A stretch of 64,000 bases of DNA from positions 6,828 to 70,827 of the forward strand of contig JAFTAH010000072.1 in NCBI GenBank assembly GCA_017458625.1, in the 5' to 3' direction. The notes beneath the pieces are model-generated. The model worked only from the letters and a program-made list of their open reading frames with translations, was not told the DNA's origin and made no database searches. A program made the position numbers and the translations under genes. This stretch comes from Kiritimatiellia bacterium (GTDB lineage: Bacteria > Verrucomicrobiota > Kiritimatiellia > CAIQIC01 > Lenti-01). How positions within the stretch are numbered: the first letter of the stretch is position 1; each line of letters opens with the position of its first letter. Below, in pieces: positions 1-64,000 of this stretch.

Positions 1-231
1 GCCGAAAGCCCCCGCGGACGCCTCTACCTCCAAGTCGCCGCCACCGCCCTCGACCCGTCCACCCTCGCCCGCGAACTCGCCCCCCTCCGCGCCACCGGCG
101 ACGACTTCCCCAAGTTGCTCCTCACCCTCGACACCGTCCAACCCGACGACTTCGACGGCATCCGCCACCTCCGCGTCCCCGACTTCCTCCTCGCCGATCC
201 CACCCGCCTCCCGAACTTGTAAAGGCTTTTT
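1..231 (+). CDS. 3' end of a CDS running in from upstream (C-terminal 76 aa, stop TAA at 229-231); possibly the C-terminus of an AAA+/DUF4143-type ATPase
   Basis: Open frame from position 1 to TAA at 229-231 with non-random codon usage. Tail ...GIRHLRVPDFLLADPTRLPNL resembles the C-termini of predicted AAA ATPases. Too short to be sure. Confidence 0.3.
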
Positions 232-308
232 TTTCCCGTTTTCCCTCTCCTCCTCCCGTCCCCCCCTCATAAGAGTCTCGCCGGGCGGCCACCGGGCCGC
301 CCCGCCCC

Positions 309-614
309 TCAATGCTCGTGCACCCCGCTTGGCGACAGCCCGCACGAGCCGAAGCTGGACGACCCGCAAAACCGGCACTTCCCCTGCCCGAAGCCATGTT
401 CGTGCTTCCCGTGCGGCGCCAGGCTGCATGTTCCATAGGCCGATGACCCGCAATACATGCACTTGTCCGCCCCGCTGTCCGTATGCTTGTGCACCTTGCC
501 ATACGCACACGACCCATAACTTCCCGACCCGCAAAACGAACAAGTGCCCCACGCCGCCCCGGCAAACAAAAGGCAAAAGGCCACTGCCCCGGTCGTCAGT
601 CGAAATGTTCTCAT
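309..614 (-). CDS. small secreted Cys/His-rich protein with three tandem C-x-[FY]-C-G-S-x-x-[YF]-G-[ST]-C repeats, each followed by a His-rich patch (101 aa)
   Basis: ATG at 614 (MRTFRLTTGAVAFCLLFAGAAWG = signal peptide). Mature part has 12 Cys in ~80 aa arranged as CSFCGSGSYGSC / CMYCGSSAYGTC / CRFCGSSSFGSC interleaved with HKH, HGKHEHG, GVHEH. The longer 207-aa ORF upstream of this ATG is Gly/Arg-rich noise. Confidence 0.5.
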   Translation of the reverse strand: MRTFRLTTGAVAFCLLFAGAAWGTCSFCGSGSYGSCAYGKVHKHTDSGADKCMYCGSSAYGTCSLAPHGKHEHGFGQGKCRFCGSSSFGSCGLSPSGVHEH

Positions 615-697
615 CTCTCGCTCCTTCTCCGAAAAGCCGTTTGACCCCCGTTTATACCCCGCCCCGCCACCCGTGCCAAGCCCAAACCGCGCCTCCC

Positions 698-780
698 CGC
701 GCATCTGGGTTGTTTGCTCCCCGGGGTGCCAAGGCCGGCGTGCCCCTCTCGTCCGAGTCCCGCCGGGCGGTCCCCGTGCC
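698..780 (+). repeat. copy C of a ~85-105 bp intergenic repeat family (shares GCGCATCTGGGTTGTTTGC head and CCGCCGGGCGG-CCCGTG tail with copy B at 51500-51600; central part diverged)
   Basis: Direct comparison with 51500-51600 and 27524-27627. Confidence 0.45.
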
Positions 781-900
781 GCCCCTCCCCCATCAAGCCC
801 GAAAACACACCCATCCCGCCCTACAAGTTTTGCCCCCGGCCGTCCCGTCGGCCGCCCTGCCCCACTCCCTTCCCACTTTTCACTTGCCCCCACGCGCCGC

Positions 901-1353
901 CTACCACCCGTCCGGCTGAAAGGCGTTCTCAATGTGCCGAATCGTCGGTGCCTCCCGCCCGTCCATCCGTCCCACCACCTCCACCACGTCGAACCGCCGC
1001 AACCCCGCCCCCCGCCGCACCCGCTTCAGATACCGCCACGCCGCTTTCGCCATCGTCTTGCGCTTCACGGCGTCCACGCGGCTCAAGGGGCGCCCGAAGC
1101 GCTCGTTTTCCGAGGTTTTGACCTCGACAAACACCAGCGTGTCCGGCTTCGGCTGCCGCGCCACCAAATCCAGCTCAAGCCGTCCGCCGTAGCGCACGTT
1201 GCGCGCCAGGATTTTCCACCCCTTGCGGCGCAAAAACGCGGCCGCCTCCAGCTCGCCCCAGCGTCCGAGCACCTGGTTCGGGGTGCCGCCCCCGGCCGCG
1301 GCGACCGCCCTCCGCCACGCCCGGCCCCACCGCTCCAGCCAGCCCGCGACCAC
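901..1353 (-). CDS. yraN: YraN-family (UPF0102) predicted endonuclease
   Basis: GRWGELEAAAFLRRKGWKILARNVRYGGRLELDLVARQPKPDTLVFVEVKTS is the YraN/Holliday-junction-resolvase-like core. The start at 1353 is GTG; the exact start is uncertain. Confidence 0.75.
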   Translation of the reverse strand: MVAGWLERWGRAWRRAVAAAGGGTPNQVLGRWGELEAAAFLRRKGWKILARNVRYGGRLELDLVARQPKPDTLVFVEVKTSENERFGRPLSRVDAVKRKTMAKAAWRYLKRVRRGAGLRRFDVVEVVGRMDGREAPTIRHIENAFQPDGW

Positions 1354-1356
1354 CGG

Positions 1357-1803
1357 TCAATCCAGCGGAATCGGGCACGCCCGGATGCCCCAAATCTCCT
1401 CTGCGTACTCCCGGATCGTCCGGTCCGTGCTGAATTTTCCGCTGTTGGCGATGTTCATCAGGCACTTCCGGGCCCACTCTTCCTTGTCCAGGAAGGCCGC
1501 CGAGACCCGCGCCTGCCCCTCCACGTAGGCGGCGAAGTCGGACAGCACCAGATAGCGGTCGCCATGCGTCAGCAGCGTGTCGACGATGGGCTGGTAGAGC
1601 CCCGGCTGGTCGAGGTTGAAGAAATTGTCGCGGATGGCGTCGAGCACGCGCCGCAAATCCGCGTTCGCCCGGTACTCGTCCCACGGGTTGTACCCCGCCC
1701 GCACCGTCGCCGCCACTTCCTCCACGGTCTTGCCGAACAGGAAGAAGTTCTCCGCCCCGACCTCTTCCCGGATTTCCACGTTTTCCCCGTCCCGCGATGC
1801 CCC
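1357..1803 (-). pseudogene. glgP: C-terminal ~148-aa remnant of glycogen/alpha-glucan phosphorylase (glgP), with its 5' ~80% missing
   Basis: DGENVEIREEVGAENFFLFGKTVEEV...DRYLVLSDFAAYVEGQARVSAAFLDKEEWARKCLMNIANSGKFSTDRTIREYAEEIWGI matches the extreme C-terminus of GT35 phosphorylases. Homology stops near 1803, where the tandem repeat array begins. A full-length GlgP is ~800 aa. Confidence 0.75.
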
Positions 1804-1860
1804 GACCCCCGCCCCTGCCGCACGCGGCGCCCACCCCCCGACAAGCCGGGCCGGCCGCGG

Positions 1861-2012
1861 GTTTTCCACACTGTGGAAAACCGCCGCGAAACACGTTTCC
1901 ATTGTGTGGAAAACATGCCGAAACATGCTTCCATTGTCTGGAAACTTTTCCGAAACATGTTTCCATTGTGTGGAAAACCCCACGCAACCTCTTTCCATCT
2001 GTAGGAAAACCG
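1861..2012. repeat. tandem array (~4.5 units, 27-32 bp period) of the palindromic unit GAAACATGTTTCCATTGTGTGGAAAAC
   Basis: Units at 1861-1881, 1888-1914, 1920-1945, 1952-1978 and 1994-2012. Each contains the inverted repeats GAAACATGTTTC and TTCCA-N5-TGGAA (GTTTTCCACA/TGTGGAAAAC is a perfect palindrome). Spacers are short and non-unique, so it is not CRISPR. All six frames give similar peptides, so the ORFs here are repeat artefacts. Confidence 0.85.
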
Positions 2013-2046
2013 TGGAACCCCTCCCCTTTGCCCCACTGGGACCATC

Positions 2047-2649
2047 CTATTGGCCCTTGAGCGCTTTCAGCACCTTTTCACGGTACTTTTCTTTGCCCAT
2101 ATTGCGAGCCGCATAATGAGGAATCTTGATGATTGGATACTTCCCGTCCTTGCCAAGATATTTCCGAAGGATGTCGTATGCATTGTCGCCCATGGCAACA
2201 AGCACGGGATGTTTTCCCAGAAACGACAGTTCTTCTTCAAATCTGCGTATGTTCCTTTTTGCTTTTTCGGGATGCTCCCTCAAGTGTTTCATCACCTCAC
2301 GAGAATTGCCTTCCACATGCTCTTTGATGACGTCGGTGAGGTACGATCCCCAGTATGGTGTATCCTGCAAGGCGAATCTCAACTTGAAATCTTTCTGGCG
2401 GCTATAGTCGCTGTGGAAATTCTTCCAGTCTTCCTTGAACCCTCCCTTCTGATTCCCCCGAGTGTTGGAGACATTCAAGCCGACAAACACAAACTTGGCC
2501 TTGAGAATGCGAAGAAGCCCGGCTTCATTGACCCAATCCATGGAGCCCGTATTCGAACTTGGTGTTCCGCCAGCTCGTTCCCATACCGCCCAACTGCCGA
2601 ATTTGCCATACTTCTCTTTCATGACGGCGTATGTGTCTTCCGTTATCAT
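2047..2649 (-). CDS. hypothetical protein (200 aa) in a low-GC (~45%) island; weak UDG-superfamily (MUG/TDG-like) pattern
   Basis: ATG at 2649, Lys/Glu-rich, clearly lower GC than flanks, AT-rich upstream region 2650-2750. FVFVGLNVSN ... VLVAMGDNAYDILRKY ... IKIPHYAARN loosely resembles the MUG motifs (VGINPG ... ILGKQAY ... LPNPSGL); the assignment is speculative. Confidence 0.55.
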   Translation of the reverse strand: MITEDTYAVMKEKYGKFGSWAVWERAGGTPSSNTGSMDWVNEAGLLRILKAKFVFVGLNVSNTRGNQKGGFKEDWKNFHSDYSRQKDFKLRFALQDTPYWGSYLTDVIKEHVEGNSREVMKHLREHPEKAKRNIRRFEEELSFLGKHPVLVAMGDNAYDILRKYLGKDGKYPIIKIPHYAARNMGKEKYREKVLKALKGQ

Positions 2650-2751
2650 AATATGCTCTCCGTTGTTCGTAATCTTGTGTCTATTTCAATTCGTTGTGGT
2701 TGTTGTGGTTGTTTTCATGAACTCGAAGCAGGTCCGGTTTCTTGTTGTTTT

Positions 2752-4053
2752 TCATTCCGACAGGACCCTGGCGGGGCGGAAGCCCAGGCTGCGGTCGCGG
2801 ACGGACGGGTGGCCGTCGCCGCGGTACGCCGACCGGCAGTAGTCCGCAAAGTGGCCCCAACACCCGCCCCGGTACACGCGGCCCGACCCGGACGAAGCCC
2901 CCTTCGGATCCGTCACCGAGCCGTCCGGATAATCCCCATACCAGTCCGCGCACCACTCCCACACGTTCCCGTGCATGTCGTAAAGCCCCCACGCATTCGG
3001 CTGTTTTTGCCCCACCGGATGCGTCCTGTTCCCGCTGTTGCCGTCATACCACCCCATGTCGTCCAGATTCCCCGTCCCCGCATACTCCCCCGTGCTCCCC
3101 GCACGGCACGCATACTCCCACTGCGCCTCCGTTGGCAACTGCAAGCCCGTTTTCTCGCAAAACTCCTGGCAATCGTCCCAACTCACATTTTCCACCGGCA
3201 GGTCGTCCCCCTCGAAAACTGACGGATTGTTCCCCATCACGCTCTTCCACTGCGCCTGCGTCACCTCCGACTTCGCCATCCAGAACCCCTTCGTCAACGT
3301 CACTTCGTGGACGGGCCGCTCGTCGCTGTCGCCATCGTTGCTCCCCATCATGAACGTTCCCGCCGGGCACCACGCCATCTCCATCTGCACTCCCCCCGGC
3401 AACGTGATGGTCTTCGTCTCTCCGGGTTTCTTTCCAGCTTGCATTGCCACAATTTCGGCTTTCGCTTTGGCTGCGGCCTCGGCTTCGGCTTTTGCCTTGG
3501 CTTCTGCGGCCGCCTTTTCGTCTGCGATTTGTTTTTTGACTTTCTCCAACAAGCTGCCACTCACTTCGACATAGCGTGCGACCCTTTTTTCGGCGCCCAT
3601 GGCGGTTTCGTACTCCATCGAACCACGACGGATATAGTACCCTTCGTCCAAAAACTCGCCATCCTCGTAACGCCTGGTCGTCTCCACCCAGATCACGCGG
3701 TCGCGAGAACCGAATGCGTATTCCACCAAATTGCCTTTCTTCGTGGCTTGCATCACTCTAACAAAATGACCGTTGTTGAAATATACTTCCCCTTCGTCTT
3801 TTGGAAAGCCATCGAACACGCTGAGGAAATCCTTCCCCGTGTATGTCCAGTCGCCGCCCCCTCCGCCGCCCCCCTCCCCGTCACCGACAAACGCCCCGAT
3901 GATTCCCAGAATCACCAGCACGCCCACGATGCAAATCGCCTTGCCTTTGGTGCCGCTCTTCCAGAGTCCGGCAATCTTCGCCCAGATGCCGGCCGTCTTT
4001 TTCTTGGCCTCGCCCGCAAGCTCCGCCGCTTTTTCTTTCGTTTCGTTGTCCAT
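2752..4053 (-). CDS. membrane-anchored formylglycine-generating-enzyme (FGE/SUMF1) domain protein with N-terminal TM helix, poly-Gly linker and Ala/Lys/Glu coiled linker
   Basis: C-terminal domain MEMAWCPAGTFMMGS...RPVHEVTLTKGFWMAKSEVTQAQW...GLYDMHGNVWEWCADWY...RVYRGGCW is a canonical FGE-sulfatase fold. ATG at 4053 with AGGAG 7 nt upstream (the track's 4083 start is TTG). TM segment ICIVGVLVILGIIGAFV. Confidence 0.85.
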   Translation of the reverse strand: MDNETKEKAAELAGEAKKKTAGIWAKIAGLWKSGTKGKAICIVGVLVILGIIGAFVGDGEGGGGGGGDWTYTGKDFLSVFDGFPKDEGEVYFNNGHFVRVMQATKKGNLVEYAFGSRDRVIWVETTRRYEDGEFLDEGYYIRRGSMEYETAMGAEKRVARYVEVSGSLLEKVKKQIADEKAAAEAKAKAEAEAAAKAKAEIVAMQAGKKPGETKTITLPGGVQMEMAWCPAGTFMMGSNDGDSDERPVHEVTLTKGFWMAKSEVTQAQWKSVMGNNPSVFEGDDLPVENVSWDDCQEFCEKTGLQLPTEAQWEYACRAGSTGEYAGTGNLDDMGWYDGNSGNRTHPVGQKQPNAWGLYDMHGNVWEWCADWYGDYPDGSVTDPKGASSGSGRVYRGGCWGHFADYCRSAYRGDGHPSVRDRSLGFRPARVLSE

Positions 4054-4182
4054 GTTTTGACTCCTGTGTTCTCGATTTTCCAAGTTCGTGATGGAAACCC
4101 GTATTGTGTTTTATCTCTTCTGGAGTGGGGCAATGAATTTTCGCTTTGCAGATGTCGGTTTTCCCGTCCTCCATTATCCTTT

Positions 4183-4300
4183 TGGCCGGACACCGTGTCC
4201 GTTCCGCCCTTCACTCAAATACTCGCCCGCCACCCTCAAAATCTTTCACCACCTGTCAAAAAAATTTGTCATGCTGGCAAAAAACGTGTGGACCATGCGA
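4183..4300 (+). repeat. copy 1 of conserved ~90-120 bp intergenic element (CACTCAAATACTCGCCC-N8-CAAAATCTTTCAC-N8-GACAAAAAA ... CGTGTGGACC)
   Basis: Near-identical blocks at 5412-5500 and 10765-10890. Confidence 0.6.
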
Positions 4301-4642
4301 AATGCCCCTGTCCCCCTGCCCGCGTTGAGCGCCCTTCCCCGGCCTGGCACGGCGGAACGGCATGCGAAATGCCAGAGTTTCCTGTTTGTTTCTTCGGAAA
4401 TCTTTCGGAAGTCATGCAATGAATTCTTCTGTAAAGTGGATGGAACTGCCGAATCCAAAACCCGGCTGCCATGACAATACTAACGGGGACAACCTACCGC
4501 GGCAAGACATTCAGGTTGCCACCGTGGCAAACTCCCGCCCTTTTGAAATCCCCTCTCTTCCCCATCCCAATCTCCTTTGTCCCCTCTGTGTTCTTTGTGG
4601 CTTTCCCTCCCCTCTCCGCGCCTCCGCGTCTCCGCGTGAGCT

Positions 4643-5026
4643 TCAATCAGAATCCACCAGAACAGGCGAGAAAAACTCTGCGACCGGCGCCTCCAAAAGC
4701 GCGGCGATGCCTGCGAGAAGCGGCGGCGTGGGGAAGCGCTGTCCGGCCTCCCACCGACTCCAGGTGCTGGCGGAAACGCCGAGTTCGAGAGCCGCGCCAT
4801 AGCGCTTGAGCCCCCGCGCCTCCCGGATGCGGCGCAAGTTGGCGGCAAATGTGCGGCGCATGGCGGCGTAGGCCGCCTCGCGGAGTTCCGGCGTCAGGGG
4901 CTTGACCGGTACTTGGCGCCGTCGCGGCGGCGTTCTCTTTTTCACGCCGTGCCTCCGGGATGCAGCCGTGGCGGGACGGCCCCCGCCGCCGCTCCGCCCG
5001 TCTGGCCTCTCTCTCCTGGTTCGCAT
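4643..5026 (-). CDS. XRE-family helix-turn-helix transcriptional regulator
   Basis: AANLRRIREARGLKRYGAALELGVSASTWSRWEAGQRFPTPPLLAGIAALLEAP is an HTH_XRE domain. The start is ambiguous: ATG at 5026, GTG at 4945 or ATG at 4861. The basic stretch GVKKRTPPRRRQ uses AAG/AAA codons, which favours it being coding. Confidence 0.7.
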   Translation of the reverse strand: MRTRRERPDGRSGGGGRPATAASRRHGVKKRTPPRRRQVPVKPLTPELREAAYAAMRRTFAANLRRIREARGLKRYGAALELGVSASTWSRWEAGQRFPTPPLLAGIAALLEAPVAEFFSPVLVDSD

Positions 5027-5411
5027 CCGGTTTCCTTCCGACCCGCCGTCCGCAAACGCCCCGACGCGGAAACCTGAGCGACAAAAAAAGCACGCCCACT
5101 GCTTCCATCCCCCGGGAGGCCGTAGGAAGTGCCTGGTGGAAAGACGGGAAAGCGGGGCGCGCGCACGTGCGCGCGTTCCCGAAGCGTCATTCCACCGTGA
5201 AATTTCCTACGTTTCCCGGAGCAACATCTTCGCGATTGCGAAACTCGGCTGTCTTCGCCGCGCGGCCCCGGAAGGGGCCCGGAGCCGTGCGGACGACCCG
5301 TTTGTACCCTGTCCCAATGGCCCCGTAAAGCAAAAACAGGCGGCGAAACGCCCCGCTTTCCCAAAATCTTTCCCCCGTTTCCGTCCATGGAGTTGCATCC
5401 TTTCCGTTCGC

Positions 5412-5500
5412 GGCCGGACACCGCGTCCGCTCCGCCTTCACTCCAATACTCGCCCCGCTCCCCGGAAATCTTTCACTTCCTCCCGACAAAAAACGCGCCC
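5412..5500 (+). repeat. copy 2 of the conserved intergenic element (CACTCCAATACTCGCCCC-N8-GGAAATCTTTCAC)
   Basis: Alignment with 4183-4300 and 10765-10890, including the shared GGCCGGACACCG(T/C)GTCCG(T/C)TCCGCC(C)TTCACTC head. Confidence 0.6.
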
Positions 5501-5779
5501 GGTTCCGCCAGACGCTCCCGCACCGCTCCGACCCGCAGTCTTGCCGTTCTCTTTTCTCCCCCCCGCGCGTCTCTGCGTTGAAAAACCTCACACCACCGAC
5601 AACGCATCCACGTTCACCCCCGCCCCCACCCCCTTCACTCCCGCCGCCCGCCTCATCGCCTCCCCCAGCACCCTCGACGCCTCCCTCCCCGCGCCCTCCC
5701 TTCGCGCCACCCTGCTTGGAGCGTCATCGTTGTTCCTTGCGCCCCCAAAAGTTCCACGCCATGGAAGTCGAATTCGGCC

Positions 5780-5876
5780 CCGCGCGCCCTGCCACGGCTA
5801 GGCCAGCATTCCCCACGCCGCCAGCAACCCCGCCAGGCGTTTGGCCCAACAACTTCTCCAACCCCGTCTTGCACAA
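5780..5876 (-). pseudogene. degenerate orphan copy of the N-terminal signal module (MKTRLHFHCARRGWRSCWAKRLAGLLAAWGMLA*) directly after family copy 1
   Basis: Reverse complement of 5780-5876 translates to a 33-aa peptide nearly identical at its start to the 79-aa module at 8832-9071 (MKTELHFHCPRRGWRNWAKHLAWLLPLW...). DNA at 5850-5960 is ~identical to 9046-9130. Confidence 0.4.
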
Positions 5877-5899
5877 TGGAAATGGAGTCGTGTTTTCAT

Positions 5900-6964
5900 C
5901 TACGGGAAGAGAAACGCCTTTTCGTAACGGAAAACATCAAGGTTTTTGAACAGGTTTTCGCTGAATTCGATGTTGCGGTCGTTGGGCACGGGATTGAAAT
6001 AATAGGAAAAATCGCCGAATCCGCCTTCCGTTCCGGGATGGGCTTCAACCTTGAAGTCCCTGTATATTTTCCCATAGTGGGCGGACACGACGTTGCCCTT
6101 TTCGTCCAATTGTGTCCGGACGCGCAAATAGAAACACCTGTCTTGGTTGGGCATCCACCCCCGCTCTTCCGCCTCGTCGTCCGACGGACAGGCGTAATAC
6201 CCCTTCCTCGTCAACCGGGGTTCGTACCCCGACTCCGGCGCCGTCCGCAAAAAGTGCCGGAACGTGTCCTCGGGCAGCAACACGGGAATGACGCCGTTCC
6301 CTTCGCCGGGAAACTCCACGTCCATCTGGAACACAACCATTTCGACGGTTTCATATCCCAGATAGGAAGAGACTTTTCTTTCGCCTCTCGATTCGCGGTG
6401 AATCGTCAACTCCATGTCGGGAATTGTTCCCTTCCCGTAAGGGGAAATCCAATCTCCAGCCTCCAAGTCATAGCCACAGGGACAATCCATTTCGGGGATG
6501 CGGCACCCCTCAAGATGCTTGGCGAACATCGGGACAGGCGTTCCCTTTTTGTTCAGCCGCAACTCCAAGGTTGGATTCCACGGCTGGAACCATGGAGGCG
6601 TTCCCCCCACGACGTTCGTGAAAACGAGGTCCCGCTCGAAACGGTAATACCCGTCGGGCTTGGATTCGACGATGACTTTGCCGCCATCCGCCATCGCCGA
6701 CATGGAACAAAAACCGTCTTTGTCCGTGCGTGCTTTTTTTTGCACGGGAGCGCCAAAACCCCAGCCTTGCCCCCTCTTCAGGGTCGTTCCGAAAAACGCA
6801 TCCACTTCCACCCCTTCCAACGCCGCCCCCGTGTCGAAATCCGTCACCCGGACCGTCACTTTCTGCAAGCTTGGGGCTGCAATCAAATGGACCGCCCCTT
6901 TCCATAACATTGCCACCACCACCCACGCAGGCAGCAACCACAACAAATGTTTAGTCCATTTCAT
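5900..6964 (-). CDS. secreted/membrane-anchored hypothetical protein, family copy 1 (354 aa; N-terminal signal anchor + carboxypeptidase-regulatory-like beta-sandwich motif VTVRVTDFDTG..EGVEV)
   Basis: ATG at 6964; MKWTKHLLWLLPAWVVVAMLWKG signal. ~75% identical to the 9072-10130 product. First ~110 nt and last ~85 nt are identical to the paralog, suggesting gene conversion at the ends. Confidence 0.75.
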   Translation of the reverse strand: MKWTKHLLWLLPAWVVVAMLWKGAVHLIAAPSLQKVTVRVTDFDTGAALEGVEVDAFFGTTLKRGQGWGFGAPVQKKARTDKDGFCSMSAMADGGKVIVESKPDGYYRFERDLVFTNVVGGTPPWFQPWNPTLELRLNKKGTPVPMFAKHLEGCRIPEMDCPCGYDLEAGDWISPYGKGTIPDMELTIHRESRGERKVSSYLGYETVEMVVFQMDVEFPGEGNGVIPVLLPEDTFRHFLRTAPESGYEPRLTRKGYYACPSDDEAEERGWMPNQDRCFYLRVRTQLDEKGNVVSAHYGKIYRDFKVEAHPGTEGGFGDFSYYFNPVPNDRNIEFSENLFKNLDVFRYEKAFLFP

Positions 6965-7369
6965 TCAATGTTCCTTTCTGCACCACAAGATCGAAGATTG
7001 ACTTCGTCTGCCTCCATGGCAACGATTTGGCAGCGGAGGTTTCGCGACCGCCGAACAGGAATCATTGTGGATTCCATGCCATGCCTGCACGCGTTAATCC
7101 TTGCTGGTTCAGGCCCCATGTTTGGAATCCCGGAGACAACTCCGTGTTTGTAGGGGTGGCACGGGCTGGGCGGCGATTCCCGGGACGCACCGCCCGCACC
7201 CCTGCGCCGCCGCGCCCACCGCGGCCGACGCCGACAGCAGCCCAGCCAGTGGCAGGCCCGCCGCCAGGGTCTTTTCATCTTGTCCAGCCGGTTCCTGCCT
7301 TCGGGTCCCAGGTGCACGGGCACTCCTCATCCTCTTTGTTTTCCGCTTTCTTTCCGTTCATTTTCGTTG

Positions 7370-8080
7370 TTATCTCCTCTTTATCAATCCTGAGCGCGGA
7401 CACGGCTTGCGGCACAACAACCAAATGCCAATCCCGCATGAAAACGCCAGACATGTCCAAACAATCGGCATGTACGGCTTTTTCCCTCCAGTCTCGGAAA
7501 ATGCCGTCATGCAGGGAGGGATTGTTCCGGTTGTTCCCTCCGTTTCCGGGGAGTTGGCAGATTCTTCTTTGTCCACCGGCTCTGCCCCCTCATTGTATAT
7601 TTTCCGATTCCACTGCTCCACCTCCCGCACTGCAGTATCTTTCGCGTGACGTTGCAAGTACCCCTGCAAGGGACTCTCGAACGGCCATTGGCACCACCGG
7701 AAAACCCGGGGACTCACTTTCCCCTCATCCGTGAGACGCGCCACCTCGAGCAAAAACGTTCCGAACTCGTCTTCGTCCATGTACCAGCACGAACACAACA
7801 CAAGCGTTTTGGACATTTCGTCCGGCGCCAACTCGTCCAAATGGGCCAGAGCCAAACGCCAAGACTTCGACAATTCCCTTTGCAGAGCCCTGAATTCGGG
7901 TTCATGGGAATATCGAGGAAGGATGTCCACCAAATCGCCCGCTTCGTTCTTGCGGCGTTCTCTTGCATAGCGCTCGGCGTCTCCAATTCGTGCGCGGAGG
8001 CTTTCCAAGCCCCCCCCATACGCGCTGAATGCAAGCGTCACCCAAGCCATGGCCACCAACCATTTCGAACATCTTTTCAT
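7370..8080 (-). CDS. hypothetical protein with N-terminal signal peptide and C-terminal TM helix (236 aa); candidate immunity/partner protein of the upstream amidase-like gene
   Basis: MKRCSKWLVAMAWVTLAFSAYGG signal; C-terminal IVWTCLAFSCGIGIWLLC TM. Start codon overlaps the stop of 8077-8835 (ATGA coupling). Confidence 0.6.
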   Translation of the reverse strand: MKRCSKWLVAMAWVTLAFSAYGGGLESLRARIGDAERYARERRKNEAGDLVDILPRYSHEPEFRALQRELSKSWRLALAHLDELAPDEMSKTLVLCSCWYMDEDEFGTFLLEVARLTDEGKVSPRVFRWCQWPFESPLQGYLQRHAKDTAVREVEQWNRKIYNEGAEPVDKEESANSPETEGTTGTIPPCMTAFSETGGKKPYMPIVWTCLAFSCGIGIWLLCRKPCPRSGLIKRR

Positions 8081-8835
8081 GGTACATATTTCCTGAATCC
8101 GGAGGTTCCGTCCAAAAATTCGTAGTATCGTTTATTAACGGTTCCAGAGGTTCCCGCGCCGATTCCTTCTCCGTCATAATCGACGATTCCAACATGTCCT
8201 GGCCCGCTTGGATCCGGATGGGCCACGATAAATCCCGGTTGAGGATAGGCAGTGTTCTCCAACAGCCAGTGGTCAATCGTGTAAACAAAAGGAAGAATGG
8301 GGTCTGTGGAGGCTGTTCCCGCCCACTGGTTGGCCGTCGGAGGATAATTGTGCAAATAACCATTGATGGCAGGGACGACGGCCCCTGCTTGGACAGCCCG
8401 GTGGGCAACGAAAATGTTGCATTTATAGGCACCGGCTGGAAATTCGGAAAATCCATAATCGGCAGGAACAACGCCTGCCAATGGATAATTGGTACTACCC
8501 AGCCAAGTCCTCGCCAATGCCGAAAAATCCACTTGGAACTGCGTGTCCGCCACACCGACGGCATCGGGATCTCCTACACACCCCAATCCATTGGGCTCTT
8601 CATTGCCTTTCCGCGTGTAAAGCCGTTCAAGTGCCATTGTTGCCGTCACGTGGAGAACGGCTTTCACCCGGAAAATGCCACTCAAATTCATTGCATGGGT
8701 GTAGGTTGTCCCATGCGCATCCGTCCCAAAGGAGGTCCAGTTATCCCAAGTGCCATCCCTCTTCCGGCGTTGATACATCCACGTCGGCTCATCGCCAAGT
8801 GGAACATAGGTGCCGGGATAAATGCCCGTTTTCAT
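8077..8835 (-). CDS. papain-fold (CHAP/NlpC-P60-like) putative amidase/peptidase, no signal peptide (252 aa)
   Basis: Cys in AGAYKCNIFVAHRAVQAG and His in GFIVAHPDPSGPGHVGIVDYDG, in the order and spacing typical of CHAP/Tae-like Cys-His hydrolases. ATG at 8835 overlaps the TGA of the preceding module ORF (ATGA). Confidence 0.55.
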   Translation of the reverse strand: MKTGIYPGTYVPLGDEPTWMYQRRKRDGTWDNWTSFGTDAHGTTYTHAMNLSGIFRVKAVLHVTATMALERLYTRKGNEEPNGLGCVGDPDAVGVADTQFQVDFSALARTWLGSTNYPLAGVVPADYGFSEFPAGAYKCNIFVAHRAVQAGAVVPAINGYLHNYPPTANQWAGTASTDPILPFVYTIDHWLLENTAYPQPGFIVAHPDPSGPGHVGIVDYDGEGIGAGTSGTVNKRYYEFLDGTSGFRKYVP

Positions 8836-9071
8836 GGTGACTTCGCTCCCATTGAGAAAAACGCCTTGACTTCGACTCCTTTCAAGGGCTCGCCCGTGTC
8901 GAAGTCCGACACCCTAACCGTCACTTTTCTCATCCCTGCCGCCAGCGATACGCCCGCAGCGCCATGCCACGCCAACATTGCCACCACCCACAGCGGCAAC
9001 AACCATGCCAGATGTTTGGCCCAGTTTCGCCAACCCCGTCTTGGACAATGGAAATGGAGTTCCGTTTTCAT
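8832..9071 (-). CDS. 79-aa ORF encoding only the shared N-terminal signal + beta-sandwich module (MKTELHFHCPRRGWRNWAKHLAWLLPLWVVAMLAW...KVTVRVSDFDTGEPLKGVEV)
   Basis: Homologous to the N-termini of 5900-6964 and 9072-10130. Begins immediately after the stop of family copy 2 and is translationally coupled to the amidase-like ORF. Confidence 0.45.
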   Translation of the reverse strand: MKTELHFHCPRRGWRNWAKHLAWLLPLWVVAMLAWHGAAGVSLAAGMRKVTVRVSDFDTGEPLKGVEVKAFFSMGAKSP

Positions 9072-10130
9072 CTACGGGAAGAGAAACGCCTTTTCGTAAC
9101 GGAAAACATCAAGGTTTTTGAACAGGTTTTCGCCGAACTCGACGTTCCGGTCGTTGGGTTCCGGGTTGAAATAGTAGCTGAAATCGCCGAACACTCCTTG
9201 CATGCCGGGATGGGGACTGACTTCGAAATCGCCGTAAATCTTGCCGTAGTGGGCCGACACGACATTGCCCTTTTCGTCCAACTGCGTCCGGACGCGCAAA
9301 TAGAAACACCTGTCCTTGTTGGGTATCCACCCCCGCTCTTCCGCATCGTCGTCCGACGGACAGGCGTAATATCCCTTCCTCGTCAAACGGGGTTCGTACC
9401 CCGACTCCGGCGCCGTCCGCAAAAAATGGCGGAACGTGTCCTCGGGGAGAAGAACGGGAATGACGCCGTTTCCCGCACCGGGGAACTCCACGTCCATCTG
9501 GAAAACGACCCCTTCGTAGGGACGGGGTTCAAGCCATCCCCCGTATGGTTTTTCTCCCTTCACCTCCTCGCGGCGGATGGCAAACAAAATGTCGGAGGTC
9601 TTTCCCTTTCCGAAGGGCGCCACCCAATCTCCCGCTTCCAAGTCATAGCCGCAGGGAACATCCGTTTTAGGTAGGCGGCAACACATGAGATGCTTCGCGA
9701 ACATCGGCACGGGAGTTCCTTTCCGGTTCAACCGCAACTCCAGCAGGGGATTCCAGGGCAAAAGCCGCGGGGGTGTTCCCCATGTCACGTTCGTGAACAC
9801 CAGTTTTCTTTCAAACCGATAATACCCTTCGGGTTTGGATTCGACGACCACGCTTCCCCCGTCCGCCATCGCCGATATGGAGCAAAGTCCCTCCTTGTCG
9901 GTGCTGGCGGTTTTCTCGACGGGCCCCTTTTTTCCAAATGCCTGTCCCCACATCGAGAAATGGACATTGACCCCAACGCCCTCCAACGGCTCCCCCGTCT
10001 CGAAATCCGACACCCGGACCGTCACTTTCTGCAAGCTTGGGGCTGCAATCAAATGGACCGCCCCTTTCCATAACATTGCCACCACCACCCACGCAGGCAG
10101 CAACCACAACAAATGTTTAGTCCATTTCAT
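9072..10130 (-). CDS. secreted/membrane-anchored hypothetical protein, family copy 2 (352 aa)
   Basis: ATG at 10130; paralog of 5900-6964 with identical N- and C-terminal ends. Its start overlaps the last 14 nt of gene X (10117-10529). Confidence 0.75.
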   Translation of the reverse strand: MKWTKHLLWLLPAWVVVAMLWKGAVHLIAAPSLQKVTVRVSDFETGEPLEGVGVNVHFSMWGQAFGKKGPVEKTASTDKEGLCSISAMADGGSVVVESKPEGYYRFERKLVFTNVTWGTPPRLLPWNPLLELRLNRKGTPVPMFAKHLMCCRLPKTDVPCGYDLEAGDWVAPFGKGKTSDILFAIRREEVKGEKPYGGWLEPRPYEGVVFQMDVEFPGAGNGVIPVLLPEDTFRHFLRTAPESGYEPRLTRKGYYACPSDDDAEERGWIPNKDRCFYLRVRTQLDEKGNVVSAHYGKIYGDFEVSPHPGMQGVFGDFSYYFNPEPNDRNVEFGENLFKNLDVFRYEKAFLFP

Positions 10131-10529
10131 TCGGTTCCGCCTTCGCGAAATCGGTCGTTCCCCGCCACAATTCCGCGCCGCTTCCGTCGCGCAACACCGT
10201 CGCCCCGCCCTCCCGCTCCGACGACACGGGCACCACCCACGTCGCCAAGTCGCGCGTCGCGGGGGCCGTATCCCATCGCGGCGAAAACTCCTCCCACGCC
10301 GCCGGCCATGTCCCCGCGTCCTGCACCAACTCCCCGTCCCCCGGCGTCATGCGCCGAAACTGGTTCCGCAAAATCTCCAGCCGCTCCGCGAAATCCTCCT
10401 CACCCAGCACCACCGCCTCGCCCGGCCCGTCCCCCGCCTCGTCGGCATCCCCAGCGGCAAACGACGGCGGAACACACAAAAATGCTGCAACACCAAGCCA
10501 ATCAACCAGCCCAATCTCTTCATGTGCAT
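10117..10529 (-). CDS. truncated and probably frameshifted paralog (gene X) of the partial gene at 63408->; secreted hypothetical protein
   Basis: In-frame segment VVLGEEDFAERLEILRNQFRRMTPGDGELVQDAGTWPAAWEEFSPRWDTAPATRDLATWVVPVS...TDFAKAEPNEMD* aligns with DIVVLGEVDLAERAEIWRNQYRRMTPGDGTFVQDVGAWPAAWEEFGSHWDAAPATRDLATWLVPVS...ATDFAKPESAN of the 63408 gene. The only ATG (10529, MHMKRLGWLIGLVL) is in the +1 frame; the homologous frame has no ATG near the signal-like segment, so this is a frameshift or non-canonical start. Confidence 0.4.
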
Positions 10530-10764
10530 CTTCCTGTGTACGCCGCTCTTCTCCACGCCCCATTCTCCCCTCTCCCCCCTCCCTCCCGCAAGCCCAAACT
10601 TCCCCTCCCCCCCATTTGTTCCCCTCCCTCCCCTCTGCGTCCCTGCCTCTGCGTTGAATGCCTCCCCCAATTCCCCCCGCCCCTCCCGCTACTCCCCCGC
10701 CTTGTCGGCGCACAGCCGCAAGCCCACCACGGACTTCCCCATCACGGCCCCGGCCCCGGCCCCG

Positions 10765-10890
10765 GCGCCGACGCCACTCCAATACTCGCCCCGTTTCCCG
10801 GAAATCTTTCACGTTCCGCGAAAAAATCATCCCCGTTTTTACAAAAGCGTTTCCCTTCCGTGCAATCCGTGTAGACCGTTTGCCCCTCGC
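10765..10890 (+). repeat. copy 3 of the conserved intergenic element (CACTCCAATACTCGCCCC-N7-GGAAATCTTTCAC ... CGTGCAATCCGTGTAGACCG)
   Basis: Alignment with copies at 4183-4300 and 5412-5500. The tail motif CGTGCAATCCGTGT also recurs at 16160-16185. Confidence 0.6.
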
Positions 10891-10918
10891 TCCGTGTCCG
10901 TGGACGGTCCGGCACCGT

Positions 10919-12070
10919 TCACATCCCGCCGCCCCACCGGAGCGTCTGCATCAGCGATTGCGTTTCTTCGTTTTCCCAGTAGGCGACAGCCGCTTCCAAC
11001 GCCTCTTGCAATTGCTTGCGGCGCTCTTCGTCTGCTGATGGAGCGTCCGCTTCCGACACTTCCGCCGTTTCCGGCGCTTCCCATGCCGTCGTCGTTTCCC
11101 GCAGGGCCGATGCTTCCGGGATTTCCGGTGCCGGAATCAGCCCTTGCGGGGCTTTCTCCCGCCCCCCGCTCCACAACCACGCCCCCAGCGCCACGGCCAG
11201 CGCGGCCGCCGCCACCGCCCACGCGGCGTTCCGCGCCCGGTGGCGGTGCCGGATTGCCCGCAGCAGCGGCTCCACGTCGGGATAGCGCTGCCGTGGCAGG
11301 GCCGCCGTCGCCCGCCGGATGATTTTCTCCCAGGCACGCGGCGGCTTGCCGCCGAAACACTCCTCCGCCAGCATTCCCAGCGCGTAGACGTCCGCCGCCG
11401 GCGTCGCCCCGGCGCCGGTGAACTGCTCCGGTGCCGAATGCCCGGGCGTCCCCACCCCCGCCTCGCGGCCGTCCACCACCGACGGCGACTCCCGTTCCGA
11501 CGCCGCCGTCTCGACCGCGTCGCCCGTCCCGACCGCCTTCAGCAGCCCGAAATCCGCCAGCACCGCGTGGCCGTCCGCCCGGCACAGGATGTTGCCGGGC
11601 TTGACGTCGCGGTGGAGCCACCCGCGCGCGTGCAACGCCGCCACCCCGGCGCCGACCTCCAGCAGGTATCGCGCCACGTCCGCGTCGGTCTCCGGCAATG
11701 GGCACTCGTCCAGCAGCTCCATCGCCATCCACGGCCGCCCCGACTCCTCCCCTGCCCCGTGGAAAGCGGGGAACGAAGGCATTCGGTTCTCCATCAAGAA
11801 CCGCGTCTCGCGCTCGAACCGCTCCCGCGGTCCCGCCCCGTCCCGCCACAGCACCTTCAGCGCCGCCCGCGTCCCCAGTCGCCGGTGTTTCGCGCAGTAC
11901 ACCTCCGCGTTCCCGCCCCGCGCCAGGAAGCCCGTCACCGTCCACTCGCCGACCTCCCGCCCATCCTCCCACACCCGCCCCGCCGCCTCCCCGCCGCCCA
12001 GGTCCGCCTCCCCCGACTCCGCCAGGTAGGCCGCCAGCAGCTCGTCGCTGTCATCGAATCCCGTCGACAT
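10919..12070 (-). CDS. Hanks-type Ser/Thr protein kinase with one C-terminal TM helix and a short extracytoplasmic tail; candidate ECF-sigma-associated kinase
   Basis: HRDVKPGNIL, DFG, SAPE and GK..ALKVL motifs. TM segment AAWAVAAAALAVALGAWLW. Overlaps the 3' end of the ECF sigma gene by 20 nt. Confidence 0.85.
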   Translation of the reverse strand: MSTGFDDSDELLAAYLAESGEADLGGGEAAGRVWEDGREVGEWTVTGFLARGGNAEVYCAKHRRLGTRAALKVLWRDGAGPRERFERETRFLMENRMPSFPAFHGAGEESGRPWMAMELLDECPLPETDADVARYLLEVGAGVAALHARGWLHRDVKPGNILCRADGHAVLADFGLLKAVGTGDAVETAASERESPSVVDGREAGVGTPGHSAPEQFTGAGATPAADVYALGMLAEECFGGKPPRAWEKIIRRATAALPRQRYPDVEPLLRAIRHRHRARNAAWAVAAAALAVALGAWLWSGGREKAPQGLIPAPEIPEASALRETTTAWEAPETAEVSEADAPSADEERRKQLQEALEAAVAYWENEETQSLMQTLRWGGGM

Positions 12071-12638
12071 CCTTCAAGCACTCCACGAGCTCTCGCAGCC
12101 GCGCCGTCATGCGGCTCTTCGTCAAATCCACCACCCTGCGCTCCACCCCCAGCGACTCCGCGACTGCCGCCGGCTTCTCCCCCCGCAGCGCCGTCCGCAC
12201 GAAAATCTGCTTGCTGCGGGCGCCTAGCCGCGAACTCCCCATCAACTGTCCAAGCGCCGCCGCGTAGACCGTCTTGCGCCACTCCTCCGCCCCGTCGTCC
12301 TCCGCGCCGCCCCCGTCCCGCACCGCCACTGCCTCGGCCTCGCTTCTGCGCCCCGCCCGCCGCAGCGCGTCCACGGCCTTGTGGCGCAGCACCCCCGTCA
12401 GGAAATTGTGGAACGCGCCCTTTTTGTCCTCGCGCTCGACGTACCCGGGCAGCGCCTTCATCACCCCGAGCAACGTCTCCTGGATCAAGTCGTCGGCCTC
12501 AAGCCCCGGGAACCGATCCCGCGCGTACGCCTCCAGCATCGGCCGGTACTTCGCGGCGAACTCCGCCCACCGCGGATGCTCCGCCGCCCCGGCAATCTGC
12601 TTCAACATGGTCGTGGATGTTCTCGGAATCCTGTCCAT
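12051..12638 (-). CDS. ECF (extracytoplasmic function) RNA polymerase sigma-70 factor (195 aa)
   Basis: Region 2 (ADDLIQETLLGVMKAL) and region 4 HTH (AVAESLGVERRVVDLTKSRMTARLREL). ATG at 12638 (MDRIPRTS...). The rest of the 645-aa track ORF upstream of this ATG is Arg/Gly noise overlapping gdh antisense. Confidence 0.85.
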   Translation of the reverse strand: MDRIPRTSTTMLKQIAGAAEHPRWAEFAAKYRPMLEAYARDRFPGLEADDLIQETLLGVMKALPGYVEREDKKGAFHNFLTGVLRHKAVDALRRAGRRSEAEAVAVRDGGGAEDDGAEEWRKTVYAAALGQLMGSSRLGARSKQIFVRTALRGEKPAAVAESLGVERRVVDLTKSRMTARLRELVECLKDVDGIR

Positions 12639-12929
12639 GGCTGCTCGTTCCCTTGCCACCCCCTTGGCTTCCATCACCTTTCCTCTTCCTCCCTCGCGCC
12701 TTCCTCCCGTTCCGCGTAAAACCACCAATCGTCCGCCTCGACGCCGGCGCACGTTTTCGCCCTGCAATGACATAACGGGATGGCAGGGTTCGTGTGTTTT
12801 GCGTGGTTGGAGCGGAGGACGGGCATCGGCACAAGGGGTAATCGGAAATTCTGTTGTCAGCCTAGCAGACGCAGAAAGCAAATGCAAGAACAAATGACCA
12901 TAAAAAACATGTGTTCGAGCCCATTGCCT

Positions 12930-12965
12930 AAAACTCCTCGCCCTAGCCAACTGCGGGCGAGGTCC
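12930..12965 (-). terminator. possible weak intrinsic terminator downstream of gdh (7-bp GC stem CTCGCCC/GGGCGAG followed by a 4-U run on the minus strand)
   Basis: Hairpin is visible by eye; the U-run is short. Confidence 0.25.
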
Positions 12966-12988
12966 GCGCCAGAAGCACGTCTGACGGG

Positions 12989-14296
12989 TTATGGATAGAT
13001 GCCGCGGAGGCGGGAGGCCTTGGCGACGCGGGAGACGGCGAGAATCTGGGCGGCCGTACGGAGGTCGCAACGCTCGCGGGCGGCGACGTCGCAGACGTCG
13101 TGGAAGCTCCGGAGCATGATGCGGTCGAGCGAGCGGTTGATCTCGGATTCGTCCCAGAAATTGGCCTGGAGGTCCTGGACCCATTCGAAATAGGAGACGG
13201 TGACGCCGCCGGCGTTGGCTAGGATGTCGGGGACAATGGTGACGTCCTTGCCCAGCAGAATCGCGTCGGCCTCCGGGGTGGTGGGGCCATTGGCGCCTTC
13301 GACGACAATCTTGGCGCGGACGGCCTCGGCATTGGCGGCGGTGAGCTGGTTTTCGAGGGCGCAGGGGACGAGGATGTCGGCATCGGAGGCCAGCAGGCGG
13401 GCGTTGGCGGCCACGGGGTCGGGGTCGTAGTCGGCCCCCTGGAAGCCTTGGAGCGTGCCGGCGCCGCCAGGGCCACGGACGTGTTCGTGGAGGGCGGCCA
13501 CGTCGATGCCGCGCGGATTGAAGAGTCCGCCGTAGGCATCGGTGACGGCCACGATCTTGACCCCCTTGGCGTGGAGGTGCCGGGCGGCGGCGGAACCGAC
13601 GTTGCCGAAGCCCTGGATGGCCGCCGTGGACTGCGCGGGATGCAATCCCAGGCGTTCGGCGGCGGCCAGGGTCACGGTGGCGACGGAGCGGCCAGTGGCA
13701 TCGAGACGCCCCAGCGACCCGCCAATCTCGACCGGCTTGCCGGTGACGACACCAGGCACCGAGTAGCCGACAGTCATGGAGTAGGTGTCCATCATCCATG
13801 CCATGACCTGGGGGTTGGTGTTGACGTCGGGTGCGGGAATGTCCTTGTTGGGACCGAGAATGATGGAGATTTCGGAGGTGTAGCGCCGCGTGACGCGCTC
13901 GATTTCGCCCATCGACATGCGGGTGGGATCGCAGACGACGCCGCCTTTCGCGCCCCCGTACGGCAGACCGACGACGGCGCATTTCCACGTCATGAGCATG
14001 GCCAGCGCCTTGACCTCGTCGAGGGTGACGCCCGGATGGTAGCGGACGCCGCCCTTCGTCGGCCCGCGCTCGGAGTTGTGCTGGACGCGGTAGCCCTCGA
14101 AGACCTCGACATGGCCGTCATCCATGCGGACCGGAATGGAGACGACGAGGGTGCGCTGGCATTGGCGCAAGCGGGCCAGCGTGCCGGGATCGAGCTGCAT
14201 GCGGGCAGCCACGGCGTCGAGCTGGCGACAGGCCATGTCCCAGAGCGAGAAGGGGCGGGAGACGGGAACAGCGGAAGGGGCATTCGTCGTGGTCAT
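12989..14296 (-). CDS. gdh: NAD(P)-dependent glutamate dehydrogenase (Glu/Leu/Phe/Val dehydrogenase family)
   Basis: GGVRYHPGVTLDEVKALAMLMTWKCAVVGLPYGGAKGG ... GFGNVGSAAARHL ... ANGPTTPEAD. ATG at 14296 (MTTTNAPSAV...). The upstream in-frame extension in the track is likely not translated. Confidence 0.9.
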   Translation of the reverse strand: MTTTNAPSAVPVSRPFSLWDMACRQLDAVAARMQLDPGTLARLRQCQRTLVVSIPVRMDDGHVEVFEGYRVQHNSERGPTKGGVRYHPGVTLDEVKALAMLMTWKCAVVGLPYGGAKGGVVCDPTRMSMGEIERVTRRYTSEISIILGPNKDIPAPDVNTNPQVMAWMMDTYSMTVGYSVPGVVTGKPVEIGGSLGRLDATGRSVATVTLAAAERLGLHPAQSTAAIQGFGNVGSAAARHLHAKGVKIVAVTDAYGGLFNPRGIDVAALHEHVRGPGGAGTLQGFQGADYDPDPVAANARLLASDADILVPCALENQLTAANAEAVRAKIVVEGANGPTTPEADAILLGKDVTIVPDILANAGGVTVSYFEWVQDLQANFWDESEINRSLDRIMLRSFHDVCDVAARERCDLRTAAQILAVSRVAKASRLRGIYP

Positions 14297-14972
14297 GTCG
14301 AACTCCTGTGGAAGGCTGGATGCAATCGTCCAATCCACACCGCCAAGCCTTGAGGAAACGAACGCCATAGGCAAGCGAAAAAGCACCTCCCCAGGTGAAA
14401 CGTTTGAAATCCCCCCCCCTCCGACATTCTGCCGCCTCCTGTCCATTGGCACCCCAATCATTAGCCAAGCAAGGAAAGAGGATGGCGTTGGAAGCTGGAG
14501 TTTCGACTTGATAGCTCCAGGTGGAGCTCCATATAGTCAGAGGCGACCAAGGCCAGCTCCTTAGATGGTGACAATGTGGAAGAAGATGAAAGCCTATCGT
14601 TTCAACGGTGCCCAGACGGGCAGTTTCCGCATGTCTCGACTGTTGATGTCCTTCGTCTTGGTCCTTTGGGGATTTGTCTTGCTAGCGTGGGGAACGGATT
14701 GGTCCGATGTGGCGGAAGTCGCGCGGGAAGGGGAACGGGTACGGAACCTGGCGGCCGAATGAAAGCTACTATGCTCCGGAATTAATGCAGAGCAATCTCT
14801 TACGTCGTCTGGTCATGTACGGGGTCGGAATCGATAGCAAGGCGGATGTCCCGATGGGGGATATTCATGGGATTGCGAAAGAGGCCGGGCAGTATCAGCA
14901 CAGACTTGTTCCTTTAGGAATGACCAATTTGAACCGCACGGCCATCAGCCAATAACAAGGAGGAATACAGGA

Positions 14973-15755
14973 ATGAGATTGAGCGTGGTAATCATTGCAG
15001 CCATGTTGGCAACGGTGACAGAGGCGCAGGAACCCCTGCAAGCGTTTCCCGAGGATGCCATGGCGCGGCTTTCAGAACTTGCCAAGGTGACAGATGACTG
15101 GGAATACCAAGCAGGGGAGCTTGAAGGAATGAGGCGACAGTTAAAGATGTCGCCAGACGCGTTCGGCGGCATGCTGGTCCGCTTTGCCGAGGACGTCGGA
15201 AAAACAGAGGGGGGGGAGGCGTTGAGAAAGCGAGCGCTCGAATGGCTAGGGGCTTTTGGCACAGAAAATGTCCTGCCTTTCTTGAGCCAGACCGTGTTCG
15301 AGGGAACGGAGTTGGAGAAACAGGCCGCGTTCAACTCCTTTGCCCGAATCGATGCGTGTTCTTCCCGAACGTTGGACTTGCTTCGACAGGCCTTGGCCGG
15401 CATGAGCCCCATCGCATCATCTGTCGCCTATGAGTCTTTGGACATGCGGGCAGGAACGGACCATCGGAAAGCGGTCATCGAGTACTTCATCGAACAGGCA
15501 AGGGTTGATGACGGCGGAGCAGGAACGTTGGACAGGCTTCTTTTGAAAAACCTGCCCGAATGGCGTTTTGCGCGCGCAAGGTCTCAGATGGTGAGACGGG
15601 TTTTTGAGGGCAACAACCCATATTCCCGGCAAGCCCTCGCAGGGGCGCGCGAAGAGCTGTTGGCTCTCCCGGCTGGTGTGCTGGCCGATGACGAATCAAT
15701 TTTGCGCTTGGTTGACTTGCGTTTCAAGCCCAGCTGTGAGGAGAAGAGCGAATGA
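14973..15755 (+). CDS. secreted hypothetical protein (260 aa) in a moderately low-GC region
   Basis: Strong RBS AAGGAGG 8 nt upstream of ATG 14973. Signal peptide MRLSVVIIAAMLATVTEAQE. No recognizable domain. Confidence 0.7.
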   Translation: MRLSVVIIAAMLATVTEAQEPLQAFPEDAMARLSELAKVTDDWEYQAGELEGMRRQLKMSPDAFGGMLVRFAEDVGKTEGGEALRKRALEWLGAFGTENVLPFLSQTVFEGTELEKQAAFNSFARIDACSSRTLDLLRQALAGMSPIASSVAYESLDMRAGTDHRKAVIEYFIEQARVDDGGAGTLDRLLLKNLPEWRFARARSQMVRRVFEGNNPYSRQALAGAREELLALPAGVLADDESILRLVDLRFKPSCEEKSE

Positions 15756-16357
15756 ATGAGAGGAAATGTGTGTTAACGAACAGACACTCTGCAATCTTGG
15801 CTGACATGGTTACGGACGAGGTGCTGAGTGAGAGTTTCCTTTCGGACAAGGAGCAGTAAGCACGATTAGTGAGTTTTCAGGCACAGACGGCCGAGACGGC
15901 GATGAGCTGACGCTGGTTGAGGAGCTTCGGATGTTGTCAGACTCAAGTGGAATAGAGGGCATGGAGGGATAAGGGGGGATAAGGGGACAGGCTATTAGCT
16001 GGTGACAAAAGGGTGATGGAAAGCTTGCGACCATCCATTCGCCAATCTCTCGCTTTCCTCTCGCCTCAGCGCCCTCCGCGCCTCCGCGGCGGCTTTGGAG
16101 GGACTTCCGACCTCAGACGTCTGACTTCCCGGAAGGCGTCCCCGACACTGAAACCCCTGCTCGTCCGTGCAATCCGTGTTATCCGCGGTCTGGCTTTTTT
16201 GCGACTCTGCGGCTTTGCGTGAGCTTTTGGACTTGCGATTTGCGACATCCGGATTGCGATGGGCGACGGGCGGGGTGCGCGCAGCCCGAAACTTTTCACT
16301 TGCAATGCGGCAAAAGAGGGACTAGGGTTCGCGGCGTATCCACGCGGTACATCATCC

Positions 16358-16444
<87 letters not shown>

Positions 16445-16564
16445 ACTTCTTGGGCCCATCGGCTGAATCGCCGATGGCCATTTTTTTGTCCCCCGCCCCC
16501 CCTTCGCAGACACGAAAACCTCGAAAATCACTTGCTTTTCACGAAATCTCACGGCAATTCGAAG

Positions 16565-16612
16565 GGCTAGAATTCTAGTTTTCTAGACTTCTAGATTTCT
16601 AGGAAACTAGAG
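16565..16612. repeat. CTAG-periodic repeat R1 ((T)TCTAG-NN)x6, 8-bp period, AT-rich
   Basis: ctagaaTTCTAGttTTCTAGacTTCTAGatTTCTAGgaaaCTAG; lies between the convergent tRNA-Leu and iorB. Confidence 0.8.
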
Positions 16613-16691
16613 GGAAGGAACCAGCCCGTAGGGCGTTGGGCAACGTGCGGGTCTGCCCACGTGACGGCCCGGCCCTACTGGCAACTACGTC

Positions 16692-17276
16692 TTATCGCCC
16701 GAGCTCGAAGGACTGCTGGTTGAGGACGAGGAACCTCGGCTTGATGAGGTCGGGGAAGACGGCGGCCACGTCGGCTTCGGTCAGGCCCAGGGCTCCGGAG
16801 CGGACGGCCTGGCCCAGCAGGAAGACGTTGAGGACACGCGCGGTCCCGAGTTCGCGGCGGCAACGGTCGCCGTCGCACAACAGGAGGTGTCCGGGGGCGA
16901 CGGCCTGCCGCAGGTAGTCGCACATGGTCTTGCCGTCGTAGGTCTGGCCGGCCAGCAGGGCGACCGTCGGCATGACGGCCCCCGTATTGGCGACGACCTG
17001 TCCGTCCGGCTTGAGCCAGGGCAGCATGCGGACGGTCTCGCCGGGCTCGAAGCCGATGAGCAGGTCCGCCTCGCCGCGTCCGATGAGCGGCGCATGGATG
17101 GGGTCGTCGCCGAACCGGAGGTTGCTGTAGACGCTACCGCCGCGCTGGGCCATGCCGATGGTTTCGGCGCTCATGACGTGCCAGCCCTTCCGCATGGCCG
17201 CCGCCGCAATCAGCTTCGAGGCCAGGATGGTGCCCTGCCCGCCTACGCCGCACAAGATGACATTCCGTATGCTCAT
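16692..17276 (-). CDS. iorB: indolepyruvate:ferredoxin oxidoreductase beta subunit
   Basis: MSIRNVILCGVGGQGTILASKLIAAAAMRKGWHVMSAETIGMAQRGGSV (pyruvate/ketoisovalerate oxidoreductase gamma-like domain), 194 aa. ATG at 17276 overlaps the iorA stop (ATGA). The rest of the 819-aa track ORF is antisense noise over iorA. Confidence 0.85.
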   Translation of the reverse strand: MSIRNVILCGVGGQGTILASKLIAAAAMRKGWHVMSAETIGMAQRGGSVYSNLRFGDDPIHAPLIGRGEADLLIGFEPGETVRMLPWLKPDGQVVANTGAVMPTVALLAGQTYDGKTMCDYLRQAVAPGHLLLCDGDRCRRELGTARVLNVFLLGQAVRSGALGLTEADVAAVFPDLIKPRFLVLNQQSFELGR

Positions 17277-19135
17277 GCCTGCTGTTCTCCCTTCCCGATG
17301 GCACCGACGGGGCAGAGCCCCGCGCACAGCCCGCATCCATTGCATTGCGTCTCGTCGATGACGGCGAGCTTCCGTCCCGAATCCGGCCGCTCCCGCAGCG
17401 AGAGGGCAGGGCAGCCGAGCTCCTTGGCGCAGCGGCCGCAGCCGATGCACCGATCGGGGTCCACGCGCAGGGCGGGGCCCGGCTTCGCGAGCACGGCGCA
17501 GGGCGACCGGAAGACGATGGCCTTGACACCCGGCTCCGCCGCCACGCGCCGGACGGTCGCCACCGCCGCAGGCAGGTCGAGCGGGTCGACCGTCTCGACC
17601 GTCGCCAGCCCGATGCCCCGCAGGATGCCCTCGATGGACACTCGGGGGGCGACGTCGCCGCGAATCGTCCGCCCGGTGCCCGGGTGCGGCTGGTGGCCAG
17701 TCATGGCGGTGGTGGAGTTGTCGAGCACCACAACCGTCAGGTCGGCCCCGCTGTAGACGGCGTTGACGATGCCCGTCAGGGCCGAGGCGAAGAACGTGGA
17801 ATCGCCCACGAAGGCGAAGCAGGTCGTGTCGGGTTCGACGCGCCAGACGCCCTGCGCAAGGGCGATGCCTGCCCCCATGCAGAGGCAGGTGTCCACCATG
17901 TCGAGCGGCCGGGCGTTGCCCAGCGTGTAGCAACCGATATCGCCGCAAAACAGGCTCTTTTTCCCCTTCATGGCCTGCTTGACCGCATAGAACGAAGCCC
18001 TGTGCGGACACCCCGCACACAAGACCGGCGGCCGCATCGGCAGCGGCGGCGGCACGGGCGGCTCCACGGTACCGCAAGAAACCTCTCCATCCGCCAAAAA
18101 GTCCCGGAGATAGGCCTTGACGAGCTCGACCGTGTTTTCGCCGTTGACGCGGGTGGTGCGCGTCAGGCGGCCGATGATCTTCACGGGCAGGTGGTGCTTG
18201 CCCACCACCTTGAGCAGTTCCTCCTCGAGCACCGAGTCGAGCTCCTCCAGGCAGAGCACGATATCGAGGCCCTCCAGAAAGGCCAGCGCGGCCTTTTCGG
18301 GGAACGGGTAGGGCGTGCCCACCTTGAAGAGGCGCGGCGTCTCCGTACGGCGGTCCAGCTCGTCCAGCGCCAGCGCCCAGCTGATGCCGCCCGCCACGAG
18401 GCCCAGCCGTCCGAACCGGGCACCGCGAGCCGCCACGACCGCGTTGAACGGGCTGTCGGACAGCTCCGCCGACAGCTCCTCGTTGCGGCGCACCAGCTTC
18501 TCGTGGTTGCGGTAGGACAGTCCCGGAAAGATGACCCAGCGCTGCGAGTCCTTCACGAAGCCTTCCGGTGCCACCGGCGGCGGCAGCTCCTCGTCGTCCA
18601 GCACCTCGACGACCGAATAGGCATGGCATACCCGCGTCGTCGGCCGCAGGAAGACCGGCGTCCCCCGCGCCTCGGACAGCTCGAACGCGGCCCGCACCAT
18701 GTCGTAGGCCTCCTGCACGGAGGACGGGTCGAAGCAGGGGATCTTCGCATGGCTGGCGAACCGCCGCGTGTCCTGCTCCGTCTGCGACGAGATGGGGCCC
18801 GGGTCGTCCGCCACCATCACCACCATACCGCCCTTCACGCCGATGTAGGCCAGGCACATCAGCGGATCCGAGGCCACATTGAGTCCCATCTGCTTCATGG
18901 TGACGAGGCTGCGCGCCCCCGCGTAGGAGGCCCCGGCCGCCGCCTCCAGCGCCGCCGTCTCGTTCACCGACCATTCCACATGGACGCCCCGCTCGCCCGA
19001 CGGCGGCGAGAACTTCGCGACGTTCTCCAGCGTCTCCGTCGACGGCGTGCCCGGATAGCCCGCCGCGAACCGCACGCCGGCCGCCACCGCTCCCTTGGCG
19101 ATGGCCGCATTGCCCATCAGAAATTCCTTGTGCAT
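17273..19135 (-). CDS. iorA: indolepyruvate:ferredoxin oxidoreductase alpha subunit (TPP-binding, two C-terminal 4Fe-4S clusters)
   Basis: MHKEFLMGNAAIAKGAVAAGVRFAAGYPGTPSTE N-terminus, TPP motif GDSTFF...N, C-terminal CIGCGRCAKELGCPA and CNGCGLCAGLCP. ATG at 19135. Confidence 0.88.
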   Translation of the reverse strand: MHKEFLMGNAAIAKGAVAAGVRFAAGYPGTPSTETLENVAKFSPPSGERGVHVEWSVNETAALEAAAGASYAGARSLVTMKQMGLNVASDPLMCLAYIGVKGGMVVMVADDPGPISSQTEQDTRRFASHAKIPCFDPSSVQEAYDMVRAAFELSEARGTPVFLRPTTRVCHAYSVVEVLDDEELPPPVAPEGFVKDSQRWVIFPGLSYRNHEKLVRRNEELSAELSDSPFNAVVAARGARFGRLGLVAGGISWALALDELDRRTETPRLFKVGTPYPFPEKAALAFLEGLDIVLCLEELDSVLEEELLKVVGKHHLPVKIIGRLTRTTRVNGENTVELVKAYLRDFLADGEVSCGTVEPPVPPPLPMRPPVLCAGCPHRASFYAVKQAMKGKKSLFCGDIGCYTLGNARPLDMVDTCLCMGAGIALAQGVWRVEPDTTCFAFVGDSTFFASALTGIVNAVYSGADLTVVVLDNSTTAMTGHQPHPGTGRTIRGDVAPRVSIEGILRGIGLATVETVDPLDLPAAVATVRRVAAEPGVKAIVFRSPCAVLAKPGPALRVDPDRCIGCGRCAKELGCPALSLRERPDSGRKLAVIDETQCNGCGLCAGLCPVGAIGKGEQQA

Positions 19136-19300
19136 ACCTTTGTTTCTCCAACCCTGCTCACGGGGCGCGCCCCCATTCTCTGTTCCGCCCCGCCCCCCGT
19201 CAAGTCCCATTGCCGCGCCGTGCTCCCCTAGGCCCCGCACCTGGCCCCATGAGCAGCCGAGCACGGCCCGCCCCCCCAAAATCGCTGTGTCAGTTTCGTG

Positions 19301-19352
19301 AATTTTATAGAAAATCTAGACAATCTAGGATTCTAGGATTCTAGTTTTCTGG
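19301..19352. repeat. CTAG-periodic repeat R2
   Basis: aaaaTCTAGacaaTCTAGgaTTCTAGgaTTCTAGttTTCTgg; lies in the divergent iorA/ftsA intergenic region. Confidence 0.8.
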
Positions 19353-19459
19353 GGGGCAGGTGCCCCCGGCGGCAGGTGGCGCGACGCGTGCGGCTTGGGA
19401 GTTGCTCCGGGAGGTAGGCTTTGGTATTCTGCGGGGGTTCAACGAAAGCACCAAGGCGT

Positions 19460-20650
19460 ATGACTCTCGATCCCATCGTCGTCCTCGACATCGGCACCAG
19501 CCGAGTGCGCGCACTCGTCGCGGAGGAGAATCCCGACGGCAAGAACCCCGGCCGGCTGGAGGTCACAGGCTACGGGGACTATCCCTCCGCCGGCATCTGC
19601 AAGGGGGCCTGCATCCACATCGATGACGCGGCCGAAGCCATCCGCGCCGCCATCAAGGATGCGTCGACCGCCGCCAGCGTCACCACGCGGGCCGTGCATC
19701 TTCCGCTCACGGGCGTCGGCATCGACTCCACGCCGGTCCATCAGGAACTGGTCGTCAATGGCGAGATCCAGCCCGAGCACATCGAGGAGATCAAGGCACA
19801 TGCGCGCGAGGCGGTACGGCCCGGCGACGCCCTCCTGCACAACGTGGTTCGCCAGTACGCGGTGGACGGCATTCCCGGCGACCTGCCCGTCGGCGTGCTG
19901 TGCAAGACCCTTTCGCTGGATGCGCTCCTCATCCACGGCCCCCATGCGCGGCTGCTCAATCTGGTGCACGTCCTGGAACGCCTCAAGATCGAGCTGGCGT
20001 CGCCCTTCTTCTCCGGGCTCTGCGCCTCGATTTCGTCGCTGACCGGCGAGCAGAAGCGCGACGGCGCATTGCTGATCGACCTGGGCGCGGGCACGACGGA
20101 CTTCGTGGCCTATGCCAACGCGCAGATGGCGGATGCCGGCGTCTTGCCGGTGGGAGGCGACCAGCTGACCAACGACATCGCGGCAGCGTTCCACCTGCCG
20201 GTGCGAACGGCGGAAGCCCTCAAGCGGGCGCACGCGCAGGCGACCCTCAACGTCACGACGCGCACCCAGCGCGTGCAAACCAGCGACATGACCTCCGTCA
20301 AGCTCTTCGACCTCCAGCAGGTCGCCAACTGCCGCATGACGGAGACGTTCACGCTCATCCGCGACCGTCTGCGCCAGAAGGGGCTCCTCTCGCAGCTGCG
20401 GGCGGGGGTCGTCCTGTCCGGCGGCGGAGCGCTGCTGGCCGATGTCGTGACGCTGGCCTCGGACATCTTCGAGCTGCCGGCCGCCATTGCCGAGCCTACC
20501 CTGCCCGGCACCCTCCACGACCCGGCCCACGGCCCGCAGATGGCCACCATCCTCGGGGCCGTCTCCCTCGCCTACGACGAGCAGCTCGAGGCCGTCGCGA
20601 ACCAGAAGACCGTCTGGCGCGGCATCAAGCACTTCTTCGGTTTCTCCTGA
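19460..20650 (+). CDS. ftsA: cell division protein FtsA (actin-like ATPase)
   Basis: IVVLDIGTSRVRALVAE phosphate-1 motif, DLGAGTTD phosphate-2. Immediately upstream of ftsZ. ATG at 19460. Confidence 0.85.
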   Translation: MTLDPIVVLDIGTSRVRALVAEENPDGKNPGRLEVTGYGDYPSAGICKGACIHIDDAAEAIRAAIKDASTAASVTTRAVHLPLTGVGIDSTPVHQELVVNGEIQPEHIEEIKAHAREAVRPGDALLHNVVRQYAVDGIPGDLPVGVLCKTLSLDALLIHGPHARLLNLVHVLERLKIELASPFFSGLCASISSLTGEQKRDGALLIDLGAGTTDFVAYANAQMADAGVLPVGGDQLTNDIAAAFHLPVRTAEALKRAHAQATLNVTTRTQRVQTSDMTSVKLFDLQQVANCRMTETFTLIRDRLRQKGLLSQLRAGVVLSGGGALLADVVTLASDIFELPAAIAEPTLPGTLHDPAHGPQMATILGAVSLAYDEQLEAVANQKTVWRGIKHFFGFS

Positions 20651-20728
20651 GGTCGCCATCGCCCACTCCTCTTTCCCCTTGAACCTTCGATAACCCCGCC
20701 ATCCGCCGCCCTTCCGCCCTTCACCGCC

Positions 20729-22006
20729 ATGCAACCCACTTCCTCCGCCGATTCCGTCTTCCCCTCCGCCACCGCGCCCAACCTGCCCCCGCCGCCCGGC
20801 ACGTCGCAGTCGCTTCTGCTCCTGGCGGTAGGCGGCGGCGCCGCAGCCGTCCTGCCGCGCATCCTGGAAGGCTGGCCGAACCCGCCCGACGCGGCCGCCA
20901 TCGACACCGACCAGCTCGCCATCGACGCGACGTCCCTCCCCCGCGCCTGCGTCATCGGCCACAATGCCACGCGGTCGCATTCCGCCGGCGGCGACCCCTC
21001 CATCGGGCTGCTGGCCGCCAAGTCGGACACCGAACGCATCCGCTCGCTGCTGGCCGGCCACAACGTCCTGGTGCTGCTGGCCTGCCTCGGCGGCGGCACG
21101 GCCTCGGGCGCGGCCCCCTACGTCGCGCAGCTCGCCCGCGACGCCGGCCTGCTCGTCGTCGCCTTCGTCACCACCCCCTTCGACATCGAGGGCCAGCGCC
21201 GCGCCGACTGCGCCGCCGACGCCATCGAGGCCCTCCGCCACGCCTCCGACATCGTCATCCGCCTCCCCAACCAGGCCCTCCACGCCCTGCTGCCGCCCGA
21301 CACCCCCCTCGCCGACTCCTTCGCCTTCGTCAACCGCATGCTGACCGCCGCCATTCGGTCGCTCTGGACCCTGCTCGCCCGCGAGAACATCCTCAACATC
21401 GACATCTCCGACCTCCAGTTCCTCGTCGAGAACTCCGGCAACGAATGCCGCTTCGGCTACGCCGAGGCCAGCGGCCGCGACCGCGCGGCCACCGCCGTCC
21501 GCATCCTGCTCGACGGCCCGATGCTCGAACATGCCCGCCAGCTGGCCAACGCGGGGGCCATCCTGCTGTCCGTGCTGGGCGACCCGACCCTGACGCTGGC
21601 CGAGCTGTCGGCCATCCAGACCGCCGTCCGCGACCGGGCGCGTGACGGGGCGCAGATTCTCGTCAGCGCGGCCATCCTGCCCAACTGGACGGGCCAGCTG
21701 GCCATCGTCCTGCTGGCGGCCAACAACGCCCCCGCCGCCTACGTCCGCCCGGCGCCCCCGGCCCCCGCCGGTACCGTTGCCGCATCGGCCGCCCCGCGCC
21801 CCCACTCCTCTTCCCGTCGCGCCCGCAAGACTGGCCAAGGTGGACAAGGCACGCTCTTCTCCGCCCAGGATGCGGAAGCTGACGCCGCTCAAACCGCCGA
21901 ATCCGCTCCGTCCCCGGCTGACGGCGAACCCATCGGCGGCTTCCCCCCCGCCTCCCTGCTCGACACCCCCGCCTTCCAGCGTCAAGGCCTCCGCTTCTCC
22001 AAGTAG
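20729..22006 (+). CDS. ftsZ: cell division protein FtsZ, divergent type (GGGTASG instead of GGGTGSG), with long Pro/Ala-rich C-terminal tail
   Basis: LLACLGGGTASGAAPYVAQLARDAGLLVVAFVTTPFDIEGQRR corresponds to the tubulin signature and T7 region. Gene order ftsA-ftsZ. Confidence 0.85.
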   Translation: MQPTSSADSVFPSATAPNLPPPPGTSQSLLLLAVGGGAAAVLPRILEGWPNPPDAAAIDTDQLAIDATSLPRACVIGHNATRSHSAGGDPSIGLLAAKSDTERIRSLLAGHNVLVLLACLGGGTASGAAPYVAQLARDAGLLVVAFVTTPFDIEGQRRADCAADAIEALRHASDIVIRLPNQALHALLPPDTPLADSFAFVNRMLTAAIRSLWTLLARENILNIDISDLQFLVENSGNECRFGYAEASGRDRAATAVRILLDGPMLEHARQLANAGAILLSVLGDPTLTLAELSAIQTAVRDRARDGAQILVSAAILPNWTGQLAIVLLAANNAPAAYVRPAPPAPAGTVAASAAPRPHSSSRRARKTGQGGQGTLFSAQDAEADAAQTAESAPSPADGEPIGGFPPASLLDTPAFQRQGLRFSK

Positions 22007-22215
22007 CGAAGCTTCACATACTCCGCCTCTTGCCATTGCTCCTTTCCCCTCGGCGAGGAAGGGGCACCTGCTGCATCCTCGTTGCATTTCCACAAGACGC
22101 GATCTTCCCCATGTTTCACCGTAAACTCACGACCATTCGTATCGTTTCCCTGCCCTTCCAAGGGTAAACGGCATCTAATTCTGCCTTGTCTCCAAGCCAG
22201 ACCCAAGCGGCAAGG

Positions 22216-24657
22216 TCAGAAGTCGAGGGGGAGAGGAGTGCGGGGGACGGGGAGGAGAAGAGGGAGATGAAGGGCGGAGAGGCGGTCGAGAACTTCGGGG
22301 GCGGGAGTGCGGGCCTTGATGGAGGCGGACTGGGTGCCAATGGCCAGGGAGGGGGCCACGGCCTTTAGCCACGGGATGGAGGAGGCGTCGGCCGCGCTGC
22401 CGCGGCCCAGCAGGATGGTGTCGGCGCGAGGAGGCGGAAAGAGGTCGGGGTTGGAGAGGGAGAGGTCGAGGTAGTGGCGTTCGAGGGCTCCGCCGAAGTC
22501 GGTGCAGGCGAGGACGGAGCGGCCGTGGGAGGTGAGGCGGAGGAGGAGGGCGGCATCGTCGGAAGCGGAAAGATGGATGTCGGCGGGTGGCCAGAGGACC
22601 TCGGCGGTGGTACCGGGGGGCATGGGGAGGCGGTCGCCGGCGGCGTAGCGGACGAGGGGCGGGAGGTCGGGGCGCGCGGCGAAGAGCTCGAGCCAGCGGG
22701 CGGTGGCGGTGCAGTTCCAGACGCGGGCGGGGAGGAAGACGGCACGGACGGGGAAGGCGTCGAGGATGGCCGGGACGGCACCGATGTGCTCGGTGTCGAT
22801 GTGGGAAAGGACCAGTGCGTCGAGGTGGTTGACGCCGATGGCACGGAGCTGGCGGAGGACGACGGGCGCACGGAAGGCGGGGCCGGTGTCGATGAGGGTG
22901 ACATGGCGACCGTGGCGGTAGAGAAGGGCCTGGCCGGGGGTGGCGTCGAGGACGTAGAGGCGGTTTTCGGTGCCATGGCGGAAGAAAAAGGCGGCAGCGA
23001 GGAGGGCCAAGGCAAGGAAGGTGCTGGCCGCCGTCAGGCGGGGACGGCGGCGGAAGAAGAGGCAGCCGAGGAGGAGAATGGCAGCCCAGAGGACAAGGAA
23101 GAACAGGGAGGAGGAAGGCGCGTAGAAGTGGCCGCCGGGCAGGTCGGAGGCCCAGCGGACGACTCGGGCGAGGAGGTTGGCCAGGGTGGTGGAGGACTGG
23201 ACGAAGGGCAGAGCCAGGACGGGATGGATGACGGAGGCAAGCAGGGCCAGGACACCGCCCAGCAGAATGAAGTAGGCGGCGGGAATGACGAGGAGGTTCA
23301 GGAGCGGGGCGACGGGGGAGACGAGATTAAAGAAGTAGAGGGTGAGGGGCGCGGTGGCCACCCAGACGGAGAGGCCCAGGACAAAGCTGTCGACAGGGAA
23401 GGCCCAGAGGGGGCGGGCATCGTCGCGGTCGGAACGCGGGGGCCGGGCACGCCAGGGATCACCGGGCAGAAGGCGGGCGGCAAGGCGGGCGAAGATGGGC
23501 TGGAGGGCCAGAATGCCACCGACGGCGGCAAAGGAGAGGATAAAACCCATGTTGGCGAGGTCGCCCGGGGAGACGAGGAGGATGAAGAAGGCTGCCAGCG
23601 CCAGGGCAGAGGGGGCATCGGGGCGGCGGCGGATGGCCGGGGCGGCGTGGAGGCAGCCGAGCATGATGGCGGCACGGACGGCCGAGGCGGAGGCACCGGT
23701 CATCACGACGTAGATGGCCAGAATCGGAACAAGAAACCAGAGCCGGCGATGGATGGGAATGCAGCAGATCTTCATCAGGACGAGGAGGAAGGAGCAAATG
23801 ATGCCTACATGGGCGCCGGAAATGGCGAAGATATGGATGGTGCCGGTGGCGGAAAAGTCTTCGCGGAGGGGCTCGGGAATATCCTGGCGGTAGCCGAGGA
23901 GCAGGGCCTGGACCATGGCGGCACCGGGCTGCTGGTCCTCGACGCCGCGCGACAGGACACGGCGGCAGGCGCGGCGACGTTCGGCGCACCAGCGGAGGAA
24001 GGGGTTGCCGCCGCCGGTGGCGAGACGGGTGGCGCGATCGGCGTCGACGATGGCCTCGTTGCGGGGCAGCCGGAAGAAGCCGCAACGGACGAGATGGGCG
24101 GGCTCGAGGATGCCGCGCATTTCCCAGGTGTCACCGTAGCGGGGGGCAGGAAGATGGTGTTCGCGGGGGCTCTGGAGGACGACGCGGACGGGTTCGTCGC
24201 AGGGGAGCCAGCGGCCGGTGCGGTCGAGTTGCTGGAGGCGGCCCGTGAAGATATAGGCCTCGCGGCGGGAGATGCCGGGGGGACGCAGGACGGCATCCTC
24301 GGTGGCCAGGAGACGGAAGCGGACGTATTCGCTCTGGCGGACGAGAAGACGGGAAAGGGCGGCGGGGCCGGCCGGGAAAACGGTCAGGCGGGCGTCGGCG
24401 GCGCCCAGGAGGGTCAGGGCGAGGTAGAGGAGCGGAGTGGTCCAGGCGTGGGCGTAGGTGACGAGCGAGAGGATGGCGATGGCGGCGGCGAGGGCCAGGG
24501 CGAGCGGGATGGAAACCGGGACGACCAGGCCGACGAAAACCCCGAGGATAAAGGCAAGGGCAAGCCAGGCGGCCGTGCGGCGGCGGGGACGACGGCGACA
24601 GGCGGCGGCGTTGGCCGCGGGGTCGTCCCATTCCTCGTCGAGGCGCCAGAACTCCAT
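22216..24657 (-). CDS. comEC: DNA internalization competence protein ComEC/Rec2 (polytopic membrane domain + C-terminal metallo-beta-lactamase domain)
   Basis: HIFAISGAHVGIICSFLLVL competence-domain motif; C-terminal LIDTGPAF...VLSHIDTEHIGAVPAIL beta-lactamase fold. ATG at 24657 (MEFWRLDEEW). Upstream part of the 1045-aa track ORF is noise. Confidence 0.85.
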   Translation of the reverse strand: MEFWRLDEEWDDPAANAAACRRRPRRRTAAWLALAFILGVFVGLVVPVSIPLALALAAAIAILSLVTYAHAWTTPLLYLALTLLGAADARLTVFPAGPAALSRLLVRQSEYVRFRLLATEDAVLRPPGISRREAYIFTGRLQQLDRTGRWLPCDEPVRVVLQSPREHHLPAPRYGDTWEMRGILEPAHLVRCGFFRLPRNEAIVDADRATRLATGGGNPFLRWCAERRRACRRVLSRGVEDQQPGAAMVQALLLGYRQDIPEPLREDFSATGTIHIFAISGAHVGIICSFLLVLMKICCIPIHRRLWFLVPILAIYVVMTGASASAVRAAIMLGCLHAAPAIRRRPDAPSALALAAFFILLVSPGDLANMGFILSFAAVGGILALQPIFARLAARLLPGDPWRARPPRSDRDDARPLWAFPVDSFVLGLSVWVATAPLTLYFFNLVSPVAPLLNLLVIPAAYFILLGGVLALLASVIHPVLALPFVQSSTTLANLLARVVRWASDLPGGHFYAPSSSLFFLVLWAAILLLGCLFFRRRPRLTAASTFLALALLAAAFFFRHGTENRLYVLDATPGQALLYRHGRHVTLIDTGPAFRAPVVLRQLRAIGVNHLDALVLSHIDTEHIGAVPAILDAFPVRAVFLPARVWNCTATARWLELFAARPDLPPLVRYAAGDRLPMPPGTTAEVLWPPADIHLSASDDAALLLRLTSHGRSVLACTDFGGALERHYLDLSLSNPDLFPPPRADTILLGRGSAADASSIPWLKAVAPSLAIGTQSASIKARTPAPEVLDRLSALHLPLLLPVPRTPLPLDF

Positions 24658-24680
24658 GGGCCTGCCTCGAGGGAGAGGGC

Positions 24681-25688
24681 TCAGACGTGGTAGTAGGCGC
24701 GATACCACTCGACGAAGCGGGAGATGCCGACGTCGAGAGGGGTGGAGGGGGCAAAGCCGACGGCCTGCTGGAGGTCGGAAACGTCCGCGTAGGTGGCGGC
24801 GACGTCGCCGGGCTGCATGGGGAGGTTGTTGCGGATGGCGGAGCGGCCAACGGCACGCTCGATGAGGGCGATGAAGGTGTCGAGCTCGACGGGCGTGTGG
24901 TTGCCGATGTTGTAGACGCGGAAGGGGGCGGAGGAGCGGCCGGGGTCGGGACGAGCAGGGTCGACGGCGGGGTCGGGGGCGGCGATCTGGTCGCTGGTGC
25001 GGACGACGCCGGCGACGATGTCGTCGATGTAGGTGAAATCGCGGCGCATGCGGCCGTGGTTGTAGACGTCGATGGGACGCCCTTCGAGGATGGCGCGGGT
25101 GAACTTGAAGAGGGCCATGTCGGGGCGCCCCCAGGGGCCATAGACGGTGAAGAAGCGGAGGCCGGTGGTGGGAAGGGCGAAGAGATGCGAGTAGACGTGG
25201 GCCATGAGCTCGTTGGCCTTCTTGGTGGCGGCGTAGAGGGAGACCGGATGGTCGACGTCGTCGTGGACGGAGAAGGGCATCTTGGTGTTGAGGCCGTAGA
25301 CGGAGGAGCTGGAGGCGTAGGTGAGATGGGGGGTGCGGGCGTGACGGCAGCATTCGAGGATGTTTCCGAAGCCGACAAGGTTGCTTTGGACGTAGGTGTC
25401 CGGGTGGTCGATGGAGTAGCGGACGCCAGCCTGGGCGGCAAGATGGACGACGCGGTCGAAGGCGTGGTCGGCAAAGAGCTGCTGCAACGCCGGGGCATCC
25501 TCGACGGCGAGATGGTGGAAGGACCAGCCGGGACGGCCCTCTAGACGCGCCAGGCGGTCCTGCTTGAGGCGGACGTCGTAGTAGTCGTTGAGGTTGTCGA
25601 GGCCGACCACGCGGTCGCCCCGGGCGAGGAAGGCCTCGCAGACGTGGTAGCCGATGAAACCTGCCGCGCCTGTCACCAAGATGTCCAT
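24681..25688 (-). CDS. NAD-dependent nucleotide-sugar epimerase/dehydratase (UDP-glucuronate 4-epimerase-like, SDR family)
   Basis: MDILVTGAAGFIGYHV Rossmann motif, YxxxK in SLYAATKKANE. ATG at 25688. Confidence 0.85.
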   Translation of the reverse strand: MDILVTGAAGFIGYHVCEAFLARGDRVVGLDNLNDYYDVRLKQDRLARLEGRPGWSFHHLAVEDAPALQQLFADHAFDRVVHLAAQAGVRYSIDHPDTYVQSNLVGFGNILECCRHARTPHLTYASSSSVYGLNTKMPFSVHDDVDHPVSLYAATKKANELMAHVYSHLFALPTTGLRFFTVYGPWGRPDMALFKFTRAILEGRPIDVYNHGRMRRDFTYIDDIVAGVVRTSDQIAAPDPAVDPARPDPGRSSAPFRVYNIGNHTPVELDTFIALIERAVGRSAIRNNLPMQPGDVAATYADVSDLQQAVGFAPSTPLDVGISRFVEWYRAYYHV

Positions 25689-25871
25689 TGCCGACTCCTT
25701 TAGCCCCCGGTTGAATGTGTGGAAATGTTCATAGCACAGACGGAAGGAATACGCAACGACAAATGGATGGGCAAAGCACGTCCGGGCCACATTCCCCCTT
25801 GCCCCTCTCCGGCGGATGGCGTATCGTCCGCCCATCACCATTTTCCATCCCCATCGGAAGGAGTCTTCCCC

Positions 25872-27506
25872 ATGTCCGCACTCGTCCAATCCCCCGAATG
25901 GCAAGCCCTCCAGGCCCACCACGACGCCATCGTCCCCTTCTCGCTCCGCCAGGCCTTCGCCGACGACCCCGCCCGCGCCGCCGACTTCACCGCCGAGGCC
26001 TGCGGCTGGATTCTCGACTACTCCAAGAACCTCGTCACCCGCGACACTCTCCGCCTTCTCTTCGCCCTCGCCCGCGCCCGCCGCGTCGAGGCCGCCCGCG
26101 ATGCCATGTTCACCGGCGAAAAGATCAACGTCACCGAAAACCGCGCCGTCCTCCACACCGCCCTCCGCAACCGCTCCGGCGCCCCCGTCTACGTCGACGG
26201 CCAGGACGTCATGCCCGGCGTCCGCGCCGTCCTGGCGAAGATGGCCACCTTCGCCGACGCCGTCCGCTCCGGCACCTGGAAAGGCTGCACCGGCAAGCCC
26301 ATCGCCGATGTCGTGAACATCGGCATCGGCGGCTCCGACCTCGGCCCCGCCATGGCCACCGCCGCCCTCCAGCACTACGCCCACCCCACCCTCCGCTTCC
26401 ACTTCGTCTCCAACATCGACGGCACCCACCTCGCCGAGACCCTCAAGCCCCTCGACCCCGAAACCACCCTCTTCCTCATCGCCTCCAAGACCTTCACCAC
26501 CCTGGAGACCATGACCAACGCCGTCTCCGCCCGCGAATGGCTCCTCCGCGGCGTCCCCGCCGACCCCGCCCGCCCTGACGCCCCCGTCGCCCGCCACTTC
26601 GTCGCCATCTCCACGGCAGCCGACAAGGTCGCCGCGTTCGGCATCGACACCGCCAACATGTTCGAGTTCTGGGACTGGGTCGGCGGCCGCTACTCCCTCC
26701 CCTCCGCCATCGGCCTCTCGCTGATGATCGCCATCGGCCCCGAGCGCTTCCTGGAGATGCTCGACGGCTACCACGCCATGGACTGCCATTTCCGCACGGC
26801 CCCGCTTGAGCGGAACCTCCCGGTCATCCTGGCGCTGCTCGGCATCTGGTATCGCAACTTCTGCGGTGCCCAGTCCACTGCCCTCCTCCCCTACGACCAG
26901 TACCTCGCCCGCTTCGCCGCCTACTTCCAGCAGGGTGACATGGAGTCCAACGGCAAGCGCATCGACCAGTCCGGCGCCGTCGTCGACTACCAGACCGGCC
27001 CCATCGTCTGGGGCGAGCCCGGCACCAACGGCCAGCACGCCTTCTACCAGCTCCTCCACCAGGGCACCAGCCTCGTTCCCTGCGACTTCATCGGCTTCGC
27101 CACCTCCCTCAACCCCGTCGGCGACCACCACCCCAAGCTCATGGCCAACTTCTTCGCCCAGACCGCCGCGCTCGCCTTCGGCAAGACCGCCGACGAATGC
27201 CGCGCCGAGGGCGTTCCCGAGTCCTTGGTCCCCCACAAGACCTTCCCTGGCAACAAGCCCACCAACACTCTGCTCGCCAAGACCCTCACCCCCTACTCCT
27301 TCGGCGCCCTCGTCGCCCTCTACGAACACAAGATCTTCACCCAGGGCGTCATCTGGAACATCTACTCCTTCGACCAGTGGGGCGTCCAGCTCGGCAAGGT
27401 CCTCGCCTCCTCCATCCTCCCCGACCTCCTCGACCCCGCCCGCACCCCCGCCCACGACCCCTCCACCAACGCCCTCATCGCCCGCTACCACGCCCTCCGC
27501 GCCTGA
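25872..27506 (+). CDS. pgi: glucose-6-phosphate isomerase
   Basis: [19 protein letters not shown] and other PGI signatures. ATG at 25872 ([14 protein letters not shown]). Confidence 0.9.
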
Positions 27507-27523
27507 TTCCCCGCCTCCGGAAC

Positions 27524-27627
27524 CCACCGTGGGTTGTTTGCAAGCTTGCCCGAGGGCAATTCCGGGAAAGACGCAAACGCCCGGCAGGCTCGGTCGGGCC
27601 CGACCCAAAACAACCCAGATGCGCCCC
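27524..27627 (+). repeat. copy A of the ~100-bp MITE-like/hairpin repeat family (terminal inverted repeats TGGGTTGTTT ... AAACAACCCAGATGCGC around a conserved core GGGCAATTCCGGGAAAGACGCAAACGCCCGGCAGGCT)
   Basis: Core ~90% identical to 51517-51575. The ends are reverse complements of each other. Lies between pgi and argG. Confidence 0.6.
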
Positions 27628-27757
27628 CGTGGGAATGAATTCCTGTTTTTTGCGTAGACGCCGCCCCCCGAGCGGGGTATGCTCCCCGGCCGTCGGCCCC
27701 CAGGACGCCTCGTAGGACCGCCCCGCGCCGACCACCCATCCACTCTACAGAAAGGTT

Positions 27758-29002
27758 TTGAAAATGGCGCTTACGTTGAAGGACATGAAGGGGCGGAAGA
27801 TCGGCATCTGCGTCTCCGGCGGACTCGACTCGAAAACCATCGCCACCCGCCTCCGCGAGGCCGGCGCCAAGGTGCTCTGCTTCACCGCCGACCTCGGCCA
27901 GCCCGACGAAAAGGACATCCGCGACGTCGCCAAGAAGATGGCCCCCTGCGGCGTCGAGACCGTCATCGTCGACATCCGCAAGCCCATGGCCGAGGCCTGC
28001 TTCCAGGTCATCAAGGCCGAGGCCACCTACGACGGCGGCTACTGGAACAGCACCGGCATCGGCCGCGCCGTCACCACCCGCGAGATCGTCAAGGCCATGA
28101 AGAAGCGCGGCATCGACACCCTCGTCCACGGCGCCACCGGCCGCGGCAACGACCAGATGCGCTTCGAGCGCTACACCAACCAGTTCGCCCCCGAGATGAA
28201 CGTCTACGCCCCCTGGCGCGACGCCGACCTCCTCAAGGAGTTCCCCGGCCGCACCCAGATGTGCGAATACCTCGCCAAGCACGGCATCGTCGCCTTCCCC
28301 GGTGGCAAGAAGCGCTATTCCACCGACTGCAACATCGCCGGCCTTTCCCACGAGGCCGAGGACCTCGAGTCCCTCAAGACCCCGATGACCATCGTCGAGA
28401 CCACCATGGGCGCCTGGCCCATGACGGCCCCCGACAAGATCGAGTCCGTCACCATCAAGTTCGAGCAAGGCCGCCCCGTGGCCCTCAACGGCAAGAAGCT
28501 CTCCCCCTTCGACCTCATCGTCGCCGCCAACACCATCGGCGGCCGCAACGGCCTGGGCCTGAGCCACGCCCTCGAAAACCGTATCATCGGCACCAAGAGC
28601 CGCGGCGTCTACGAGGCCCCGGGCATGGAGCTGCTCGGCCAGGCCCTCCGCTACGTCTACCAGGCCGTCCTCGACCGCCGGGGCACCGACCTGTTCAACC
28701 AGCTCTCCCGCTTCATCGCCAACCAGGTCTACGACGGCCGCTACTTCGACCTCTCGACCCGCGCCGCCTTCGCCGCCATCGACACCTTCGCCGAAAAGGC
28801 GACCGGCACCGTCAAGGTCGGCCTCTACAAGGGCAACATCCTCTTCCAGTCCCTCACCGGCGTCAAGGCCTCCCTCTACTTCGAGGAGAACGCCTCCATG
28901 GAAGACGCCCAGAAGGGCCTGAACCCCGTCTCCAGCCAGGGCTATGCGGAAATCCAGTCCGTCGAGGCCCGCTCCATGGCCAAGGCCAAGCAGGTCCCCT
29001 AG
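27758..29002 (+). CDS. argG: argininosuccinate synthase
   Basis: IGICVSGGLDS P-loop-like PP-motif, ...GATGRGNDQ..., overall type-I ArgG architecture. Confidence 0.9.
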   Translation: MKMALTLKDMKGRKIGICVSGGLDSKTIATRLREAGAKVLCFTADLGQPDEKDIRDVAKKMAPCGVETVIVDIRKPMAEACFQVIKAEATYDGGYWNSTGIGRAVTTREIVKAMKKRGIDTLVHGATGRGNDQMRFERYTNQFAPEMNVYAPWRDADLLKEFPGRTQMCEYLAKHGIVAFPGGKKRYSTDCNIAGLSHEAEDLESLKTPMTIVETTMGAWPMTAPDKIESVTIKFEQGRPVALNGKKLSPFDLIVAANTIGGRNGLGLSHALENRIIGTKSRGVYEAPGMELLGQALRYVYQAVLDRRGTDLFNQLSRFIANQVYDGRYFDLSTRAAFAAIDTFAEKATGTVKVGLYKGNILFQSLTGVKASLYFEENASMEDAQKGLNPVSSQGYAEIQSVEARSMAKAKQVP

Positions 29003-29061
29003 TCCCCTCCCCCCCATCTCCTCCCCCTTCCCTTCCCCCTGCCCTCCAAACCCTTGTGCGT

Positions 29062-29751
29062 TTACGTGCCCTCCCCCGTAATCTCGCAGCATTTCATCTT
29101 CCTCCTGCCTCCGATGGGCCCGTAAATGGCGGCGGGATGCCGCCCGTAGGCCGCCCAAAGCCTGTCCCCATACGCCCAATGCCACCACTCGAACGGGTAG
29201 TTCACGAACCCCGTGCCCCGCATCGCCGCGAAAAGAATCTGCCGGTTGCGGCGCTGACTGGGCGTCAGTCCCCGGGCATGGGACGCCGTGGTCGGGGTGA
29301 AGCCGAGATACTCGCTACCGCAGTCCGCCACTTGCCCGTCCCGCCGCAGGACGACATCCACCGCCCCGCCGGTCTGATGCCCGCTCTGCCGCGCTATGCG
29401 ACGCGCCAAATCGGCCTCGCCAGCCCTCGGTGCCGCCCGCCGCGCCTCCTCCTGCAGCTGCCGTTGCTCCGCTTCGTCTCGGAAGCCCGAGCGGACCTGA
29501 ATTGAAAAGCCCGGCGGCAGCAGCTCTCCCGCCCGCGCCAGCCGCTTCGCAACCCCTTCCCGCACCCAGACACCCTGCCATTCCACCAACCCTTCGCCAC
29601 ATTCCTCCACCCCCAACCGGTTGACATAGTAAGCGGGCAAAACCTGCCGCACCCCCAGCCGACAGAGCAACGCATTCCAGCGTTCCCGGAGCGTCGGCGA
29701 ACGGTTTCGCGAAACATCTGCCCCGGTCGGATGATTATCGGTGACCTTCAT
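29062..29751 (-). CDS. D-alanyl-D-alanine dipeptidase (VanX/DdpX-like, peptidase M15D)
   Basis: SGHQTGGAVDV and FVNYPFEWWHWAYGD motifs. ATG at 29751; the longer track ORF start is unlikely. Confidence 0.75.
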   Translation of the reverse strand: MKVTDNHPTGADVSRNRSPTLRERWNALLCRLGVRQVLPAYYVNRLGVEECGEGLVEWQGVWVREGVAKRLARAGELLPPGFSIQVRSGFRDEAEQRQLQEEARRAAPRAGEADLARRIARQSGHQTGGAVDVVLRRDGQVADCGSEYLGFTPTTASHARGLTPSQRRNRQILFAAMRGTGFVNYPFEWWHWAYGDRLWAAYGRHPAAIYGPIGGRRKMKCCEITGEGT

Positions 29752-29803
29752 TTCCAAAACATCTTTTGCGTGTATGCTCTCCGGCGGTTCCCGTTTTGTC
29801 CCG

Positions 29804-30337
29804 CTATCCGACCGGATCGCCGCAGACATCACGGCGTCCGCAATCCGGGCAGAAGTCTCCGCGCCAGACGGCATCAAACTGCGCCTCCAAAGGCGTGATG
29901 AGTGTCGGATCGTCGGTGATGACGCCATTCTCGAAGTTGCGCTTGCGGACGGACTTCGCCCCCATCCCGGCGCCGGTGAGATTCGCGCTGCCGAAGTAGG
30001 CAAATTGCCCGTCGATGATGACGCACTTGAAATGGACGCGCGGGCAGAGCACCCGCTCCATCTGCGCTAAGAGCCTCGGATAGCGGTCGAAGTCCTCGCG
30101 GAAGTTCGGCCCCGGCTCCTTGGCGTGGATGAGCCGGATCTCCACGCCGCGTCCGACCAGCCCGGACAGCACCTCCAGAAACGGCGCCATGCCGCCATTC
30201 TCCGAGTCGACATACATGTCCTTGATGTCGGCGGTGGCGATCCACAGCCGCCGCTTCGTTTCGGGCACGCGGTCGCGGATAACTTGCTCATAGATGTCGC
30301 GGTTGGCGAGGAAGCGGATCATGGCATCAGGGCTCAC
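29804..30337 (-). CDS. phospholipase D / Nuc-like HKD-motif protein (single HKD domain)
   Basis: HFKCVIIDGQFAYFGSANLTGAG contains the H-x-K-x4-D-x6-GSxN signature. Confidence 0.75.
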   Translation of the reverse strand: MSPDAMIRFLANRDIYEQVIRDRVPETKRRLWIATADIKDMYVDSENGGMAPFLEVLSGLVGRGVEIRLIHAKEPGPNFREDFDRYPRLLAQMERVLCPRVHFKCVIIDGQFAYFGSANLTGAGMGAKSVRKRNFENGVITDDPTLITPLEAQFDAVWRGDFCPDCGRRDVCGDPVG

Positions 30338-30517
30338 TGTTTAGGCATCAGCACGTCGGATTATCCTGGTAGTCCTTGGGTTGTGGTAAGCATGTCTTCC
30401 CCGCTTTCACTCGTTGCAGTCCACGCACACTTCTTTGCCGTCGCGTCCAGGGCTGTTTGCTGGTCGTCTGTGAGCTGGATCATCCCTCCGCCTTGCTTGG
30501 TCGCGCCTCGCCAAACA

Positions 30518-31075
30518 TCAACCGGTCGACACAACATCCTCTGAACACCCGCTTAATTCTTGATACACGGCTGCATCCCGGCTGGAGAAGCAGCAGAAGA
30601 TGACCTCCATGTCGGGATGGTGGGCGAGGAAGGCGCGGACTTCGCGGATGGCGATTTCGGCGGCGTCGCGGAGGGGGTAGCCGTAGACGCCGGTCGAGAT
30701 GCAGGGGAAAGCGACAGAATGGCAGCCGTTTTCGACGGCGAGGGCGAGGGAGTTGCGGTAGCAGGCGGCAAGCAGCTCCGGCTCGCCGTGCGCGCCGTCG
30801 CGGTAGACGGGACCAACGGTGTGGATGACAAACTTCGCGGGTAGCCGGAAGCCGGGGGTAATCCGCGCTTCGCCGGTCGGACATCGAACGCCCGGCCGCA
30901 CCTCCGGCACCTTGAGGCACGACTCGAAAAGTTCGCGCCCCGCCGCGCGGTGGATGGCCCCATCCACCCCGCCGCCGCCCAGCATCACCTGGTTCGCCGC
31001 GTTGACAATGGCATCGACGTGCAGAGTCGTGATATCTCCAAGGATAATGTTTCTATTACTCCCAATAATCATCAT
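30518..31075 (-). CDS. macro-domain protein (O-acetyl-ADP-ribose deacetylase, YmdB-like)
   Basis: [34 protein letters not shown]...[11 protein letters not shown]...[18 protein letters not shown]. Confidence 0.85.
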
Positions 31076-31124
31076 TGCTACTCCAGCTTTTCAGCACGCG
31101 TAGGCGCGGAGAACGCGGAGGGGG

Positions 31125-32003
31125 TCAGGTGGAGCTGTGCTCGACCTGGCGGAGGAAGATGCGGGTGCGGGGGTTGTCGGAGGCGAAGATCTGGTCGGGG
31201 GAGCCTTCGTCGGCGATGACGCCGCCTTCGAGGAAGAAGATGCGGTCGGCGACTTCGGCGGCGAAGTGCATTTCGTGGGTGACGACGACCATGGTCATGT
31301 GGTTGGCAGCCAGTTCCTTCATGACGGAGAGAACTTCGCCGACCATCTCGGGGTCGAGGGCGGAGGTGGGCTCGTCGAAGAGCATGACGCGGGGCTCCAT
31401 GGCGAGGGCGCGGGCAATGGCGATGCGCTGCATCTGGCCGCCGGAGAGCTGCTGGGGATAGGCGACGGCCTTTTCGGGAAGGCCGACGCGGGTGAGCAGC
31501 TCCATCGCCTTGGCCTTGGCGTCGGCGGGGCTGACATGGCGAACGAGGCGCGGGGCGAGGGTGATGTTGTCGAGCACGGTCATGTGGGGGAAGAGGTTGA
31601 AGCGCTGGAAGACCATGCCCATGTCGGAGCGGTAGCGGTTGAGATTGGCCTCGCGGCGGCGGTGGGAGAGGTGGAGGTCGGTGCCGTCGGGCTGGATGGA
31701 GCCGCAGGAGACCAGCTCCTCGCCGCCGAACCAAATGCGTCCGGAGGTGGGTTTTTCCAGCATGTTGAGGCAGCGGAGGAAGGTCGACTTGCCCCCGCCG
31801 GAAGGGCCGATGACGACGACCACCTCGCCCTTGAGGATGGTCGTGGAGATGCCGCGAAGGACCTGGAGGCGGCCGAAGCTCTTGTGGAGGTCTTCGACGA
31901 CGATGAGGGGCTTGCCCGCCGGGACGACGGGGCGATCGGAGAGGAAGGGATCGTGGGCGGGGGCGGACACGGCGGCGGGCACGGAGGAACTAGGCTTCGT
32001 CAT
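31125..32003 (-). CDS. polar amino-acid ABC transporter ATP-binding protein
   Basis: Walker [10 protein letters not shown], signature [15 protein letters not shown], Walker [13 protein letters not shown]-loop. Confidence 0.88.
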
Positions 32004-32005
32004 GG

Positions 32006-32746
32006 CTAGACCTCCTTTGCGCGGGTGTCGTGGAGGTGGCGTTCGAGAATGCCGAGGAGCTTGGAGAAGATCATGACGAGGACGAGATAGATGGCGGCGA
32101 CGGCGAGGAAGGGGATGTAGGCCTGGTAGGTCTGCGAGCGGATGATGGAACCGCCGCGGGCAAGGTCGTCGAGGCCGATGAAGGAAGCGATCGAGGTATC
32201 CTTGAGCAGGACGATGAACTCGTTGCCGAGGGCGGGCAGGATGTTGCGGATGGCCTGGGGCAGGATGATACGGTACATGCCCTGGGCATAGGAGAGGCCG
32301 AGGGAGCGGGCGGCCTCCATCTGGCCGTCCTCGATGGAGGTGATGCCGGCGCGGATGATCTCGGCGACGTAGGCCCCGGAGTTGCAGCCGAAGGCGAGAA
32401 TGGCGATGAGAACCTTGTTGTTGATGTTGGCGAAAATGATGAAGTAGGCGATGAGGAGCTGGACGGTCATGGGAGTGCCGCGGATGACCGTGATGTAGAC
32501 CTTGGCGATGGCGTTGAGGAAGCCGAGGCGTCCGTGCTTGTCGTGGGTGGAGCGGATGATGGCAAGGAGAAAGCCGATGAGGGCACCGAGGATGACGGCG
32601 CAGAGGGCCACCTGAAGGGTATTGCCGAGACCGTTGGTGATGTACTGCCAGCGGTTGTTCTTGATGAAGCAGATGTAGAAGTTCTCGGCGAAGGAGTTCC
32701 AGCCGCCGGCAAGAGCGTCAAGCATGGAGGAAAGGAAGGCGGGCAT
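32006..32746 (-). CDS. polar amino-acid ABC transporter permease (His/Glu/Gln/Arg/opine family)
   Basis: [25 protein letters not shown] motif, multiple TM helices. Separated by 3 nt from the ATPase gene. Confidence 0.85.
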
Positions 32747-32833
32747 AGGCGGTCAGGGCAGGAAAAAGGGAAAGGCGAAAACGAGCCGCCCCGTCGCGCA
32801 CGGCGGCGGACGGGGCGGGGGCGGAGCAGCTGG

Positions 32834-33607
32834 CTACTCGGCGGTGGCCAGAGCGTCGGACTTGGCCTTGTTGGCGGCAAAGATCTCGTCGAGGCGGCCT
32901 GAGGCCTTGAGCTCGCCGATGACCTCGTTGATGGTGGCGAGGAGCTCGGGCTGGCCCTTGGCGATGGCAATGGCGTAGTCCTCGGAGGTGAGGAAGTAGG
33001 GCTCGGAGGTGATGGCGAAGGCCGAGGCGTCGCCGCCGTCCTGGACAATAATGTTCTTGGCGGGGTCGACATCGGCGATCACGAGGGAAACCTTGCCGGC
33101 CTTGAGGGCGGCGAAGGCGGCGGCGGGAGAGTCGAAGCGATCAGGCTCCTGGCCGAGCTCGTTCACGCAGTAGTCGGCGGAGGTGGTGCCGTTCTGGACA
33201 CCGATGGCCTTGCCCTGGGCGTCTTCCTTGCCCTTGACGGGGCTGTCCTTGGCGGAGATGATGACGATGCCGGTGGTGACGTAGGGGTCGGAGAAGTCGA
33301 CCGTCTTCTTGCGGTCCTCGTTGACCGTGATGCCGGCGGCGGCGAGTTCGGCCTTGCCCGCGATGAGGGACGGCAGGACGGAATCGAATTCGACGTCTTC
33401 GACGGCCAGTTTCTTGCCCAGCTTGTCGGCGATGGCCTGGCAGATGTCGACATCGATGCCGACGACGGCGGTGCCTTCGCGGAACTCATAGGGCGGGAAG
33501 GTGGCTTCGGTGATCATGCGGATGGTGTTGGGGTCCTGCTTGGGGGCGCAACCGACGAAGGCGGCGGCGACGAGAAGGCAGGGCAGGAGGCGGGAGAATG
33601 CTTTCAT
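32834..33607 (-). CDS. amino-acid ABC transporter substrate-binding lipoprotein
   Basis: MKAFSRLLPCLLVAAAFVGC lipobox; SBP_bac_3-like sequence. ATG at 33607 (the track ORF start 33676 is an upstream extension). Confidence 0.8.
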   Translation of the reverse strand: MKAFSRLLPCLLVAAAFVGCAPKQDPNTIRMITEATFPPYEFREGTAVVGIDVDICQAIADKLGKKLAVEDVEFDSVLPSLIAGKAELAAAGITVNEDRKKTVDFSDPYVTTGIVIISAKDSPVKGKEDAQGKAIGVQNGTTSADYCVNELGQEPDRFDSPAAAFAALKAGKVSLVIADVDPAKNIIVQDGGDASAFAITSEPYFLTSEDYAIAIAKGQPELLATINEVIGELKASGRLDEIFAANKAKSDALATAE

Positions 33608-33760
33608 GATTATCCTTGGGTTGAGGTTTGTGGTTGCCATATCTTGCCAAATCTCACTGCTCCGGGCAAGCCACAACTGAGGTAACCCTGGTGAATGCCA
33701 AGGGAATAAAGGGCTGGGACCCCGCTGGGAACGGAGGAGACGGGAAAACTGGCGGGGGCG

Positions 33761-35275
33761 TCAGGGGGCGACGGACACGACGGCACTCTCCGCGGCATCG
33801 GGCACTTCGGCGGCGGGGGCGGGCGTCTGGGGAACGGCGGGGTGGGGCGGGGGCTCGATGCAGATGGCCGCCCAGCCGATGACGCAGGTGACAACACCAA
33901 CCGCCAGACCAACCTTGAACCACTCCAGGAAGGAGATGCGGAGGTGGGAGTGGCGTTCGAGGAGACCAAGGGCGACAATGTTGGCCGTGGAGCCGATGAC
34001 GGTGATGTTGCCGCCGTAGCAGGCGCCGAAGAGCAGGGCCCACCAGAGGGTGTTGTAGGTCGTGTCGAAGGAGACCATTTCCTTGATGACCGGCGAGAAG
34101 GCCGCGACGAAAGTCATGTTGTCGACAAACGCCGAGCCAATCGAGGAGATGCCGACCACGAGCGCGGAAAGCATGTGGGTGGAGAGGCCCCGGGTCGTCA
34201 GGGTGCGGAGCTTGAGGGCCATGTTGTCGGTGACGCCGGTGACCTCGAGACTGCCCGAAATGGCGAAGAGGAGCATGAAGAAGAGGAGTGTCTCCCATTC
34301 GACGTCCTCGCGGACGTAGTGTCCGGCGCGATGAGGCCGCCACGCCATGAGGATGCCGGCAGCGACCAGGGGCGTGACGATGAGGAAGGCATTGTGGTTG
34401 CCCGGCGTGCCGACGAGCCCGAGCAACGCCTCGATCTGGTGGTGGAAGGCGATGGTGGTGACGGTGGCGACGAGAATGAAGAGGCCCGTCTTGTAGGGGA
34501 TCTTGACCAGCGGGCCGAGGCCCTTGTGCTCGCGCCGGTGCTCTTCCATGCGCTCGGTCATCAGGCGGATGTCCTGGCGGAACCAGAGCAGCAGGACGCC
34601 GATCGTGGCGAGGATGCTGACCACCGTGATGGGCGAGGCGCCATGCAAGAACTGGGTGAAGGTGAAGCCGGCCTTGGTGCCGATGAAGATGCCGACGGGA
34701 TTGCCAAGCATGGTGGTCGGAGAGCCGATGTTGGTGCAGAGCACACCGATGAGGACGAAGGGGGTGGGGCGGATCTTGAGGGTGTCGCAGACCTGGAAGA
34801 CGAGGGCCAGGATGACGACGATGCTGGAGACCTCGTCGAGAATGCTGGCCAGCAGGGCCGAGAGCAGGCAGAGGATGATGGTGAAGGAGACGCCGGTCAT
34901 GTTCTTGCGGCTGATGATGCTCTGGATGATCCAGCTCATGAAGCCAAGGTCCTTGAGCACGCCGACGATCACCATCATGCCGCAGAGGAAGAAGATGATG
35001 TCGAGCTGGGTATGGCCGAGGACGTCGACCAGCGACATCGAGCGGGTCGCGACCAGCACCGCCAGCGCGCCGAAGGCCGCCGGAATGCGGTATTCGCTGG
35101 CCACCAGGATGGTGCCCACGACGAAGATGAAGGCACCGACCGCGATGGCGGACGCGCGGGTCGGGGCCAGCCCGCCGATGGCGGCGAGCCAGGCGACGAG
35201 GAGGGTCGCGGCGCCGAGCAGCACCGGCTTGAGCAGACGGGAAAACAGCGAAGGAGAGGCAGAAGAGGTGACCAT
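33761..35275 (-). CDS. ArsB/NhaD-superfamily (CitMHS/DASS-like) ion transporter permease
   Basis: ~12 predicted TM helices with internal duplication. Motifs typical of the arsenite/Na+-H+ antiporter permease superfamily. Confidence 0.7.
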   Translation of the reverse strand: MVTSSASPSLFSRLLKPVLLGAATLLVAWLAAIGGLAPTRASAIAVGAFIFVVGTILVASEYRIPAAFGALAVLVATRSMSLVDVLGHTQLDIIFFLCGMMVIVGVLKDLGFMSWIIQSIISRKNMTGVSFTIILCLLSALLASILDEVSSIVVILALVFQVCDTLKIRPTPFVLIGVLCTNIGSPTTMLGNPVGIFIGTKAGFTFTQFLHGASPITVVSILATIGVLLLWFRQDIRLMTERMEEHRREHKGLGPLVKIPYKTGLFILVATVTTIAFHHQIEALLGLVGTPGNHNAFLIVTPLVAAGILMAWRPHRAGHYVREDVEWETLLFFMLLFAISGSLEVTGVTDNMALKLRTLTTRGLSTHMLSALVVGISSIGSAFVDNMTFVAAFSPVIKEMVSFDTTYNTLWWALLFGACYGGNITVIGSTANIVALGLLERHSHLRISFLEWFKVGLAVGVVTCVIGWAAICIEPPPHPAVPQTPAPAAEVPDAAESAVVSVAP

Positions 35276-35281
35276 GGCAAC

Positions 35282-36223
35282 CTACTCGCGGAAGATCTTG
35301 TTGAGGAAGTACGGCAGCTTGATGACGCCAGCCAGCCGGGTGCCGTCCAGGACGTAGCAGGTGAAGGCGTTGCGGCGGACGAACTCGGCCGCCACGGAGA
35401 TGGCGGGGTCCGTCGTCTGGACGTGGGCGAAGTCTTTGTTGATGACGTCGGCTATGGAGGAGTTGCGCTCGTTGCGGAGCATGTCGACGAAAGGCTCGAA
35501 GTTGACCATGGGCGAGAGGTCGTGCATCCAGAGCAGGTACTGCGGGATGCAGATGCGCAGGAGGGCGTTGATGGTGACGACGCCGACCATGGTTCCGTAG
35601 CGGTCGACGACGGGCAGGATGTTGACCTTGAGCTCCGTGAGGCGGTCGATGGCCTTCTCGAGGCTGTCGCTCTCGTTGAGGGTCTCGAGGACCTCGTCGT
35701 ACATGATGTCGGCCGCCTCGAGGTGGCCGGAGACGGTCTGCTGCGAGCCCGCGAAGAAGCGGAGGATGTCGTGGGGGCTGTTGTGGGAGGCGAGGACGGA
35801 GACCGACTTGGGGTTGCGCAGGGCCGTGGCGATGGCCTTGAGGATCTGAAGGTGGATGGCCGGCTGGGAAAGGGGGGTGAAGAGCAGGATGATGAGCTTG
35901 ACGGGCCCCTTGCCGGGGGCGAAGGCGATGCCCTCGCGGGAGGTGAGGATGGCGACGTAGGGACGCTGGAGGTTGGCCAGGCGGGCGTGGGGCAACGCGA
36001 CGCCTTCGGCGATGACGGTGTCGCCGCGGGCCTCGCGGGCAAAGATGGCCTGCTCCATCTCGCCGGCGCCGGGCAGGAGGTGGACGCTGGCGAGGCGGGT
36101 GACCAGTCGATGGATGGCCTCGTCCCGGGTGAGGGGGCCTTCGCCGATGATGATGTCCCGTTCGTCCAGGAACGTGGCGACGGTCGTCTCCGTGGGGTTT
36201 CTGTTGCTACTAGTGGGGTCCAT
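35282..36223 (-). CDS. PTS EIIA type-2 (EIIA-Ntr-like) domain fused to a CBS-pair regulatory protein
   Basis: GVALPHARL phosphorylatable His motif of PTS_EIIA_2, followed by two CBS-like segments. ATG at 36223. 7 nt downstream of the transporter gene's start region, i.e. the two genes form an operon. Confidence 0.7.
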   Translation of the reverse strand: MDPTSSNRNPTETTVATFLDERDIIIGEGPLTRDEAIHRLVTRLASVHLLPGAGEMEQAIFAREARGDTVIAEGVALPHARLANLQRPYVAILTSREGIAFAPGKGPVKLIILLFTPLSQPAIHLQILKAIATALRNPKSVSVLASHNSPHDILRFFAGSQQTVSGHLEAADIMYDEVLETLNESDSLEKAIDRLTELKVNILPVVDRYGTMVGVVTINALLRICIPQYLLWMHDLSPMVNFEPFVDMLRNERNSSIADVINKDFAHVQTTDPAISVAAEFVRRNAFTCYVLDGTRLAGVIKLPYFLNKIFRE

Positions 36224-36578
36224 GGCTGTCTTGCCTCCGGCGCGGGTTGTCCGCAAAGCGCCTACTTTAGTCCAACCGGGCCTCGTTTCAATCCAAAACT
36301 GGGGCCGTGTCTTTTCGGCGCAGCCATTGCGGCAGCTCCCCTCCCGCACGACAGCGCCGCGAGCCGCCTGCCGCCCCAGAATGCAACTAAGTGCCAGACT
36401 ATTTGTTGGCCTGGGCTCCCCAAAAGTTGTGATATTTCGTCAGAACATTAGGAATCTTTCGATTTTCCCTTTTTCGGAGGGGGGCCGAGGAGAGGCCAGG
36501 GGGTGGCGGCGAGAAATTGGGGCGGGGCTCGCGTTTTGCGTTGCGGGCGGGGAGACGTGGAAGTATAAGGGGGGCGCC

Positions 36579-37976
36579 ATGAAGGACATCCACTACATCA
36601 GCACGCGCGGGCAACAGGCCCCGCTTTCGTTCCAGGACGCGGTCATGACGGGTCTGGCCCGCGACGGGGGGCTGCTCGTCCCCGACGAGATTCCCGACGT
36701 CAGCGACCGGCTCGCCACGTGGCGGGACCTGTCCTATCCGGAGCTCGCCTTCGAGATCATGCACCTGTTCGCGACGGACATCCCGGAAGAGGACCTGCGG
36801 GGGCTGGTGACGCGCGCGTATTCGACGTTCATGCATCCGGCCATCGCGCCGGTGACCAAGGCGGGCGACCTCTGGATCCTGGAGCTCTTCCACGGGCCGA
36901 CGCTGGCGTTCAAGGACATCGCACTGCAATTCCTTGGCCAGCTCTACGCCTACATTCTCGAGCGGCGGGACGGACGGCTGAACATCCTGGCGGCGACGAG
37001 CGGCGACACGGGCTCTGCGGCCATCTGCGGCGTGCGGGGGCAGCGGCGCGTCAACATCTTCGTCATGCATCCGCATGGCCGGGTCTCGCCGCTCCAGGAG
37101 CGGCAGATGACGAGCGTGACGGACGCGAACGTCTTCAATCTGGCCGTGGAGGGTGCGTTCGACGACTGCCAGTCCATCATGAAGGCGCTCTTCAACGACC
37201 TGCCGTTCAAGGACGCCTATGCGCTGGGCAGCGTGAACTCGGTCAACTGGGCGCGCATTCTGGCGCAGATCGTCTACTACTTCTACGCGGCGTTCCGGGT
37301 GCAGGAGGAGACGGGGGCGGAGGCGGTGCAGTTCGCGGTGCCGACGGGCAACTTCGGAGACATCCTGGCAGGGTGGTACGCCAAGCAGATGGGGTTGCCC
37401 GTGCGGCGGCTGTTACTGGCGACGAACGAGAACGACATCCTGTCGCGGTTCTTCCACACGGGGCGCTACGTGCGGGGACAGGTGGTGCCGACGGTGAATC
37501 CGTCGATGGACATCCAGGTGGCGTCGAACTTCGAGCGGTGGCTCTACTACAAGCTGGGGCGCGACCCGGCGGCCGTCCGGGAGCGGATGGAGACGTTCGG
37601 ACGGGAGGGGGCCATGGAGATTCCGGTGCGGGGGGACGGGCCCGTCGACGTGGAGATCCGGGCGGGGGCCTCGGACACGAAGCACACGCTGGCGACCATC
37701 AAGAGGTACTTCGAGCGGTACGGGGCCGTCCTGGATCCGCACACGGCGGCCGGAGTGTTCGTTGCGGAGCAGTATGACGACCGCGAGGAGCCGACCATCT
37801 GCCTGTCGACAGCGCATCCGGCCAAGTTCCCCGCCGCCATCGAGCAGGCGACCGGACAGCAGGGACTGGCCCATCATCCCCTGCTGGATGCACTGGAAGG
37901 CCTGCCCACCCGGTGCGCCGTGGTGCCGAACGACGTGACCGCGGTGCGGACGTTCCTGGCGGAACATGCGCGGTAG
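36579..37976 (+). CDS. thrC: threonine synthase
   Basis: MKDIHYISTRGQQAPLSFQDAVMTGLARDGGLLVP N-terminus, PLP-lysine motif in FHGPTLAFKD. ATG at 36579 (the track's 667-aa ORF has a spurious 5' extension). Confidence 0.9.
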   Translation: MKDIHYISTRGQQAPLSFQDAVMTGLARDGGLLVPDEIPDVSDRLATWRDLSYPELAFEIMHLFATDIPEEDLRGLVTRAYSTFMHPAIAPVTKAGDLWILELFHGPTLAFKDIALQFLGQLYAYILERRDGRLNILAATSGDTGSAAICGVRGQRRVNIFVMHPHGRVSPLQERQMTSVTDANVFNLAVEGAFDDCQSIMKALFNDLPFKDAYALGSVNSVNWARILAQIVYYFYAAFRVQEETGAEAVQFAVPTGNFGDILAGWYAKQMGLPVRRLLLATNENDILSRFFHTGRYVRGQVVPTVNPSMDIQVASNFERWLYYKLGRDPAAVRERMETFGREGAMEIPVRGDGPVDVEIRAGASDTKHTLATIKRYFERYGAVLDPHTAAGVFVAEQYDDREEPTICLSTAHPAKFPAAIEQATGQQGLAHHPLLDALEGLPTRCAVVPNDVTAVRTFLAEHAR

Positions 37977-37984
37977 AAGCGGTA

Positions 37985-38038
37985 CAAGGATTCTAGGATT
38001 CTAGCAATTCTAGATATCTAGAAAATTCTAGTTTTTCC
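37985..38038. repeat. CTAG-periodic repeat R3
   Basis: gaTTCTAGgaTTCTAGcaaTTCTAGataTCTAGaaaaTTCTAGttttt; lies between convergent thrC and the 38045-39811 gene. Confidence 0.8.
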
Positions 38039-38044
38039 GGGGGG

Positions 38045-39811
38045 CTATCGCCCTTCCTGGGCGAGGCGGAGCGCGAGGCGGTACTGGCGGCGGAAGTGCT
38101 CGGTCCAGTCGCGGAGGAGATCAATGCGGTCGTGGCGCTTGAGGACATCGAGGGCGGTCAGCCAGTTGAGGGGCTCGGGAGCGTCGGGCAGGGTGGAGAA
38201 GGCGGCATAGGCCTCGGGGACGGCGTCGGGGCCGCCGGCGGCGGCGATGGCGCGCCAGGCGGCGCGCTGTTCGATGCCGGAGTCAAGGCACATGGCGCGG
38301 ACGAGGTCGCGGAGCATGCCGAAGTGGGTGCCGGTCCAGCGGACGCGATATTCGTAGGCGGCGGCAAGGACGTAGGCGTCGACGGCGGGATCGGCGAGGT
38401 CGCGGGAGGTGTAGCGGCGGTGGCTTTCGCAGGCGGCGGCGAACTCGGGGTCGGCGGAGGGATAGAAGTCGCGACGAATAGGCACGCGCTGGAGGGCGTA
38501 CTGGTTGGGCCCGCCGGGGGTGCCGGGGCGGTAGCACCAGAGGCGCTGGCCGTCGATGGAGAGGAGGTACTGGATGAAGCGGCAGGCGAGTTCGCGGTGG
38601 GGGGCGCCGCGCAGGAGGAGGACGGGGTCGGCGGAGACGCCGGACTCGCCGGCGGGGGTGCGGTAGTGCATGGGGCCATCTGCGCCGCGCGCACCGTTGG
38701 CGACCTCGGCCTCGAACAGGCCATAGAAGTCGATGCAGATGCCGGCGGCGGCGTTGCCGGTGCCGACGTCGAGGGGAACCTTGTTGGCGCTGTCGGTGAA
38801 GTAGCGGGCGTTGGCGCCGATGCGCTGGACGAGCCGAACGCCCTCGAGCCAGCCGCGTTCGACGGCGTCCTGGTAGGCGCGGGGGACGTCGGGAGGGAGC
38901 TCGCCGGGGGGGAGCTTGGCGGCGGCGATGGCGGCCTCGTAGGCGTCGGCCTGGGCTGGGGCGAAGCCGGCCGCCTCGACGGCCTTGCGGCATTGCACCT
39001 GGACGATGGTCTCGAAAGCCTTGGCGATGCTGCCGCTCTTGGTGGGGTCGGCCAGGCCCAGGGTGCCGCACCAGCGCGGGTCGGCCAGGTCCTCCCAGGC
39101 GGCGGGGTCGTCGGTGATGCCGAGGGCCGCCATGCGGTCGCGGTTGAAGCACATGCCGAAGGTGCTGAGGGTGGTGCCGTAGTAGGTGGGGCGCCACCAT
39201 ACCTCGCCGCCCACGTCGGAGGGAACGAGCTCGCGGCTGTCGGCGGTGGCGACGAGGCCGGGAGGGATGCGGTCGGCGGGCCAGGGGGCAACGGCGATGC
39301 CCTGCCGGGCCGCGGTATCCGCATCGTAGGTGCCGCCGCCAAACCAGATGTCCATGCCGGAGGTGAACGCCTGGGGATCGTCCGTGCCGCGGAAGGCCTC
39401 GTAGAGGGCCTGCTGCTCCTGCCAGTCGGACTCGGGCACGGCATCGGGACGGCGGGTCGGGTCGAACGAACGCGAGAGGATGATGCTGGCGCCATCGCCG
39501 CGCCAGGGACGTCCGGCAGCCTCCCACCACGCCTTGAAGGAGGTCACGAATTCGCTTTGGACGTAGCGGGAGATCTCCGTCGTGCCGCCGATGTTCCGCC
39601 AGTCCACCAGCGCCGGGCGGCCGTAGTGCTCCTGGTGCCACCGCGAGAAGCCTTCGCCGAACTCGTGGCGGATCGCCTCGTTGTGCGGCGAAACCACCAC
39701 CAGCACCGGGTCGCCCTCGCGCCACGCCTGGCCCTCCGGCGGGCACCGGAAGATGAACGGCAGCGCCACCACCGCCGCCAGCACCCCGATGATCACCACG
39801 TTCTTCAACAT
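38045..39811 (-). CDS. ABC transporter extracellular solute-binding protein (family 1-like) with N-terminal signal anchor
   Basis: MLKNVVIIGVLAAVVALPFIF anchor. Overall SBP-like composition and length (588 aa). Confidence 0.65.
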   Translation of the reverse strand: MLKNVVIIGVLAAVVALPFIFRCPPEGQAWREGDPVLVVVSPHNEAIRHEFGEGFSRWHQEHYGRPALVDWRNIGGTTEISRYVQSEFVTSFKAWWEAAGRPWRGDGASIILSRSFDPTRRPDAVPESDWQEQQALYEAFRGTDDPQAFTSGMDIWFGGGTYDADTAARQGIAVAPWPADRIPPGLVATADSRELVPSDVGGEVWWRPTYYGTTLSTFGMCFNRDRMAALGITDDPAAWEDLADPRWCGTLGLADPTKSGSIAKAFETIVQVQCRKAVEAAGFAPAQADAYEAAIAAAKLPPGELPPDVPRAYQDAVERGWLEGVRLVQRIGANARYFTDSANKVPLDVGTGNAAAGICIDFYGLFEAEVANGARGADGPMHYRTPAGESGVSADPVLLLRGAPHRELACRFIQYLLSIDGQRLWCYRPGTPGGPNQYALQRVPIRRDFYPSADPEFAAACESHRRYTSRDLADPAVDAYVLAAAYEYRVRWTGTHFGMLRDLVRAMCLDSGIEQRAAWRAIAAAGGPDAVPEAYAAFSTLPDAPEPLNWLTALDVLKRHDRIDLLRDWTEHFRRQYRLALRLAQEGR

Positions 39812-39895
39812 CCTGCACCGCCTCTTTCAGCTAGCCGAGGGAGCCACCGGGTTTTTCCAGAGAATGGAAGCATGTTTTTGCGGGGAGGGCGCGGC

Positions 39896-40867
39896 TCATC
39901 GTCCAGACCACCGGGCCAGCCAGGGGTGTTGCGCCAGCCGTAGCCGCCGCGCCAGATCGCGCACCGACACCCCGCCCTGCATCCGGATGCGCTTGAGGGC
40001 AAACAGGTCGCACTCGCCCGGAACGTTCGCCCCCGGTCTCATCGAGAGCGCCGCCTCGAAGCCCGACAGCACCGCCGCCTGCACGCTGACCTCGTCGTAT
40101 TCGCCCCAGGGCCAGGCCAGCACGCGGGGAGGCATGCCCGTGATCTCCTCCAGGCGCTCGCGGCATTCCGCAAACTCGCCCAGGCAGAACTCGATGCGCT
40201 CCTCCGTCGTCCGCGCCACCAGGCCTCCGCCTAGCAGGTCGTTGCCCTGCGGCCAGAGGCCGTCGTGGGCGTAGGCCGAGGCGCTGGGGTAGAGGGGGAT
40301 GCCCTCCTGCAGCTCCGGATAGATGCCGTGCACACCCGGATGGATGCCGCTGCCGTCCCAGACGCCGATGGGCCGGTCCGAGCAGAAGCAGGCCTGGTGG
40401 GTGTGGGTGTGCGCAAAGAGGACATGCCCCTGCTCCTGCGCCAGCAGACTCAGCTCCAGACGGCTCATGAACGCCGAACGGTCATCCTCGTCCAGGGCGC
40501 GGCGCCAGGCATCGCGCGCCACCGGGAGATCCCGGAGCGCCGCCCCCGGCGTCGAGCAGGTCGGGCGACACGAATGGCCGTCATGCAGGTACGCCGTCGC
40601 CACGCCGAACGACGCCCGGAAGCCTTCCTGCCGCAGCAGAGGGGCCGCGTGGACCCAGTTGTCCAGATAGCAGTCGTCGAACGTGATGGCCACCGCCTGC
40701 TCGGGCAGCTCCCGATGCCCCTTGAGGATGTCGACCGCCTCGTCCACCGTGACGGTTCTCCAGCCGTTTTGCTTCAGCCACACCAAGTGCGACTGAAATT
40801 CGGCCGGAGCCACCCCGCAGATGGGCGAGATGTTGCGATAGCACAGAATCGGCAGACTACTTTTCAT
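39896..40867 (-). CDS. polysaccharide deacetylase (NodB homology, CE4 family)
   Basis: AITFDDCY and HTHTH motifs. ATG at 40867. Confidence 0.75.
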   Translation of the reverse strand: MKSSLPILCYRNISPICGVAPAEFQSHLVWLKQNGWRTVTVDEAVDILKGHRELPEQAVAITFDDCYLDNWVHAAPLLRQEGFRASFGVATAYLHDGHSCRPTCSTPGAALRDLPVARDAWRRALDEDDRSAFMSRLELSLLAQEQGHVLFAHTHTHQACFCSDRPIGVWDGSGIHPGVHGIYPELQEGIPLYPSASAYAHDGLWPQGNDLLGGGLVARTTEERIEFCLGEFAECRERLEEITGMPPRVLAWPWGEYDEVSVQAAVLSGFEAALSMRPGANVPGECDLFALKRIRMQGGVSVRDLARRLRLAQHPWLARWSGR

Positions 40868-41043
40868 GCGCCCCAATCCTACCCTGCCATAGCCCTGCTC
40901 CGCAACCCCCAATTTAGAACCCCTCTTGAAGCCTAGAAATCTCCGAAACCCTCTGTTTTCGCCGTAAAATCACAGCAGGTGAGGGCAAGAGGATGGCGTG
41001 CGAAGGGCGGGAGGCAAAGGGGCCGGGAGGAAGCAGGAGGAAG

Positions 41044-41925
41044 CTATTTGGGGTCGGCGGAGGAGCCGCGCCAGTGGAGCTTCTGGGTGAGGAGGCGGGG
41101 CCAGGAGTAGTCGGCGAGATGGATGAAGCGGGCGGAACGGGGACTACGGCGGACGACCAGGCGGTCGCCAGGGTGAAGCCATTCGCCAGCCACGCCGTCG
41201 ACGGAGAGCAGGAGTTCCTTCGCGGGGACGGGCAAGGTGAGCTCGATGCAGGAGGAGGCGGGCAGAACCAGAGGCCGGGAGGAAAGCGTATGGGGACAGA
41301 TCGGGGCCAAAACCAGGGCCGACGTGGAGGGATGAAGGATGGGGCCGCCAGCGGACAGGGCATGGCCCGTGGAGCCGAGCGGAGTGGCCACGATGAAGCC
41401 GTCGGAGACATACGAGGCCACGGGCTGGCCATCGACGGCAAGGTCAATCATGGCAGAACGCGGGGCGGCCCCCCAGCCGATGACGACATCGTTGAGGGCA
41501 ACCTGCCGGGCGGCGGTCCGGCGGGGGACGTCGGCCCGGAAGAGGCGCGCCTCAAGCAGCGGGGCCTCGGCAAGGACGTAGCGCCCGGCGGCCAGGGCGG
41601 CCAGGGCGTCCGTGGCCGAGGTCGAGGAAACGGCGGTCAGGAAGCCGAGATGGCCGAGGTTGATGCCGAGAACGGGAGTCTGTCCGCCATGCAGGGAGCG
41701 GACGGCGCGGAGCACCGTGCCGTCGCCGCCCAGCGACAGGACGGCATCCAGACCTGCACCAAACCGCGAGGGCGCAACGACACGCGCATCAGGCAGCTGG
41801 TCCGCCGCCGGGGAATCCGCCGGCAGGACAAAATGAATGTCCAGCGGGCGGGCGGCCGTCCGCAAGGCGGCGAGGGTGGCGGCCGCCAGAGGCTTGTCCA
41901 TGTTCGCGATGATGCCGATTTGCAT
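41044..41925 (-). CDS. nadK: NAD+ kinase
   Basis: GGDGT, NDVVI and DGxxxxTPxGSTAY motifs. Confidence 0.88.
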   Translation of the reverse strand: MQIGIIANMDKPLAAATLAALRTAARPLDIHFVLPADSPAADQLPDARVVAPSRFGAGLDAVLSLGGDGTVLRAVRSLHGGQTPVLGINLGHLGFLTAVSSTSATDALAALAAGRYVLAEAPLLEARLFRADVPRRTAARQVALNDVVIGWGAAPRSAMIDLAVDGQPVASYVSDGFIVATPLGSTGHALSAGGPILHPSTSALVLAPICPHTLSSRPLVLPASSCIELTLPVPAKELLLSVDGVAGEWLHPGDRLVVRRSPRSARFIHLADYSWPRLLTQKLHWRGSSADPK

Positions 41926-41976
41926 TGCGAGGGCTATTCTAGCGCGAGAGGAGAAAAAGGCAAGGGAGAGGGAAGC

Positions 41977-42435
41977 TCAGGCCTGCTGGCGCCATTCGCG
42001 GCCGAAGCCAGCGGCCTCGGCCTCGGGCGTGGGCGGGAAGTCGGCGATGAAGGCGGGGGGCGTGGCAACGGGGCGGTGGGTGTGGATGTCGACGGAAACC
42101 CAGTCGGTCATGGCCTCCGCCAGAACGGCCCCGTCGGTCTCGCGGACGAACCGGTAGCAACGCCGGGAATGGATGCGCTGGAAGTCCTGGACCCAGGTGT
42201 AGAGACTGATGGGCTCGCCGGGGAGGCAGGGGCGCTTGTAGTCGATGTGGTGCGTGCGCACCACCCAGCTCCAGCCCTCGGCCAGCAGCTTTTCCATGGG
42301 CCAGCCATTGGCCTCGACGTGCTCGTTGGCCACGTCCTGCATGAGGCGGACGTATTCGATGTTGTTGACGTGCTCATTGAGGTCGCGGGCGGAGGGCGGA
42401 AAGGCGAAACGCTTCTGGTAGACGGAAATAGTCAT
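41977..42435 (-). CDS. acyl-CoA thioesterase (hotdog fold, YbgC/4HBT-like)
   Basis: 152 aa; ARDLNEHVNNIEYVRLMQDVANEHV... hotdog core. ATG at 42435 with a 4-nt overlap with the next gene. Confidence 0.75.
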   Translation of the reverse strand: MTISVYQKRFAFPPSARDLNEHVNNIEYVRLMQDVANEHVEANGWPMEKLLAEGWSWVVRTHHIDYKRPCLPGEPISLYTWVQDFQRIHSRRCYRFVRETDGAVLAEAMTDWVSVDIHTHRPVATPPAFIADFPPTPEAEAAGFGREWRQQA

Positions 42436-43982
42436 GGCAAACCCTCTTGAGATCCGGATGGGGCGGACACCAGGGATTGCAAAAGCGCCGGGAACGGGCA
42501 GGTGGCGCAACGGGAACGGTCGGAAAGGCAATAGGCGTGATGGATGTGGATGAGGCCTTGGCGGCGCAGGCCTGTGCGGTAGAGGCGCGGGGAATGGTCG
42601 GGGCCCAGCAGGCGCAGGGCGGTGGCCTTGATCAGGGCGTTGGGCTCCTCGGGCGGGATGGCCGCGACGATGGCAGCCCAGGCTTCGGGGGCGGCCCCCA
42701 TCGCCGCCAGCGCCGGCAGCACCAGGTTCACGACCAGCGCGCGGGCGCGGGCCATGCCGACCAACGCCACGGGCGCAAAGACGGGAGGAGTGGAGAAGGA
42801 CAAGCGATAGGACCAGTAGGGGGCGTCGGGGAAGTCGAACCAGGCGGCCAGCTCGTCGGGGGAAAGGGATGCGGAAGACGAGGCGCGGGCGAGTTCCATC
42901 AGGCGTTCGGGCAAGCCTTGGGACGGCGCGAACAGCAGGGCGGCGGCCATGAGGCGACGTTCGGGGCGATTGGCCGGGCGCAATCCGGCCAGGCGCCACC
43001 GGGCGGGTTCGAGGCAGAGGGGGGCGAGAAGGTCGGCGAGGGGCCACCAGGCGTCCCAGCAACGGCGGATGAAGGTGCGGGTGGGCTCGTCCCAGGCCGC
43101 ATGACGGGGAGTGCGCGTAGGGTCGGGAAGGAGCCCGGCGAGACCCATCAGAATGGCATAGGCGCGAAGGGGCGAGCCCTGGGCGTGGCGACGCAAGGTG
43201 GCGAGCGGAAGACGGCGGGCGAGGAGCCGGAAGGGGGCCTTGTTCCAGCGGTAGCCGAGGGCGGCCATGGTCTCCTCGTAGAGAATCTGGTCTATGCCGC
43301 GGTCAAGCATCGACAGGGCCAACAGCTCGGCCCGCTGGCGGAGACGCGTTTCGCCGGCACGGTCGAGAATGAGTCCCCGGACGGCGGAAGGCAACACGGC
43401 CATGGCGGCCTGGCAGGGCGGGGGCTCGGCGCGGGCCCCGATGGGATAGGCAAGCAGGTCGATGTTGTCGAAGGCGAAGTCGGGAATGGCCTCCAGCGCG
43501 GGGCGGAGAGCAATCTGGAGGGCGGTCGCGGGGAGGCCGGGAGGAGGCACGGCCGGCGCATCGTAGTAGGTGACATGGGCGACAATGCCGGCATAGCGCG
43601 GGTCCGCAGTGTGGCCATGGGCCGTCCAGTCGGAGGGGCGGACATGCAGCTCGACGTCGCCGTGGAGCGGAGTGCGGTCGGAACCGACGAGCAACGTGGC
43701 GTTCAGGAAGTCGGGGCCGGGGCCCGTGTTCCACTCGCCGGGATGCTGAACCACGACGGACCGGCCATCGGCGGCAACCAGCGCGCCAGGGCGGAGGCGG
43801 TCGTCGTACCAGATGGCCTGGAGATGGCGTTCCGTGAAGAGCGGCGGTCGGTCGGGGCACGCCGCCGGCTCGGCCACGAGGTCGCGGGAAACCTCCGGCA
43901 ACGCGCGGGGGAACCAGCCAGGATGCAGCGGATAGACGGGCTTCGGGGTCACGGGAGGGACGTCACGCAAGGGAAACGGCAT
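42432..43982 (-). CDS. DUF2851-family protein
   Basis: LQAIWYDD...GPGPDF..A...GDVELHVRPSDWTAHGH..DPRY..IVAHV pattern characteristic of DUF2851. The start is either 43982 or 44015. Confidence 0.65.
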   Translation of the reverse strand: MPFPLRDVPPVTPKPVYPLHPGWFPRALPEVSRDLVAEPAACPDRPPLFTERHLQAIWYDDRLRPGALVAADGRSVVVQHPGEWNTGPGPDFLNATLLVGSDRTPLHGDVELHVRPSDWTAHGHTADPRYAGIVAHVTYYDAPAVPPPGLPATALQIALRPALEAIPDFAFDNIDLLAYPIGARAEPPPCQAAMAVLPSAVRGLILDRAGETRLRQRAELLALSMLDRGIDQILYEETMAALGYRWNKAPFRLLARRLPLATLRRHAQGSPLRAYAILMGLAGLLPDPTRTPRHAAWDEPTRTFIRRCWDAWWPLADLLAPLCLEPARWRLAGLRPANRPERRLMAAALLFAPSQGLPERLMELARASSSASLSPDELAAWFDFPDAPYWSYRLSFSTPPVFAPVALVGMARARALVVNLVLPALAAMGAAPEAWAAIVAAIPPEEPNALIKATALRLLGPDHSPRLYRTGLRRQGLIHIHHAYCLSDRSRCATCPFPALLQSLVSAPSGSQEGLP

Positions 43983-44769
43983 CGAAGAGGTCGAGCGCGG
44001 GACAGGGCGGGGCATCGGCAGGCACGGCGGTCAGGATTTCGGGATCGCCATCGGTCACCAGGACGGTATGCTCGAAGTGGGCGGCGGGCAGGCGATCGCG
44101 GGTCTTCACGGTCCATTCGTTGTCCATGACCTCGACCCGCCAGGTGCCCATGTTGATCATGGGCTCGATGGCGAGGCACATGCCAGGCTTGAGGCGGGCG
44201 CCGGAACGCGGAGAGCCATAGTTGGGAATCTGCGGATCCTGGTGCAGCGCACGGCCGACGCCGTGGCCGCAGAAGTCGCGAACCACGCCGTAGCCGAAGG
44301 ACTCGGCGAAGGTCTGGACGGCATGGCCGATGTCGCCGACGCGGTTGCCGGCGCGGGCCTGGGCAATGCCGAGGGCCAGGGCGTCGCGGGTCACGCGGCA
44401 GAGCTTGAGCCAGGCGGGATCGACGTGCTGACCGACGGGGATAGTCACCGCGTTGTCGCCCGTGAACCCGTCGATCGAGGCGCAGAGGTCGACCGTGACG
44501 ATATCGCCATCATTGAGGACGCGCGGGCCCGGAAAGCCGTGGACCACCTCTTCGTTCACGGAGATGCAGGTGTAGTAGGGAAAGCCCCCATAGCCAAGGG
44601 AGGCCGAGGTGAGGTGGTGGACCCGCATGCGGTCGGCCGCGAGCTGGTCGAGCTCGGCAGTGGTGATGCCGGGGCGGACGGCGGCCGCGACTTCGCGGAG
44701 GGCCAGGGCGTTGAGACGGCAGGCGGTGCGCATGCGGTCGAGGTCGCGGCCTTTGAGGATGGGAATCAT
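43963..44769 (-). CDS. map: type I methionine aminopeptidase
   Basis: Metal ligands in ...DIVTVDL...GFTGD...HGVGRALH...EPM...EHTV. Confidence 0.9.
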   Translation of the reverse strand: MIPILKGRDLDRMRTACRLNALALREVAAAVRPGITTAELDQLAADRMRVHHLTSASLGYGGFPYYTCISVNEEVVHGFPGPRVLNDGDIVTVDLCASIDGFTGDNAVTIPVGQHVDPAWLKLCRVTRDALALGIAQARAGNRVGDIGHAVQTFAESFGYGVVRDFCGHGVGRALHQDPQIPNYGSPRSGARLKPGMCLAIEPMINMGTWRVEVMDNEWTVKTRDRLPAAHFEHTVLVTDGDPEILTAVPADAPPCPALDLFDAVSLA

Positions 44770-44808
44770 GGAAAACCTTTCTAGTGGGTTGGAGGGAATG
44801 CCGCGGCA

Positions 44809-45651
44809 CTAGTAGCCGAAGCGGGTGCGGGGAGCGGCATCGCGGATGCCCTCCGTGTCAAGGTGAGGAGAATGGGCGGCGGCCGGCGTGAATGAATAGG
44901 AGATGGGCGTACCGACAGGAGGACAGAGGTCCGCGTTGACGTAGCAGGCGTCGTCGTTGCCGCCAATGGCATAGGGATTGTTCACGATGGCGAAGGGATC
45001 CCAGAAGGTCGCCACCAGGGACTCCTCCGCCAAGGCCTGGAAACGCCCGCCCGCCACGACGGAGCCAGTAAACACCCATGGTCCGTCCTCGACGGGCGCA
45101 TCGGTCGTCATGTCCCAGACAAACGTCTCGGCGCGGGCACGGCGCGGCGTGCCATCGGCCGGGTCGTTCCAGGCAACCCACATGTCGACGGGCGAGCCCC
45201 GGGCCGGTCCCAGGCCGAGCCCCGGCATGACTTCGCCGCCGCGCAGTCCCGCCAGCAGCAGCGCCGCCTGGAGGTCGAGCGGATTCACCGAAAGCACAAA
45301 CACGGATTCGTGAATCTTGCCGCGCTCGCCGCAGGCCAGCAGCTCGACGATGCCAGAGGCCTGGTTGACCCAGCCCGTCGCGGTGACGGTCTTGGTGGCG
45401 GCGTCGAGCTGGACGGAGCCGATAGTGGCGACATCGCCGTTCCAGACGATGGGCGCGGGACGCGTCGGCGGCTCGTGGCCAGCCGTGTAGATGACGTGGG
45501 ATTCTCCAGAAAGGCCGGTAATCACCGTCGCATGCGGCGGCAGATTCGTGTCGGACGAGGCCACGGCAGGCGCTTCGGGGACAATCTCCGCCAGGACGAG
45601 GCAGGCCAAGGCCAAAAGAAGAGCAAGGGCAACGGCAAGGGATCTTTTCAT
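44809..45651 (-). CDS. secreted hypothetical protein
   Basis: MKRSLAVALALLLALACLVLA signal; no recognized domain. Translationally coupled (ATGA) to the upstream TPR gene. Confidence 0.6.
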   Translation of the reverse strand: MKRSLAVALALLLALACLVLAEIVPEAPAVASSDTNLPPHATVITGLSGESHVIYTAGHEPPTRPAPIVWNGDVATIGSVQLDAATKTVTATGWVNQASGIVELLACGERGKIHESVFVLSVNPLDLQAALLLAGLRGGEVMPGLGLGPARGSPVDMWVAWNDPADGTPRRARAETFVWDMTTDAPVEDGPWVFTGSVVAGGRFQALAEESLVATFWDPFAIVNNPYAIGGNDDACYVNADLCPPVGTPISYSFTPAAAHSPHLDTEGIRDAAPRTRFGY

Positions 45652-46298
45652 TCGAGCGGAGAAAGAAGGTCTAGGGTGTTGGCGCATAAAGCTTGTTGAT
45701 GGTGGTAGAGGGCGGTCTGGGCGGCGGAGACGGGATTCTCCGCATCGCGGCGGACGGCCTCGGACGCGGCCTGGAGGGCGGCCTGCGGATCTCCCAGGCG
45801 ATAGAGGAGCTGGCTACGGATGAAAGGGATGGCCGGCGAAGTGGCAGACGGCGCGCAAGCCGCTTCATCGGGGTCCTCCTCGGCGGCAGCAAGTTCTTCC
45901 AGGGTGTCGTTGAGTAGGTCGGCGGACACCCCCTCGAGCCGGGCGATGGCGGCGGCATGGCCGAGCAGCGCGTCCGCATCGTGGGGATAGCGCTCCAGGA
46001 CGCGGGCAAAGAACTGCACCGCCCGGTCGGCATGCTGCTCCTCGAGCAGGAGGCTGGCAATGCGGTAGAGGGCCTCGGTATCGTGGGCGGGATCGGCCTT
46101 GGCCGCCAGAACATAACGCTGGATGGCCTCGGGCACCCGTCCGGCGGCCGCCGATTCGGAGGCCTGGGCGTAGAGCGCAACGGCCGCCGGGGCAACCTCC
46201 TCGGCATCCCACGCGGCGGCTCCGGCCAGGGTCGGCACGCATGCGCCAGCAACTCCTGCAAGCAGGAACATCCGGCCCATCGTTCCCCAAGGCCTCAT
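45648..46298 (-). CDS. tetratricopeptide-repeat protein with signal peptide
   Basis: Ala/Leu-rich TPR-like helices. Coupled to cdaR upstream. Confidence 0.6.
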   Translation of the reverse strand: MRPWGTMGRMFLLAGVAGACVPTLAGAAAWDAEEVAPAAVALYAQASESAAAGRVPEAIQRYVLAAKADPAHDTEALYRIASLLLEEQHADRAVQFFARVLERYPHDADALLGHAAAIARLEGVSADLLNDTLEELAAAEEDPDEAACAPSATSPAIPFIRSQLLYRLGDPQAALQAASEAVRRDAENPVSAAQTALYHHQQALCANTLDLLSPLE

Positions 46299-47299
46299 TG
46301 TCCGCCTCCATCTGGAGCAGACGGCAGAATGCGCACGAGCACCTCCGGAGGGTCCAGCATCACATGGGGAATCTCGGCAGGCAGCTGGGCCTGGACTTTC
46401 CGCAACACCGTGTTCGGGGAAGCCACAAAGGTGCTGGGCTCGACAAACAGACGCACATCGTCAGCCTTCAGCGAGGCCAGGACTGTTTCGCGCCCGTGCA
46501 GGGTGACATTGCAGGTTTCCGGCGTCAGCTCCGCCAGCAGGGGTTGCCCCGGAGGCACTAGCAGGCGAACCGGCAAGTTGGGAAAGAATTTTTCGCCCCT
46601 CCGCGCCGCAATGCCCACATCCAGCTGCACCGTGCGCGCCCCATACGAGAGGTGCGAGTTCTCCGGTGGCGGCTGTACGCGGAAGGTGGTGGCATGCACC
46701 GGCGAAACCAGTCCCGACAGATTCAGCGGCTCGGTCGGGACAGAGGCCAGGCGCGACACGCTGCTGGACGGCCCCGTGACCGAAATGACCGACGGCGTCA
46801 GGGTGGTATGGACGATCTCATAGCCGTCGGGAAGAATGCTCTGCGTGACGAGGCGGATGGGTATCTGGCGCGTCAGCACCGGTTCCATGCGCAGGCGGAG
46901 CCGCGCCGGGCTGATGGACTCCAGATGCGCCCCGCGAGGGCCCGTGACCTGCTCGGGCCCCAGCAGCACCGCGAATGTGTTCGTGTTCGCATTCGTCTGC
47001 ATGTTCAGCGCCACCTGCACCGCATCCCGGCGGAGTTCCGCCATCTCGGACTTGGACCCCTTGAAGGTGAGGTTGACCTCCCGGACGGACTGCTCGACGA
47101 CCATCCAGCCATCTGGCGCATGCACGGTCAGCGGCATGGCGTCCAGCGACTGAATGTTGCTGGTGGCCTCCCGCACCGTCCACCACAGCAGCACCGCCGC
47201 CAGCACCGCCAGCGTCCAGGTGCCCGCCCGGGAATGCAGGAACGCAATCAGCTTGCGCGTCCAACGCTTCGTGCGCCGCCGCCAGACCCCGCCGCTCAT
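46295..47299 (-). CDS. cdaR: YbbR-like domain protein CdaR (regulator of diadenylate cyclase)
   Basis: N-terminal TM plus repeated YbbR-like beta modules. ATG at 47299 overlapping the cdaA stop. The upstream part of the 484-aa track ORF is noise. Confidence 0.75.
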   Translation of the reverse strand: MSGGVWRRRTKRWTRKLIAFLHSRAGTWTLAVLAAVLLWWTVREATSNIQSLDAMPLTVHAPDGWMVVEQSVREVNLTFKGSKSEMAELRRDAVQVALNMQTNANTNTFAVLLGPEQVTGPRGAHLESISPARLRLRMEPVLTRQIPIRLVTQSILPDGYEIVHTTLTPSVISVTGPSSSVSRLASVPTEPLNLSGLVSPVHATTFRVQPPPENSHLSYGARTVQLDVGIAARRGEKFFPNLPVRLLVPPGQPLLAELTPETCNVTLHGRETVLASLKADDVRLFVEPSTFVASPNTVLRKVQAQLPAEIPHVMLDPPEVLVRILPSAPDGGGQ

Positions 47300-48303
47300 G
47301 ACCGACCTCCTTCCGTCTCGGAAGCGTCCGCCGGCGCGGCGGGGGCCTGTGCCTGTGCCGGGGCCGGAGCATCGGCAGGCGCGGACGCCTGGCCTTCGAC
47401 CGCGCGGGCGCCAGTCGTCGTCTCCCCCGCCATCGAGCTGTTGGCACGCGTCCACCAGCGCGCAAACCATGTTCCTCGCCCCTCGTTCCCGTTGTTCACG
47501 CGGGCGGAGAAGAGCGACTCCAAGGTCTTGTGCAGCTCGTCCCCCGTCAGCACATCCGTCAGTTTGCGGTCCGTGGCCACCCGGATGGCCCCCGTCTGCT
47601 CGCTCACCACCACCACCACCGCATCCGTGTCCTCCGTCAGCCCCACCGCCGCCCGGTGCCGCATTCCCAGACGCCCAATCGAGACCCGTCGACCACCCTT
47701 GACGTTCTGCTCGACATCCCCTCTCGAGGTCGTCATCGGAAACATGCACCCTGCCCGGACAATGCGGTTCTTGCTCACCACCACCCCGCCATCGTGCAGC
47801 GCCGTTCCCGGATAGAAGATGGTGCAGAGCAGGTCCGCCGACACTTCCGCGTCCAGCAGCCGGCCTGAGCTCTGCAGCGACTGCAAGGTGTTTTCGCGCT
47901 CGATGGCGATGAGTGCGCCAATCTTCTCCTTGGCCAGGCGCTGAACCGCATCCTCGACGGCATCCAGCGTCTCGCGCGTCACCTCCACCTCGCCCGGAAC
48001 ATGCGTCTTGCCAATCTCAGCCAGCGCCCGGCGAATCTCCGGATGGAATACGACAATCCCCGCGATCACGACATAGCCGGCCAGTCGCTGGAGCATCCAG
48101 TTCAGCTCCTGCAGCGGCAGCACCCGCGTCACCAGCAGCAAGCCCCCGACCGCCAGCACGAACCCCCACATGATCTCCTCGCCCCGCGTGCCGCGGAACA
48201 AGTTGATGACAAAATAGAACACGACCGCCAGCACCCCGATTTCCACCAAATCGGTTAGCGCCGTCAGCCAGTCCACCCCGATGAATTGCATGACCCAGTT
48301 CAT
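47296..48303 (-). CDS. cdaA: diadenylate cyclase CdaA (c-di-AMP synthase) with N-terminal TM helices and Ala/Pro-rich C-terminal tail
   Basis: DisA_N (DAC) domain motifs ALHDGGVVV, GLRHRAAVG, SEQTG. Confidence 0.85.
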   Translation of the reverse strand: MNWVMQFIGVDWLTALTDLVEIGVLAVVFYFVINLFRGTRGEEIMWGFVLAVGGLLLVTRVLPLQELNWMLQRLAGYVVIAGIVVFHPEIRRALAEIGKTHVPGEVEVTRETLDAVEDAVQRLAKEKIGALIAIERENTLQSLQSSGRLLDAEVSADLLCTIFYPGTALHDGGVVVSKNRIVRAGCMFPMTTSRGDVEQNVKGGRRVSIGRLGMRHRAAVGLTEDTDAVVVVVSEQTGAIRVATDRKLTDVLTGDELHKTLESLFSARVNNGNEGRGTWFARWWTRANSSMAGETTTGARAVEGQASAPADAPAPAQAQAPAAPADASETEGGRS

Positions 48304-48570
48304 GACACCCCCATCCTACTCTACCCGCGCCCCGCGCCGCAATCCCCAAAAGCCGCGAATCGCAACGCGACGACGCTTTTTTGCTGGCACCTCGCCTCCC
48401 TGCGCGGCATGGATGCCCGTCACCATCCCCCTCTGTCCCCATCCCCTTTCCCCAACCTGAAACCGCACTGTGCGCCCCCCCTCCCTATCCCATGAATTCG
48501 TGGGTATCAGGCAGACGGAAAGGACGAAACCTGAGACGGTTGTCGCCATGGGCCGCAGCGACTTCGGTGG

Positions 48571-51336
48571 CTATTCGGCACCCATCGTCCCGCTCACCGG
48601 GAGCAGTAGCGCCTCTGTCACCACCAAGGGCGAAGAGGCTTTGGCGTAGGACTTGTTAAGAATCAATTCGAAGCGGAACGGCATGGGAGGATCGGAAATG
48701 AGAATCAACGGCAGTCGTGTTTCTTCCGTGTCCGCCTGAAGAGCCGTTGACGCAAGGATATCGGGCGAATTAAAATACGTGACCTGGAACGAACCGATTC
48801 CGTTGTCGGACACACGATTGTGCCGCAGAACGGGGAGGTAGACTCCTGGCGGCACGGGCAGGTTGGGGCCGTAAAGCGCCAGCCCCGGCGTAGTGGCTGC
48901 GGGAGGATACTCAATGGCAGGAGAATCGAGCTGGCAAAGGCCTGTCTGTTCGTCCACCAGCATTCGCCCAGAGAACCAGAGGCGAGAGGCCGGGAAGGCA
49001 TAGGCACCATCGGTGGACCGGGGCTTCCAGACGGGACCGGCGGCAAGATAGGCCTGGACGAGAGTTGGCAGCGGACCGGCGGACGCCTTCTTGGTGGTGG
49101 ACAGGGAAAGGCCATAGGGCGAGGCCAAAGGCGTCGAAAACCAACCCGATGTAGCCGAATTCGTGGGCATGACCGCCGGGAGCGACTCAACCGCGACGGG
49201 AGGGCCTTCTGGAGAAGGCAGAGGACGCAGCGCGACCGAGCGTGGACTCACCGCCGCCAGCAGGAGTTCCATCCGCAGATTCGGTTGGGCAAAAATGGGC
49301 GCACGGAGTTTCAACCGCTCGGGGCGCCTCAGGCCAACAGGCTTGCGACAGAAGAAATGGAGTCTGGTTGGCGGCGGCAAGGCGTCAAACCAGGCGACAT
49401 CCAATGCATTTGAGGAAGTCATCGTGTCCGTCTGCTGCTTTTCGTCTTGCCTCAGAATACGAAAGGCAACGGTCTGGGGCGGCAGTGCCCAATCGGAAGC
49501 TGGCGGGCCAAAAGGCGACTCTAGCAGTTGCAGCCTCGGGTTGGCGCGGAGTCCCTGCAACGTGTAGACTGGCGGCCAAGGAGAAACCGTTTCGGGGAAG
49601 GCATGTGGATAGTATAGAATGTAGTGGCATCCCATGGCCAGCAGGGCGTCCAGTTGCGCATCGTCCGCAACCCCTTGGTTGATGGACTCGAAACGCTGAA
49701 ATACATTCTGGCGATAGTCGGCCGGCGCCGCCGGAGAATAGCCATTGATAAAGCGAATGCGTGAAAGCACGGCATCGTATTCATACAAGCTGGACCAATG
49801 GGAGTCGCCTGGCCAGATGGGAATCGCCAGCGCCAGCGGCTTCTCATCCTGGACACCGGCGGCATCTGACAGCACAGCATCTAGCGCCGGTGCGCGTTCC
49901 GGCAGTTGGGTGAGCACCGGCCGAACATGGTCAAGATTCCCCAGGATGACCAGGGCCGAGAAAATCCACACGAAAGCAATCGCCATGCCGTTAACCAGAC
50001 GACCACGTCCCCTCTCCGCCCCACGCGAATCCCCGGATGCATGCGCTGATTCATCCAATTCGGTTTTCGAACCGCGCACCAGAACCGCGCGGTAGATCAG
50101 CGCCAGTAGCGGTACCACGAAGGTTGGCAGAAGACAGTAAATCTTCGCGGTCTGGCGAATCATCGAATACTTGGGCACCAGTTTGCGCGCAAGGCGAATC
50201 CAGAGGCCTGCCGGTGGCGCATGAATCCCCAGCCCCAGCAGGATGGTCGTCAAGATACCCAGCACCAGCAAAACCACGGCCACACGCGGCAACCGGGCCC
50301 GACCTTCCTGTCTCGCCGCCGTCCACCCGGCCAACAGAAGCCCTACCACCAGCAGAACCAGCAGCGGCCAACCGAAGTAGATATGCCGCGCCATTCCCGT
50401 GGCGTTTGCCTCGAACAGCCCGTTGCACATGGGCGAATAGGCCGCCATCTCGAAAATGGTGCGCCCGCCTTGCAGCGAGCTCTGGGCCAGGTTTTGATGG
50501 GCCAAGAAGGTCACGTAGGCAATGGCCCCCAGCAACAGCAGCGCCAACGGAAGCATGGGCAGCAGCACCCGGGCGGAACGCCAGACGGTCGCCAGCCAGT
50601 CGCGCCACGACGGCGCCGCCAGCGTCAGCGAGAGCAATGCCAGCCCGGGCGTCGCCAGCGCGGAAAAATAGAAGACGTGCAAATCGGACGCATACGCGCA
50701 GAAGAGCTCGACGAATACCAGCCCCCACCCCAGCGGCGAGCGGTCGCGGATGGCGCGATCCATGCCATAGGCCAGGAGCGGAGGCAGTGCAATCGCAAAA
50801 CCGGTGGGAGAGCCGCAGACCAGCGTAATCAAGCGGTAGGGCAAGGTACCGCCCAGTAGGGCCGCCAGTGCCGCTGGCAGCCGTGATGGGCCGGGGGCAA
50901 AGCGCCGCGCCCAGAGATACAGGAAGAACAAGCCGAAAAGATAGGAAACCACTCCCGTCACATTCCATGCCACCGCCGCGCCCAGCAGCGGATGAAGCGC
51001 CGCAAAAACTAGTGAAAACGGGAAATAGTGGAAGTCCGCCTGCGTCCGAGCCGAATCGTCTCCCAGATTGAACTCGTAGACGTTTGAAAACGCGGGCGAA
51101 TGGCCGGCCAGCGAATCGTATCCCAGCCAGAAATGATAGAGGAGCTGAATACTGTCAGCGGGATGTGTGCCCTCTGGCAACGCCCTGCCGGAACCGGCCT
51201 GGTCGGACAAAGGAATCATGTCGGTGAAATGTACCGGCAGCGGCCACATCGCATGCCCATAGCACAGCAGGGCCAGAAGCACGAAACCAATCACCGCGAA
51301 CAGATGGCTCAGACCAGAATGGGAAGAATTTTTCAT
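48571..51336 (-). CDS. YfhO-family polytopic membrane protein (putative glycosyltransferase, GT-C like)
   Basis: 921 aa, >12 TM helices in the N-terminal half plus a large C-terminal extracytoplasmic domain; resembles YfhO/ArnT-like GT-C proteins. Confidence 0.65.
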   Translation of the reverse strand: MKNSSHSGLSHLFAVIGFVLLALLCYGHAMWPLPVHFTDMIPLSDQAGSGRALPEGTHPADSIQLLYHFWLGYDSLAGHSPAFSNVYEFNLGDDSARTQADFHYFPFSLVFAALHPLLGAAVAWNVTGVVSYLFGLFFLYLWARRFAPGPSRLPAALAALLGGTLPYRLITLVCGSPTGFAIALPPLLAYGMDRAIRDRSPLGWGLVFVELFCAYASDLHVFYFSALATPGLALLSLTLAAPSWRDWLATVWRSARVLLPMLPLALLLLGAIAYVTFLAHQNLAQSSLQGGRTIFEMAAYSPMCNGLFEANATGMARHIYFGWPLLVLLVVGLLLAGWTAARQEGRARLPRVAVVLLVLGILTTILLGLGIHAPPAGLWIRLARKLVPKYSMIRQTAKIYCLLPTFVVPLLALIYRAVLVRGSKTELDESAHASGDSRGAERGRGRLVNGMAIAFVWIFSALVILGNLDHVRPVLTQLPERAPALDAVLSDAAGVQDEKPLALAIPIWPGDSHWSSLYEYDAVLSRIRFINGYSPAAPADYRQNVFQRFESINQGVADDAQLDALLAMGCHYILYYPHAFPETVSPWPPVYTLQGLRANPRLQLLESPFGPPASDWALPPQTVAFRILRQDEKQQTDTMTSSNALDVAWFDALPPPTRLHFFCRKPVGLRRPERLKLRAPIFAQPNLRMELLLAAVSPRSVALRPLPSPEGPPVAVESLPAVMPTNSATSGWFSTPLASPYGLSLSTTKKASAGPLPTLVQAYLAAGPVWKPRSTDGAYAFPASRLWFSGRMLVDEQTGLCQLDSPAIEYPPAATTPGLALYGPNLPVPPGVYLPVLRHNRVSDNGIGSFQVTYFNSPDILASTALQADTEETRLPLILISDPPMPFRFELILNKSYAKASSPLVVTEALLLPVSGTMGAE

Positions 51337-51499
51337 GTTTGGTTGCCTTGGCTGTGCCCCGCCTCAATCGGCTCGCCATCCAAAATGGCAACACGTTTTG
51401 CAGAGCACGAATGAATCATCCTTTCGTTTTTATCGTGCCATACACAAGGACAGCCCGCAACTGCAAAATCTGTTCGTGAAATCATGATATTTCTTCCGG

Positions 51500-51600
51500 G
51501 CGCATCTGGGTTGTTTGCAACCTCGCTCAAGGGCAATTCCGGGAAAGCTGCAAACGCCCGGCAGGCTTGGTAGGGACCAACCGCCGGGCGGCCCGTGTGC
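51500..51600 (+). repeat. copy B of the ~100-bp repeat family (GCGCATCTGGGTTGTTTGCAA...GGGCAATTCCGGGAAAGCTGCAAACGCCCGGCAGGCT...CCGCCGGGCGGCCCGTG)
   Basis: See copies A and C; sits between the secY terminator and the YfhO-like gene. Confidence 0.6.
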
Positions 51601-51636
51601 CAGAATTGTCTTTCCGAAGCCACAAAAAAACCCGGC

Positions 51637-51665
51637 GGGAAGCCGGGCTTGCCGAATGGCGGGAA
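51637..51665 (-). terminator. rho-independent terminator of the ribosomal/secY operon
   Basis: Minus strand reads GCAAGCCCGGCTTCCCGCCGGGTTTTTTTG: perfect GC stem CCCGGC/GCCGGG, 4-nt loop, 7-U tract, 8 nt after the secY stop. Confidence 0.85.
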
Positions 51666-51672
51666 ACCACGC

Positions 51673-53019
51673 CTAGCGGCGGGAGCGCAGATGGCCCTTG
51701 CGGAGGAAGCCGTCGTAGTGGCGGGTGACGAGGTGGGATTCGACCTGGCGCATCGTGTCCAGCATGACGCCCACGATGATCAACAGCGACGTGCCACCGA
51801 AGAACTGCGCCACCAGCTGGGGAATCTTCAGCATGGGGAGCAGGATGATGGGGAGCACCGCGATGATGGTCAGGAAGATGGCCCCGGCCAGCGTGATGCG
51901 GGTCATGGTCTTGTCCAGATACTCGGCCGTGGGCTTGCCCGGACGGATGCCTGGCACATAGCCGCCGTACTTCTTGAGGTCGTCGGCGATCTGGACGGGA
52001 TGGAACTGGGTCGCCACCCAGAAGTAGGAGAAGAAGAGGATGAGCAAGCCGTAGATGGCAATGTAGAAGAAGGAGGCTTCGCGAGTCAGATGGGTCTGCG
52101 CAAAGTTCTTGGTGAAGGGAATCCATTCCAGCACGCGGCCGAGGAACATCAGGATGGCGGAGGCGAAGATGATGGGCATGACGCCGGAATAGTTCACACG
52201 GAGAGGCATGTAGGTGCTCTGCCCGCCATAGGTCTTGCGCCCGACGACGCGCTTGGCATACTGCACCGGAATCTTGCGCTGGGCCTGGGTGACGGCCACC
52301 ACGCCGGCCGTCACCAGGAAGGCCAGAGCGATGATGACGATCAGCTTGAAGATGTTGGCATCGCCCGTGTGGAACATGGCAATGGTCTGCTCGATGGCTC
52401 CCGGCAGACGGCTCACGATGCTGACCGTGATAATAAGCGAGATGCCGTTGCCAATGCCTCGCGCCGTGATCTGCTCGCCAAACCACATGAGCAACATGGT
52501 GCCCGTCGTCATCGCCAAGACCGCCAGCAACAGGAACGGCACGTTCCCGAGCAACACGATGCGCGTACCTTCCGCAGCCGCCCCGAGGAAACGGCTCGGA
52601 TGGAGCAGCGCGGCAGCAAAGCCAAAGCCCTGGACGACGCACAGGAACACCGTCAGATAGCGGCCATACTGGATGATCTTCTGGCGGCCACTGTCCCCTT
52701 CACGGGCAAGCCGCTCCAGCGACGGGATGACCGCCGTCATGAGCTGCAGGATGATGGAGGCGCTAATGGAGGGCATGATGCCCAGCGCCCCAATGGCCGC
52801 CGCCGTGAGGGCGCCGCCGGAGAACAGGTCAAGCAACCCGAGAAAACCGACGCCACTGCCCTGCGTGATGCGGTCGACAATGCCCTGCAGAGCGACGACA
52901 TCGACGCCCGGCAGTGGGATGACGGCCAGCATCCGGCAGAGGAACAGCAGCGCGCAGGTGAAGAAAATGCGCTGGCGGAGCTCGGGAATCTTAAGGGAGT
53001 TGGTAAATGCGGAAAGCAT
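51673..53019 (-). CDS. secY: preprotein translocase subunit SecY
   Basis: 448 aa, 10 TM helices, conserved SecY motifs (GIMPSISASIILQL, FGEQITARGIGNGISLII). Confidence 0.92.
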   Translation of the reverse strand: MLSAFTNSLKIPELRQRIFFTCALLFLCRMLAVIPLPGVDVVALQGIVDRITQGSGVGFLGLLDLFSGGALTAAAIGALGIMPSISASIILQLMTAVIPSLERLAREGDSGRQKIIQYGRYLTVFLCVVQGFGFAAALLHPSRFLGAAAEGTRIVLLGNVPFLLLAVLAMTTGTMLLMWFGEQITARGIGNGISLIITVSIVSRLPGAIEQTIAMFHTGDANIFKLIVIIALAFLVTAGVVAVTQAQRKIPVQYAKRVVGRKTYGGQSTYMPLRVNYSGVMPIIFASAILMFLGRVLEWIPFTKNFAQTHLTREASFFYIAIYGLLILFFSYFWVATQFHPVQIADDLKKYGGYVPGIRPGKPTAEYLDKTMTRITLAGAIFLTIIAVLPIILLPMLKIPQLVAQFFGGTSLLIIVGVMLDTMRQVESHLVTRHYDGFLRKGHLRSRR

Positions 53020-53183
53020 CGTGGGGTCCTTTCTGCGAAAGCCCCGCGCAGCTGGCGTGGGGCGCTAACGGCTGGCGCAAATGCGCCCGGCGCGGCCTTT
53101 TTGCAAACAGGAAAAGGCCGAAACCCGTGAAGGCCGGAAGCCAATCCCGTCATGGGAGCTGGCTGCGGCCTCGTAGTTCATGC

Positions 53184-53684
53184 CTAGGCCTCCGACGCCG
53201 ACGTATCGGCAGCGGCAGCGGCCTCGACCACCTGCTTGGGCTTGGCCAGCGAAAGGACTTCGCAGGTGCCACCCGCCGCCTCGATCTTCGCCTTGGCGGA
53301 AGCGGAGAAGGCGTGCGCGGAAACCTTGCGCGCCTCCTTGATCTCGCCGTTGCCCAGGATCTTGACGAGGTCGGACTTGGCGATGCGGCCGGCGGCGACA
53401 AGCGCGGCCGGGGTGATGTCGCCCGCCGCCAGGTCGCAGAGGTCGCCCACGTTGATGGCGGCGTACTCGACCCGGTTGGGGCTGGTGAAGCCACGCTTCG
53501 GGATGCGGCGGATGAGCTTCATCTGACCGCCTTCGAAGAGCGGCTTGTGCTTGTGCCCAGTGCGGCTCATCTGGCCCTTGTTGCCCTTCCCGGACGTGCG
53601 GCCCTTGCCGGACGATTCGCCACGGCCAACCCGCATGCGGGCAGTCCGCGCACCCTTGACGTTCTTGAGTTCGTTAAGCTTCAT
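53184..53684 (-). CDS. rplO: 50S ribosomal protein L15
   Basis: MKLNELKNVKGARTARMRVGRGESSGKGRTSGKGNKGQ. Confidence 0.9.
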   Translation of the reverse strand: MKLNELKNVKGARTARMRVGRGESSGKGRTSGKGNKGQMSRTGHKHKPLFEGGQMKLIRRIPKRGFTSPNRVEYAAINVGDLCDLAAGDITPAALVAAGRIAKSDLVKILGNGEIKEARKVSAHAFSASAKAKIEAAGGTCEVLSLAKPKQVVEAAAAADTSASEA

Positions 53685-53696
53685 GGAACAGGCTCC

Positions 53697-54206
53697 TTAC
53701 TGGCGCAGGGCGCTGATTTCTTCGCGGCTCCGCAGCTGGACGAGACCGTCCATGGTCGCCTTGACAACGTTGATGGGGCAGGTGGCGCCCAGGCTCTTGG
53801 CGAGGACGTCGCGCACCCCGGCCAGGTCGAGGACGGCCCGCGCCCCGCCGCCGGCGATGACGCCCGTTCCCTTGGAGGCGGGCTTGAGCATGACGCGGGA
53901 GGCGCCACAGCGGCCAATCACCTCGTGCGGAATGGTGCGGTCCTTGAGGACAATCTTGACCATGGCGCGACGCGCCATCTCCGTGCCCTTGCGGATGGCG
54001 TCCGCGTTCTCGTTGGCCTTGCCCAGGGCGTAGCCGATCTGGCCTTCGCCATCGCCAACCACGACCAGCGCGGAATAGCTGAAGCGACGGCCGCCCTTGA
54101 CGACCTTGGACGTGCGGTTGACCTGGACGACGCGCTCCTGGATGTTGTCCTTGACGAAGTCGTCACTCTTGCGATCACGATCGCGCTTGCGGAATTCTTC
54201 TGCCAT
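53697..54206 (-). CDS. rpsE: 30S ribosomal protein S5
   Basis: VVQVNRTSKVVKGGRRFSYSALVVVGDGEGQIGYALGKA. No rpmD (L30) gene lies between rpsE and rplO. Confidence 0.92.
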   Translation of the reverse strand: MAEEFRKRDRDRKSDDFVKDNIQERVVQVNRTSKVVKGGRRFSYSALVVVGDGEGQIGYALGKANENADAIRKGTEMARRAMVKIVLKDRTIPHEVIGRCGASRVMLKPASKGTGVIAGGGARAVLDLAGVRDVLAKSLGATCPINVVKATMDGLVQLRSREEISALRQ

Positions 54207-54220
54207 TGGAAACTCCTGGG

Positions 54221-54577
54221 TTAGAAGACGAGACCAGCCTCGCGGGCGGCGTCGGCCAGGGCGCGAAGGCGTTTGCTGTAGACGAAACCACCGCGGTCGA
54301 AGACGACGGCGGAGATGCCCTTGGCCTTGGCGGCCTCGCCGGCGGCAGTCCCGACGGCCTTGGCTGTTTCGGCGTTGAGCGGCTTGTCCTTGAGTTCTCC
54401 GGCAACCGTGGAGACGGCGGCAAGCGTGCGGCCGGCCACGTCGTCAATGAACTGGACGTAGATGTGCTTGTTGGAGAGGAACACGCTCATGCGGGGACGT
54501 TCGGCACTGCCCTTGACCTTGCGGCGCAGGCGCAGATGACGGCGAATCCGATATTCCTTGAGAGTCTTGACTTTCAT
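54221..54577 (-). CDS. rplR: 50S ribosomal protein L18
   Basis: [31 protein letters not shown]...[30 protein letters not shown] at 54577. Confidence 0.88.
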
Positions 54578-54578
54578 G

Positions 54579-55118
54579 CTATGCCACCGTCTTTCCTGCC
54601 TTGCGGCGAACGTGCTCGTCCTTGTAGCGGATGCCCTTGCCCTTGTAGGGCTCCGGCGGGCAGAAGCCGCGGATGCGTGCGGCAACCTGGCCGACCAGCT
54701 GCTTGTCGATGCCTTCGACCTTGAGATGGACGGCATCTTCCGCGACCGTCAGCTTGATTCCCTCGGGCACCTCGTAGATGACCGGATGGGAGAAGCCCAC
54801 GCTCATGTTGAGCGTCTTGCCGCTGATGGAGGCGCGATAGCCGACGCCCTGAATCTCAAGTTCCTTGGCATAGCCGGAAAGCACGCCTTGGACCATGTTG
54901 TTGAGGAGCGCGCGCATCGTGCCATGGGAAGCACGAGCCTGCTTGTCCTCGGCCTTGCGGGCGACCGTGAGGACGCCGTTGTCCAGAGTGACCTCGATGC
55001 CGGCGGGGATGGGCTGCGCAAGCTCGCCCTTGGGCCCCTTGACCGTGACCTGACCATCTGAAATGGTGGCTTCGACGCCCTTGGGGAGCGGAAGCGGTTT
55101 CTTGCCAATGCGGGACAT
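54579..55118 (-). CDS. rplF: 50S ribosomal protein L6
   Basis: [33 protein letters not shown]. Confidence 0.92.
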
Positions 55119-55136
55119 ATCGTGTGACCTTTCTGG

Positions 55137-55532
55137 TTACCAGACCTGGCAGAGGACTTCGCCGCCGACGTTGGCCGCGCGGGCCTGCCGGTCGGAAAGA
55201 ATTCCCCGGCTGGTGCTGAGGACGGCCGTGCCGAGTCCGGCGCGCACGCGGGGGATGTCGCCGGCACCGACGTAGCGACGGAGACCGGGCTTCGACACGC
55301 GGGCGATCTTCTGGATGACGGGCTTGTCGTTGTAGTACTTGAGCTTGATGCAAAGCGTCTTCTTGCCGTCGACCTCGCCCTCCGAGACCTCGCCGACGTA
55401 GCCTTCCTCCTTGAGGGTGCGGGCGATGGCGGCCTTGAGGCGGGAATGGCTCATGACGACGTCGGCAAGACCGGCGCGACTGGCATTGCGAATGCGGGTG
55501 AGCATGTCCGCGATGGGATCAGAGCAACTCAT
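55137..55532 (-). CDS. rpsH: 30S ribosomal protein S8
   Basis: DPIADMLTRIRNASRAG...AVLSTSRGILSDRQARAANVGGEVLCQVW. ATG at 55532. Confidence 0.9.
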   Translation of the reverse strand: MSCSDPIADMLTRIRNASRAGLADVVMSHSRLKAAIARTLKEEGYVGEVSEGEVDGKKTLCIKLKYYNDKPVIQKIARVSKPGLRRYVGAGDIPRVRAGLGTAVLSTSRGILSDRQARAANVGGEVLCQVW

Positions 55533-55546
55533 GGGGCTTCTCCTTT

Positions 55547-55786
55547 CTACCAACTGGCTTTGACGACGCCGGGAATCTTGCCTTCGGAGGCGAGCTCGCG
55601 GAAGCAGATGCGGCAGAGCTGGAATTTGCGCATGTAGCCGTGACGACGGCCGCAGCGCTTGCAGCGGGTGTAGGCGCGCGAAGTGAAGGTGGCGGGCGAT
55701 TCGGGGTCGGCCTTCGCGGCGGCGAGGGCGTCGGCCTTGCGCTGGATGGTGCGCTCGCTCTTGACCCTGAGGGATTTCTTAGCCAT
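55547..55786 (-). CDS. rpsN: 30S ribosomal protein S14 (zinc-binding CxxC...CxxC form, 79 aa)
   Basis: [13 protein letters not shown]...[42 protein letters not shown] at 55786. Confidence 0.88.
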
Positions 55787-55799
55787 GTGTATGACCTTT

Positions 55800-56339
55800 C
55801 TATGCGTTGGCGAAGGGCATGCCCAGAAGCCGGAGAAGCTCCTTGGCGTCTGCATCGGTCTTCGCAGTGGTTACGATGGTGATGTCCATGCCCTGGACGC
55901 GCTTGACCTTGTCGGCGTCGATCTCGGGGAACAGGCTCTGCTCCTTGAGCCCCATGGTGTAGTTGCCGCGTCCGTCGAAGGACTTGGCGGGGATGCCGCG
56001 GAAGTCGCGGATGCGCGGGAGGGCCGCGTGGATCAGGCGCTCGAGGAACTCGTACATGCGCTCGCCGCGCAAGGTGACCTTGGCCCCGATGGCCATGCCT
56101 TCGCGAAGCTTGAAGTTCGAGATGCTCTTCGTGGCCTTCGTCAGCGCCGGACGCTGCCCGGTGATCTTCGCCAGGTCGTCCATGGCGGCCTTGAGCGCAT
56201 CGCGGTCGACCTGCGAGTTGACGCCGATGTTGACCACCACCTTGACGAGCTTCGGAATGTCCATCACGGACGGGAACTTGCCCGAGTCCTTGAGGGCCTT
56301 GACGACCTCGTTCGTGTATTTTTGCTTCAAGACGGACAT
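55800..56339 (-). CDS. rplE: 50S ribosomal protein L5
   Basis: [22 protein letters not shown]...[45 protein letters not shown]. Confidence 0.92.
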
Positions 56340-56342
56340 GGC

Positions 56343-56603
56343 TTACTCCTTCTCCTTCTTGGCCGCAGGGGTGACCACGGCGAGATTCGAGATCGCGATG
56401 GGGGCTTCGCGCTTGACGATGCCGCCATTCGGATTGTCGTTGCTCTTCTTCAGGGCCTTGGAGACGAAGTGGAATCCTTCGACCAGCGCGCGCTGCGTCT
56501 TCGGATACACCTTGAGGACCTTGCCTGTCTTCTTGCCGGCGTCGGCGCCGGAAATCGCGCGGACGATGTCGCCGCGGCGAACGTGCAGCTTGGGCTTGTT
56601 CAC
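56343..56603 (-). CDS. rplX: 50S ribosomal protein L24 (86 aa, GTG start overlapping the rplN stop)
   Basis: (V)NKPKLHVRRGDIVRAISGADAGKKTGKVLKVYPKTQRALVEGFHFVSK. GTG at 56603-56601 shares one base with the rplN TAG. The upstream part of the 188-aa track ORF is antisense noise. Confidence 0.8.
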   Translation of the reverse strand: MNKPKLHVRRGDIVRAISGADAGKKTGKVLKVYPKTQRALVEGFHFVSKALKKSNDNPNGGIVKREAPIAISNLAVVTPAAKKEKE

Positions 56604-56968
56604 TAGAGCACCTCCGGGGCAAGGGAAATCACCTTCATGTAGTTCATTTCGCGCAACTCGCGGGCCACCGGTCCGAAGATGCGGCTGCCGCGCGGGTTCT
56701 TCTGGTCGTCGATGAGGATGACCGCGTTGTGGTCGAACGAGAGCGTCGAGCCATCGGGCCGGCGGATAGGGGCCGCCGTCCGGATGATGAGGGCCTTGGC
56801 GACCTCGCCCTTCTTGACCATGCCGACGGGCTGGCATTCGCGGATCGACACCTTGATGATGTCGCCGATGTGCGCCACCGTCTTGCGCTGGCCCAGGACC
56901 TTGATGCACTTGGCCAGACGGGCGCCCGTGTTGTCGGCGACCGTCAGTTCGGTTTCCATCTGGATCAT
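56603..56968 (-). CDS. rplN: 50S ribosomal protein L14
   Basis: [26 protein letters not shown]...[24 protein letters not shown]. Confidence 0.92.
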
Positions 56969-57303
56969 GCCTTCACCTCGCTTCCATCGGCGCGAACCTG
57001 GATCTCGACCAGGCGCCAGCGCTTCGTCTTGCTCAGCGGACGCGTCTCGGCGATGAGCACCTTGTCGCCCTTCTTGGCCTGGTTCTTTTCGTCGTGGACG
57101 TAGTACTTCTTGCTACGGCGCAGGAACTTGCCGTAGATGGGGTGCTGGATGCGGCGCTCGGACGAGACGATGATGGTCTTGTCCATCGCATCGCTCACCA
57201 CGATGCCCACGCGCTGCTTGCGGTTGTTCTTGCGCGCCGCAGGGGCGGCGGCAGCCGCCTCGGGGGCAGCCGGAACCGCGGCTTCGTTAAGTTCTTCGGT
57301 CAT
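56965..57303 (-). CDS. rpsQ: 30S ribosomal protein S17 (with Ala-rich N-terminal extension)
   Basis: [45 protein letters not shown]...[23 protein letters not shown]. Confidence 0.9.
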
Positions 57304-57306
57304 GTC

Positions 57307-57501
57307 TTATGCTTCCTTCCTGGACTCGTTGAGGATGGTGCGAATGCGGGCGACCTCGCGGCGCGCGGCACGCAGGAGGACGGGCTTCTCGAGCTGGCCC
57401 ATGGCCTTCTGGTGACGCAGGCTCGCCAGTTCGGCCTCGGCCTCGGTCAGCCGCTGCGCCTGCTCTTCGGCGGTCAAGTCGCGAATCTCTTTGGCTTTCA
57501 T
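57307..57501 (-). CDS. rpmC: 50S ribosomal protein L29
   Basis: MKAKEIRDLTAEEQAQRLTEAEAELASLRHQKAMGQLEKP. Confidence 0.9.
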   Translation of the reverse strand: MKAKEIRDLTAEEQAQRLTEAEAELASLRHQKAMGQLEKPVLLRAARREVARIRTILNESRKEA

Positions 57502-57522
57502 CGGTGCTTCTCCTTCCGTGCG

Positions 57523-57942
57523 CTAGAGGACGATGCCGCGGCGAACGAACTGCGTGTGGATCGGGAGCTTGGTCGCGGCCAGCCGCAGGCATTCGATGGC
57601 CTGGGCCTCGCTGACGCCGTCCATCTCGAAGAGGATACGGCCCGGACGGACCACGGCCACCCAGCCCTCGACAGCGCCCTTGCCCTTGCCCATGCGGACT
57701 TCCAGGGGCTTCTTGGAATAGGACTTGTCGGGGAAGATGCGGATCCAGAGCTTACCATGGCGCTTCATGGCGCGGTTCATGGCCACGCGGCACGCCTCGA
57801 TCTGGATGTTGGTGATCCAGCAGCGCTCGGTGGTCTTGAGGCCGTATTCGCCGAAGGCCAGCGTGTTGCCGCTCATCGAGTTCCCCTTGCGGGACCCGCG
57901 CTGGCTCTGGCGGTACTTGACGCGTTTAGGCATGAGTGGCAT
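57523..57942 (-). CDS. rplP: 50S ribosomal protein L16
   Basis: [49 protein letters not shown]. Confidence 0.92.
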
Positions 57943-58609
57943 GGCTACGCTCCTTTCGCTGCGTACGGGCGGCGGGAATCACGTCGCCGTTCGGGTTCTG
58001 GCAGATCCAGCACTTCACGCCGATCTTGCCGACCATGGTGTGGGCCTCGGCAAAGCCGTACTGCACGTCCTCGCGGAGCGTCTGCAGCGGAACCTTGCCC
58101 TGCATGTAGTGCTCGGTGCGCGCCAGCTCGGCGCCGCCCAGACGACCGCAGGCCTGCACCCGGATGCCCAGGGCACCGGTATCCATGGCCAGCTGCATGG
58201 CGCGCTTCATGGCACGGCGGAACGCGATGCGGCGCTCCAGCTGCGACGCGATGGACTCGGCCACCAGCTGCGCGTTCGAATCCGGATTCCGGACTTCCTG
58301 GATGTCGATGTAGACATCCTTGCCCGTCGCCTCCGTGATCTTCTTGCGCACTTCGTCCGTCCCCTCGCCCTTGTGGCCGATGAGGACGCCCGGACGCGCC
58401 GAGTAGATGTGGATGCGGACCCGGTTCTGGTGACGCTCGATCACCACGTCGGAAATGCCCGCCTCCTTCAGATACTTCGCAATGATCTGCCGGATGAGCA
58501 AGTCCTCGTGCAGCATGTCGCCGAACGCCTGCTTGTCCGCGAACCAGCGGCTCTTCCACTGCTTGTGGACCGCCGTGCGGAACCCAATCGGATTAACTTT
58601 CTGGCCCAA
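57926..58609 (-). CDS. rpsC: 30S ribosomal protein S3
   Basis: [27 protein letters not shown]...KH2 domain. Confidence 0.92.
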
Positions 58610-58619
58610 TGTGTGCCTC

Positions 58620-59039
58620 CTAGCCCTTAATGACCAATCCCTTAATCAACTTTTCCGTGGCTTTCTTCGACGGCTTCTCGTCCATCAGGGTGACGGAGAT
58701 ATGGCTCGTCTTCTTCCGGATCGATGCCGCGCTGCCCCGGGCCCGTGGCCAGTAGCGGGGGAACGTCGGCCCGTTGTCCACGACGGCCGATGCCACGTAG
58801 AGATCGTCCGCCGACATCTGTCCGTTGTTTTCCGCGTTCGCGATTGCCGACTTCAGCGTCTGCCCGATGCATTCGGCAGCCTTCCGCTTGTTCAGCTCGA
58901 CCACCCGCAACGCCTCGGCCACGCTCAGGCCCGTAATCGCCCGCGCCAAGTCCCGCGCCTTCATCGGCGCCAGCCTGACGAACTTGCTGGTCGCGACGAA
59001 CGTGCGGATCGGTTTCTGCTTCTTGCTTTCGCTTTCCAT
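58620..59039 (-). CDS. rplV: 50S ribosomal protein L22
   Basis: TFVATSKFVRLAPMKARDLARAITGLSVAEALRVVEL...ASAVVDNGPTFPRYWPRARGSAASIRKKTSHISVTL. Confidence 0.9.
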   Translation of the reverse strand: MESESKKQKPIRTFVATSKFVRLAPMKARDLARAITGLSVAEALRVVELNKRKAAECIGQTLKSAIANAENNGQMSADDLYVASAVVDNGPTFPRYWPRARGSAASIRKKTSHISVTLMDEKPSKKATEKLIKGLVIKG

Positions 59040-59040
59040 G

Positions 59041-59829
59041 TCATTTTCCTTCCGGACCGGCCGTGCCTGCCAGCACCGCCCGGTCCCCGGGTTTCGGCCC
59101 CTCTGCGTCCGCCATCTCCTCGATGGCCGCGCCGGAGAGCACCTCTCTCACATCAATCACCCGCAGCCTCGCCACCTTGCGCCGCCCCCGCAGAACCGTC
59201 AGCGGGAGGCCATAGCGCACGCCGTGGCGCGAGCCCAGGTCGACGACTGCCAGTCCCAGCTCCGGATTCACGTCCACGACTTGCCCTTCGAGGGGCCCGT
59301 CGAGGACTGGATCCTCGGCCGGAGGCGGCATCCCGGATGCCGCATTCGCATCCAGTGCCTCCATTGCCTCGGCCAGGCGGCGTCCCAGCAGCTCGGCCCG
59401 GGCTTCCAGTCTTGCGTTCTCCTGACGAAGTGCCGCAAGTTCGGCCCCGAGCCGTGCCACCGCAGTTTGCGCCTCACCGGCCAGCAACTCCAGCAGCTCG
59501 TCTCCGTTGTCTTTCACTCCCCCGCCGGTCTTGCGGCGCCCCTCCGCACCGGCCGCCTCGGTCACTTCCGTGGCCTGGGCTTCCTGCGCGGACTGCACCA
59601 CCGTTCCAGCGGTTGTCTCCGCCTTCTCCCGGACCGCCGTGGGGGTCGTTGCCGACCCCTTTTGCACTGAATCCGGGAGGGTAGAAGACGTTGGCGTGTC
59701 AGCCAACGGTTCAGTAATCAAATCATCTTCCAGGCGCCCATGCAAGAAAAAAATGATTCCCGCACAAGCGATCGCTCCGACGACCGCAGCCCCGGCAAAG
59801 GCCAGGGCTTGCCCGACGAAGCGGCGCAC
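59041..59829 (-). CDS. membrane-anchored coiled-coil protein of unknown function inserted between rpsS and rplV in the S10 operon (262 aa, GTG start)
   Basis: GTG at 59829 preceded by a GGGGATGGGG SD-like stretch, 17 nt after the rpsS stop; stop at 59041 is 1 nt before the rplV ATG. N-terminal TM FVGQALAFAGAAVVGAIACAGIIFFL, central coiled coil LAALRQENARLEARAELLGRRLAEAMEAL, C-terminal ~90-aa domain (GQVVDVNPELGLAVVDLGSRHGVRYGLPLTVLRGRRKVARLRVIDVRE). Coding is not fully certain because overlapping frames in this GC-rich stretch are also open. Confidence 0.55.
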   Translation of the reverse strand: MRRFVGQALAFAGAAVVGAIACAGIIFFLHGRLEDDLITEPLADTPTSSTLPDSVQKGSATTPTAVREKAETTAGTVVQSAQEAQATEVTEAAGAEGRRKTGGGVKDNGDELLELLAGEAQTAVARLGAELAALRQENARLEARAELLGRRLAEAMEALDANAASGMPPPAEDPVLDGPLEGQVVDVNPELGLAVVDLGSRHGVRYGLPLTVLRGRRKVARLRVIDVREVLSGAAIEEMADAEGPKPGDRAVLAGTAGPEGK

Positions 59830-59845
59830 CGCCCCATCCCCGCGG

Positions 59846-60130
59846 CTACTTCAGCGCGACGGTCTTGTCCGTCGCCGCGCCGTGATGGCGGAACGTACGC
59901 GTGGGCGCGAATTCGCCCAGGCGGTGACCCACCATGTTCTCGGTCACGAACACGTTCGTGAACACCTTCCCGTTGTGGACGTTGAAGGTATGTCCGACGA
60001 ACTCCGGCAGCACCATGCTGCGGCGCGACCAGGTCTTGATCGGGAGCTTCTTCCCGCCCTTGTTCATCGCTTCCACCTTCTTCATCAGGTGGTCTTCGAC
60101 GTACGGGCCCTTCTTGATCGAGCGACTCAT
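59846..60130 (-). CDS. rpsS: 30S ribosomal protein S19
   Basis: [55 protein letters not shown]. Confidence 0.93.
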
Positions 60131-60957
60131 TACTTCTTCCTCCTCTGCACGATGAACTTGCTAGACGTCTTGCGCGGGTTGCGGGTGCGCTTGCCCTTGG
60201 CGAGCTGGCCCCACGGCGAGACGGGGTGGCCGCCGCCGGACGACCGGCCTTCGCCGCCGCCCATGGGGTGGTCCACCGGGTTCATCGCCACGCCGCGCAC
60301 GGTCGGGCGGATGCCCTTCCAGCGCTTGCGGCCGGCCTTGCCCATGGACTCGTTCTCGTGTTCCAGGTTGCCGACCTGCCCGATGGTCGCCAGGCAACGC
60401 ACGCTGACCTTCCGGATTTCGCCGGAGGGGAGGCGGATCTGCGCATACTTGTCGTCGCGGGCGGCGATCTTGGCCACCATGCCGGCGCTGCGGGCGAGCT
60501 TGGCGCCGCCGCCGGGGTTCATCTCGATGCAATGGACGTTCATCGACAGCGGGATGGCCGACAACGGCAGGGCATTGCCCACCGCCGGCTCCGCCTTCGG
60601 GCCGCTCATCACGGTGTCGCCGACCTTCAGGCCGTCCGGCGCCAGGATGTAGCGCTTTTCGCCGTCCGCATAGGCCAGCAGGGCGATGCGGGCGCTACGG
60701 TTGGGGTCGTATTCCAAGGCCTGGACCTTCGCCGGAATGTCAAACTTCTGGCGCTTGAAGTCCACCAGGCGCAGATAGCGCTTGTGCCCGCCGCCGCGAT
60801 GGCGGATGGTGATCCGCCCCTGGGCGTTCCGGCCGGCCTGGCCCTTCTTGATCACCCGCAGCTTGCGCTCCGGGCGCTTCTTCGTCAATCCGTCAAAATC
60901 CGACAGCGTCGTGAAGCGAAGACTCGCTGTCCTTGGCTTGTATTTCTTCAGTCCCAT
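60130..60957 (-). CDS. rplB: 50S ribosomal protein L2
   Basis: [26 protein letters not shown]...[29 protein letters not shown]. Confidence 0.93.
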
Positions 60958-60969
60958 GACTCCACCTCG

Positions 60970-61248
60970 CTATGCCGTTTCGATCGTGTTCCCGGACTCG
61001 AGCGTCACCACGGCGCGCTTCCAGTCCGACGTCCGGCCCGGCGTCCGGTTGCGGCCGACGCGCTTGGCCTTGCCCTTGCGCATCATGGTCCGGACATCCT
61101 TGACCTTCACCTTGAACTCCTGCTCCACCGCCTGGCGGATCTGGAGCTTGTTCGCTGCCTTGTCGACCTCGAAGAGATACGAGTTCGTGGCCGCCTGCAT
61201 GGCGGTGCCCTTCTCGGTCACCAGTAGCTTCTTGATGATGTTCTGCAT
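60970..61248 (-). CDS. rplW: 50S ribosomal protein L23
   Basis: [49 protein letters not shown]. Confidence 0.9.
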
Positions 61249-61251
61249 CGT

Positions 61252-61884
61252 CTATTCCTCCTCCCCCGCGCGCGCCGCCAGCACGTCCAGGCCTTCCGCG
61301 TCCGTCAGGACCACGGGATACCTGAGCATCTGGTAGGTGTTCACCTGGCTGGCCGTCGTGACTTCCGCGTCCGGCAGATTCCGGGCGGCACGGCTCAGCT
61401 TCTCGCTGGTCTGGCCGGTCACGAAGAGCGTGGCCTTGCCATCCGCCACCTTCTTGAGCAGCGGGACCAGATTCCGGGTCTTGGGCTCCACGTCGGCAAG
61501 ACCTTCCGCGACCGCGATCGTCCCCTCGACGACCTTGTCCGAAAGGACGCGGCGGAACGCGAGCGCGACCACCTTCTTGTTGACCTTCTTCGAGAAGTCG
61601 CGGGGATGCGGGCCGAAGACCACGCCGCCGCCGCGCAGGATGGGCGAACGCCGCGACCCCTGCCGCGCATTGCCGCTGCCCTTCTGCTTGTAGGGCTTGC
61701 GGCCGCCGCCGGACACGTTGGCCCGAGTCCGCGTCGAAGCCGTTCCCGCACGCTTCGCGGCCCGGTAGGCCGTGATCACGTCGTGCACCGCCTGCTCCCC
61801 GCGGTCGGTCACCAGCAGCTTGTCCGAAAATTCCTTCTCGCCGATGCTTTCGCCGGCGAGGTCATATACCTTGATCGTACTCAT
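61252..61884 (-). CDS. rplD: 50S ribosomal protein L4
   Basis: [44 protein letters not shown]. Confidence 0.92.
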
Positions 61885-61890
61885 GTCCGT

Positions 61891-62526
61891 CTACGCCTTC
61901 TTGATTGCCTTCCGGACCATCACCAGGCCGCCGTTCGGCCCCGGGACCGCGCCCGCCAGCAGGATTGCGTTGTCTTCCGGCATCACCTTCACCACGCGCA
62001 GGTTCTGCGTCGTGACGTTCGCCGAGCCCATCTGGCCAGGCAGCCGCTTGTTCTTGAACACGCGGGCAGGCCACTCGCGGTTCCCGATCGAGCCCGGACG
62101 GCGCGTCCAGGCCCCGCCGTGCGTTTCCCGGCCGCCGGCCATGCGGAAGCGCCGGATGACGCCCTGGAAGCCGCGGCCCTTGGTCTTGGCCAGCACGTCC
62201 ACGTAGGCCACGCCTTCGAAGATCGAGGCCGTGATCGTGTCGCCGACCTTGGCATCCTCGCCCTCGTCCAGGCGAACCTCGCGGAGCACGCGCTTGGCGC
62301 TCACGCCAGCCTTCTCGAAATGCTTCTGCTGGGCCTTAGCCAGGCGCTGGGGCTTCTGGTCCTCGAACCCGAGCTGCACCGCCTCGTAGCCATCGCTGGC
62401 CACGGTCTTGCGCTGCACCACCGCGCACGGTCCGACCTGCAACACCGTCACCGGCACCTGCACGCCGTTCTCGTCATAGATGCGCGTCATCCCCACCTTC
62501 CGTCCGATCAATGCTTTCATCTGCAT
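61891..62526 (-). CDS. rplC: 50S ribosomal protein L3
   Basis: [40 protein letters not shown]...[17 protein letters not shown]. Confidence 0.93.
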
Positions 62527-62534
62527 GCCCTCCT

Positions 62535-62840
62535 CTACAGCTTGATCTGGATGTCCACGCCAGCCGGGAGGTTCAGCTTCTTCAGCTCGTCAACCGTCTT
62601 GGCCGTCGGGTCGATGATGTCGATCATCCGCTTGTGCGTGCGGATTTCGAACTGTTCCATCGACTTCTTGTCCGCGTGAACGCTACGGTTCACGGTATAC
62701 CGCTCGATCCGTGTAGGCATCGGGATCGGCCCTGCCACTTGGGCGCTGGTGCGCTTGGCGGTGTCCACGATGTCCTGGGCCGACTGGTCCAGCATCCGGT
62801 GGTCGAACGCCCGCAAGCGAATTCTAATGCGTTGTTTCAT
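62535..62840 (-). CDS. rpsJ: 30S ribosomal protein S10
   Basis: [78 protein letters not shown]. Confidence 0.93.
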
Positions 62841-63032
62841 GCGTCTTTCTTTCGTTTACAGTCATGATCCAATGGTTCTGCGGCCTTGCCGTCGCCAGCT
62901 CTTCCGCACAGCCTTTGCGCCCTTGTGTCAGTCAAAGAACGCCCGGAAAGGCCCGTCGTGGGCCTCGCCGATGACCTTGCGGACCCGCGCACCCCACACT
63001 GGGTGCCCATGCTGGCCGCAAAATCGGCGCGT

Positions 63033-63060
63033 ATTCAACCACACCCATTTTTTTTGTCAA
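63033..63060 (-). promoter_or_regulatory. candidate sigma-70-type promoter of the S10 operon (TTGACA -35, 16-nt spacer, TTGAAT -10) in an AT-rich patch ~190 nt upstream of rpsJ; the 62841-63030 stretch would be the S10 leader
   Basis: Minus-strand reading gggagTTGACAaaaaaaatgggtgtggTTGAATac. Only sequence-level resemblance. Confidence 0.3.
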
Positions 63061-63407
63061 CTCCCTTTTTCGATTTTCCCCACTTTTTTCGTTTCGCGCG
63101 CCCTGGCGGCGCGGTTCACCGCCGCTCCCGCAACGGTTGTGGCGTCGGCAAAGAAGTCGTAACAGGTCGGATTGGCGGGTAGACTACGGGAAAGAGCCAT
63201 CTGGGCAAAAAAAGCGAAAAACGCCTTGTTTTACGTAAAATCACGACATTTCGGGAGTCGGAGAGAAGGCATTTTCCGCTGCCCTGAAGCGGCGACGGAA
63301 GGATCATGCGTCCACGATTCTTCCCCCCCCCGCTTTTTCGGTTGACAACACTTCTTCTTTCGTGAAAATCGGAACAGGCGGAGTCTCAAGGTCTGCCACC
63401 GACGGAA

Positions 63408-64000
63408 TGCCGCACGTGAAGAAACAAGTTTTACCGTTTTTGCCGCTGATTGCAACGATTGGCGGCGTTGTCGCCGCGTTGGCCGCGGGGAATCATCCGC
63501 CCGCCAGCGCCCCCGACGACATCGTGGTGCTGGGCGAGGTGGATTTGGCGGAGCGCGCGGAGATTTGGCGCAACCAATACCGCCGCATGACTCCCGGCGA
63601 TGGAACGTTCGTTCAGGATGTCGGCGCGTGGCCGGCGGCCTGGGAAGAGTTCGGCTCCCATTGGGACGCCGCCCCGGCCACGCGCGACTTGGCAACGTGG
63701 CTGGTTCCGGTGTCGGTGTCGCAGGAAAACGGTCTCACCGTCATTCGCGATGACGACGGGATGGTCCTCTGGAGCGGCGCGACGGACTTTGCCAAGCCGG
63801 AATCCGCCAACGTGACGCTGACCGGCGCTCTCGTGGACGAGCTCGAGTGGCCGTTGTACGACGCGGCACGCGATGAGATCGAGAGTCGGCTAGCCGCGAT
63901 GAGGATGGATGATGCCGGAGGCCTTCCCGGTCGGCACGGCCCCTACACGAACGGGCTGCGCTTCACGAACGCCTGGGAGGCGACGAACGGGGACTACCAC
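63408..64000 (+). CDS. 5' part of a secreted hypothetical protein (gene X') continuing beyond the window; full-length paralog of the truncated gene at 10117-10529
   Basis: ATG 63408 (MPHVKKQVLPFLPLIATIGGVVAALAAGN signal peptide). Open to the window end, so it is absent from the ORF track. 60-70% identical over ~120 aa to the 10117-10529 product. Possible TTGACA -35 at 63341. Confidence 0.65.

Follow-up and report, generated by a model that had tools for sequence, protein, structure and literature searches.

The small gene described here is located close to the start of the window, by which we mean the whole stretch of 64,000 nucleotides of Kiritimatiellia bacterium DNA that was analyzed. Our main finding is that its product appears to be the exported branch of a widespread domain with three putative Cys3His knuckles, for which no prior description was found. 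In the interpretation that we prefer, and hold with moderate confidence, the three sites would bind a metal, probably Zn, and the domain would serve as a structural or binding module and not as a metallothionein or a RiPP. An earlier reading of this DNA, made from the letters alone (hereafter the sequence-only reading), had not seen that the protein belongs to a very large family with a cytoplasmic main form.

The gene and its expression signals

The gene is real and under purifying selection. It is read from an ATG at 614 to a stop codon at 311-309 on the minus strand (table 1), and its product of 101 aa is MRTFRLTTGAVAFCLLFAGAAWG/TCSFCGSGSYGSCAYGKVHKHTDSGADKCMYCGSSAYGTCSLAPHGKHEHGFGQGKCRFCGSSSFGSCGLSPSGVHEH. 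In comparison with three homologous genes, the differences at codon positions 1/2/3 amount to 23/18/48, 20/22/53, and 18/23/50, with 31-37 synonymous codon changes. An identical protein is predicted on 20 metagenome contigs, and all homologs begin at a Met located 24 residues ahead of the first repeat. The opposite reading, i.e., that there is no real gene and either a chance ORF of GC-rich DNA was picked up or the overlapping Gly/Arg-rich frame of 207 aa is the true product, has a negligible probability: many long mechanical ORFs do arise from the GC-rich DNA of the window, but strong conservation with a synonymous-site bias is confined to the 101-aa frame, the start Met is shared by all homologs, the Shine-Dalgarno sequence is correctly spaced, and the relatives number in the hundreds. 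The sequence-only reading was right in considering the 207-aa frame unlikely, since it is a mechanical ORF and the homologs start at the shared Met.

Upstream of the gene, a sigma-70-like candidate promoter could be read from the sequence. A consensus promoter scan gave no match at this site because the scan requires the -10 hexamer to end in T. Beyond the stop codon, the GC-rich hairpin shows an MFE of -27.1 kcal/mol (z = -2.3). It is not followed by a U-tract, and hence its function can only be deduced; it is probably a terminator common to the small gene and to the convergent AAA_14/DUF4143 gene. The 31-nt GC element that forms this hairpin was matched twice in the window by a pattern search, against zero matches expected, and its second copy folds weakly. 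An Rfam scan of positions 1-2200 matched no RNA family.

The sequence-only reading had also placed a copy (C) of a ~100-bp repeat upstream of the gene. Shared blocks exist indeed, i.e., one of 19 nt (698-716) and one of ~21 nt, both in common with the elements at 27530-27605 and 51507-51582, but the copy is only partial. The complete copies follow pgi and secY, and thus the element behaves as a 3′-intergenic one; a role as operator was rejected for this reason.

In the proximity of the small gene, a phosphorylase gene is truncated and an insert has a low GC content (47%); both are features of a variable region. Genes of this kind are often found near AAA_14/DUF4143 ATPases and an HTH_31 regulator, which look like companions in such regions. 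Clustering of the neighbors showed no universal neighbor among the ~120 loci listed.

Table 1. Features of the small gene and its surroundings, in window coordinates.
Feature	Position	Strand	Remarks
CDS of the 101-aa pre-protein, stop codon included	309..614	minus	translation, homologs, and codon bias
Predicted Sec-type signal peptide, residues 1-23 (MRTFRLTTGAVAFCLLFAGAAWG)	546..614	minus	predicted SPase I cut before T24
Repeat 1, residues 25-44	483..542	minus	C25-x2-C28-x7-C36-x5-H42-x-H44
Repeat 2, residues 52-73	396..461	minus	C52-x2-C55-x7-C63-x7-H71-x-H73, extra H68
Repeat 3, residues 80-101 (C-terminus)	312..377	minus	C80-x2-C83-x7-C91-x7-H99-x-H101
Shine-Dalgarno AGGAG	621..625	minus	6 nt 5′ of the ATG, read from sequence
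Candidate sigma-70-type promoter	651..679	minus	-35 TTGGCA 679-674, spacer 17 nt, -10 TATAAA 656-651
GC-rich hairpin, GGGCGGCC-CGGT-GGCCGCCC	273..303	minus	5 nt past the stop codon
Second copy of the 31-nt GC element	755..785	minus	upstream of the promoter, downstream of a yraN-like gene (901-1353)
Membrane-anchored periplasmic FGE-sulfatase-like protein, 443 aa	2752..4083	minus	2.1 kb upstream, same strand as the small gene

The repeat domain and its family

The N-terminal segment of the pre-protein shows a positive n-region, a hydrophobic core of 16 residues, and A-x-G/A at positions -3/-1. No lipobox is present at this N-terminus. Among the close homologs the segment is variable in sequence with its hydrophobicity kept, and T24-C25 is invariant. 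It is predicted to act as a Sec signal peptide that SPase I would cut after AWG23 (boundary AWG/T), and the remaining protein of 78 residues, which reads TCSFCGS...VHEH, would be periplasmic or extracellular. The translation, the n/h/c layout, and the homologs all agree with the earlier description of a small protein with a putative signal peptide and three Cys/His repeats. Its counts, however, had to be corrected: the mature region consists of 78 aa and not of 80, with 9 Cys (three per repeat) in place of 12 and 7 His in place of ~9, whereas a tenth Cys is located in the signal peptide.

The three repeats begin at C25, C52, and C80, have a length of 27-28 residues each, and read CSFCGSGSYGSC..HKH, CMYCGSSAYGTC..HGKHEH, and CRFCGSSSFGSC..HEH, respectively. 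The family consensus of a repeat is C-x-[YFW]-C-G-S-x2-Y-G-x(1,2)-C-x2-S-P-x3-H-x-H, and repeat 1 in the clade of the window protein is a shortened variant that does not carry the S-P. In an alignment of 50 sequences from different phyla, the invariant columns are C25, C28, G34, C36, and H42 of the first repeat, C52, C55, G61, C63, and H71 of the second, and C80, C83, C91, and H99 of the third. In the same alignment, repeats 1 and 2 retain their second His in at least 90% of the sequences. Repeat 3 ends with K, R, or H in most of the family, and its final residue thus is no obligatory ligand. The His-rich patch which the sequence-only reading saw after each repeat is really a conserved H-x-H, whose first His is invariant throughout the family.

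The search for homologs, which had been proposed along with that reading, recovered close relatives as well as a large family. In detail, 17 matches were found among 5.8 billion proteins, most of them of ~101-103 aa, with identities of 60-78%; one is named Kiritimatiellae and the rest come from ENA, Logan, or JGI metagenomes. Conservation of the Cys positions had been named as one point on which the early description would stand or fall, and all Cys and His residues of the repeats are kept in these 17 homologs. Close homologs with 65-75% identity, all of ~101 aa, belong to uncultured Kiritimatiellae of the ruminant gut, and the GTDB genomes in which close relatives are encoded are Kiritimatiellae MAGs from the rumen of goat, sheep, and yak.

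A profile made from the 17 sequences was searched against 1.84 billion cluster representatives (library clustered at 50% identity) and retrieved 256 representatives at E ≤ 1e-3, of which 99 at E ≤ 1e-10. The window protein aligns to the family profile over its full length and has all 12 invariant Cys/His positions. A degenerate DNA pattern for one repeat was located at no fewer than 120 loci in the GTDB species genomes. The taxa among the listed loci include Treponema (Spirochaetota), Kiritimatiellae, Opitutales, Verrucomicrobiales, Planctomycetota, Lentisphaerae, Fibrobacter (Fibrobacterota), Riflebacteria, Alpha-, Beta-, and Gammaproteobacteria, Desulfovibrio, Acidobacteriota, Acidimicrobiia, and Bacteroidota. 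Some carriers are in culture, among them Intestinicryptomonas porci with the secreted type, and Dyella monticola and Methylocystis sp. B8 with the cytoplasmic type. Two pattern scans of IMG/VR showed ~50 viral contigs with the repeat pattern; tblastn against phage and plasmid records gave no match, a search in which the low-complexity filter may mask the query.

The commonest form of the family is a protein of ~82 aa in which M-S-(T)-K immediately precedes the first Cys ("MSK-C..."). As it lacks a signal peptide, this form is cytoplasmic. Signal peptides, as judged by a simple rule of hydrophobicity, are carried by ~62 of the 229 collected proteins and by 20 of the 121 listed loci, mostly in members from Kiritimatiellae, Opitutales, and Treponema. 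In seven cases the domain is found at the C-terminus of larger proteins; these fusions include two peptidases of the papain family that have a zinc ribbon, a beta-trefoil protein with a signal peptide, a lipoprotein of 695 aa, and membrane proteins with a periplasmic N-domain. The phage contigs mostly encode proteins of ~185 aa with two N-terminal repeats followed by a helical C-domain.

Each repeat has its own signature, which is kept across phyla, i.e., HEH..DE in the first, H[RK]HG.G in the second, and HE[KRH] at the end of the third. This position-specific conservation is an indication that the triplication is old and that the three units behave as one domain.

The failure to assign the protein to a known family, as reported by the sequence-only reading, was confirmed: Pfam, NCBIfam, PHROGs, and PADLOC gave no family for the window protein and about 40 relatives. 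All family members are named "hypothetical protein" in the databases and have no precomputed Pfam domain. A Pfam scan of 50 members at E ≤ 1 returned only short matches below threshold, of 6-15 residues, to the zinc knuckles PyrI_C, zf-CHCC, Zn_ribbon, and DZR. A sequence search of the PDB with the profile had no match. With the single sequence as query, designed "Bagel" beta-propellers of the PDB were hit with E-values of 2e-8 to 4e-10; they were discarded as an artifact, since eight weak repeat matches, each with E above 4, were summed and no Cys was aligned. Literature on the repeat motif, on secreted Cys-rich proteins of Kiritimatiellae, and on FGE-sulfatase proteins with kinase or ECF was also searched, and no description of the family was found.

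Structure prediction, also proposed earlier, resulted in confident models. AlphaFold2 with the family alignment gave the window protein a pLDDT of 86 (88-97 per 10-residue block in the mature part) and a pTM of 0.71, and the respective values for the cytoplasmic prototype were 91 and 0.76. Regular secondary structure is almost absent from both models except for beta-bridges, which within a repeat connect the segment of the third Cys to that of the His, and neither model has a helix in the repeat region. Foldseek found no neighbor of the models in PDB or BFVD (best E-value 2.9).

Putative metal sites and FGE-like neighbors

In the preferred interpretation, the three repeats together would make up one compact domain in which each of them acts as a metal knuckle. 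One ion would be held by the C-x2-C-G turn, by the third Cys located 7-8 residues further on, and by the first His of the H-x-H, which is on the neighboring strand of a short hairpin. The chain would thus contain three Cys3His sites, most likely occupied by Zn(II). This geometry is deduced from the invariance of the residues and the DSSP pattern of the models. Metal binding, already put forward by the sequence-only reading, still seems the most reasonable chemistry: the C, C, C, H set is invariant in each repeat, cytoplasmic relatives included, and the weak Pfam similarities are all to zinc knuckles. The presence of the same pattern in the cytoplasmic forms of ~82 aa argues for metal ligation rather than disulfides. 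Furthermore, the fixed architecture and the reuse of the module on unrelated proteins suggest that the domain has a structural role or serves in recognition, and not in the bulk storage of metal. The metal would accordingly stabilize a folded mini-domain whose task may be binding or recognition.

Some considerations weigh against this interpretation. Zn sites made of Cys are seldom found outside the cytoplasm, and in an oxidizing periplasm the thiols would turn into disulfides; the hosts are presumably gut anaerobes. In addition, each repeat offers five potential ligands (three Cys and two His) and repeat 2 a sixth, which would also suit labile or multimetal binding.

As for the partners of the domain, the likely ones in the Kiritimatiellae clade would be periplasmic FGE-sulfatase-like proteins (C-type-lectin fold), some of which are fused to Ser/Thr kinases in ECF-sigma operons. 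The FGE-like gene of table 1 is the only one in the 64-kb window and is separated from the small gene by three genes; Pfam assigns PF03781 to its identical copy in locus L001. The close clade, marked by HKHTD after repeat 1, was compared in eight distinct contexts. In five of them (the window, L007, L073/L091, L186, and L187/188), an FGE-like gene is located upstream on the same strand. For instance, the order in L007 is ECF sigma, Ser/Thr kinase with an FGE-like domain, FGE-like protein, small gene, HTH_31, and a second FGE-like protein. In L073/L091 a kinase-FGE gene and an FGE-like gene precede the small gene with gaps of 30 and 117 nt, and in L186 the FGE-like gene is 70 nt away from the small gene. 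The Pfam-annotated gene lists of two other contexts include no FGE-like neighbor, and tblastn gave no FGE-like match in the third, L065. Two more distant relatives, L077 (signal-peptide type) and L012/13 (N-terminus ambiguous), have the FGE-like gene directly downstream.

Among the cytoplasmic-type loci listed, only 3 of 98, L012/13 included, have an FGE-like gene within 8 kb. The difference from the five out of eight of the close clade is significant (Fisher p ~3e-5), although the contexts compared are related by descent and PVC genomes commonly carry FGE-like genes. Based on this neighborhood, the FGE-like protein of the window is a possible functional partner of the small protein; the association may reflect inherited synteny rather than functional coupling.

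Canonical FGE has a Cys pair and acts on a C/S-x-P-x-R motif. The Cys pair is absent from every FGE-like neighbor inspected, and C-x-P-x-R is absent from the small protein, where the conserved motif is C-x-x-S-P-x3-H. Both absences favor binding or sensing over formylglycine chemistry. Even so, a binding or sensing link to the FGE-like proteins would be the weakest part of the explanation. In a bolder and rather doubtful extension, the exported domain would be an extracytoplasmic "zinc-finger-like" ligand or co-sensor that FGE-like domains bind or modify at Cys/His, the pair would feed Ser/Thr-kinase/ECF-sigma envelope signaling in PVC bacteria, and the cytoplasmic and phage versions would constitute a general recognition module.

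Alternative functions and known metal-binding proteins

The alternative that survives best, although we regard it as unlikely, is a periplasmic metal buffer, scavenger, or metallochaperone. Such a protein would bind Zn, Ni, Co, or Cu reversibly and would store, sequester, or pass on the metal, possibly to envelope neighbors, in a sulfide-rich and metal-poor gut. It would account for the more than four potential ligands per repeat (H-x-H, and PHGKHEH in repeat 2) and for the retention of a second His in repeats 1 and 2, which a Cys3His site does not need; the protein is small and apparently exported, and its hosts are ruminant-gut anaerobes. True FGEs are cuproenzymes (PMC12452194). On the contrary, the FGE-like neighbors inspected do not possess the canonical pair, and the surroundings do not point to metal homeostasis: genes for metal transport, metal-sensing regulation, or resistance are absent from the Pfam-annotated loci and do not recur near the ~120 listed loci, nor was a Zur/Fur-like AT-rich palindrome seen in the upstream DNA (by eye). 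The architecture is predicted to be rigid and to fold with confidence, and the reuse of the domain in cytoplasmic, phage, and fusion proteins suggests a structural module.

The same observations bear on the metallothionein-like buffer that the sequence-only reading had considered. Metallothioneins have a very high Cys content, with Cys-Cys and Cys-x-Cys clusters and few aromatic residues. Like them and like His-rich storage proteins, the window protein is small and rich in Cys and His. In contrast, its mature part has ~12% Cys, CC and CxC are absent, every repeat has a conserved Y/F and Gly is conserved as well, the three-repeat architecture is fixed, and the fold is predicted with confidence. 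With sites that would be fixed and stoichiometric, and with no metal-homeostasis family recurring around the listed loci, this suggestion found no support.

A substrate of posttranslational modification is a clearly less probable alternative. In that case, Cys or Cys/His residues would be altered by, for example, the FGE-like neighbor or an unlinked MNIO/radical-SAM enzyme, which would yield a modified peptide exported via Sec, comparable to the bufferins or HvfA. According to the respective reports, a Sec signal followed by a small, Cys-containing, metal-related periplasmic domain is shared with these peptides (PMC11626156, PMC11252979, PMC12452194), and the Sec signal with conserved Cys is a hallmark of bufferin/HvfA precursors (PMC11626156, PMC11252979). 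FGE-family genes recur as neighbors, and one relative (P0025) has a weak full-length match to the HvfA model of NCBIfam (E 0.012, 16 bits). This score is, however, far under the cut-off of 95 bits, and the window protein itself had no match to the DUF2282, BUF_6/12Cys, HvfA NF050188, and EGKCG-type precursor models. Genes for DUF692/MNIO, its partner DUF2063, radical-SAM, YcaO, or a peptidase-exporter are absent from the Pfam annotations of L001-L015 and L186-L188, and those of MNIO and its partner do not recur near the ~120 listed loci. Neither the FGE substrate motif nor, in the inspected neighbors, the catalytic Cys pair is present, and the majority of the family consists of stand-alone cytoplasmic proteins with a confidently predicted fold. 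In the preferred Cys3His interpretation, unlike in bufferins, side chains would bind the metal directly and modified heterocycles would not be needed. The bacteriocin or RiPP precursor proposed by the sequence-only reading found no support: the Pfam-annotated loci contain no maturase or dedicated exporter, none was recurrent in the clustering, and the domain is also fused to large proteins.

A disulfide-knotted secreted toxin or bacteriocin, also among the early suggestions, is highly improbable: the protein is small, secreted by prediction, and Cys-rich, and its genomic context differs among close relatives, but nine mature Cys are an odd number and cannot all pair, the His are as invariant as the Cys, the identical pattern exists in cytoplasmic and phage proteins, and neither an immunity or export gene in the annotated loci nor a PADLOC or PHROG match was found.

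Among the known metal-binding domains, the closest in local sequence are the knuckles of zinc-ribbon/rubredoxin type (Zn_ribbon_1/3, DZR, PyrI_C, and zf-CHCC), as their C-x2-C-G turn also opens each repeat of the window protein. Zinc ribbons, though, pair two C-x2-C knuckles, whereas in the present domain the second half-site would consist of one Cys together with a His located on a short hairpin (C-x2-S-P-x3-H), with three units in one domain. The best relatives reach 17-19 bits with the zinc-ribbon Pfam models, whose cut-offs are 25-27 bits, and the window protein has no match.

The C(P)XCG zinc-finger micro-proteins of Haloferax volcanii are described, in the reports on them, as very small and stand-alone predicted zinc binders, most of which have unknown partners (PMC6562870, PMC10716476, PMC11241148). 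The window protein contains three CxxCG motifs. By the same descriptions, the haloarchaeal proteins use two C(P)XCG per zinc, are archaeal and cytoplasmic, and have fewer than 70 aa, whereas in the present family CxxCG appears to be paired with C...H, occurs in triplicate, and is distributed among bacteria and phages, some variants being exported by prediction. The two groups showed no similarity in sequence.

Eukaryotic C2H2 arrays and LIM domains also consist of tandem Cys/His metal sites with a period of 27-28 residues. C2H2 fingers gave weak sequence matches in the PDB (E 0.002-1) and LIM domains were the top Foldseek matches (E 4-9), neither being significant, and Pfam showed no C2H2 match for the window protein. 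The spacing also differs, i.e., C-x2-C-x7-8-C-x5-7-H-x-H in the present family versus C-x2-4-C-x12-H-x3-5-H with a beta-beta-alpha fold in C2H2 fingers; no helix is predicted here.

Small Cys/His metal-binding domains are already known as a kind, and what is unusual in this case is the breadth of an uncurated family and the existence of versions that appear to be exported, with a function deduced as above. No curated model, solved structure, or paper was found for this compact Cys/His domain, which is present in hundreds of clusters from many phyla and phages. Describing the triple-repeat domain would provide a domain-level annotation for many small proteins that are now "hypothetical." The recurrent association with periplasmic proteins of FGE-like type, some of which are kinase fusions encoded in ECF-sigma operons, offers a handle on a very abundant domain of PVC bacteria. 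Finally, exported thiolate metal sites are uncommon and, if confirmed, those of this family would be informative on the redox state of the periplasm and the metal economy of gut anaerobes.

Repeated elements and gene remnants around the small gene

The small gene for the triple-repeat secreted protein (309..614, minus strand) is bracketed by both copies of a 31-nt GC-rich element, where 0 would be expected by chance. The downstream copy forms an 8-bp GC hairpin directly 3' of the stop codon and probably acts as the terminator for both convergent genes, despite the absence of a U-tract after it.

Coordinates of repeats, gene fragments and loci (window positions unless a locus is named)
Feature	Position	Size or identity	Sequence
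GC-rich element, two copies	273-303 and 755-785	31 nt	GAGTCYCGCCGGGCGG..CCG.GCCGCCCC
Intergenic repeat	27530-27605 and 51507-51582; partial copy 698-716	~76-100 nt	begins TGGGTTGTTTGC
Tandem array	1860-2011	4-5 units of 32 nt	palindrome TTTCCAnnnnTGGAAA in every unit
Glycogen phosphorylase fragment and adjoining ORF	1357-1998 and 2047-2649	200 aa (ORF)	
Direct repeats	5854-10132	168-300 nt, 63-93% identity	
Secreted-type loci, Opitutales and Intestinicryptomonas	L026:2007-2916, L063:6683-7282, L080:1523-1888		

The region between the small gene and the FGE-like gene contains a glycogen phosphorylase represented by its C-terminal ~190-210 aa alone (PF00343 on the 189-aa product), and this suggests a gene remnant. 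The ORF adjoining it lies in a stretch of 47% GC, against 65-70% in the surroundings. Taken together, the fragment and the low-GC ORF point to inserted or rearranged DNA between the two genes. The 32-nt array, which they flank, might consist of iterons or operator sites.

The ~100-bp repeat that the sequence-only reading had placed upstream of the small gene is indeed an element of the window, but near this gene only a partial copy is present, downstream of the yraN-like gene. One full copy lies just 3' of pgi and the other just 3' of secY; the copy at 27.5 kb has an inverted sequence (CAAAACAACCCA) at its end. The element resembles a 3' intergenic repeat of the REP or MITE type. The direct repeats correspond to a tandem set of paralogues, two or three genes with products of ~350 aa (genes 485-1543 and 3651-4715 of L001, the locus with an identical FGE-like gene), for which no Pfam match was found.

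The repeat domain in other genomes and in phages

Small lipoprotein or membrane-protein genes precede the secreted-type gene in Opitutales and Intestinicryptomonas, and this is a clade-specific synteny. The upstream lipoproteins of L063 and L080 share similar N-termini (CGCSK..DYSS).

The triple-repeat domain is also found as the C-terminus of larger proteins (P0049, P0065, P0095, P0079 and P0035/P0093), namely papain-family peptidases which also bear a zinc ribbon, a signal-peptide beta-trefoil (DUF7910/fascin-like) protein, a 695-aa lipoprotein, and membrane proteins with a periplasmic N-domain.

Phage contigs from IMG/VR, some as long as 250 kb (L136-L185, e.g., L141:2382-2441), code for ~185-aa proteins in which two N-terminal Cys3His repeats are followed by a conserved helical C-domain with the motif SPLDRLYK. 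The repeat itself has no match in PHROG; the C-domain of L156, the sole scanned variant with hits, matches phrog_2086 and phrog_18642, neither with an assigned function. In a 226-kb contig (L010/L011), the gene of an 88-aa cytoplasmic-type member (6001-6267) is surrounded by dNK, dUTPase, HNH and TnpB (IS605 OrfB) genes, a neighbourhood that resembles that of a jumbo phage or mobile element.

Matches to designed beta-propellers

In phmmer searches, residues 38-92 of the window protein matched the designed 'Bagel' beta-propellers (PDB 8prj, 8prs and 8pra) with E values of 2e-8 to 4e-10. This likeness was rejected: the score sums a weak match (G.VH...G.D..Y.GS....P.GK per blade) over 4-8 identical blades, and none of the Cys residues is aligned. 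The match is an artefact of repeat summation and calls for caution with repeat-containing queries.

Follow-up and report, generated by a model that had tools for sequence, protein, structure and literature searches.

Polymorphic toxin systems, as surveyed by Zhang, Aravind and colleagues (Zhang et al. 2012, PMC3482391), combine a conserved N-terminal scaffold with interchangeable C-terminal enzymes, each encoded next to a downstream partner, and their loci also include orphan partner genes, tandem partner arrays and toxin cassettes truncated by recombination. NlpC/P60 and alpha/beta-hydrolase domains are both recognised as toxin modules in that survey, as are polyimmunity loci; its table lists the Tox-NLPC/P60 module from Bacteroidetes and delta-proteobacteria without an immunity family. 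The locus analysed here, and its relatives, are alike in all these aspects of organisation but differ in their scaffold (Sec signal, TSP3 and LTD domains) and in the GGEY junction that follows it, neither of which is among the named trafficking and pre-toxin modules found in that paper, and in having a partner (I) for the NlpC/P60 module.

Kiritimatiellota and Verrucomicrobiota are abundant in the rumen, gut, soil and water, and their interbacterial toxin systems have barely been charted; in the papers searched, nothing linked Kiritimatiellota to polymorphic toxins. Bacteriocins of the colicin M and pesticin type act in the periplasm of the target cell, and their immunity proteins are exported to the periplasm-facing side of the inner membrane or anchored there. 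Modules of the orphan cdiA-CT/cdiI and rhs-CT kind comprise the 5'-truncated 3' end of a toxin gene with an intact immunity gene, displaced behind other genes, whilst the acquired interbacterial defence islands of gut Bacteroidales keep immunity genes without the toxin.

The stretch of DNA analysed here (the window) comprises 64,000 nucleotides of contig JAFTAH010000072.1 from a Kiritimatiellia bacterium. The reading that we favour, with moderate confidence, is that it carries a decayed polymorphic-toxin-type locus of rumen Kiritimatiellae that has lost its toxins and kept its immunity-like genes, in other words an immunity-only island. This is the most likely explanation because both toxin genes have been destroyed whilst A2, I and A1 remain full-length. 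The annotation of the window is corrected to three intact exported proteins lying among five pseudogene fragments, as follows (L numbers denote loci used for comparison).

10117..10633, minus strand: gene X, what remains, as a pseudogene, of a giant gene for a secreted TSP3/LTD toxin
9072-10130, minus strand: A2, intact A-family gene (352 aa), identified by ORF analysis and paralogy
8854..9071, minus strand: A-gene stump, 74 codons from the 5' end of a second A-family gene, making up most of a 79-aa ORF (8832-9071)
8849..8853, minus strand: illegitimate recombination junction with AATGG microhomology, joining the truncated A gene out of frame to the truncated giant-H gene
8077-8835, minus strand: H, the 252 codons that remain from the 3' end of a giant toxin gene, encoding part of an Ig-like domain and an NlpC/P60 cysteine peptidase domain, without an export signal
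7370-8080, minus strand: I, intact gene (236 aa) encoding a signal peptide, then a helical domain and lastly a transmembrane anchor at the C-terminus; putative NlpC/P60 immunity protein
7109..7330, minus strand: remains of a small lipoprotein gene, frameshifted, in the spacer between I and A1, with 88.6% DNA identity to L016 (12402-12612)
5900-6964, minus strand: A1, intact A-family gene (354 aa); putative immunity protein
5780..5899, minus strand: pseudogene remnant of a small exported gene of the A'166 type; genes of the A' type follow A genes in relatives
5594..5779, minus strand: cassette-terminating repeat, recognised by DNA comparison with relatives
63377..64000, plus strand: 5' part of a further giant-gene paralog that is cut off by the edge of the window

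A first-pass annotation of the window had listed A2, the 79-aa ORF, H, I and A1 as minus-strand ORFs, and all are present at the coordinates it gave; the orphan remnants that it reported are present too. It had also related gene X (10117-10563 in this comparison) to a gene at 63408; that gene begins near 63377 and its product shares 71% identity with gene X and 52.6% with residues 2-203 of the giants (tblastn), so the kinship is borne out. In the I-A1 spacer, the signal peptide of the lipoprotein remnant (KTLAAGLPLAGLL.ASAAVGAAAQGC) is broken across two reading frames.

Intact versions of the locus are found in the same species and in relatives. There, giant proteins of 1387 and 1461 aa, and others of at least 770-1068 aa, carry a signal peptide with bacterial TSP3 repeats and a lamin-tail domain (LTD); only remnants of such large secreted proteins survive in the window. 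Their N-termini are 63-68% identical over ~650 aa and give way, after the sequence GGEY, to three unrelated C-termini. One is a ~600 aa module (CT600) with a Ser-His alpha/beta hydrolase (lipase-like), followed by at least one A-family protein; another combines an Ig domain with an NlpC/P60 peptidase and is followed by one to three I-family proteins; the third (~240 aa) is followed by a 258-aa signal-peptide protein across an ATGA overlap. Overlaps between the C-terminal module and the partner gene are often 4-14 nt. A single TSP3/LTD scaffold bearing three alternative C-termini, each with its own exported partner, follows the logic of polymorphic toxins, and orphan cassettes and polyimmunity loci are likewise present; gene order marks the downstream partners as putatively cognate.

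CT600 has the nucleophile elbow (G/A-H-S-x-G) and catalytic histidine expected of alpha/beta-hydrolase (lipase-like) toxins: the H-S-x-G motif and the histidine of WxHSD are invariant (H358, S359, G361 and H612 in 20 sequences). Matches to Pfam models were obtained for Abhydrolase_6 (7/20), DUF900 (5/20) and DUF676 (2/20), together with a weak match to the pancreatic-lipase elbow (E 0.06). In 54 of the 70 informative loci the CT600 coding region immediately precedes A on the same strand; ORF analysis shows that the two commonly overlap by 4 nt. H has the papain-like NlpC/P60 fold, with Cys139 at the N-terminus of a helix (139-149) and His214 opening a strand (214-218), both residues being invariant in 18 sequences; it scores 19.8 bits against Pfam CHAP (PF05257), below the gathering cut-off of 26, and is thus a member of the superfamily by fold that lies outside the curated CHAP family. 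The H family comprises 496 clusters and forms the very C-terminal end of proteins 280-2920 aa long whose N-termini carry TSP3, LTD, LamG, Big_1 or RCC1 domains. An I-family gene lies directly downstream of an H-type C-terminus in nine out of nine independent contexts (the window, L007, L009, L010, L016, L106, L107, L108 and L109), and I paralogs stand in tandem in L108 and in L109, the latter having three. The signal peptide and transmembrane segment of I can be read from its sequence and alignment, and I is a putative immunity protein for the NlpC/P60 domain.

A-family proteins consist of an export signal or anchor, a seven-stranded prealbumin-like sandwich (transthyretin/CarboxypepD_reg-like) and an all-beta domain; the AF2 model of A1 is all-beta (pLDDT 87.7). 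Neither the A nor the I family matches any Pfam or NCBIfam model. A-family loci occur in 80 species-level genomes from Verrucomicrobiota, Kiritimatiellota, Lentisphaerota and Desulfobacterota, and the C-terminal domain is the part conserved across phyla (~30% identity, many invariant residues). The locus in the window and an A gene of the intact type belong to one and the same MAG (locus tags IJT88_03830 and IJT88_08990), whilst the 64-kb window itself has no A-family copies beyond those described. Orphan A genes are seen in 16 loci and at least two tandem A genes in 16 loci, with an array of eight in the complete genome CP120722. As A is encoded directly downstream of a toxin-like hydrolase domain, it is likely to be the immunity component, and A2 is probably an immunity protein against CT600. 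The conservation of A is unusually high for an immunity protein and would fit an enzyme partner or a chaperone as well.

A1 and A2 are 77% identical at the protein level and lie within duplicated DNA (6966 to 5780 matching 10132 to 8945). The DNA is identical for 120 nt from the ATG and for 62 nt back from the stop codon (the first-pass annotation had put these stretches at ~110 and ~85 nt; the last 85 nt are 95% identical). Overall dN/dS is 0.21. In the identical first 120 nt dS is 0, as against roughly 1-2 for the interior, so that selection alone cannot explain the 5' stretch and gene conversion must be involved, as had been proposed: A1 and A2 are under purifying selection, with their ends exchanged by gene conversion. 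The 79-aa ORF and the stretch at 5780-5899 are truncated copies of the A-family 5' end (E 2e-20 and 1e-10). In A arrays the first ~50 residues are homogenised (88-98% identity) and the remainder has diverged to 48-58%. Such recombination of the 5' module may be how immunity repertoires diversify, and the separate movement of module and body offers a concrete handle on array evolution.

Both toxin genes of the window have been ruined. The hydrolase-type giant has been reduced to gene X, which keeps the 5' UTR, about 141 5' codons and the last ~5 codons of the giant gene. It matches the 5' end of the L013/L014 gene for the 1387-aa giant at 93.8% DNA identity (84-90% protein identity over residues 1-142), has a 1-nt deletion that shifts the frame within the signal-peptide codons and has lost ~3.7 kb, with the deletion junction at a GAAGG microhomology. 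A2 overlaps gene X by 14 nt, just as A genes overlap the intact giants of L013, L016 and L022. The NlpC/P60-type giant, a protein of at least 770-1068 aa in relatives, survives as the 252 codons of H attached to the A stump. The stump and the 5' end of the L013 A gene are 94.7% identical in DNA (the stump has 85-87% protein identity to A349/A351), and a three-way DNA alignment, read together with the reading frames, places the join at the 5-nt AATGG microhomology, with only six codons of giant-gene sequence upstream of the H ATG. H therefore cannot recombine back into a full-length toxin gene, there being no stretch of homology to do so. Translation of H would begin inside the Ig-like domain with no export signal. 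The frame is open, the catalytic residues are kept and ATGA overlaps link the 79-aa ORF to H and H to I, and there may be some expression of H from this locus. Nevertheless, H in the window is most likely a non-functional relic.

How, then, does the window compare with the other systems? The truncated toxin 3' end and the retained immunity genes recall the cdiA-CT/cdiI and rhs-CT orphans and the Bacteroidales islands, but H is joined to an unrelated gene stump, lacks a pre-toxin stretch and has no recombinase nearby. Colicin M and pesticin offer a likeness in the exported, periplasm-side immunity protein, with no kinship in sequence or domains. The T6SS Tae/Tai and Tle/Tli pairs differ from the loci described here, which show neither T6SS linkage nor carrier domains: among the genes tabulated for the loci examined, none belongs to a T6SS, T5SS or Rhs family, no T6SS carriers or components (VgrG, Hcp, PAAR, MIX etc.) were found with Pfam within ±5-10 kb of the loci or in the giants scanned, and the giants carry only a Sec signal.

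From gene order and domain architecture we infer toxin and immunity roles as follows. The C-terminal enzymes would attack the envelope of competitors, the hydrolase acting on membrane lipid and the NlpC/P60 peptidase on peptidoglycan; some NlpC/P60 toxins are described in the abstracts of two reports as targeting lipids rather than peptidoglycan (PMC11996579, PMC12994826). A and I would sit at the periplasmic side of the inner membrane and there inhibit their cognate enzyme by binding it, whether it is being exported or arriving from kin. In this way the window locus would protect against toxins made by neighbouring strains as well as those from intact paralogous loci elsewhere in its own genome.

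Other explanations merit consideration. A might be a folding, export or anchoring partner of the hydrolase domain rather than its inhibitor, on the model of Lif, the membrane-anchored lipase-specific foldase that Pseudomonas and Burkholderia encode downstream of their secreted lipases. The tight downstream position of A (often with a 4-nt overlap), its N-terminal, periplasm-facing anchor and a cross-phylum conservation about equal to that of CT600 would all fit, but a foldase would hardly be expected in 16 loci that have A and no hydrolase, in arrays of up to eight diverged paralogs, or intact and under purifying selection, like A1 and A2, after deletion of the hydrolase gene. Lif is alpha-helical. 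A is modelled as all-beta and matches no Pfam or NCBIfam model of Lif, and the H-I and third-module pairs obey the same downstream-partner logic. We regard a foldase role as quite unlikely. Another alternative, also unlikely in our view, is that the giants serve in feeding or in attachment to host or particle, as exoenzymes or adhesins that are secreted or surface-bound, rather than as antibacterial toxins, with A and I merely shielding the producer's envelope during export. Large adhesin-like scaffolds (TSP3, LamG, Big, RCC1 and LTD domains) and the lack of a specialised toxin secretion system near the loci examined are consistent with this, and lipases on large surface proteins can remodel the matrix, according to Zhang et al. 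(PMC3482391). The exchange of C-terminal modules, always at the GGEY junction of a single scaffold, the orphan partner genes and polyimmunity-like arrays, and the partners kept after loss of the enzyme argue otherwise: all are expected under interbacterial conflict, whereas self-protection alone does not need them.

The first-pass annotation had itself offered a model, in which a constant targeting module serves variable effectors, H owes its activity to translational coupling with the 79-aa ORF, and the matching immunity protein is I. Several of its elements hold. The system type is supported, an exported I-family partner follows H in every context, the predicted papain-fold Cys-His enzyme at 8077-8835 is indeed of the NlpC/P60 fold, I is the signal-peptide/C-terminal-transmembrane protein described and the pairing of the two is conserved; the ATGA overlaps, the intact catalytic residues of H and the near-constant first ~50 residues of A arrays could also be taken in its favour. 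The targeting module and the free-standing effector do not survive. The C-terminal domains of A are homologous and conserved across phyla, not variable in kind; the N-terminal module, considered unplaceable, is an export signal with a transthyretin/CarboxypepD_reg-like sandwich; the 79-aa ORF is 74 A codons joined out of frame at the microhomology; and H, which is the C-terminus of a giant protein in every relative, starts in the Ig-like domain without an export signal. This coupling arrangement is therefore highly improbable, and a decayed locus with retained immunity-like genes accounts better for the structure of the window.

Taken more broadly, the comparisons point to undescribed toxin and partner families, of predicted function, widespread in the Verrucomicrobia–Kiritimatiellota group. 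We would go further only tentatively, with rather less than even confidence, in proposing a PVC-wide undescribed antibacterial weapon: Sec-exported TSP3/LTD/LamG giants would swap envelope-degrading modules at GGEY, with at least three new module/immunity families, transthyretin-fold A arrays whose 5' module is homogenised or swapped apart from the body, and a delivery route new for diderm polymorphic toxins. If the assignment of roles holds, there are two testable pairs (hydrolase/A and NlpC/P60 peptidase/I) and a cultured strain with an eight-gene A array at hand (CP120722), and the present genome would have shed its toxins yet kept protection, with a bearing on strain coexistence in the rumen.

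At the end of the cassette, the remnant at 5780..5899 shows 50-61% identity by tblastn and differs from L013/L014 by a TTG to TAG nonsense change and a deletion of ~414 nt. Within the adjoining repeat, 139 nt (5641-5779) are identical to the sequence that follows an intact giant-A-A' locus. L014, an apparent strain variant, may be an assembly chimera formed through a 139-nt exact repeat, and strain-level toxin polymorphism at the exact site of the window is therefore not established. L013 has a further copy of the cassette-end repeat, at 3571-3703 (82% identity), situated upstream of its giant gene.

The cassette locus forms a patch of lower GC content (55-57%, against 64-70% for the window), and its minus-strand open reading frames (ORFs) are exactly those of the first-pass annotation:

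10117-10563, minus strand: gene X, an ORF that is a remnant of a giant gene
9072-10130, minus strand: A2, an ORF of 352 aa
8832-9071, minus strand: a 79-aa ORF
8077-8835, minus strand: H, an ORF of 252 aa
7370-8080, minus strand: I, an ORF of 236 aa
5900-6964, minus strand: A1, an ORF of 354 aa
5798-5899, minus strand: a short decayed ORF

Ruminant-gut metagenomes contain proteins identical to those of the window on at least 23 contigs, the carrier being named by NCBI as a Kiritimatiellae MAG. NCBIfam searches with five window proteins returned nothing useful, an Rfam search of window 3500-13000 gave zero matches, and promoter and terminator scanning of the locus gave a signal at background level that did not define operons.

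The locus is very probably a relic that has lost its putative toxins and kept its putative immunity genes, and alignment shows its decay. What survives as gene X is the 5' end of a giant gene (the giants being large secreted TSP3/LTD proteins) of the type ending in CT600, a C-terminus of about 600 aa, with which it aligns at 94% DNA identity; it carries a 1-nt deletion within the signal-peptide codons and a deletion of ~3.7 kb, with its junction at a GAAGG microhomology, that has brought codon ~141 up against the final five. The 79-aa ORF is what remains of a second A gene, its first 74 codons (94.7% identity to the corresponding gene of L013, a comparison locus). This stump runs, out of frame, into a giant-H gene through an AATGG microhomology at 8849-8853, leaving six codons of giant sequence upstream of the internal methionine that is the present ATG of H. 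That programmed frameshifting yields a fusion of the 79-aa ORF with H was considered and rejected as unlikely, the join being an accidental microhomology junction. Further on, the spacer between I and A1 contains a frameshifted remnant of a lipoprotein gene, and the ORF after A1 is what a nonsense change and the loss of 414 nt have left of A', a small exported gene that comes after A in relatives. All of the putative toxin genes of the locus are dead, and A2, I and A1 are intact.

H itself is a truncated NlpC/P60 putative toxin module. Its homologues are longer and it aligns to their C-terminal parts only, starting within the Ig-like domain that precedes the peptidase domain; in the window it is without an export signal and half of that Ig-like domain, and the protein is probably inert. 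A profile search of 1.84 billion representatives with the H module gave 496 clusters; in those tabulated the module ends no more than 30 residues from the C-terminus of proteins of 280-2920 aa, the N-terminal domains of which include TSP3 repeats, lamin-tail, LamG, Big_1 or RCC1. The nearest relatives (66-69% identity, in L016 and L109) form the C-terminal ends of giants that reach at least 770-1068 aa. An I-family gene lies directly downstream of an H-type C-terminus in nine independent contexts (the window, L007, L009, L010, L016 and L106-L109), frequently with a 4-nt overlap. These I relatives range from 18% to 90% pairwise identity with the window's I (profile E-values 1e-23 to 1e-104), and most consist of a signal peptide, a helical domain, a linker and a C-terminal TM anchor. 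Tandem I paralogs are present in L108 (two) and L109 (three), the second of the L109 paralogs being the one 90% identical to the window's I. The I-family profile had no meaningful match in the PDB. At L010 (5296-8624) an 855-aa TSP3/LamG protein is followed by a 207-aa H homologue that starts mid-domain, with an I-family gene next; the two ORFs look like a single toxin gene split by a frameshift or sequencing error.

The second type of module, CT600, is the C-terminal part of ORFs 600-2300 aa long, which commonly overlap A by 4 nt. It contains an alpha/beta hydrolase, with an invariant A/G-H-S-x-G elbow and an invariant histidine in a WxHSD motif; a subset of members is hit by Pfam Abhydrolase_6, DUF900 and DUF676, and the pancreatic-lipase elbow is matched weakly. 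Searching the PDB with a single CT600 sequence gave zero matches, and NCBIfam found nothing useful in 20 CT600 sequences. The N-terminal 780 aa of the giant are conserved in only two A-family loci. The closest relatives have a 14-nt overlap between the A gene and the end of a 1387-1461-aa giant (TSP3, LTD).

Scanning species-representative genomes for the A family identified 80 loci in Verrucomicrobiota, Kiritimatiellota, Lentisphaerota and Desulfobacterota. Where upstream sequence was sufficient (70 loci), 54 encode CT600 upstream of A on the same strand; A occurs without CT600 in 16 loci, and tandem A genes, at least two in a row, are present in 16. The predicted structure of A1 (pLDDT 87.7) has a hydrophobic helix at the N-terminus and an all-beta C-terminal domain without an informative structural neighbour; when the family profile was compared with the PDB, only the N-terminal sandwich was matched. 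For an immunity protein, the conservation of A is unusually high.

A1 and A2 are 77% identical, each copy of the DNA duplication spanning the whole gene and the start of the following one, and no further A-family copy was found in the window. At the DNA level they match exactly for 120 nt at the start and 62 nt at the end. Across the first 40 codons synonymous divergence is 0, compared with about 1-2 for the interior, and dN/dS overall is 0.21, from which it follows that selection maintains both genes and that gene conversion has recently homogenised their ends. This pattern is a trait of the A family. The complete genome of a cultured strain, Kiritimatiellota bacterium B12222 (CP120722), carries eight A genes in tandem (120-10587) in a locus from which a CT600 gene is absent. 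The first ~50 residues are 88-98% identical among paralogs with bodies only 48-58% identical, and in one pair the relationship is reversed (31% over the first 50 residues, 81% over the body); leader module and body thus recombine independently. With its shuffled leader modules in a cultured strain, this array would make a good experimental system.

The giants of L016 and those of L013 and L014 are 63-68% identical over ~650 aa, up to a GGEY motif, after which three types of C-terminus are found:

Type 1: CT600, then A genes
Type 2: Ig and NlpC/P60, then I
Type 3: a ~240-aa module (L102), then a 258-aa signal-peptide protein with an ATGA overlap

The third module and its partner span 4291-6269 of L102, the single useful locus from a metagenome scan with the giant N-terminus, where a frame change near 4290-4375 interrupts the giant ORF. 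Swapped C-termini on one scaffold are the defining architecture of polymorphic toxin systems, a feature that the giants share, and NlpC/P60 and alpha/beta-hydrolase modules are recognised toxin domains of such systems (PMC3482391). Lipids are reported to be the target of some NlpC/P60 toxins (PMC11996579, PMC12994826).

This architecture suggests, with moderate confidence, that the giants are Sec-exported polymorphic toxins and that A and I act as periplasm-facing immunity proteins. The first-pass annotation had proposed a constant N-terminal targeting module with variable effector domains, and H and I as a toxin/immunity-like pair; it recognised the right kind of system and gave its parts the wrong roles. 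A, I and CT600 are new families of a known kind, for which there is no Pfam or NCBIfam model. A literature search found nothing tying Kiritimatiellota to polymorphic toxins, and no delivery system was evident at the loci examined.

The giants might instead be exoenzymes for feeding or adhesion, with partners that serve only in self-protection, which we consider unlikely; that A is a Lif-like foldase or export partner seems more doubtful. Both proposals have to contend with orphan genes, the eight-gene arrays and tandem I paralogs, as well as with the swapping of modules at GGEY and the keeping of partners after toxin loss, all of which disfavour them. The same MAG has an intact-type A gene elsewhere (IJT88_08990; the window locus is IJT88_03830), and a third giant gene of TSP3/LTD type starts at window 63377-64000 (plus strand) and runs off the window edge, residues 2-203 of the 1387-aa giant matching its product at 53% identity. 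Under the preferred reading of the giants as toxins, the genome is thus not toxin-free overall.

An element of ~186 nt follows the A/A' genes both in the window (5594-5779) and in L013 (9586-9765), with 139 nt identical between the loci; in the intact locus it begins with a hairpin with a 10-bp stem, followed by TTTT. A second L013 copy (82% identity) lies upstream of the giant gene (3571-3703), so that the giant-A-A' cassette is bracketed by a direct repeat. The element may serve as a substrate for recombination, and assemblers are easily misled by it. L014 (ERZ28018668 k141_1069452) has an intact giant-A-A' cassette joined to the right flank of the window, at 99.98% identity over 5.8 kb; L013 runs on into other genes, and the repeat is where L002, which comes from the same sample, stops. 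Since the 139-nt exact repeat common to L013, L014 and the window lies at the join, and L002 ends there, the reading of L014 as a strain variant with an intact toxin at the window site was withdrawn; it may reflect a recombinant subpopulation that really exists or a chimera made during metagenome assembly through that repeat.

A sigma-70 region-2 (ECF-like) gene (~12051-12700, minus strand) and, directly after it, a gene for a Ser/Thr protein kinase (10919-12070, minus strand; Pkinase E 7e-23) are found just upstream of the decayed locus. The pair is absent beside the intact loci of relatives and is therefore probably unrelated to the toxin locus. The spacers bordering the cassette (4900-5800 and 10140-10900) are C-rich on the plus strand (GC skew -0.2 to -0.3), which gives long proline-rich low-complexity ORFs. 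A 277-aa plus-strand gene at ~4968-5801 annotated in public assemblies, itself low-complexity, proline-rich and antisense to a G-rich spacer, is probably spurious. Lastly, a ~63-nt motif without an Rfam match occurs three times in the window (4187-4249, 5414-5476 and 10750-10812; 63-81% identity), its core reading GTGAAAGATTTCCGGG..CGGGGCGAGTATTGGAGTG on the minus strand. Each copy lies upstream of one minus-strand gene (an FGE-sulfatase gene, an HTH gene and gene X respectively), and the motif could act as a promoter or leader or represent a small repeat element.

Follow-up and report, generated by a model that had tools for sequence, protein, structure and literature searches.

Intergenic arrays of periodic CTAG boxes in a Kiritimatiellae genome: members of a widespread repeat class and candidate sites for a symmetric DNA-binding protein

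The window, the whole 64-kb stretch of DNA analysed here, comes from an uncultured gut bacterium of the Kiritimatiellae (PVC group) and contains three islands (16565-16612, 19301-19352 and 37985-38038) in which the letters CTAG recur about every 8 bp. All three are intergenic. They lie where an earlier note on this DNA had placed them, and the gene contexts claimed there were also recovered (Table 1). Array 1 lies between the terminator of the tRNA-Leu gene and the 3' end of iorB. Array 2 is in the divergent iorA/ftsA gap, 58 bp upstream of the -35 element of the ftsA promoter. The third context is convergent: the stop codons of thrC (37976) and of the solute-binding-protein gene (38045) leave a gap of 68 bp, and array 3 occupies nearly all of it. 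The ftsA promoter is conserved in a relative with a 75% identical FtsA (L127). In this relative a CTAG array also lies upstream of the promoter, but the upstream neighbour gene is different. Neither a parA gene nor a ribbon-helix-helix (RHH) gene was found near the three arrays, and the small ORFs of the window gave no RHH match. No extended homology was found among the three array flanks, the alignment showing only CTAG units. A C-run common to the sites of arrays 1 and 2 was also seen in the flank alignment.

Table 1. Positions of the CTAG-box arrays in the window and of the genes and signals around them
Feature	Position	Strand	Description
tRNA-Leu(GAG)	16361-16444	+	context of array 1
tRNA-Leu terminator	16456-16486	+	canonical hairpin plus T-run; upstream of array 1
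CTAG-box array 1	16565-16612	none	six boxes, exact 8-bp period; 35% GC
iorB	16692-17276	-	indolepyruvate/2-oxoacid:ferredoxin oxidoreductase pair with iorA; array 1 beyond 3' end
iorA	17273-19135	-	array 2 upstream of iorA
CTAG-box array 2	19307-19352	none	four intact boxes, spacing 9, 8, 8
GC hairpin GGGGGGCAGGTGCCCCC	19351-19367	none	abuts array 2; not followed by a U tract on either strand
ftsA promoter	19402-19430	+	sigma-70-like: TTGCTC, 17 nt, TATTCT; ftsA start 19460
thrC	36579-37976	+	threonine synthase, 465 aa; stop 16 nt before first intact box of array 3
CTAG-box array 3	37985-38040	none	five intact boxes, spacing 8, 9, 8, 10
solute-binding-protein gene	38045-39811	-	convergent on thrC; stop 13 nt past last intact box of array 3

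The units of array 1 are CTAGAATT, CTAGTTTT, CTAGACTT, CTAGATTT, CTAGGAAA and CTAGAGGG, with CTAG starting at 16567, 16575, 16583, 16591, 16599 and 16607. In array 2, CTAG starts at 19316, 19325, 19333 and 19341, and the edges carry the in-phase degenerate boxes ATAG (19307) and CTGG (19349). The CTAG starts of array 3 are 37993, 38001, 38010, 38018 and 38028, between the degenerate edge boxes CAAG (37985) and CCGG (38037). The five to six units per island described earlier therefore hold for array 1 (six) and array 3 (five) but not for array 2, which has four intact boxes, and the 8-bp spacing is exact in array 1 and mixed, 8-10 bp, in arrays 2 and 3. TCTAG is present in 13 of the 15 boxes and the full TCTAGA in six, so that the palindromic units of the earlier description account for these six and not for the remaining boxes. 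Head-to-tail units are present, and TCTAGTTTT is common to all three arrays. The GC content of the arrays is 29-35%, against 64.6% for the window, and the latter figure replaces the genome value of about 68% given before. In summary form, the window arrays are rows of four to six extended boxes (T-CTAG-R) with AT-rich, otherwise unconstrained spacers, dispersed in the chromosome at about one per 20 kb.

CTAG occurs 47 times in the 64 kb, and 15 of these occurrences are inside the three arrays. The overall count is below the expectation from base composition (209) and from a trinucleotide Markov model (71), which confirms that the tetramer is under-represented. Allowing at most one mismatch, TCTAGNNNTCTAG matched 17 times against 0.42 expected, and none of 100 shuffles reached 17. 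None of the 256 tetramers except CTAG and TCTA, an overlapping shift of it, formed several periodic arrays (at least four units). The arrays are non-random and, in the window, peculiar to CTAG.

Scans of genome and metagenome collections, with at least 120 matches listed in each, extended this picture. Among the matches listed, similar arrays with a period of 8-9 bp came mostly from Bacteroidales, Kiritimatiellae, Lentisphaeria/Victivallales and Verrucomicrobia. Outside the window the rows reach about 50 boxes and the spacing is 8-10 bp; among the arrays listed, period steps of 8 (336) and 9 (111) prevailed, and steps of 7, 10 and 11 were rare. Over 104 of the listed arrays, the CTAG core was intact in 94% of steps while 35% of positions differed between neighbouring spacers; an intact core would be expected in 18% if it drifted like the spacers, although the arrays were ascertained by CTAG runs and the apparent core conservation is inflated to some degree. 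In the listed arrays the boxes are flanked by T at -1 in 64% and by A at +1 in 74%. Such TCTAGA-like dyad flanks are as expected when a dimer recognises duplex DNA. Among the listed arrays, 50 were in tandem, 21 in convergent and nine in divergent gaps. This distribution was not significantly different from that of background intergenic gaps (p = 0.057), the bias to convergent gaps being a trend only, and there is no clear tie to promoters or gene ends. Related arrays occur in transcribed gaps within operons, including type I restriction-modification (R-M) operons, and also in an untranscribed spacer that separates a terminator from a promoter. Their presence in both kinds of gap indicates a role at the level of DNA rather than RNA. 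A search of the literature for CTAG-periodic repeats found nothing relevant. The family of three copies proposed in the earlier note is thus far too small, as the family spans several phyla. It apparently represents a widespread class of intergenic CTAG-box arrays that has so far been undescribed, and the best reading of the three window islands is that they are solo members of this class.

Sites of known DNA-binding proteins offer points of comparison. On plasmid PALBO2 of the Planctomycete Paludisphaera borealis, a stretch of 2 kb around parA, a hypothetical gene and an RHH gene contains 22 of the 58 CTAG, and all spacings of the clustered CTAG are multiples of 8. This parA/RHH cassette with CTAG boxes has the ParG-parH architecture and, by analogy, points to protein binding. 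The parH/OF region of plasmid TP228 contains 8-20 degenerate tetramer boxes with 4-bp AT-rich spacers and an 8-bp period, and ParG, an RHH centromere-binding protein, binds it with one dimer per box and with flexible box orientation (PMC3130281). The periods that prevail among the listed arrays agree with this 8-bp packing. Like this type Ib partition site, the window arrays are regularly spaced tetramer boxes with AT-rich spacers. However, the box is ACTC in parH and CTAG in the window, and parH is adjoined by parA and RHH genes, whereas the window arrays have neither and are chromosomal and dispersed. The related CTAG arrays also differ in having periods of 9-10 bp as well and up to about 48 copies.

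MetJ, which is confined to Gammaproteobacteria, acts in Enterobacteria on met boxes, (AGACGTCT)n, tandem 8-bp units of which two to five are bound cooperatively by RHH dimers. The unit junctions of met boxes read TCTAGA and so bring CTAG every 8 bp, as in the window arrays. Read in the met-box register, array 1 gives AGAATTCT, AGTTTTCT, AGACTTCT, AGATTTCT and AGGAAACT, and four to seven of the eight positions match AGACGTCT; met boxes have a central ACGT, however, and the centres in array 1 are AT-rich and lack it. A MetJ operator was rejected because the host belongs to the Kiritimatiellae, the contexts are not methionine genes and the AGACGTCT consensus is not reached. TrpR reportedly recognises a CTAG core, with successive dimers spaced 8 bp. 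Its consensus is ACTAGT within GNACTAGTNC, whereas the window boxes read TCTAG(A/G), and its operators are two or three sites at trp/aro promoters, whereas the CTAG-box arrays are dispersed. REP/BIME elements and the cyanobacterial STRR heptamer repeats are likewise dispersed, non-coding, multi-copy and lineage-specific, and lie in operon and convergent gaps. REP/BIME elements, however, have a 20-40-bp imperfect palindrome with a GTAG/CGTC head, which is absent from the CTAG-box arrays, and STRR have a fixed heptamer instead of a 4-bp core with a free spacer.

Apart from orthologous loci that were recovered repeatedly, the sole recurrent neighbour family of the listed arrays was that of the four-helix-bundle suffix genes (TIGR02436 + TIGR04258), and arrays flanked 12 of the 12 distinct loci inspected. 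The array-flanked gene scored 29 bits with TIGR02436 (cutoff 24) and 58 bits with TIGR04258 (cutoff 40). The best fold matches of its product were 2GSC, 2RLD and the Avd chain of a DGR, and at its conserved C-terminus a basic stretch leads into a coiled coil. Avd has been linked to the 23S rRNA intervening-sequence family (PF05635, TIGR02436) (PMC10053308). The array-flanked gene is a member of this family, but it lies neither beside a reverse transcriptase or template/variable repeats nor inside rRNA, and its product adds the conserved basic and coiled-coil 'suffix'. No description of CTAG arrays flanking four-helix-bundle genes was found in the literature. With the cassette arrays the window arrays share CTAG boxes, a period of 8-10 bp, variable spacers and a location in non-coding DNA. 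The association of the suffix genes with arrays points to protein binding.

The earlier note considered that the islands may be bidirectional terminators or insulators, which in RNA would mean hairpins of self-complementary UCUAGA units with U runs. Two of the three arrays lie between convergent genes, the gap of array 3 holds no other candidate terminator, the shared TCTAGTTTT is in all three, and arrays 1 and 2 fold better than shuffles (z -2.2 to -4.8). However, array 3 shows no such advantage over shuffles (z -1.3 and -0.9), the predicted hairpins have 4-6 AU-rich pairs, and terminator scans detected a GC-rich stem (at least 5 bp) with a U tract at none of the window arrays; the only terminator that they found nearby was that of tRNA-Leu. 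Because this canonical terminator precedes array 1, the array is not needed for ending the tRNA-Leu transcript. A canonical terminator was present downstream of five of the 67 listed arrays that follow a gene. Array 2 is in a divergent promoter region, and related arrays occur among co-transcribed operon genes and upstream of promoters. The best explanation is that the arrays are not RNA hairpin terminators, and we regard that part of the earlier proposal as very unlikely; insulation of the protein-roadblock type is possible. Another RNA-level role would be a (C)UAG repeat element in 3' UTRs and intercistronic gaps, bound by a multimeric protein in the manner of TRAP and HutP, which bind spaced UAG/GAG triplets. 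Many arrays start at or a few nt from a stop codon in transcribed gaps, Avd-family proteins are nucleic-acid-binding pentamers, and the sense strand of the listed arrays shows a weak polarity, with CTAGAA somewhat more frequent than TTCTAG (30 vs 16 arrays). Such an element is nevertheless highly improbable, as RNA recognition does not require a palindromic core and flanks and arrays also occupy untranscribed spacers upstream of promoters. Moreover, the arrays have no Rfam match: in the search with Rfam covariance models only tRNA-Leu passed, and at E up to 1 there was noise over array 1. The third suggestion of the earlier note was a target of CTAG-specific restriction-modification or very-short-patch repair; in a wider form, which takes in methylation, the arrays would be dense patches of a methylated site, or products or targets of such a system. 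This fits the depletion of CTAG, which is 2- to 6-fold outside arrays and complete in 21 kb of the relative L255. CTGG or CCAG also makes up 15 of the 40 broken boxes, the core is a type II-like palindrome, and several cassette loci are within type I R-M operons. To our knowledge, however, no R-M system needs phased arrays of its site, and the link with type I R-M runs via the four-helix-bundle gene and not via CTAG specificity, so we give this reading very little credence.

Variation among strains bears on whether the arrays have any function in the cell. They could be selfish or near-neutral hypervariable minisatellites that arise and change length by slippage or unequal exchange and keep the CTAG core since their turnover depends on CTAG, for example through breaks, nicks or 4-bp microhomology. 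Copy number at one related locus varies from 12 to 48 between strains, with block duplications and deletions, and runs of identical variant units occur. Between strains that are 98.9% identical overall, about seven of 70 positions in array 3 differ, including two CTAG cores; this divergence is about ten-fold above that of the flanking DNA and looks like fast, weakly constrained turnover. The window arrays keep a constant unit count across the strain variants seen and carry substitutions. The decayed boxes at the array edges, the resemblance of the array distribution to intergenic gaps in general and the lack of arrays at several other Kiritimatiellae loci also fit a minisatellite. On the other hand, changes between units concentrate in the spacers (35% per position), with the core broken in 6% of steps in these CTAG-ascertained arrays, and the flanks are dyad-symmetric. 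Even genomes that are otherwise depleted of CTAG (the window; L255, with no CTAG in 21 kb) retain the arrays, the arrays are specifically associated with par/RHH and four-helix-bundle genes, and a scan of viral contigs gave only 35 matches, mostly perfect simple repeats and not the degenerate-spacer type. We therefore consider a minisatellite devoid of function to be somewhat unlikely. The arrays might instead be docking, recombination or regulatory cis sites of a horizontally spreading four-helix-bundle suffix cassette, with solo arrays as empty target sites or as scars after recombination between flanking direct-repeat arrays. The arrays at all 12 cassette loci are often on both sides of the gene, with units in common and in direct orientation; at several loci the downstream array opens with the TAG stop of the gene as its first box, and several cassettes sit inside type I R-M operons. 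The suffix family comprises more than 7900 clusters that are about 80% identical across phyla, and most are on contigs about 1 kb long, which is what a repeated mobile unit should give. However, the gene is adjacent to only about 7% of the listed arrays and to none of the listed 8-bp metagenome arrays of the 'GGATTCTAG' type, and tblastn and an iterated HMM search detected no TIGR02436/TIGR04258 gene in the 64-kb window. The arrays have no recombinase linked to them, and the flanks of the window arrays share no extended homology. A role as sites of such a cassette is quite unlikely in our estimate.

Several other readings were rejected or gained no support. The window arrays are not coding repeats, as TAG falls in all six frames when the period is 8 bp and they lie outside gene calls; nor is a six-frame stop barrier a general explanation, as many related arrays have a 9-bp period with all TAGs in one frame. 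Conserved flanks, an imperfect palindrome or terminal inverted repeats with target duplication, as in a MITE, REP or larger mobile element, are missing. GGA occurs only within CTAGGA units, which does not suit a CsrA-type sponge, and the YC every 8 nt does not suit a Rho rut site, with about 12-13 nt per Rho subunit. CTAG is the target of IS630, but no data in support of IS630/IS5 target or excision footprints were found. Among possible promoter elements, TAGAAT hexamers that resemble a -10 box occur on the minus strand, and at sites 1 and 3 they are directed antisense.

The reading that we tentatively prefer, as possible though short of probable, is that the arrays are close-packed boxes for a symmetric DNA-binding protein, that they grow and shrink like a minisatellite and that the window copies are solo. 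Of the three options in the earlier note, the one in which a dimeric regulator or a nucleoid protein binds to arrayed sites appears the best supported, judged from the palindromic core, the symmetric flanks, the conserved boxes with free spacers and the analogy with the plasmid par case. A two-fold-symmetric protein would read the boxes as double-stranded DNA, one dimer per box, and neighbouring dimers would abut, in the way that ParG dimers do on parH, those of MetJ on met boxes and those of TrpR on tandem CTAG half-sites. An AT-rich island of about 45-50 bp would thereby become a short protein-coated segment. Coated in this way, array 2 may serve as an operator or boundary upstream of the ftsA -35, and arrays 1 and 3 would occupy convergent gaps. 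The arrays would expand, contract and turn over like minisatellites, and selection or a binding-dependent drive would preserve the CTAG core. Putative readers are RHH proteins, as on the Paludisphaera plasmid, and the 'four-helix-bundle suffix' proteins; a search of the window found a gene for neither. One and the same genome, and even one array, can combine 8-bp with 9-bp periods, which is awkward for a rigid cooperative filament. The variation of 12-48 copies, the turnover of array 3 and the background-like contexts were also counted against binding.

A bolder version, which we consider unlikely, makes the arrays the cis sites of a system not recognised before, with the four-helix-bundle 'suffix' protein at its centre. 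This protein, in which an Avd/23S-IVS-type bundle is joined to a tail of basic region and coiled coil, would bind the TCTAGA-like boxes. Its gene would move between gut PVC and Bacteroidota genomes in a cassette flanked by arrays, which would settle in operon gaps, particularly at type I R-M loci. Solo arrays would number hundreds per genome, the three of the window among them, and would be its dispersed binding or docking sites.

The arrays are hypervariable and could therefore serve as strain markers. They probably also break metagenome assemblies, given that the cassettes are mostly on contigs as short as about 1 kb. If the arrays are neutral minisatellites, the strong retention of a tetramer that the genome avoids still demands a mechanistic explanation. 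If they are protein-binding sites, they bring to the chromosome, in dispersed form, a tetramer-box architecture so far known from the centromeres of plasmids and from a few operators. It would then be present in numerous Bacteroidales and PVC bacteria of gut and rumen, about whose gene regulation and chromosome organisation little is known. For the very abundant four-helix-bundle (Avd/23S-IVS) family, the link to the arrays provides the first testable cis partner, and a suffix-protein system, if true, would make the arrays a new class of dispersed repeats in bacteria, one that has a reader protein of its own.

The anatomy and the non-randomness of the CTAG arrays in the window were observed directly, and the arrays are a real and statistically solid feature. 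All three island positions proposed in the earlier note were confirmed, as were the neighbouring gene pairs (tRNA-Leu/iorB, the divergent iorA/ftsA and the convergent thrC/solute-binding-protein pair). CTAG is indeed under-represented: the window has 47, against 209 expected from base composition or 71 from a trinucleotide Markov model, and 15 of the 47 fall inside the three arrays. The two-unit pattern had 17 matches in the window versus 0.42 expected, a count that no shuffle attained. When all 256 tetramers were scanned over the window, several periodic arrays were formed by CTAG and by TCTA, the shift that overlaps it, and by no other. The GC content of the arrays is 29-35% versus 64.6% for the window, which had been estimated at ~68%. 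The description of five to six units at an 8-bp spacing holds in full for array 1 (six CTAG, 16567-16607, exact 8-bp period); array 3 has five CTAG (37993-38028) but spacings of 8, 9, 8 and 10, and array 2 has only four intact CTAG, at 19316, 19325, 19333 and 19341. In-phase degenerate boxes edge array 2 (ATAG and CTGG), and degenerate boxes edge array 3 (CAAG and CCGG). Beyond the CTAG units, no extended homology links the three sites, and they therefore do not derive from one larger element by copying.

Coordinates of the CTAG arrays and associated features (window positions unless a locus is named; L-numbers are other loci with their own coordinates)
Feature	Position	Description
Array 1	16565-16612	3' of canonical tRNA-Leu(GAG) terminator; 80 nt past iorB stop
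Array 2	19307-19352	inside 324-bp divergent gap iorA/ftsA; -35 of ftsA promoter 58 bp downstream
ftsA promoter	19402-19430	sigma-70-like: TTGCTC, 17 nt, TATTCT
Array 3	37985-38040	fills 68-bp gap between convergent thrC and solute-binding-protein gene
TTTCGTGAA/TTCACGAAA motif	16538-16552; 19292-19304	beside arrays 1 and 2
TTTCGTGAA/TTCACGAAA motif	10801-10861; 51390-51505; 63330-63376	
Tandem 32-bp units	1872-2011	four units
Truncated glycogen-phosphorylase C-terminus	1357-1998	
Lower-GC stretch	~2000-11000	
Direct duplication	e.g. 5854-7000 vs 9026-10135	~1.1 kb, 63-93% identity
63-nt repeat	4187; 5414; 10750	three copies
Four-helix-bundle suffix genes	L120 3183-3827; L295 4001-4666; L303 2501-3193; L317 2001-2681; others	
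Variable array of L303-L312	L303 2300-2480	upstream of gene at 2501
PALBO2 cassette	L313 14470-16470	
GTTTCCATTG-NN-TGGAAAAC palindrome	L127 2892-2915	beside ftsA-upstream array
tRNA gene, array, frameshifted four-helix-bundle gene, second array	L112 5280-5900	
(CTAGAACC)n array	L219 2211-2402	
Y1 transposase gene	L253 8921-9898	directly upstream of thrC
Bidirectional terminator	L253 4929-4949	canonical; adjoined by three-box CTAG array

The host is an uncultured Kiritimatiellae bacterium of the PVC group, with an FtsA identical in sequence to a protein from a Kiritimatiellae MAG at NCBI. The locus was found again in many metagenome samples that also contain ruminant-gut Kiritimatiellae MAG sequences. 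The ftsA promoter is conserved in a relative (L127; FtsA 75% identical), in which a five-box array of 9-bp period lies upstream of the same promoter and the gene upstream of the array differs from the neighbour in the window. L253, from another Kiritimatiellae relative (ThrC 82% identical), carries a Y1 transposase gene of the IS200/IS605 or RAYT type.

Several other elements were seen in the window. Each of the tandem 32-bp units, located at the junction of the truncated glycogen-phosphorylase gene and the lower-GC stretch, contains the palindrome GTTTCCATTG-NN-TGGAAAAC, which also occurs in L127 and probably represents a second family of regulator sites in the lineage. The lower-GC stretch resembles an island that was acquired or rearranged; its diverged duplication covers ORFs without Pfam matches, and it also carries the 63-nt repeat, an HTH_31 gene and an FGE-sulfatase gene. 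The TTTCGTGAA/TTCACGAAA motif (TTTC-NN-GAAA, with the dyad frame as in TTTCTAGAAA) is recurrent in AT-rich intergenic islands.

A family of three copies, as first described, was much too small. At least 120 matches to three TTCTAG units with an 8-9-bp period were found in the genome collection, across several phyla. Among the genome matches listed, most are from Bacteroidales (e.g. Prevotella and Muribaculaceae) and others from Kiritimatiellae, Victivallales/Lentisphaeria and Verrucomicrobia; many are window-like arrays with degenerate spacers, mostly of 9-bp and some of 8-bp period. At least 120 metagenome matches to an 18-mer common to arrays 2 and 3 were found, set against a rough chance expectation of ~15 for an assumed collection size of ~1e12 searchable positions, and most of those listed are 8-bp arrays. 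Viral contigs gave only 35 matches to a four-unit pattern, nearly all perfect simple repeats. By a crude ORF call among the matches listed, 97 of 133 arrays are intergenic and 16 touch a gene end; in 10 of these 16 the TAG stop of the gene is the first CTAG. Among the matches listed, the contexts (50 tandem, 21 convergent, 9 divergent) did not differ significantly from the intergenic gaps of the same loci (p = 0.057). Arrays were absent from several further Kiritimatiellae loci, and one 21-kb Kiritimatiellae locus has zero CTAG. Neither CTAG-periodic dispersed arrays nor a link to four-helix-bundle genes was found described in the searchable literature, which is weak evidence of novelty.

Other repeats were observed in these collections. 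At four metagenome loci (L138, L193, L155 and L210), a composite intergenic element runs from (GTGTTTGR)n through (CTAGGATT)n to (AGACGAGA)n beside a GC hairpin, in both orientations and conserved across several contigs. At other loci the 7-8-bp repeats GCCATAA, ATTAAGC and GTACCAC adjoin CTAG arrays. The L219 array, flanked by (CCCTAA)n telomere-type repeats on a metagenome contig of 63% GC, probably belongs to a eukaryotic subtelomere and lies outside the bacterial family.

Core conservation was observed in 104 arrays with at least six boxes among the matches listed. From one box to the next, 35% of spacer positions differ, yet 94% of steps keep the CTAG core intact versus 18% expected under spacer-like drift, a conservation inflated to some degree because the arrays were ascertained through CTAG runs. 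Where the core is broken, it mostly reads CTGG or CCAG. Dyad symmetry was observed as well: the flanks are symmetric, with T at -1 in 64% and A at +1 in 74% (sense strand, co-directional gene pairs), and form a TCTAGA-like dyad of weak strand polarity. This combination of a palindromic core, symmetric flanks and free spacers is predicted for duplex DNA that is recognised by a symmetric dimer. A protein-binding mechanism is plausible but unproven, and we tentatively favor the arrays as close-packed boxes for such a dimer, with an operator or boundary function. One dimer would occupy each CTAG box, and dimers packed at 8-9 bp would make a short coated segment, which may serve as an operator or boundary upstream of ftsA (array 2) and in the convergent gaps (arrays 1 and 3). 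Slippage would alter the box number, while binding would preserve the core.

Two gene associations were observed outside the window, and both point to a reader protein. In a BLAST search with array 1 against plasmids, a match was found in PALBO2 of Paludisphaera borealis (Planctomycetota), in which a 2-kb region around one gene cassette contains 22 of the plasmid's 58 CTAG. The cassette comprises parA, a gene for a small protein (107 aa, RHH-like C-terminus) and a gene for a ribbon-helix-helix (RHH, CopG) protein. These CTAG form five clusters, and the spacings among them are all multiples of 8. The layout is like that of TP228 parH/OF, which has tetramer boxes, 4-bp AT-rich spacers and one ParG RHH dimer per box (PMC3130281). 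The PALBO2 site is probably a type Ib partition site using CTAG boxes. The window arrays share the ParG-type tetramer-box geometry but have no adjacent par genes; they may work like a ParG-type site, and their identity as one is putative. Further precedents with 8-bp, CTAG-containing units are the met boxes of MetJ and the tandem sites of TrpR. As met boxes, the arrays failed in both consensus and context.

The other association is with the four-helix-bundle suffix protein (TIGR02436, 29 bits, cutoff 24; TIGR04258, 58 bits, cutoff 40; Pfam 23S_rRNA_IVP, 25.6 bits, below the Pfam cutoff), whose family link has been described (PMC10053308). Among the matches listed, and with orthologous re-recovered loci set aside, no other family recurs beside arrays in unrelated loci. 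The family comprises over 7900 clusters, with members ~80% identical across phyla and mostly on ~1-kb contigs. The protein model is a four-helix bundle with 2GSC, 2RLD and a DGR Avd chain as best fold matches; the Foldseek E-values are weak (none ≤ 0.001), with probabilities of 0.77-1.0 and target-normalised TM-scores up to 0.83. A conserved basic stretch, GGIRERMTAARLGRR, and then a coiled coil form the C-terminus. The genes are often inserted in type I restriction-modification operons. The L112 set is bracketed by a ~27-bp direct repeat with promoter-like TTGGTATAAT, which suggests an insertion or duplication event; a tRNA gene adjoins an array both there and at array 1.

Box number is dynamic. 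At one locus (L303-L312, G-rich spacers of 4-7 nt), where the array precedes the promoter of the four-helix-bundle gene, it ranges from 12 to 48 depending on the strain, through block duplications and deletions from a small spacer repertoire. In a strain 98.9% identical overall to the window, ~7 of 70 positions of array 3 differ, including two cores (CAAG/CTAG and CTAG/CTCG), with the intact boxes still five, and edge boxes are decayed at all three window arrays. This variation therefore indicates fast, minisatellite-like turnover, as expected of a selfish or neutral minisatellite with CTAG-dependent turnover; set beside the intact cores, that explanation seems rather unlikely. The arrays might instead be docking sites or scars of a four-helix-bundle cassette. 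CTAG arrays adjoin the suffix gene at every one of the 12 distinct loci inspected, in many cases at both ends and in direct orientation; the first box coincides with the gene's TAG stop at several of these loci. It adjoins only ~7% of the arrays among the matches listed, none of the 8-bp metagenome arrays listed and none in the window, and we regard this origin as improbable.

A terminator formed by RNA structure, suggested earlier from the convergent contexts, is very unlikely. No array passed a scan for a hairpin with a U-tract, the predicted hairpins are AU-rich, array 3 folds no better than shuffles, and a canonical terminator comes after just 5 of the 67 arrays that lie downstream of a gene. 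The arrays likewise failed as REP or MITE elements and had no match in Rfam. At two Kiritimatiellae loci (L120 and L295) they occupy the spaces that separate co-oriented type I restriction-modification genes and stop just short of the next ribosome-binding site; in L303-L315 the array has two terminator hairpins on one side and a TTGACG/TATACT promoter on the other, and this spacer is probably untranscribed. Together, these contexts favor a role at the DNA level. Binding of a protein to array RNA is highly improbable, as an RNA-binding protein would have no need of symmetry in core and flanks. Equally hard to credit is a link to restriction-modification or methylation.

The suffix family is a concrete candidate reader of the arrays. 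The explanations overlap, for if the cassette encoded the reader, the binding-box reading and that of docking sites or scars would become one. The repeat class is widespread, and apparently undescribed. The arrays of the window are solo members of this class, and CTAG arrays are worth following up.
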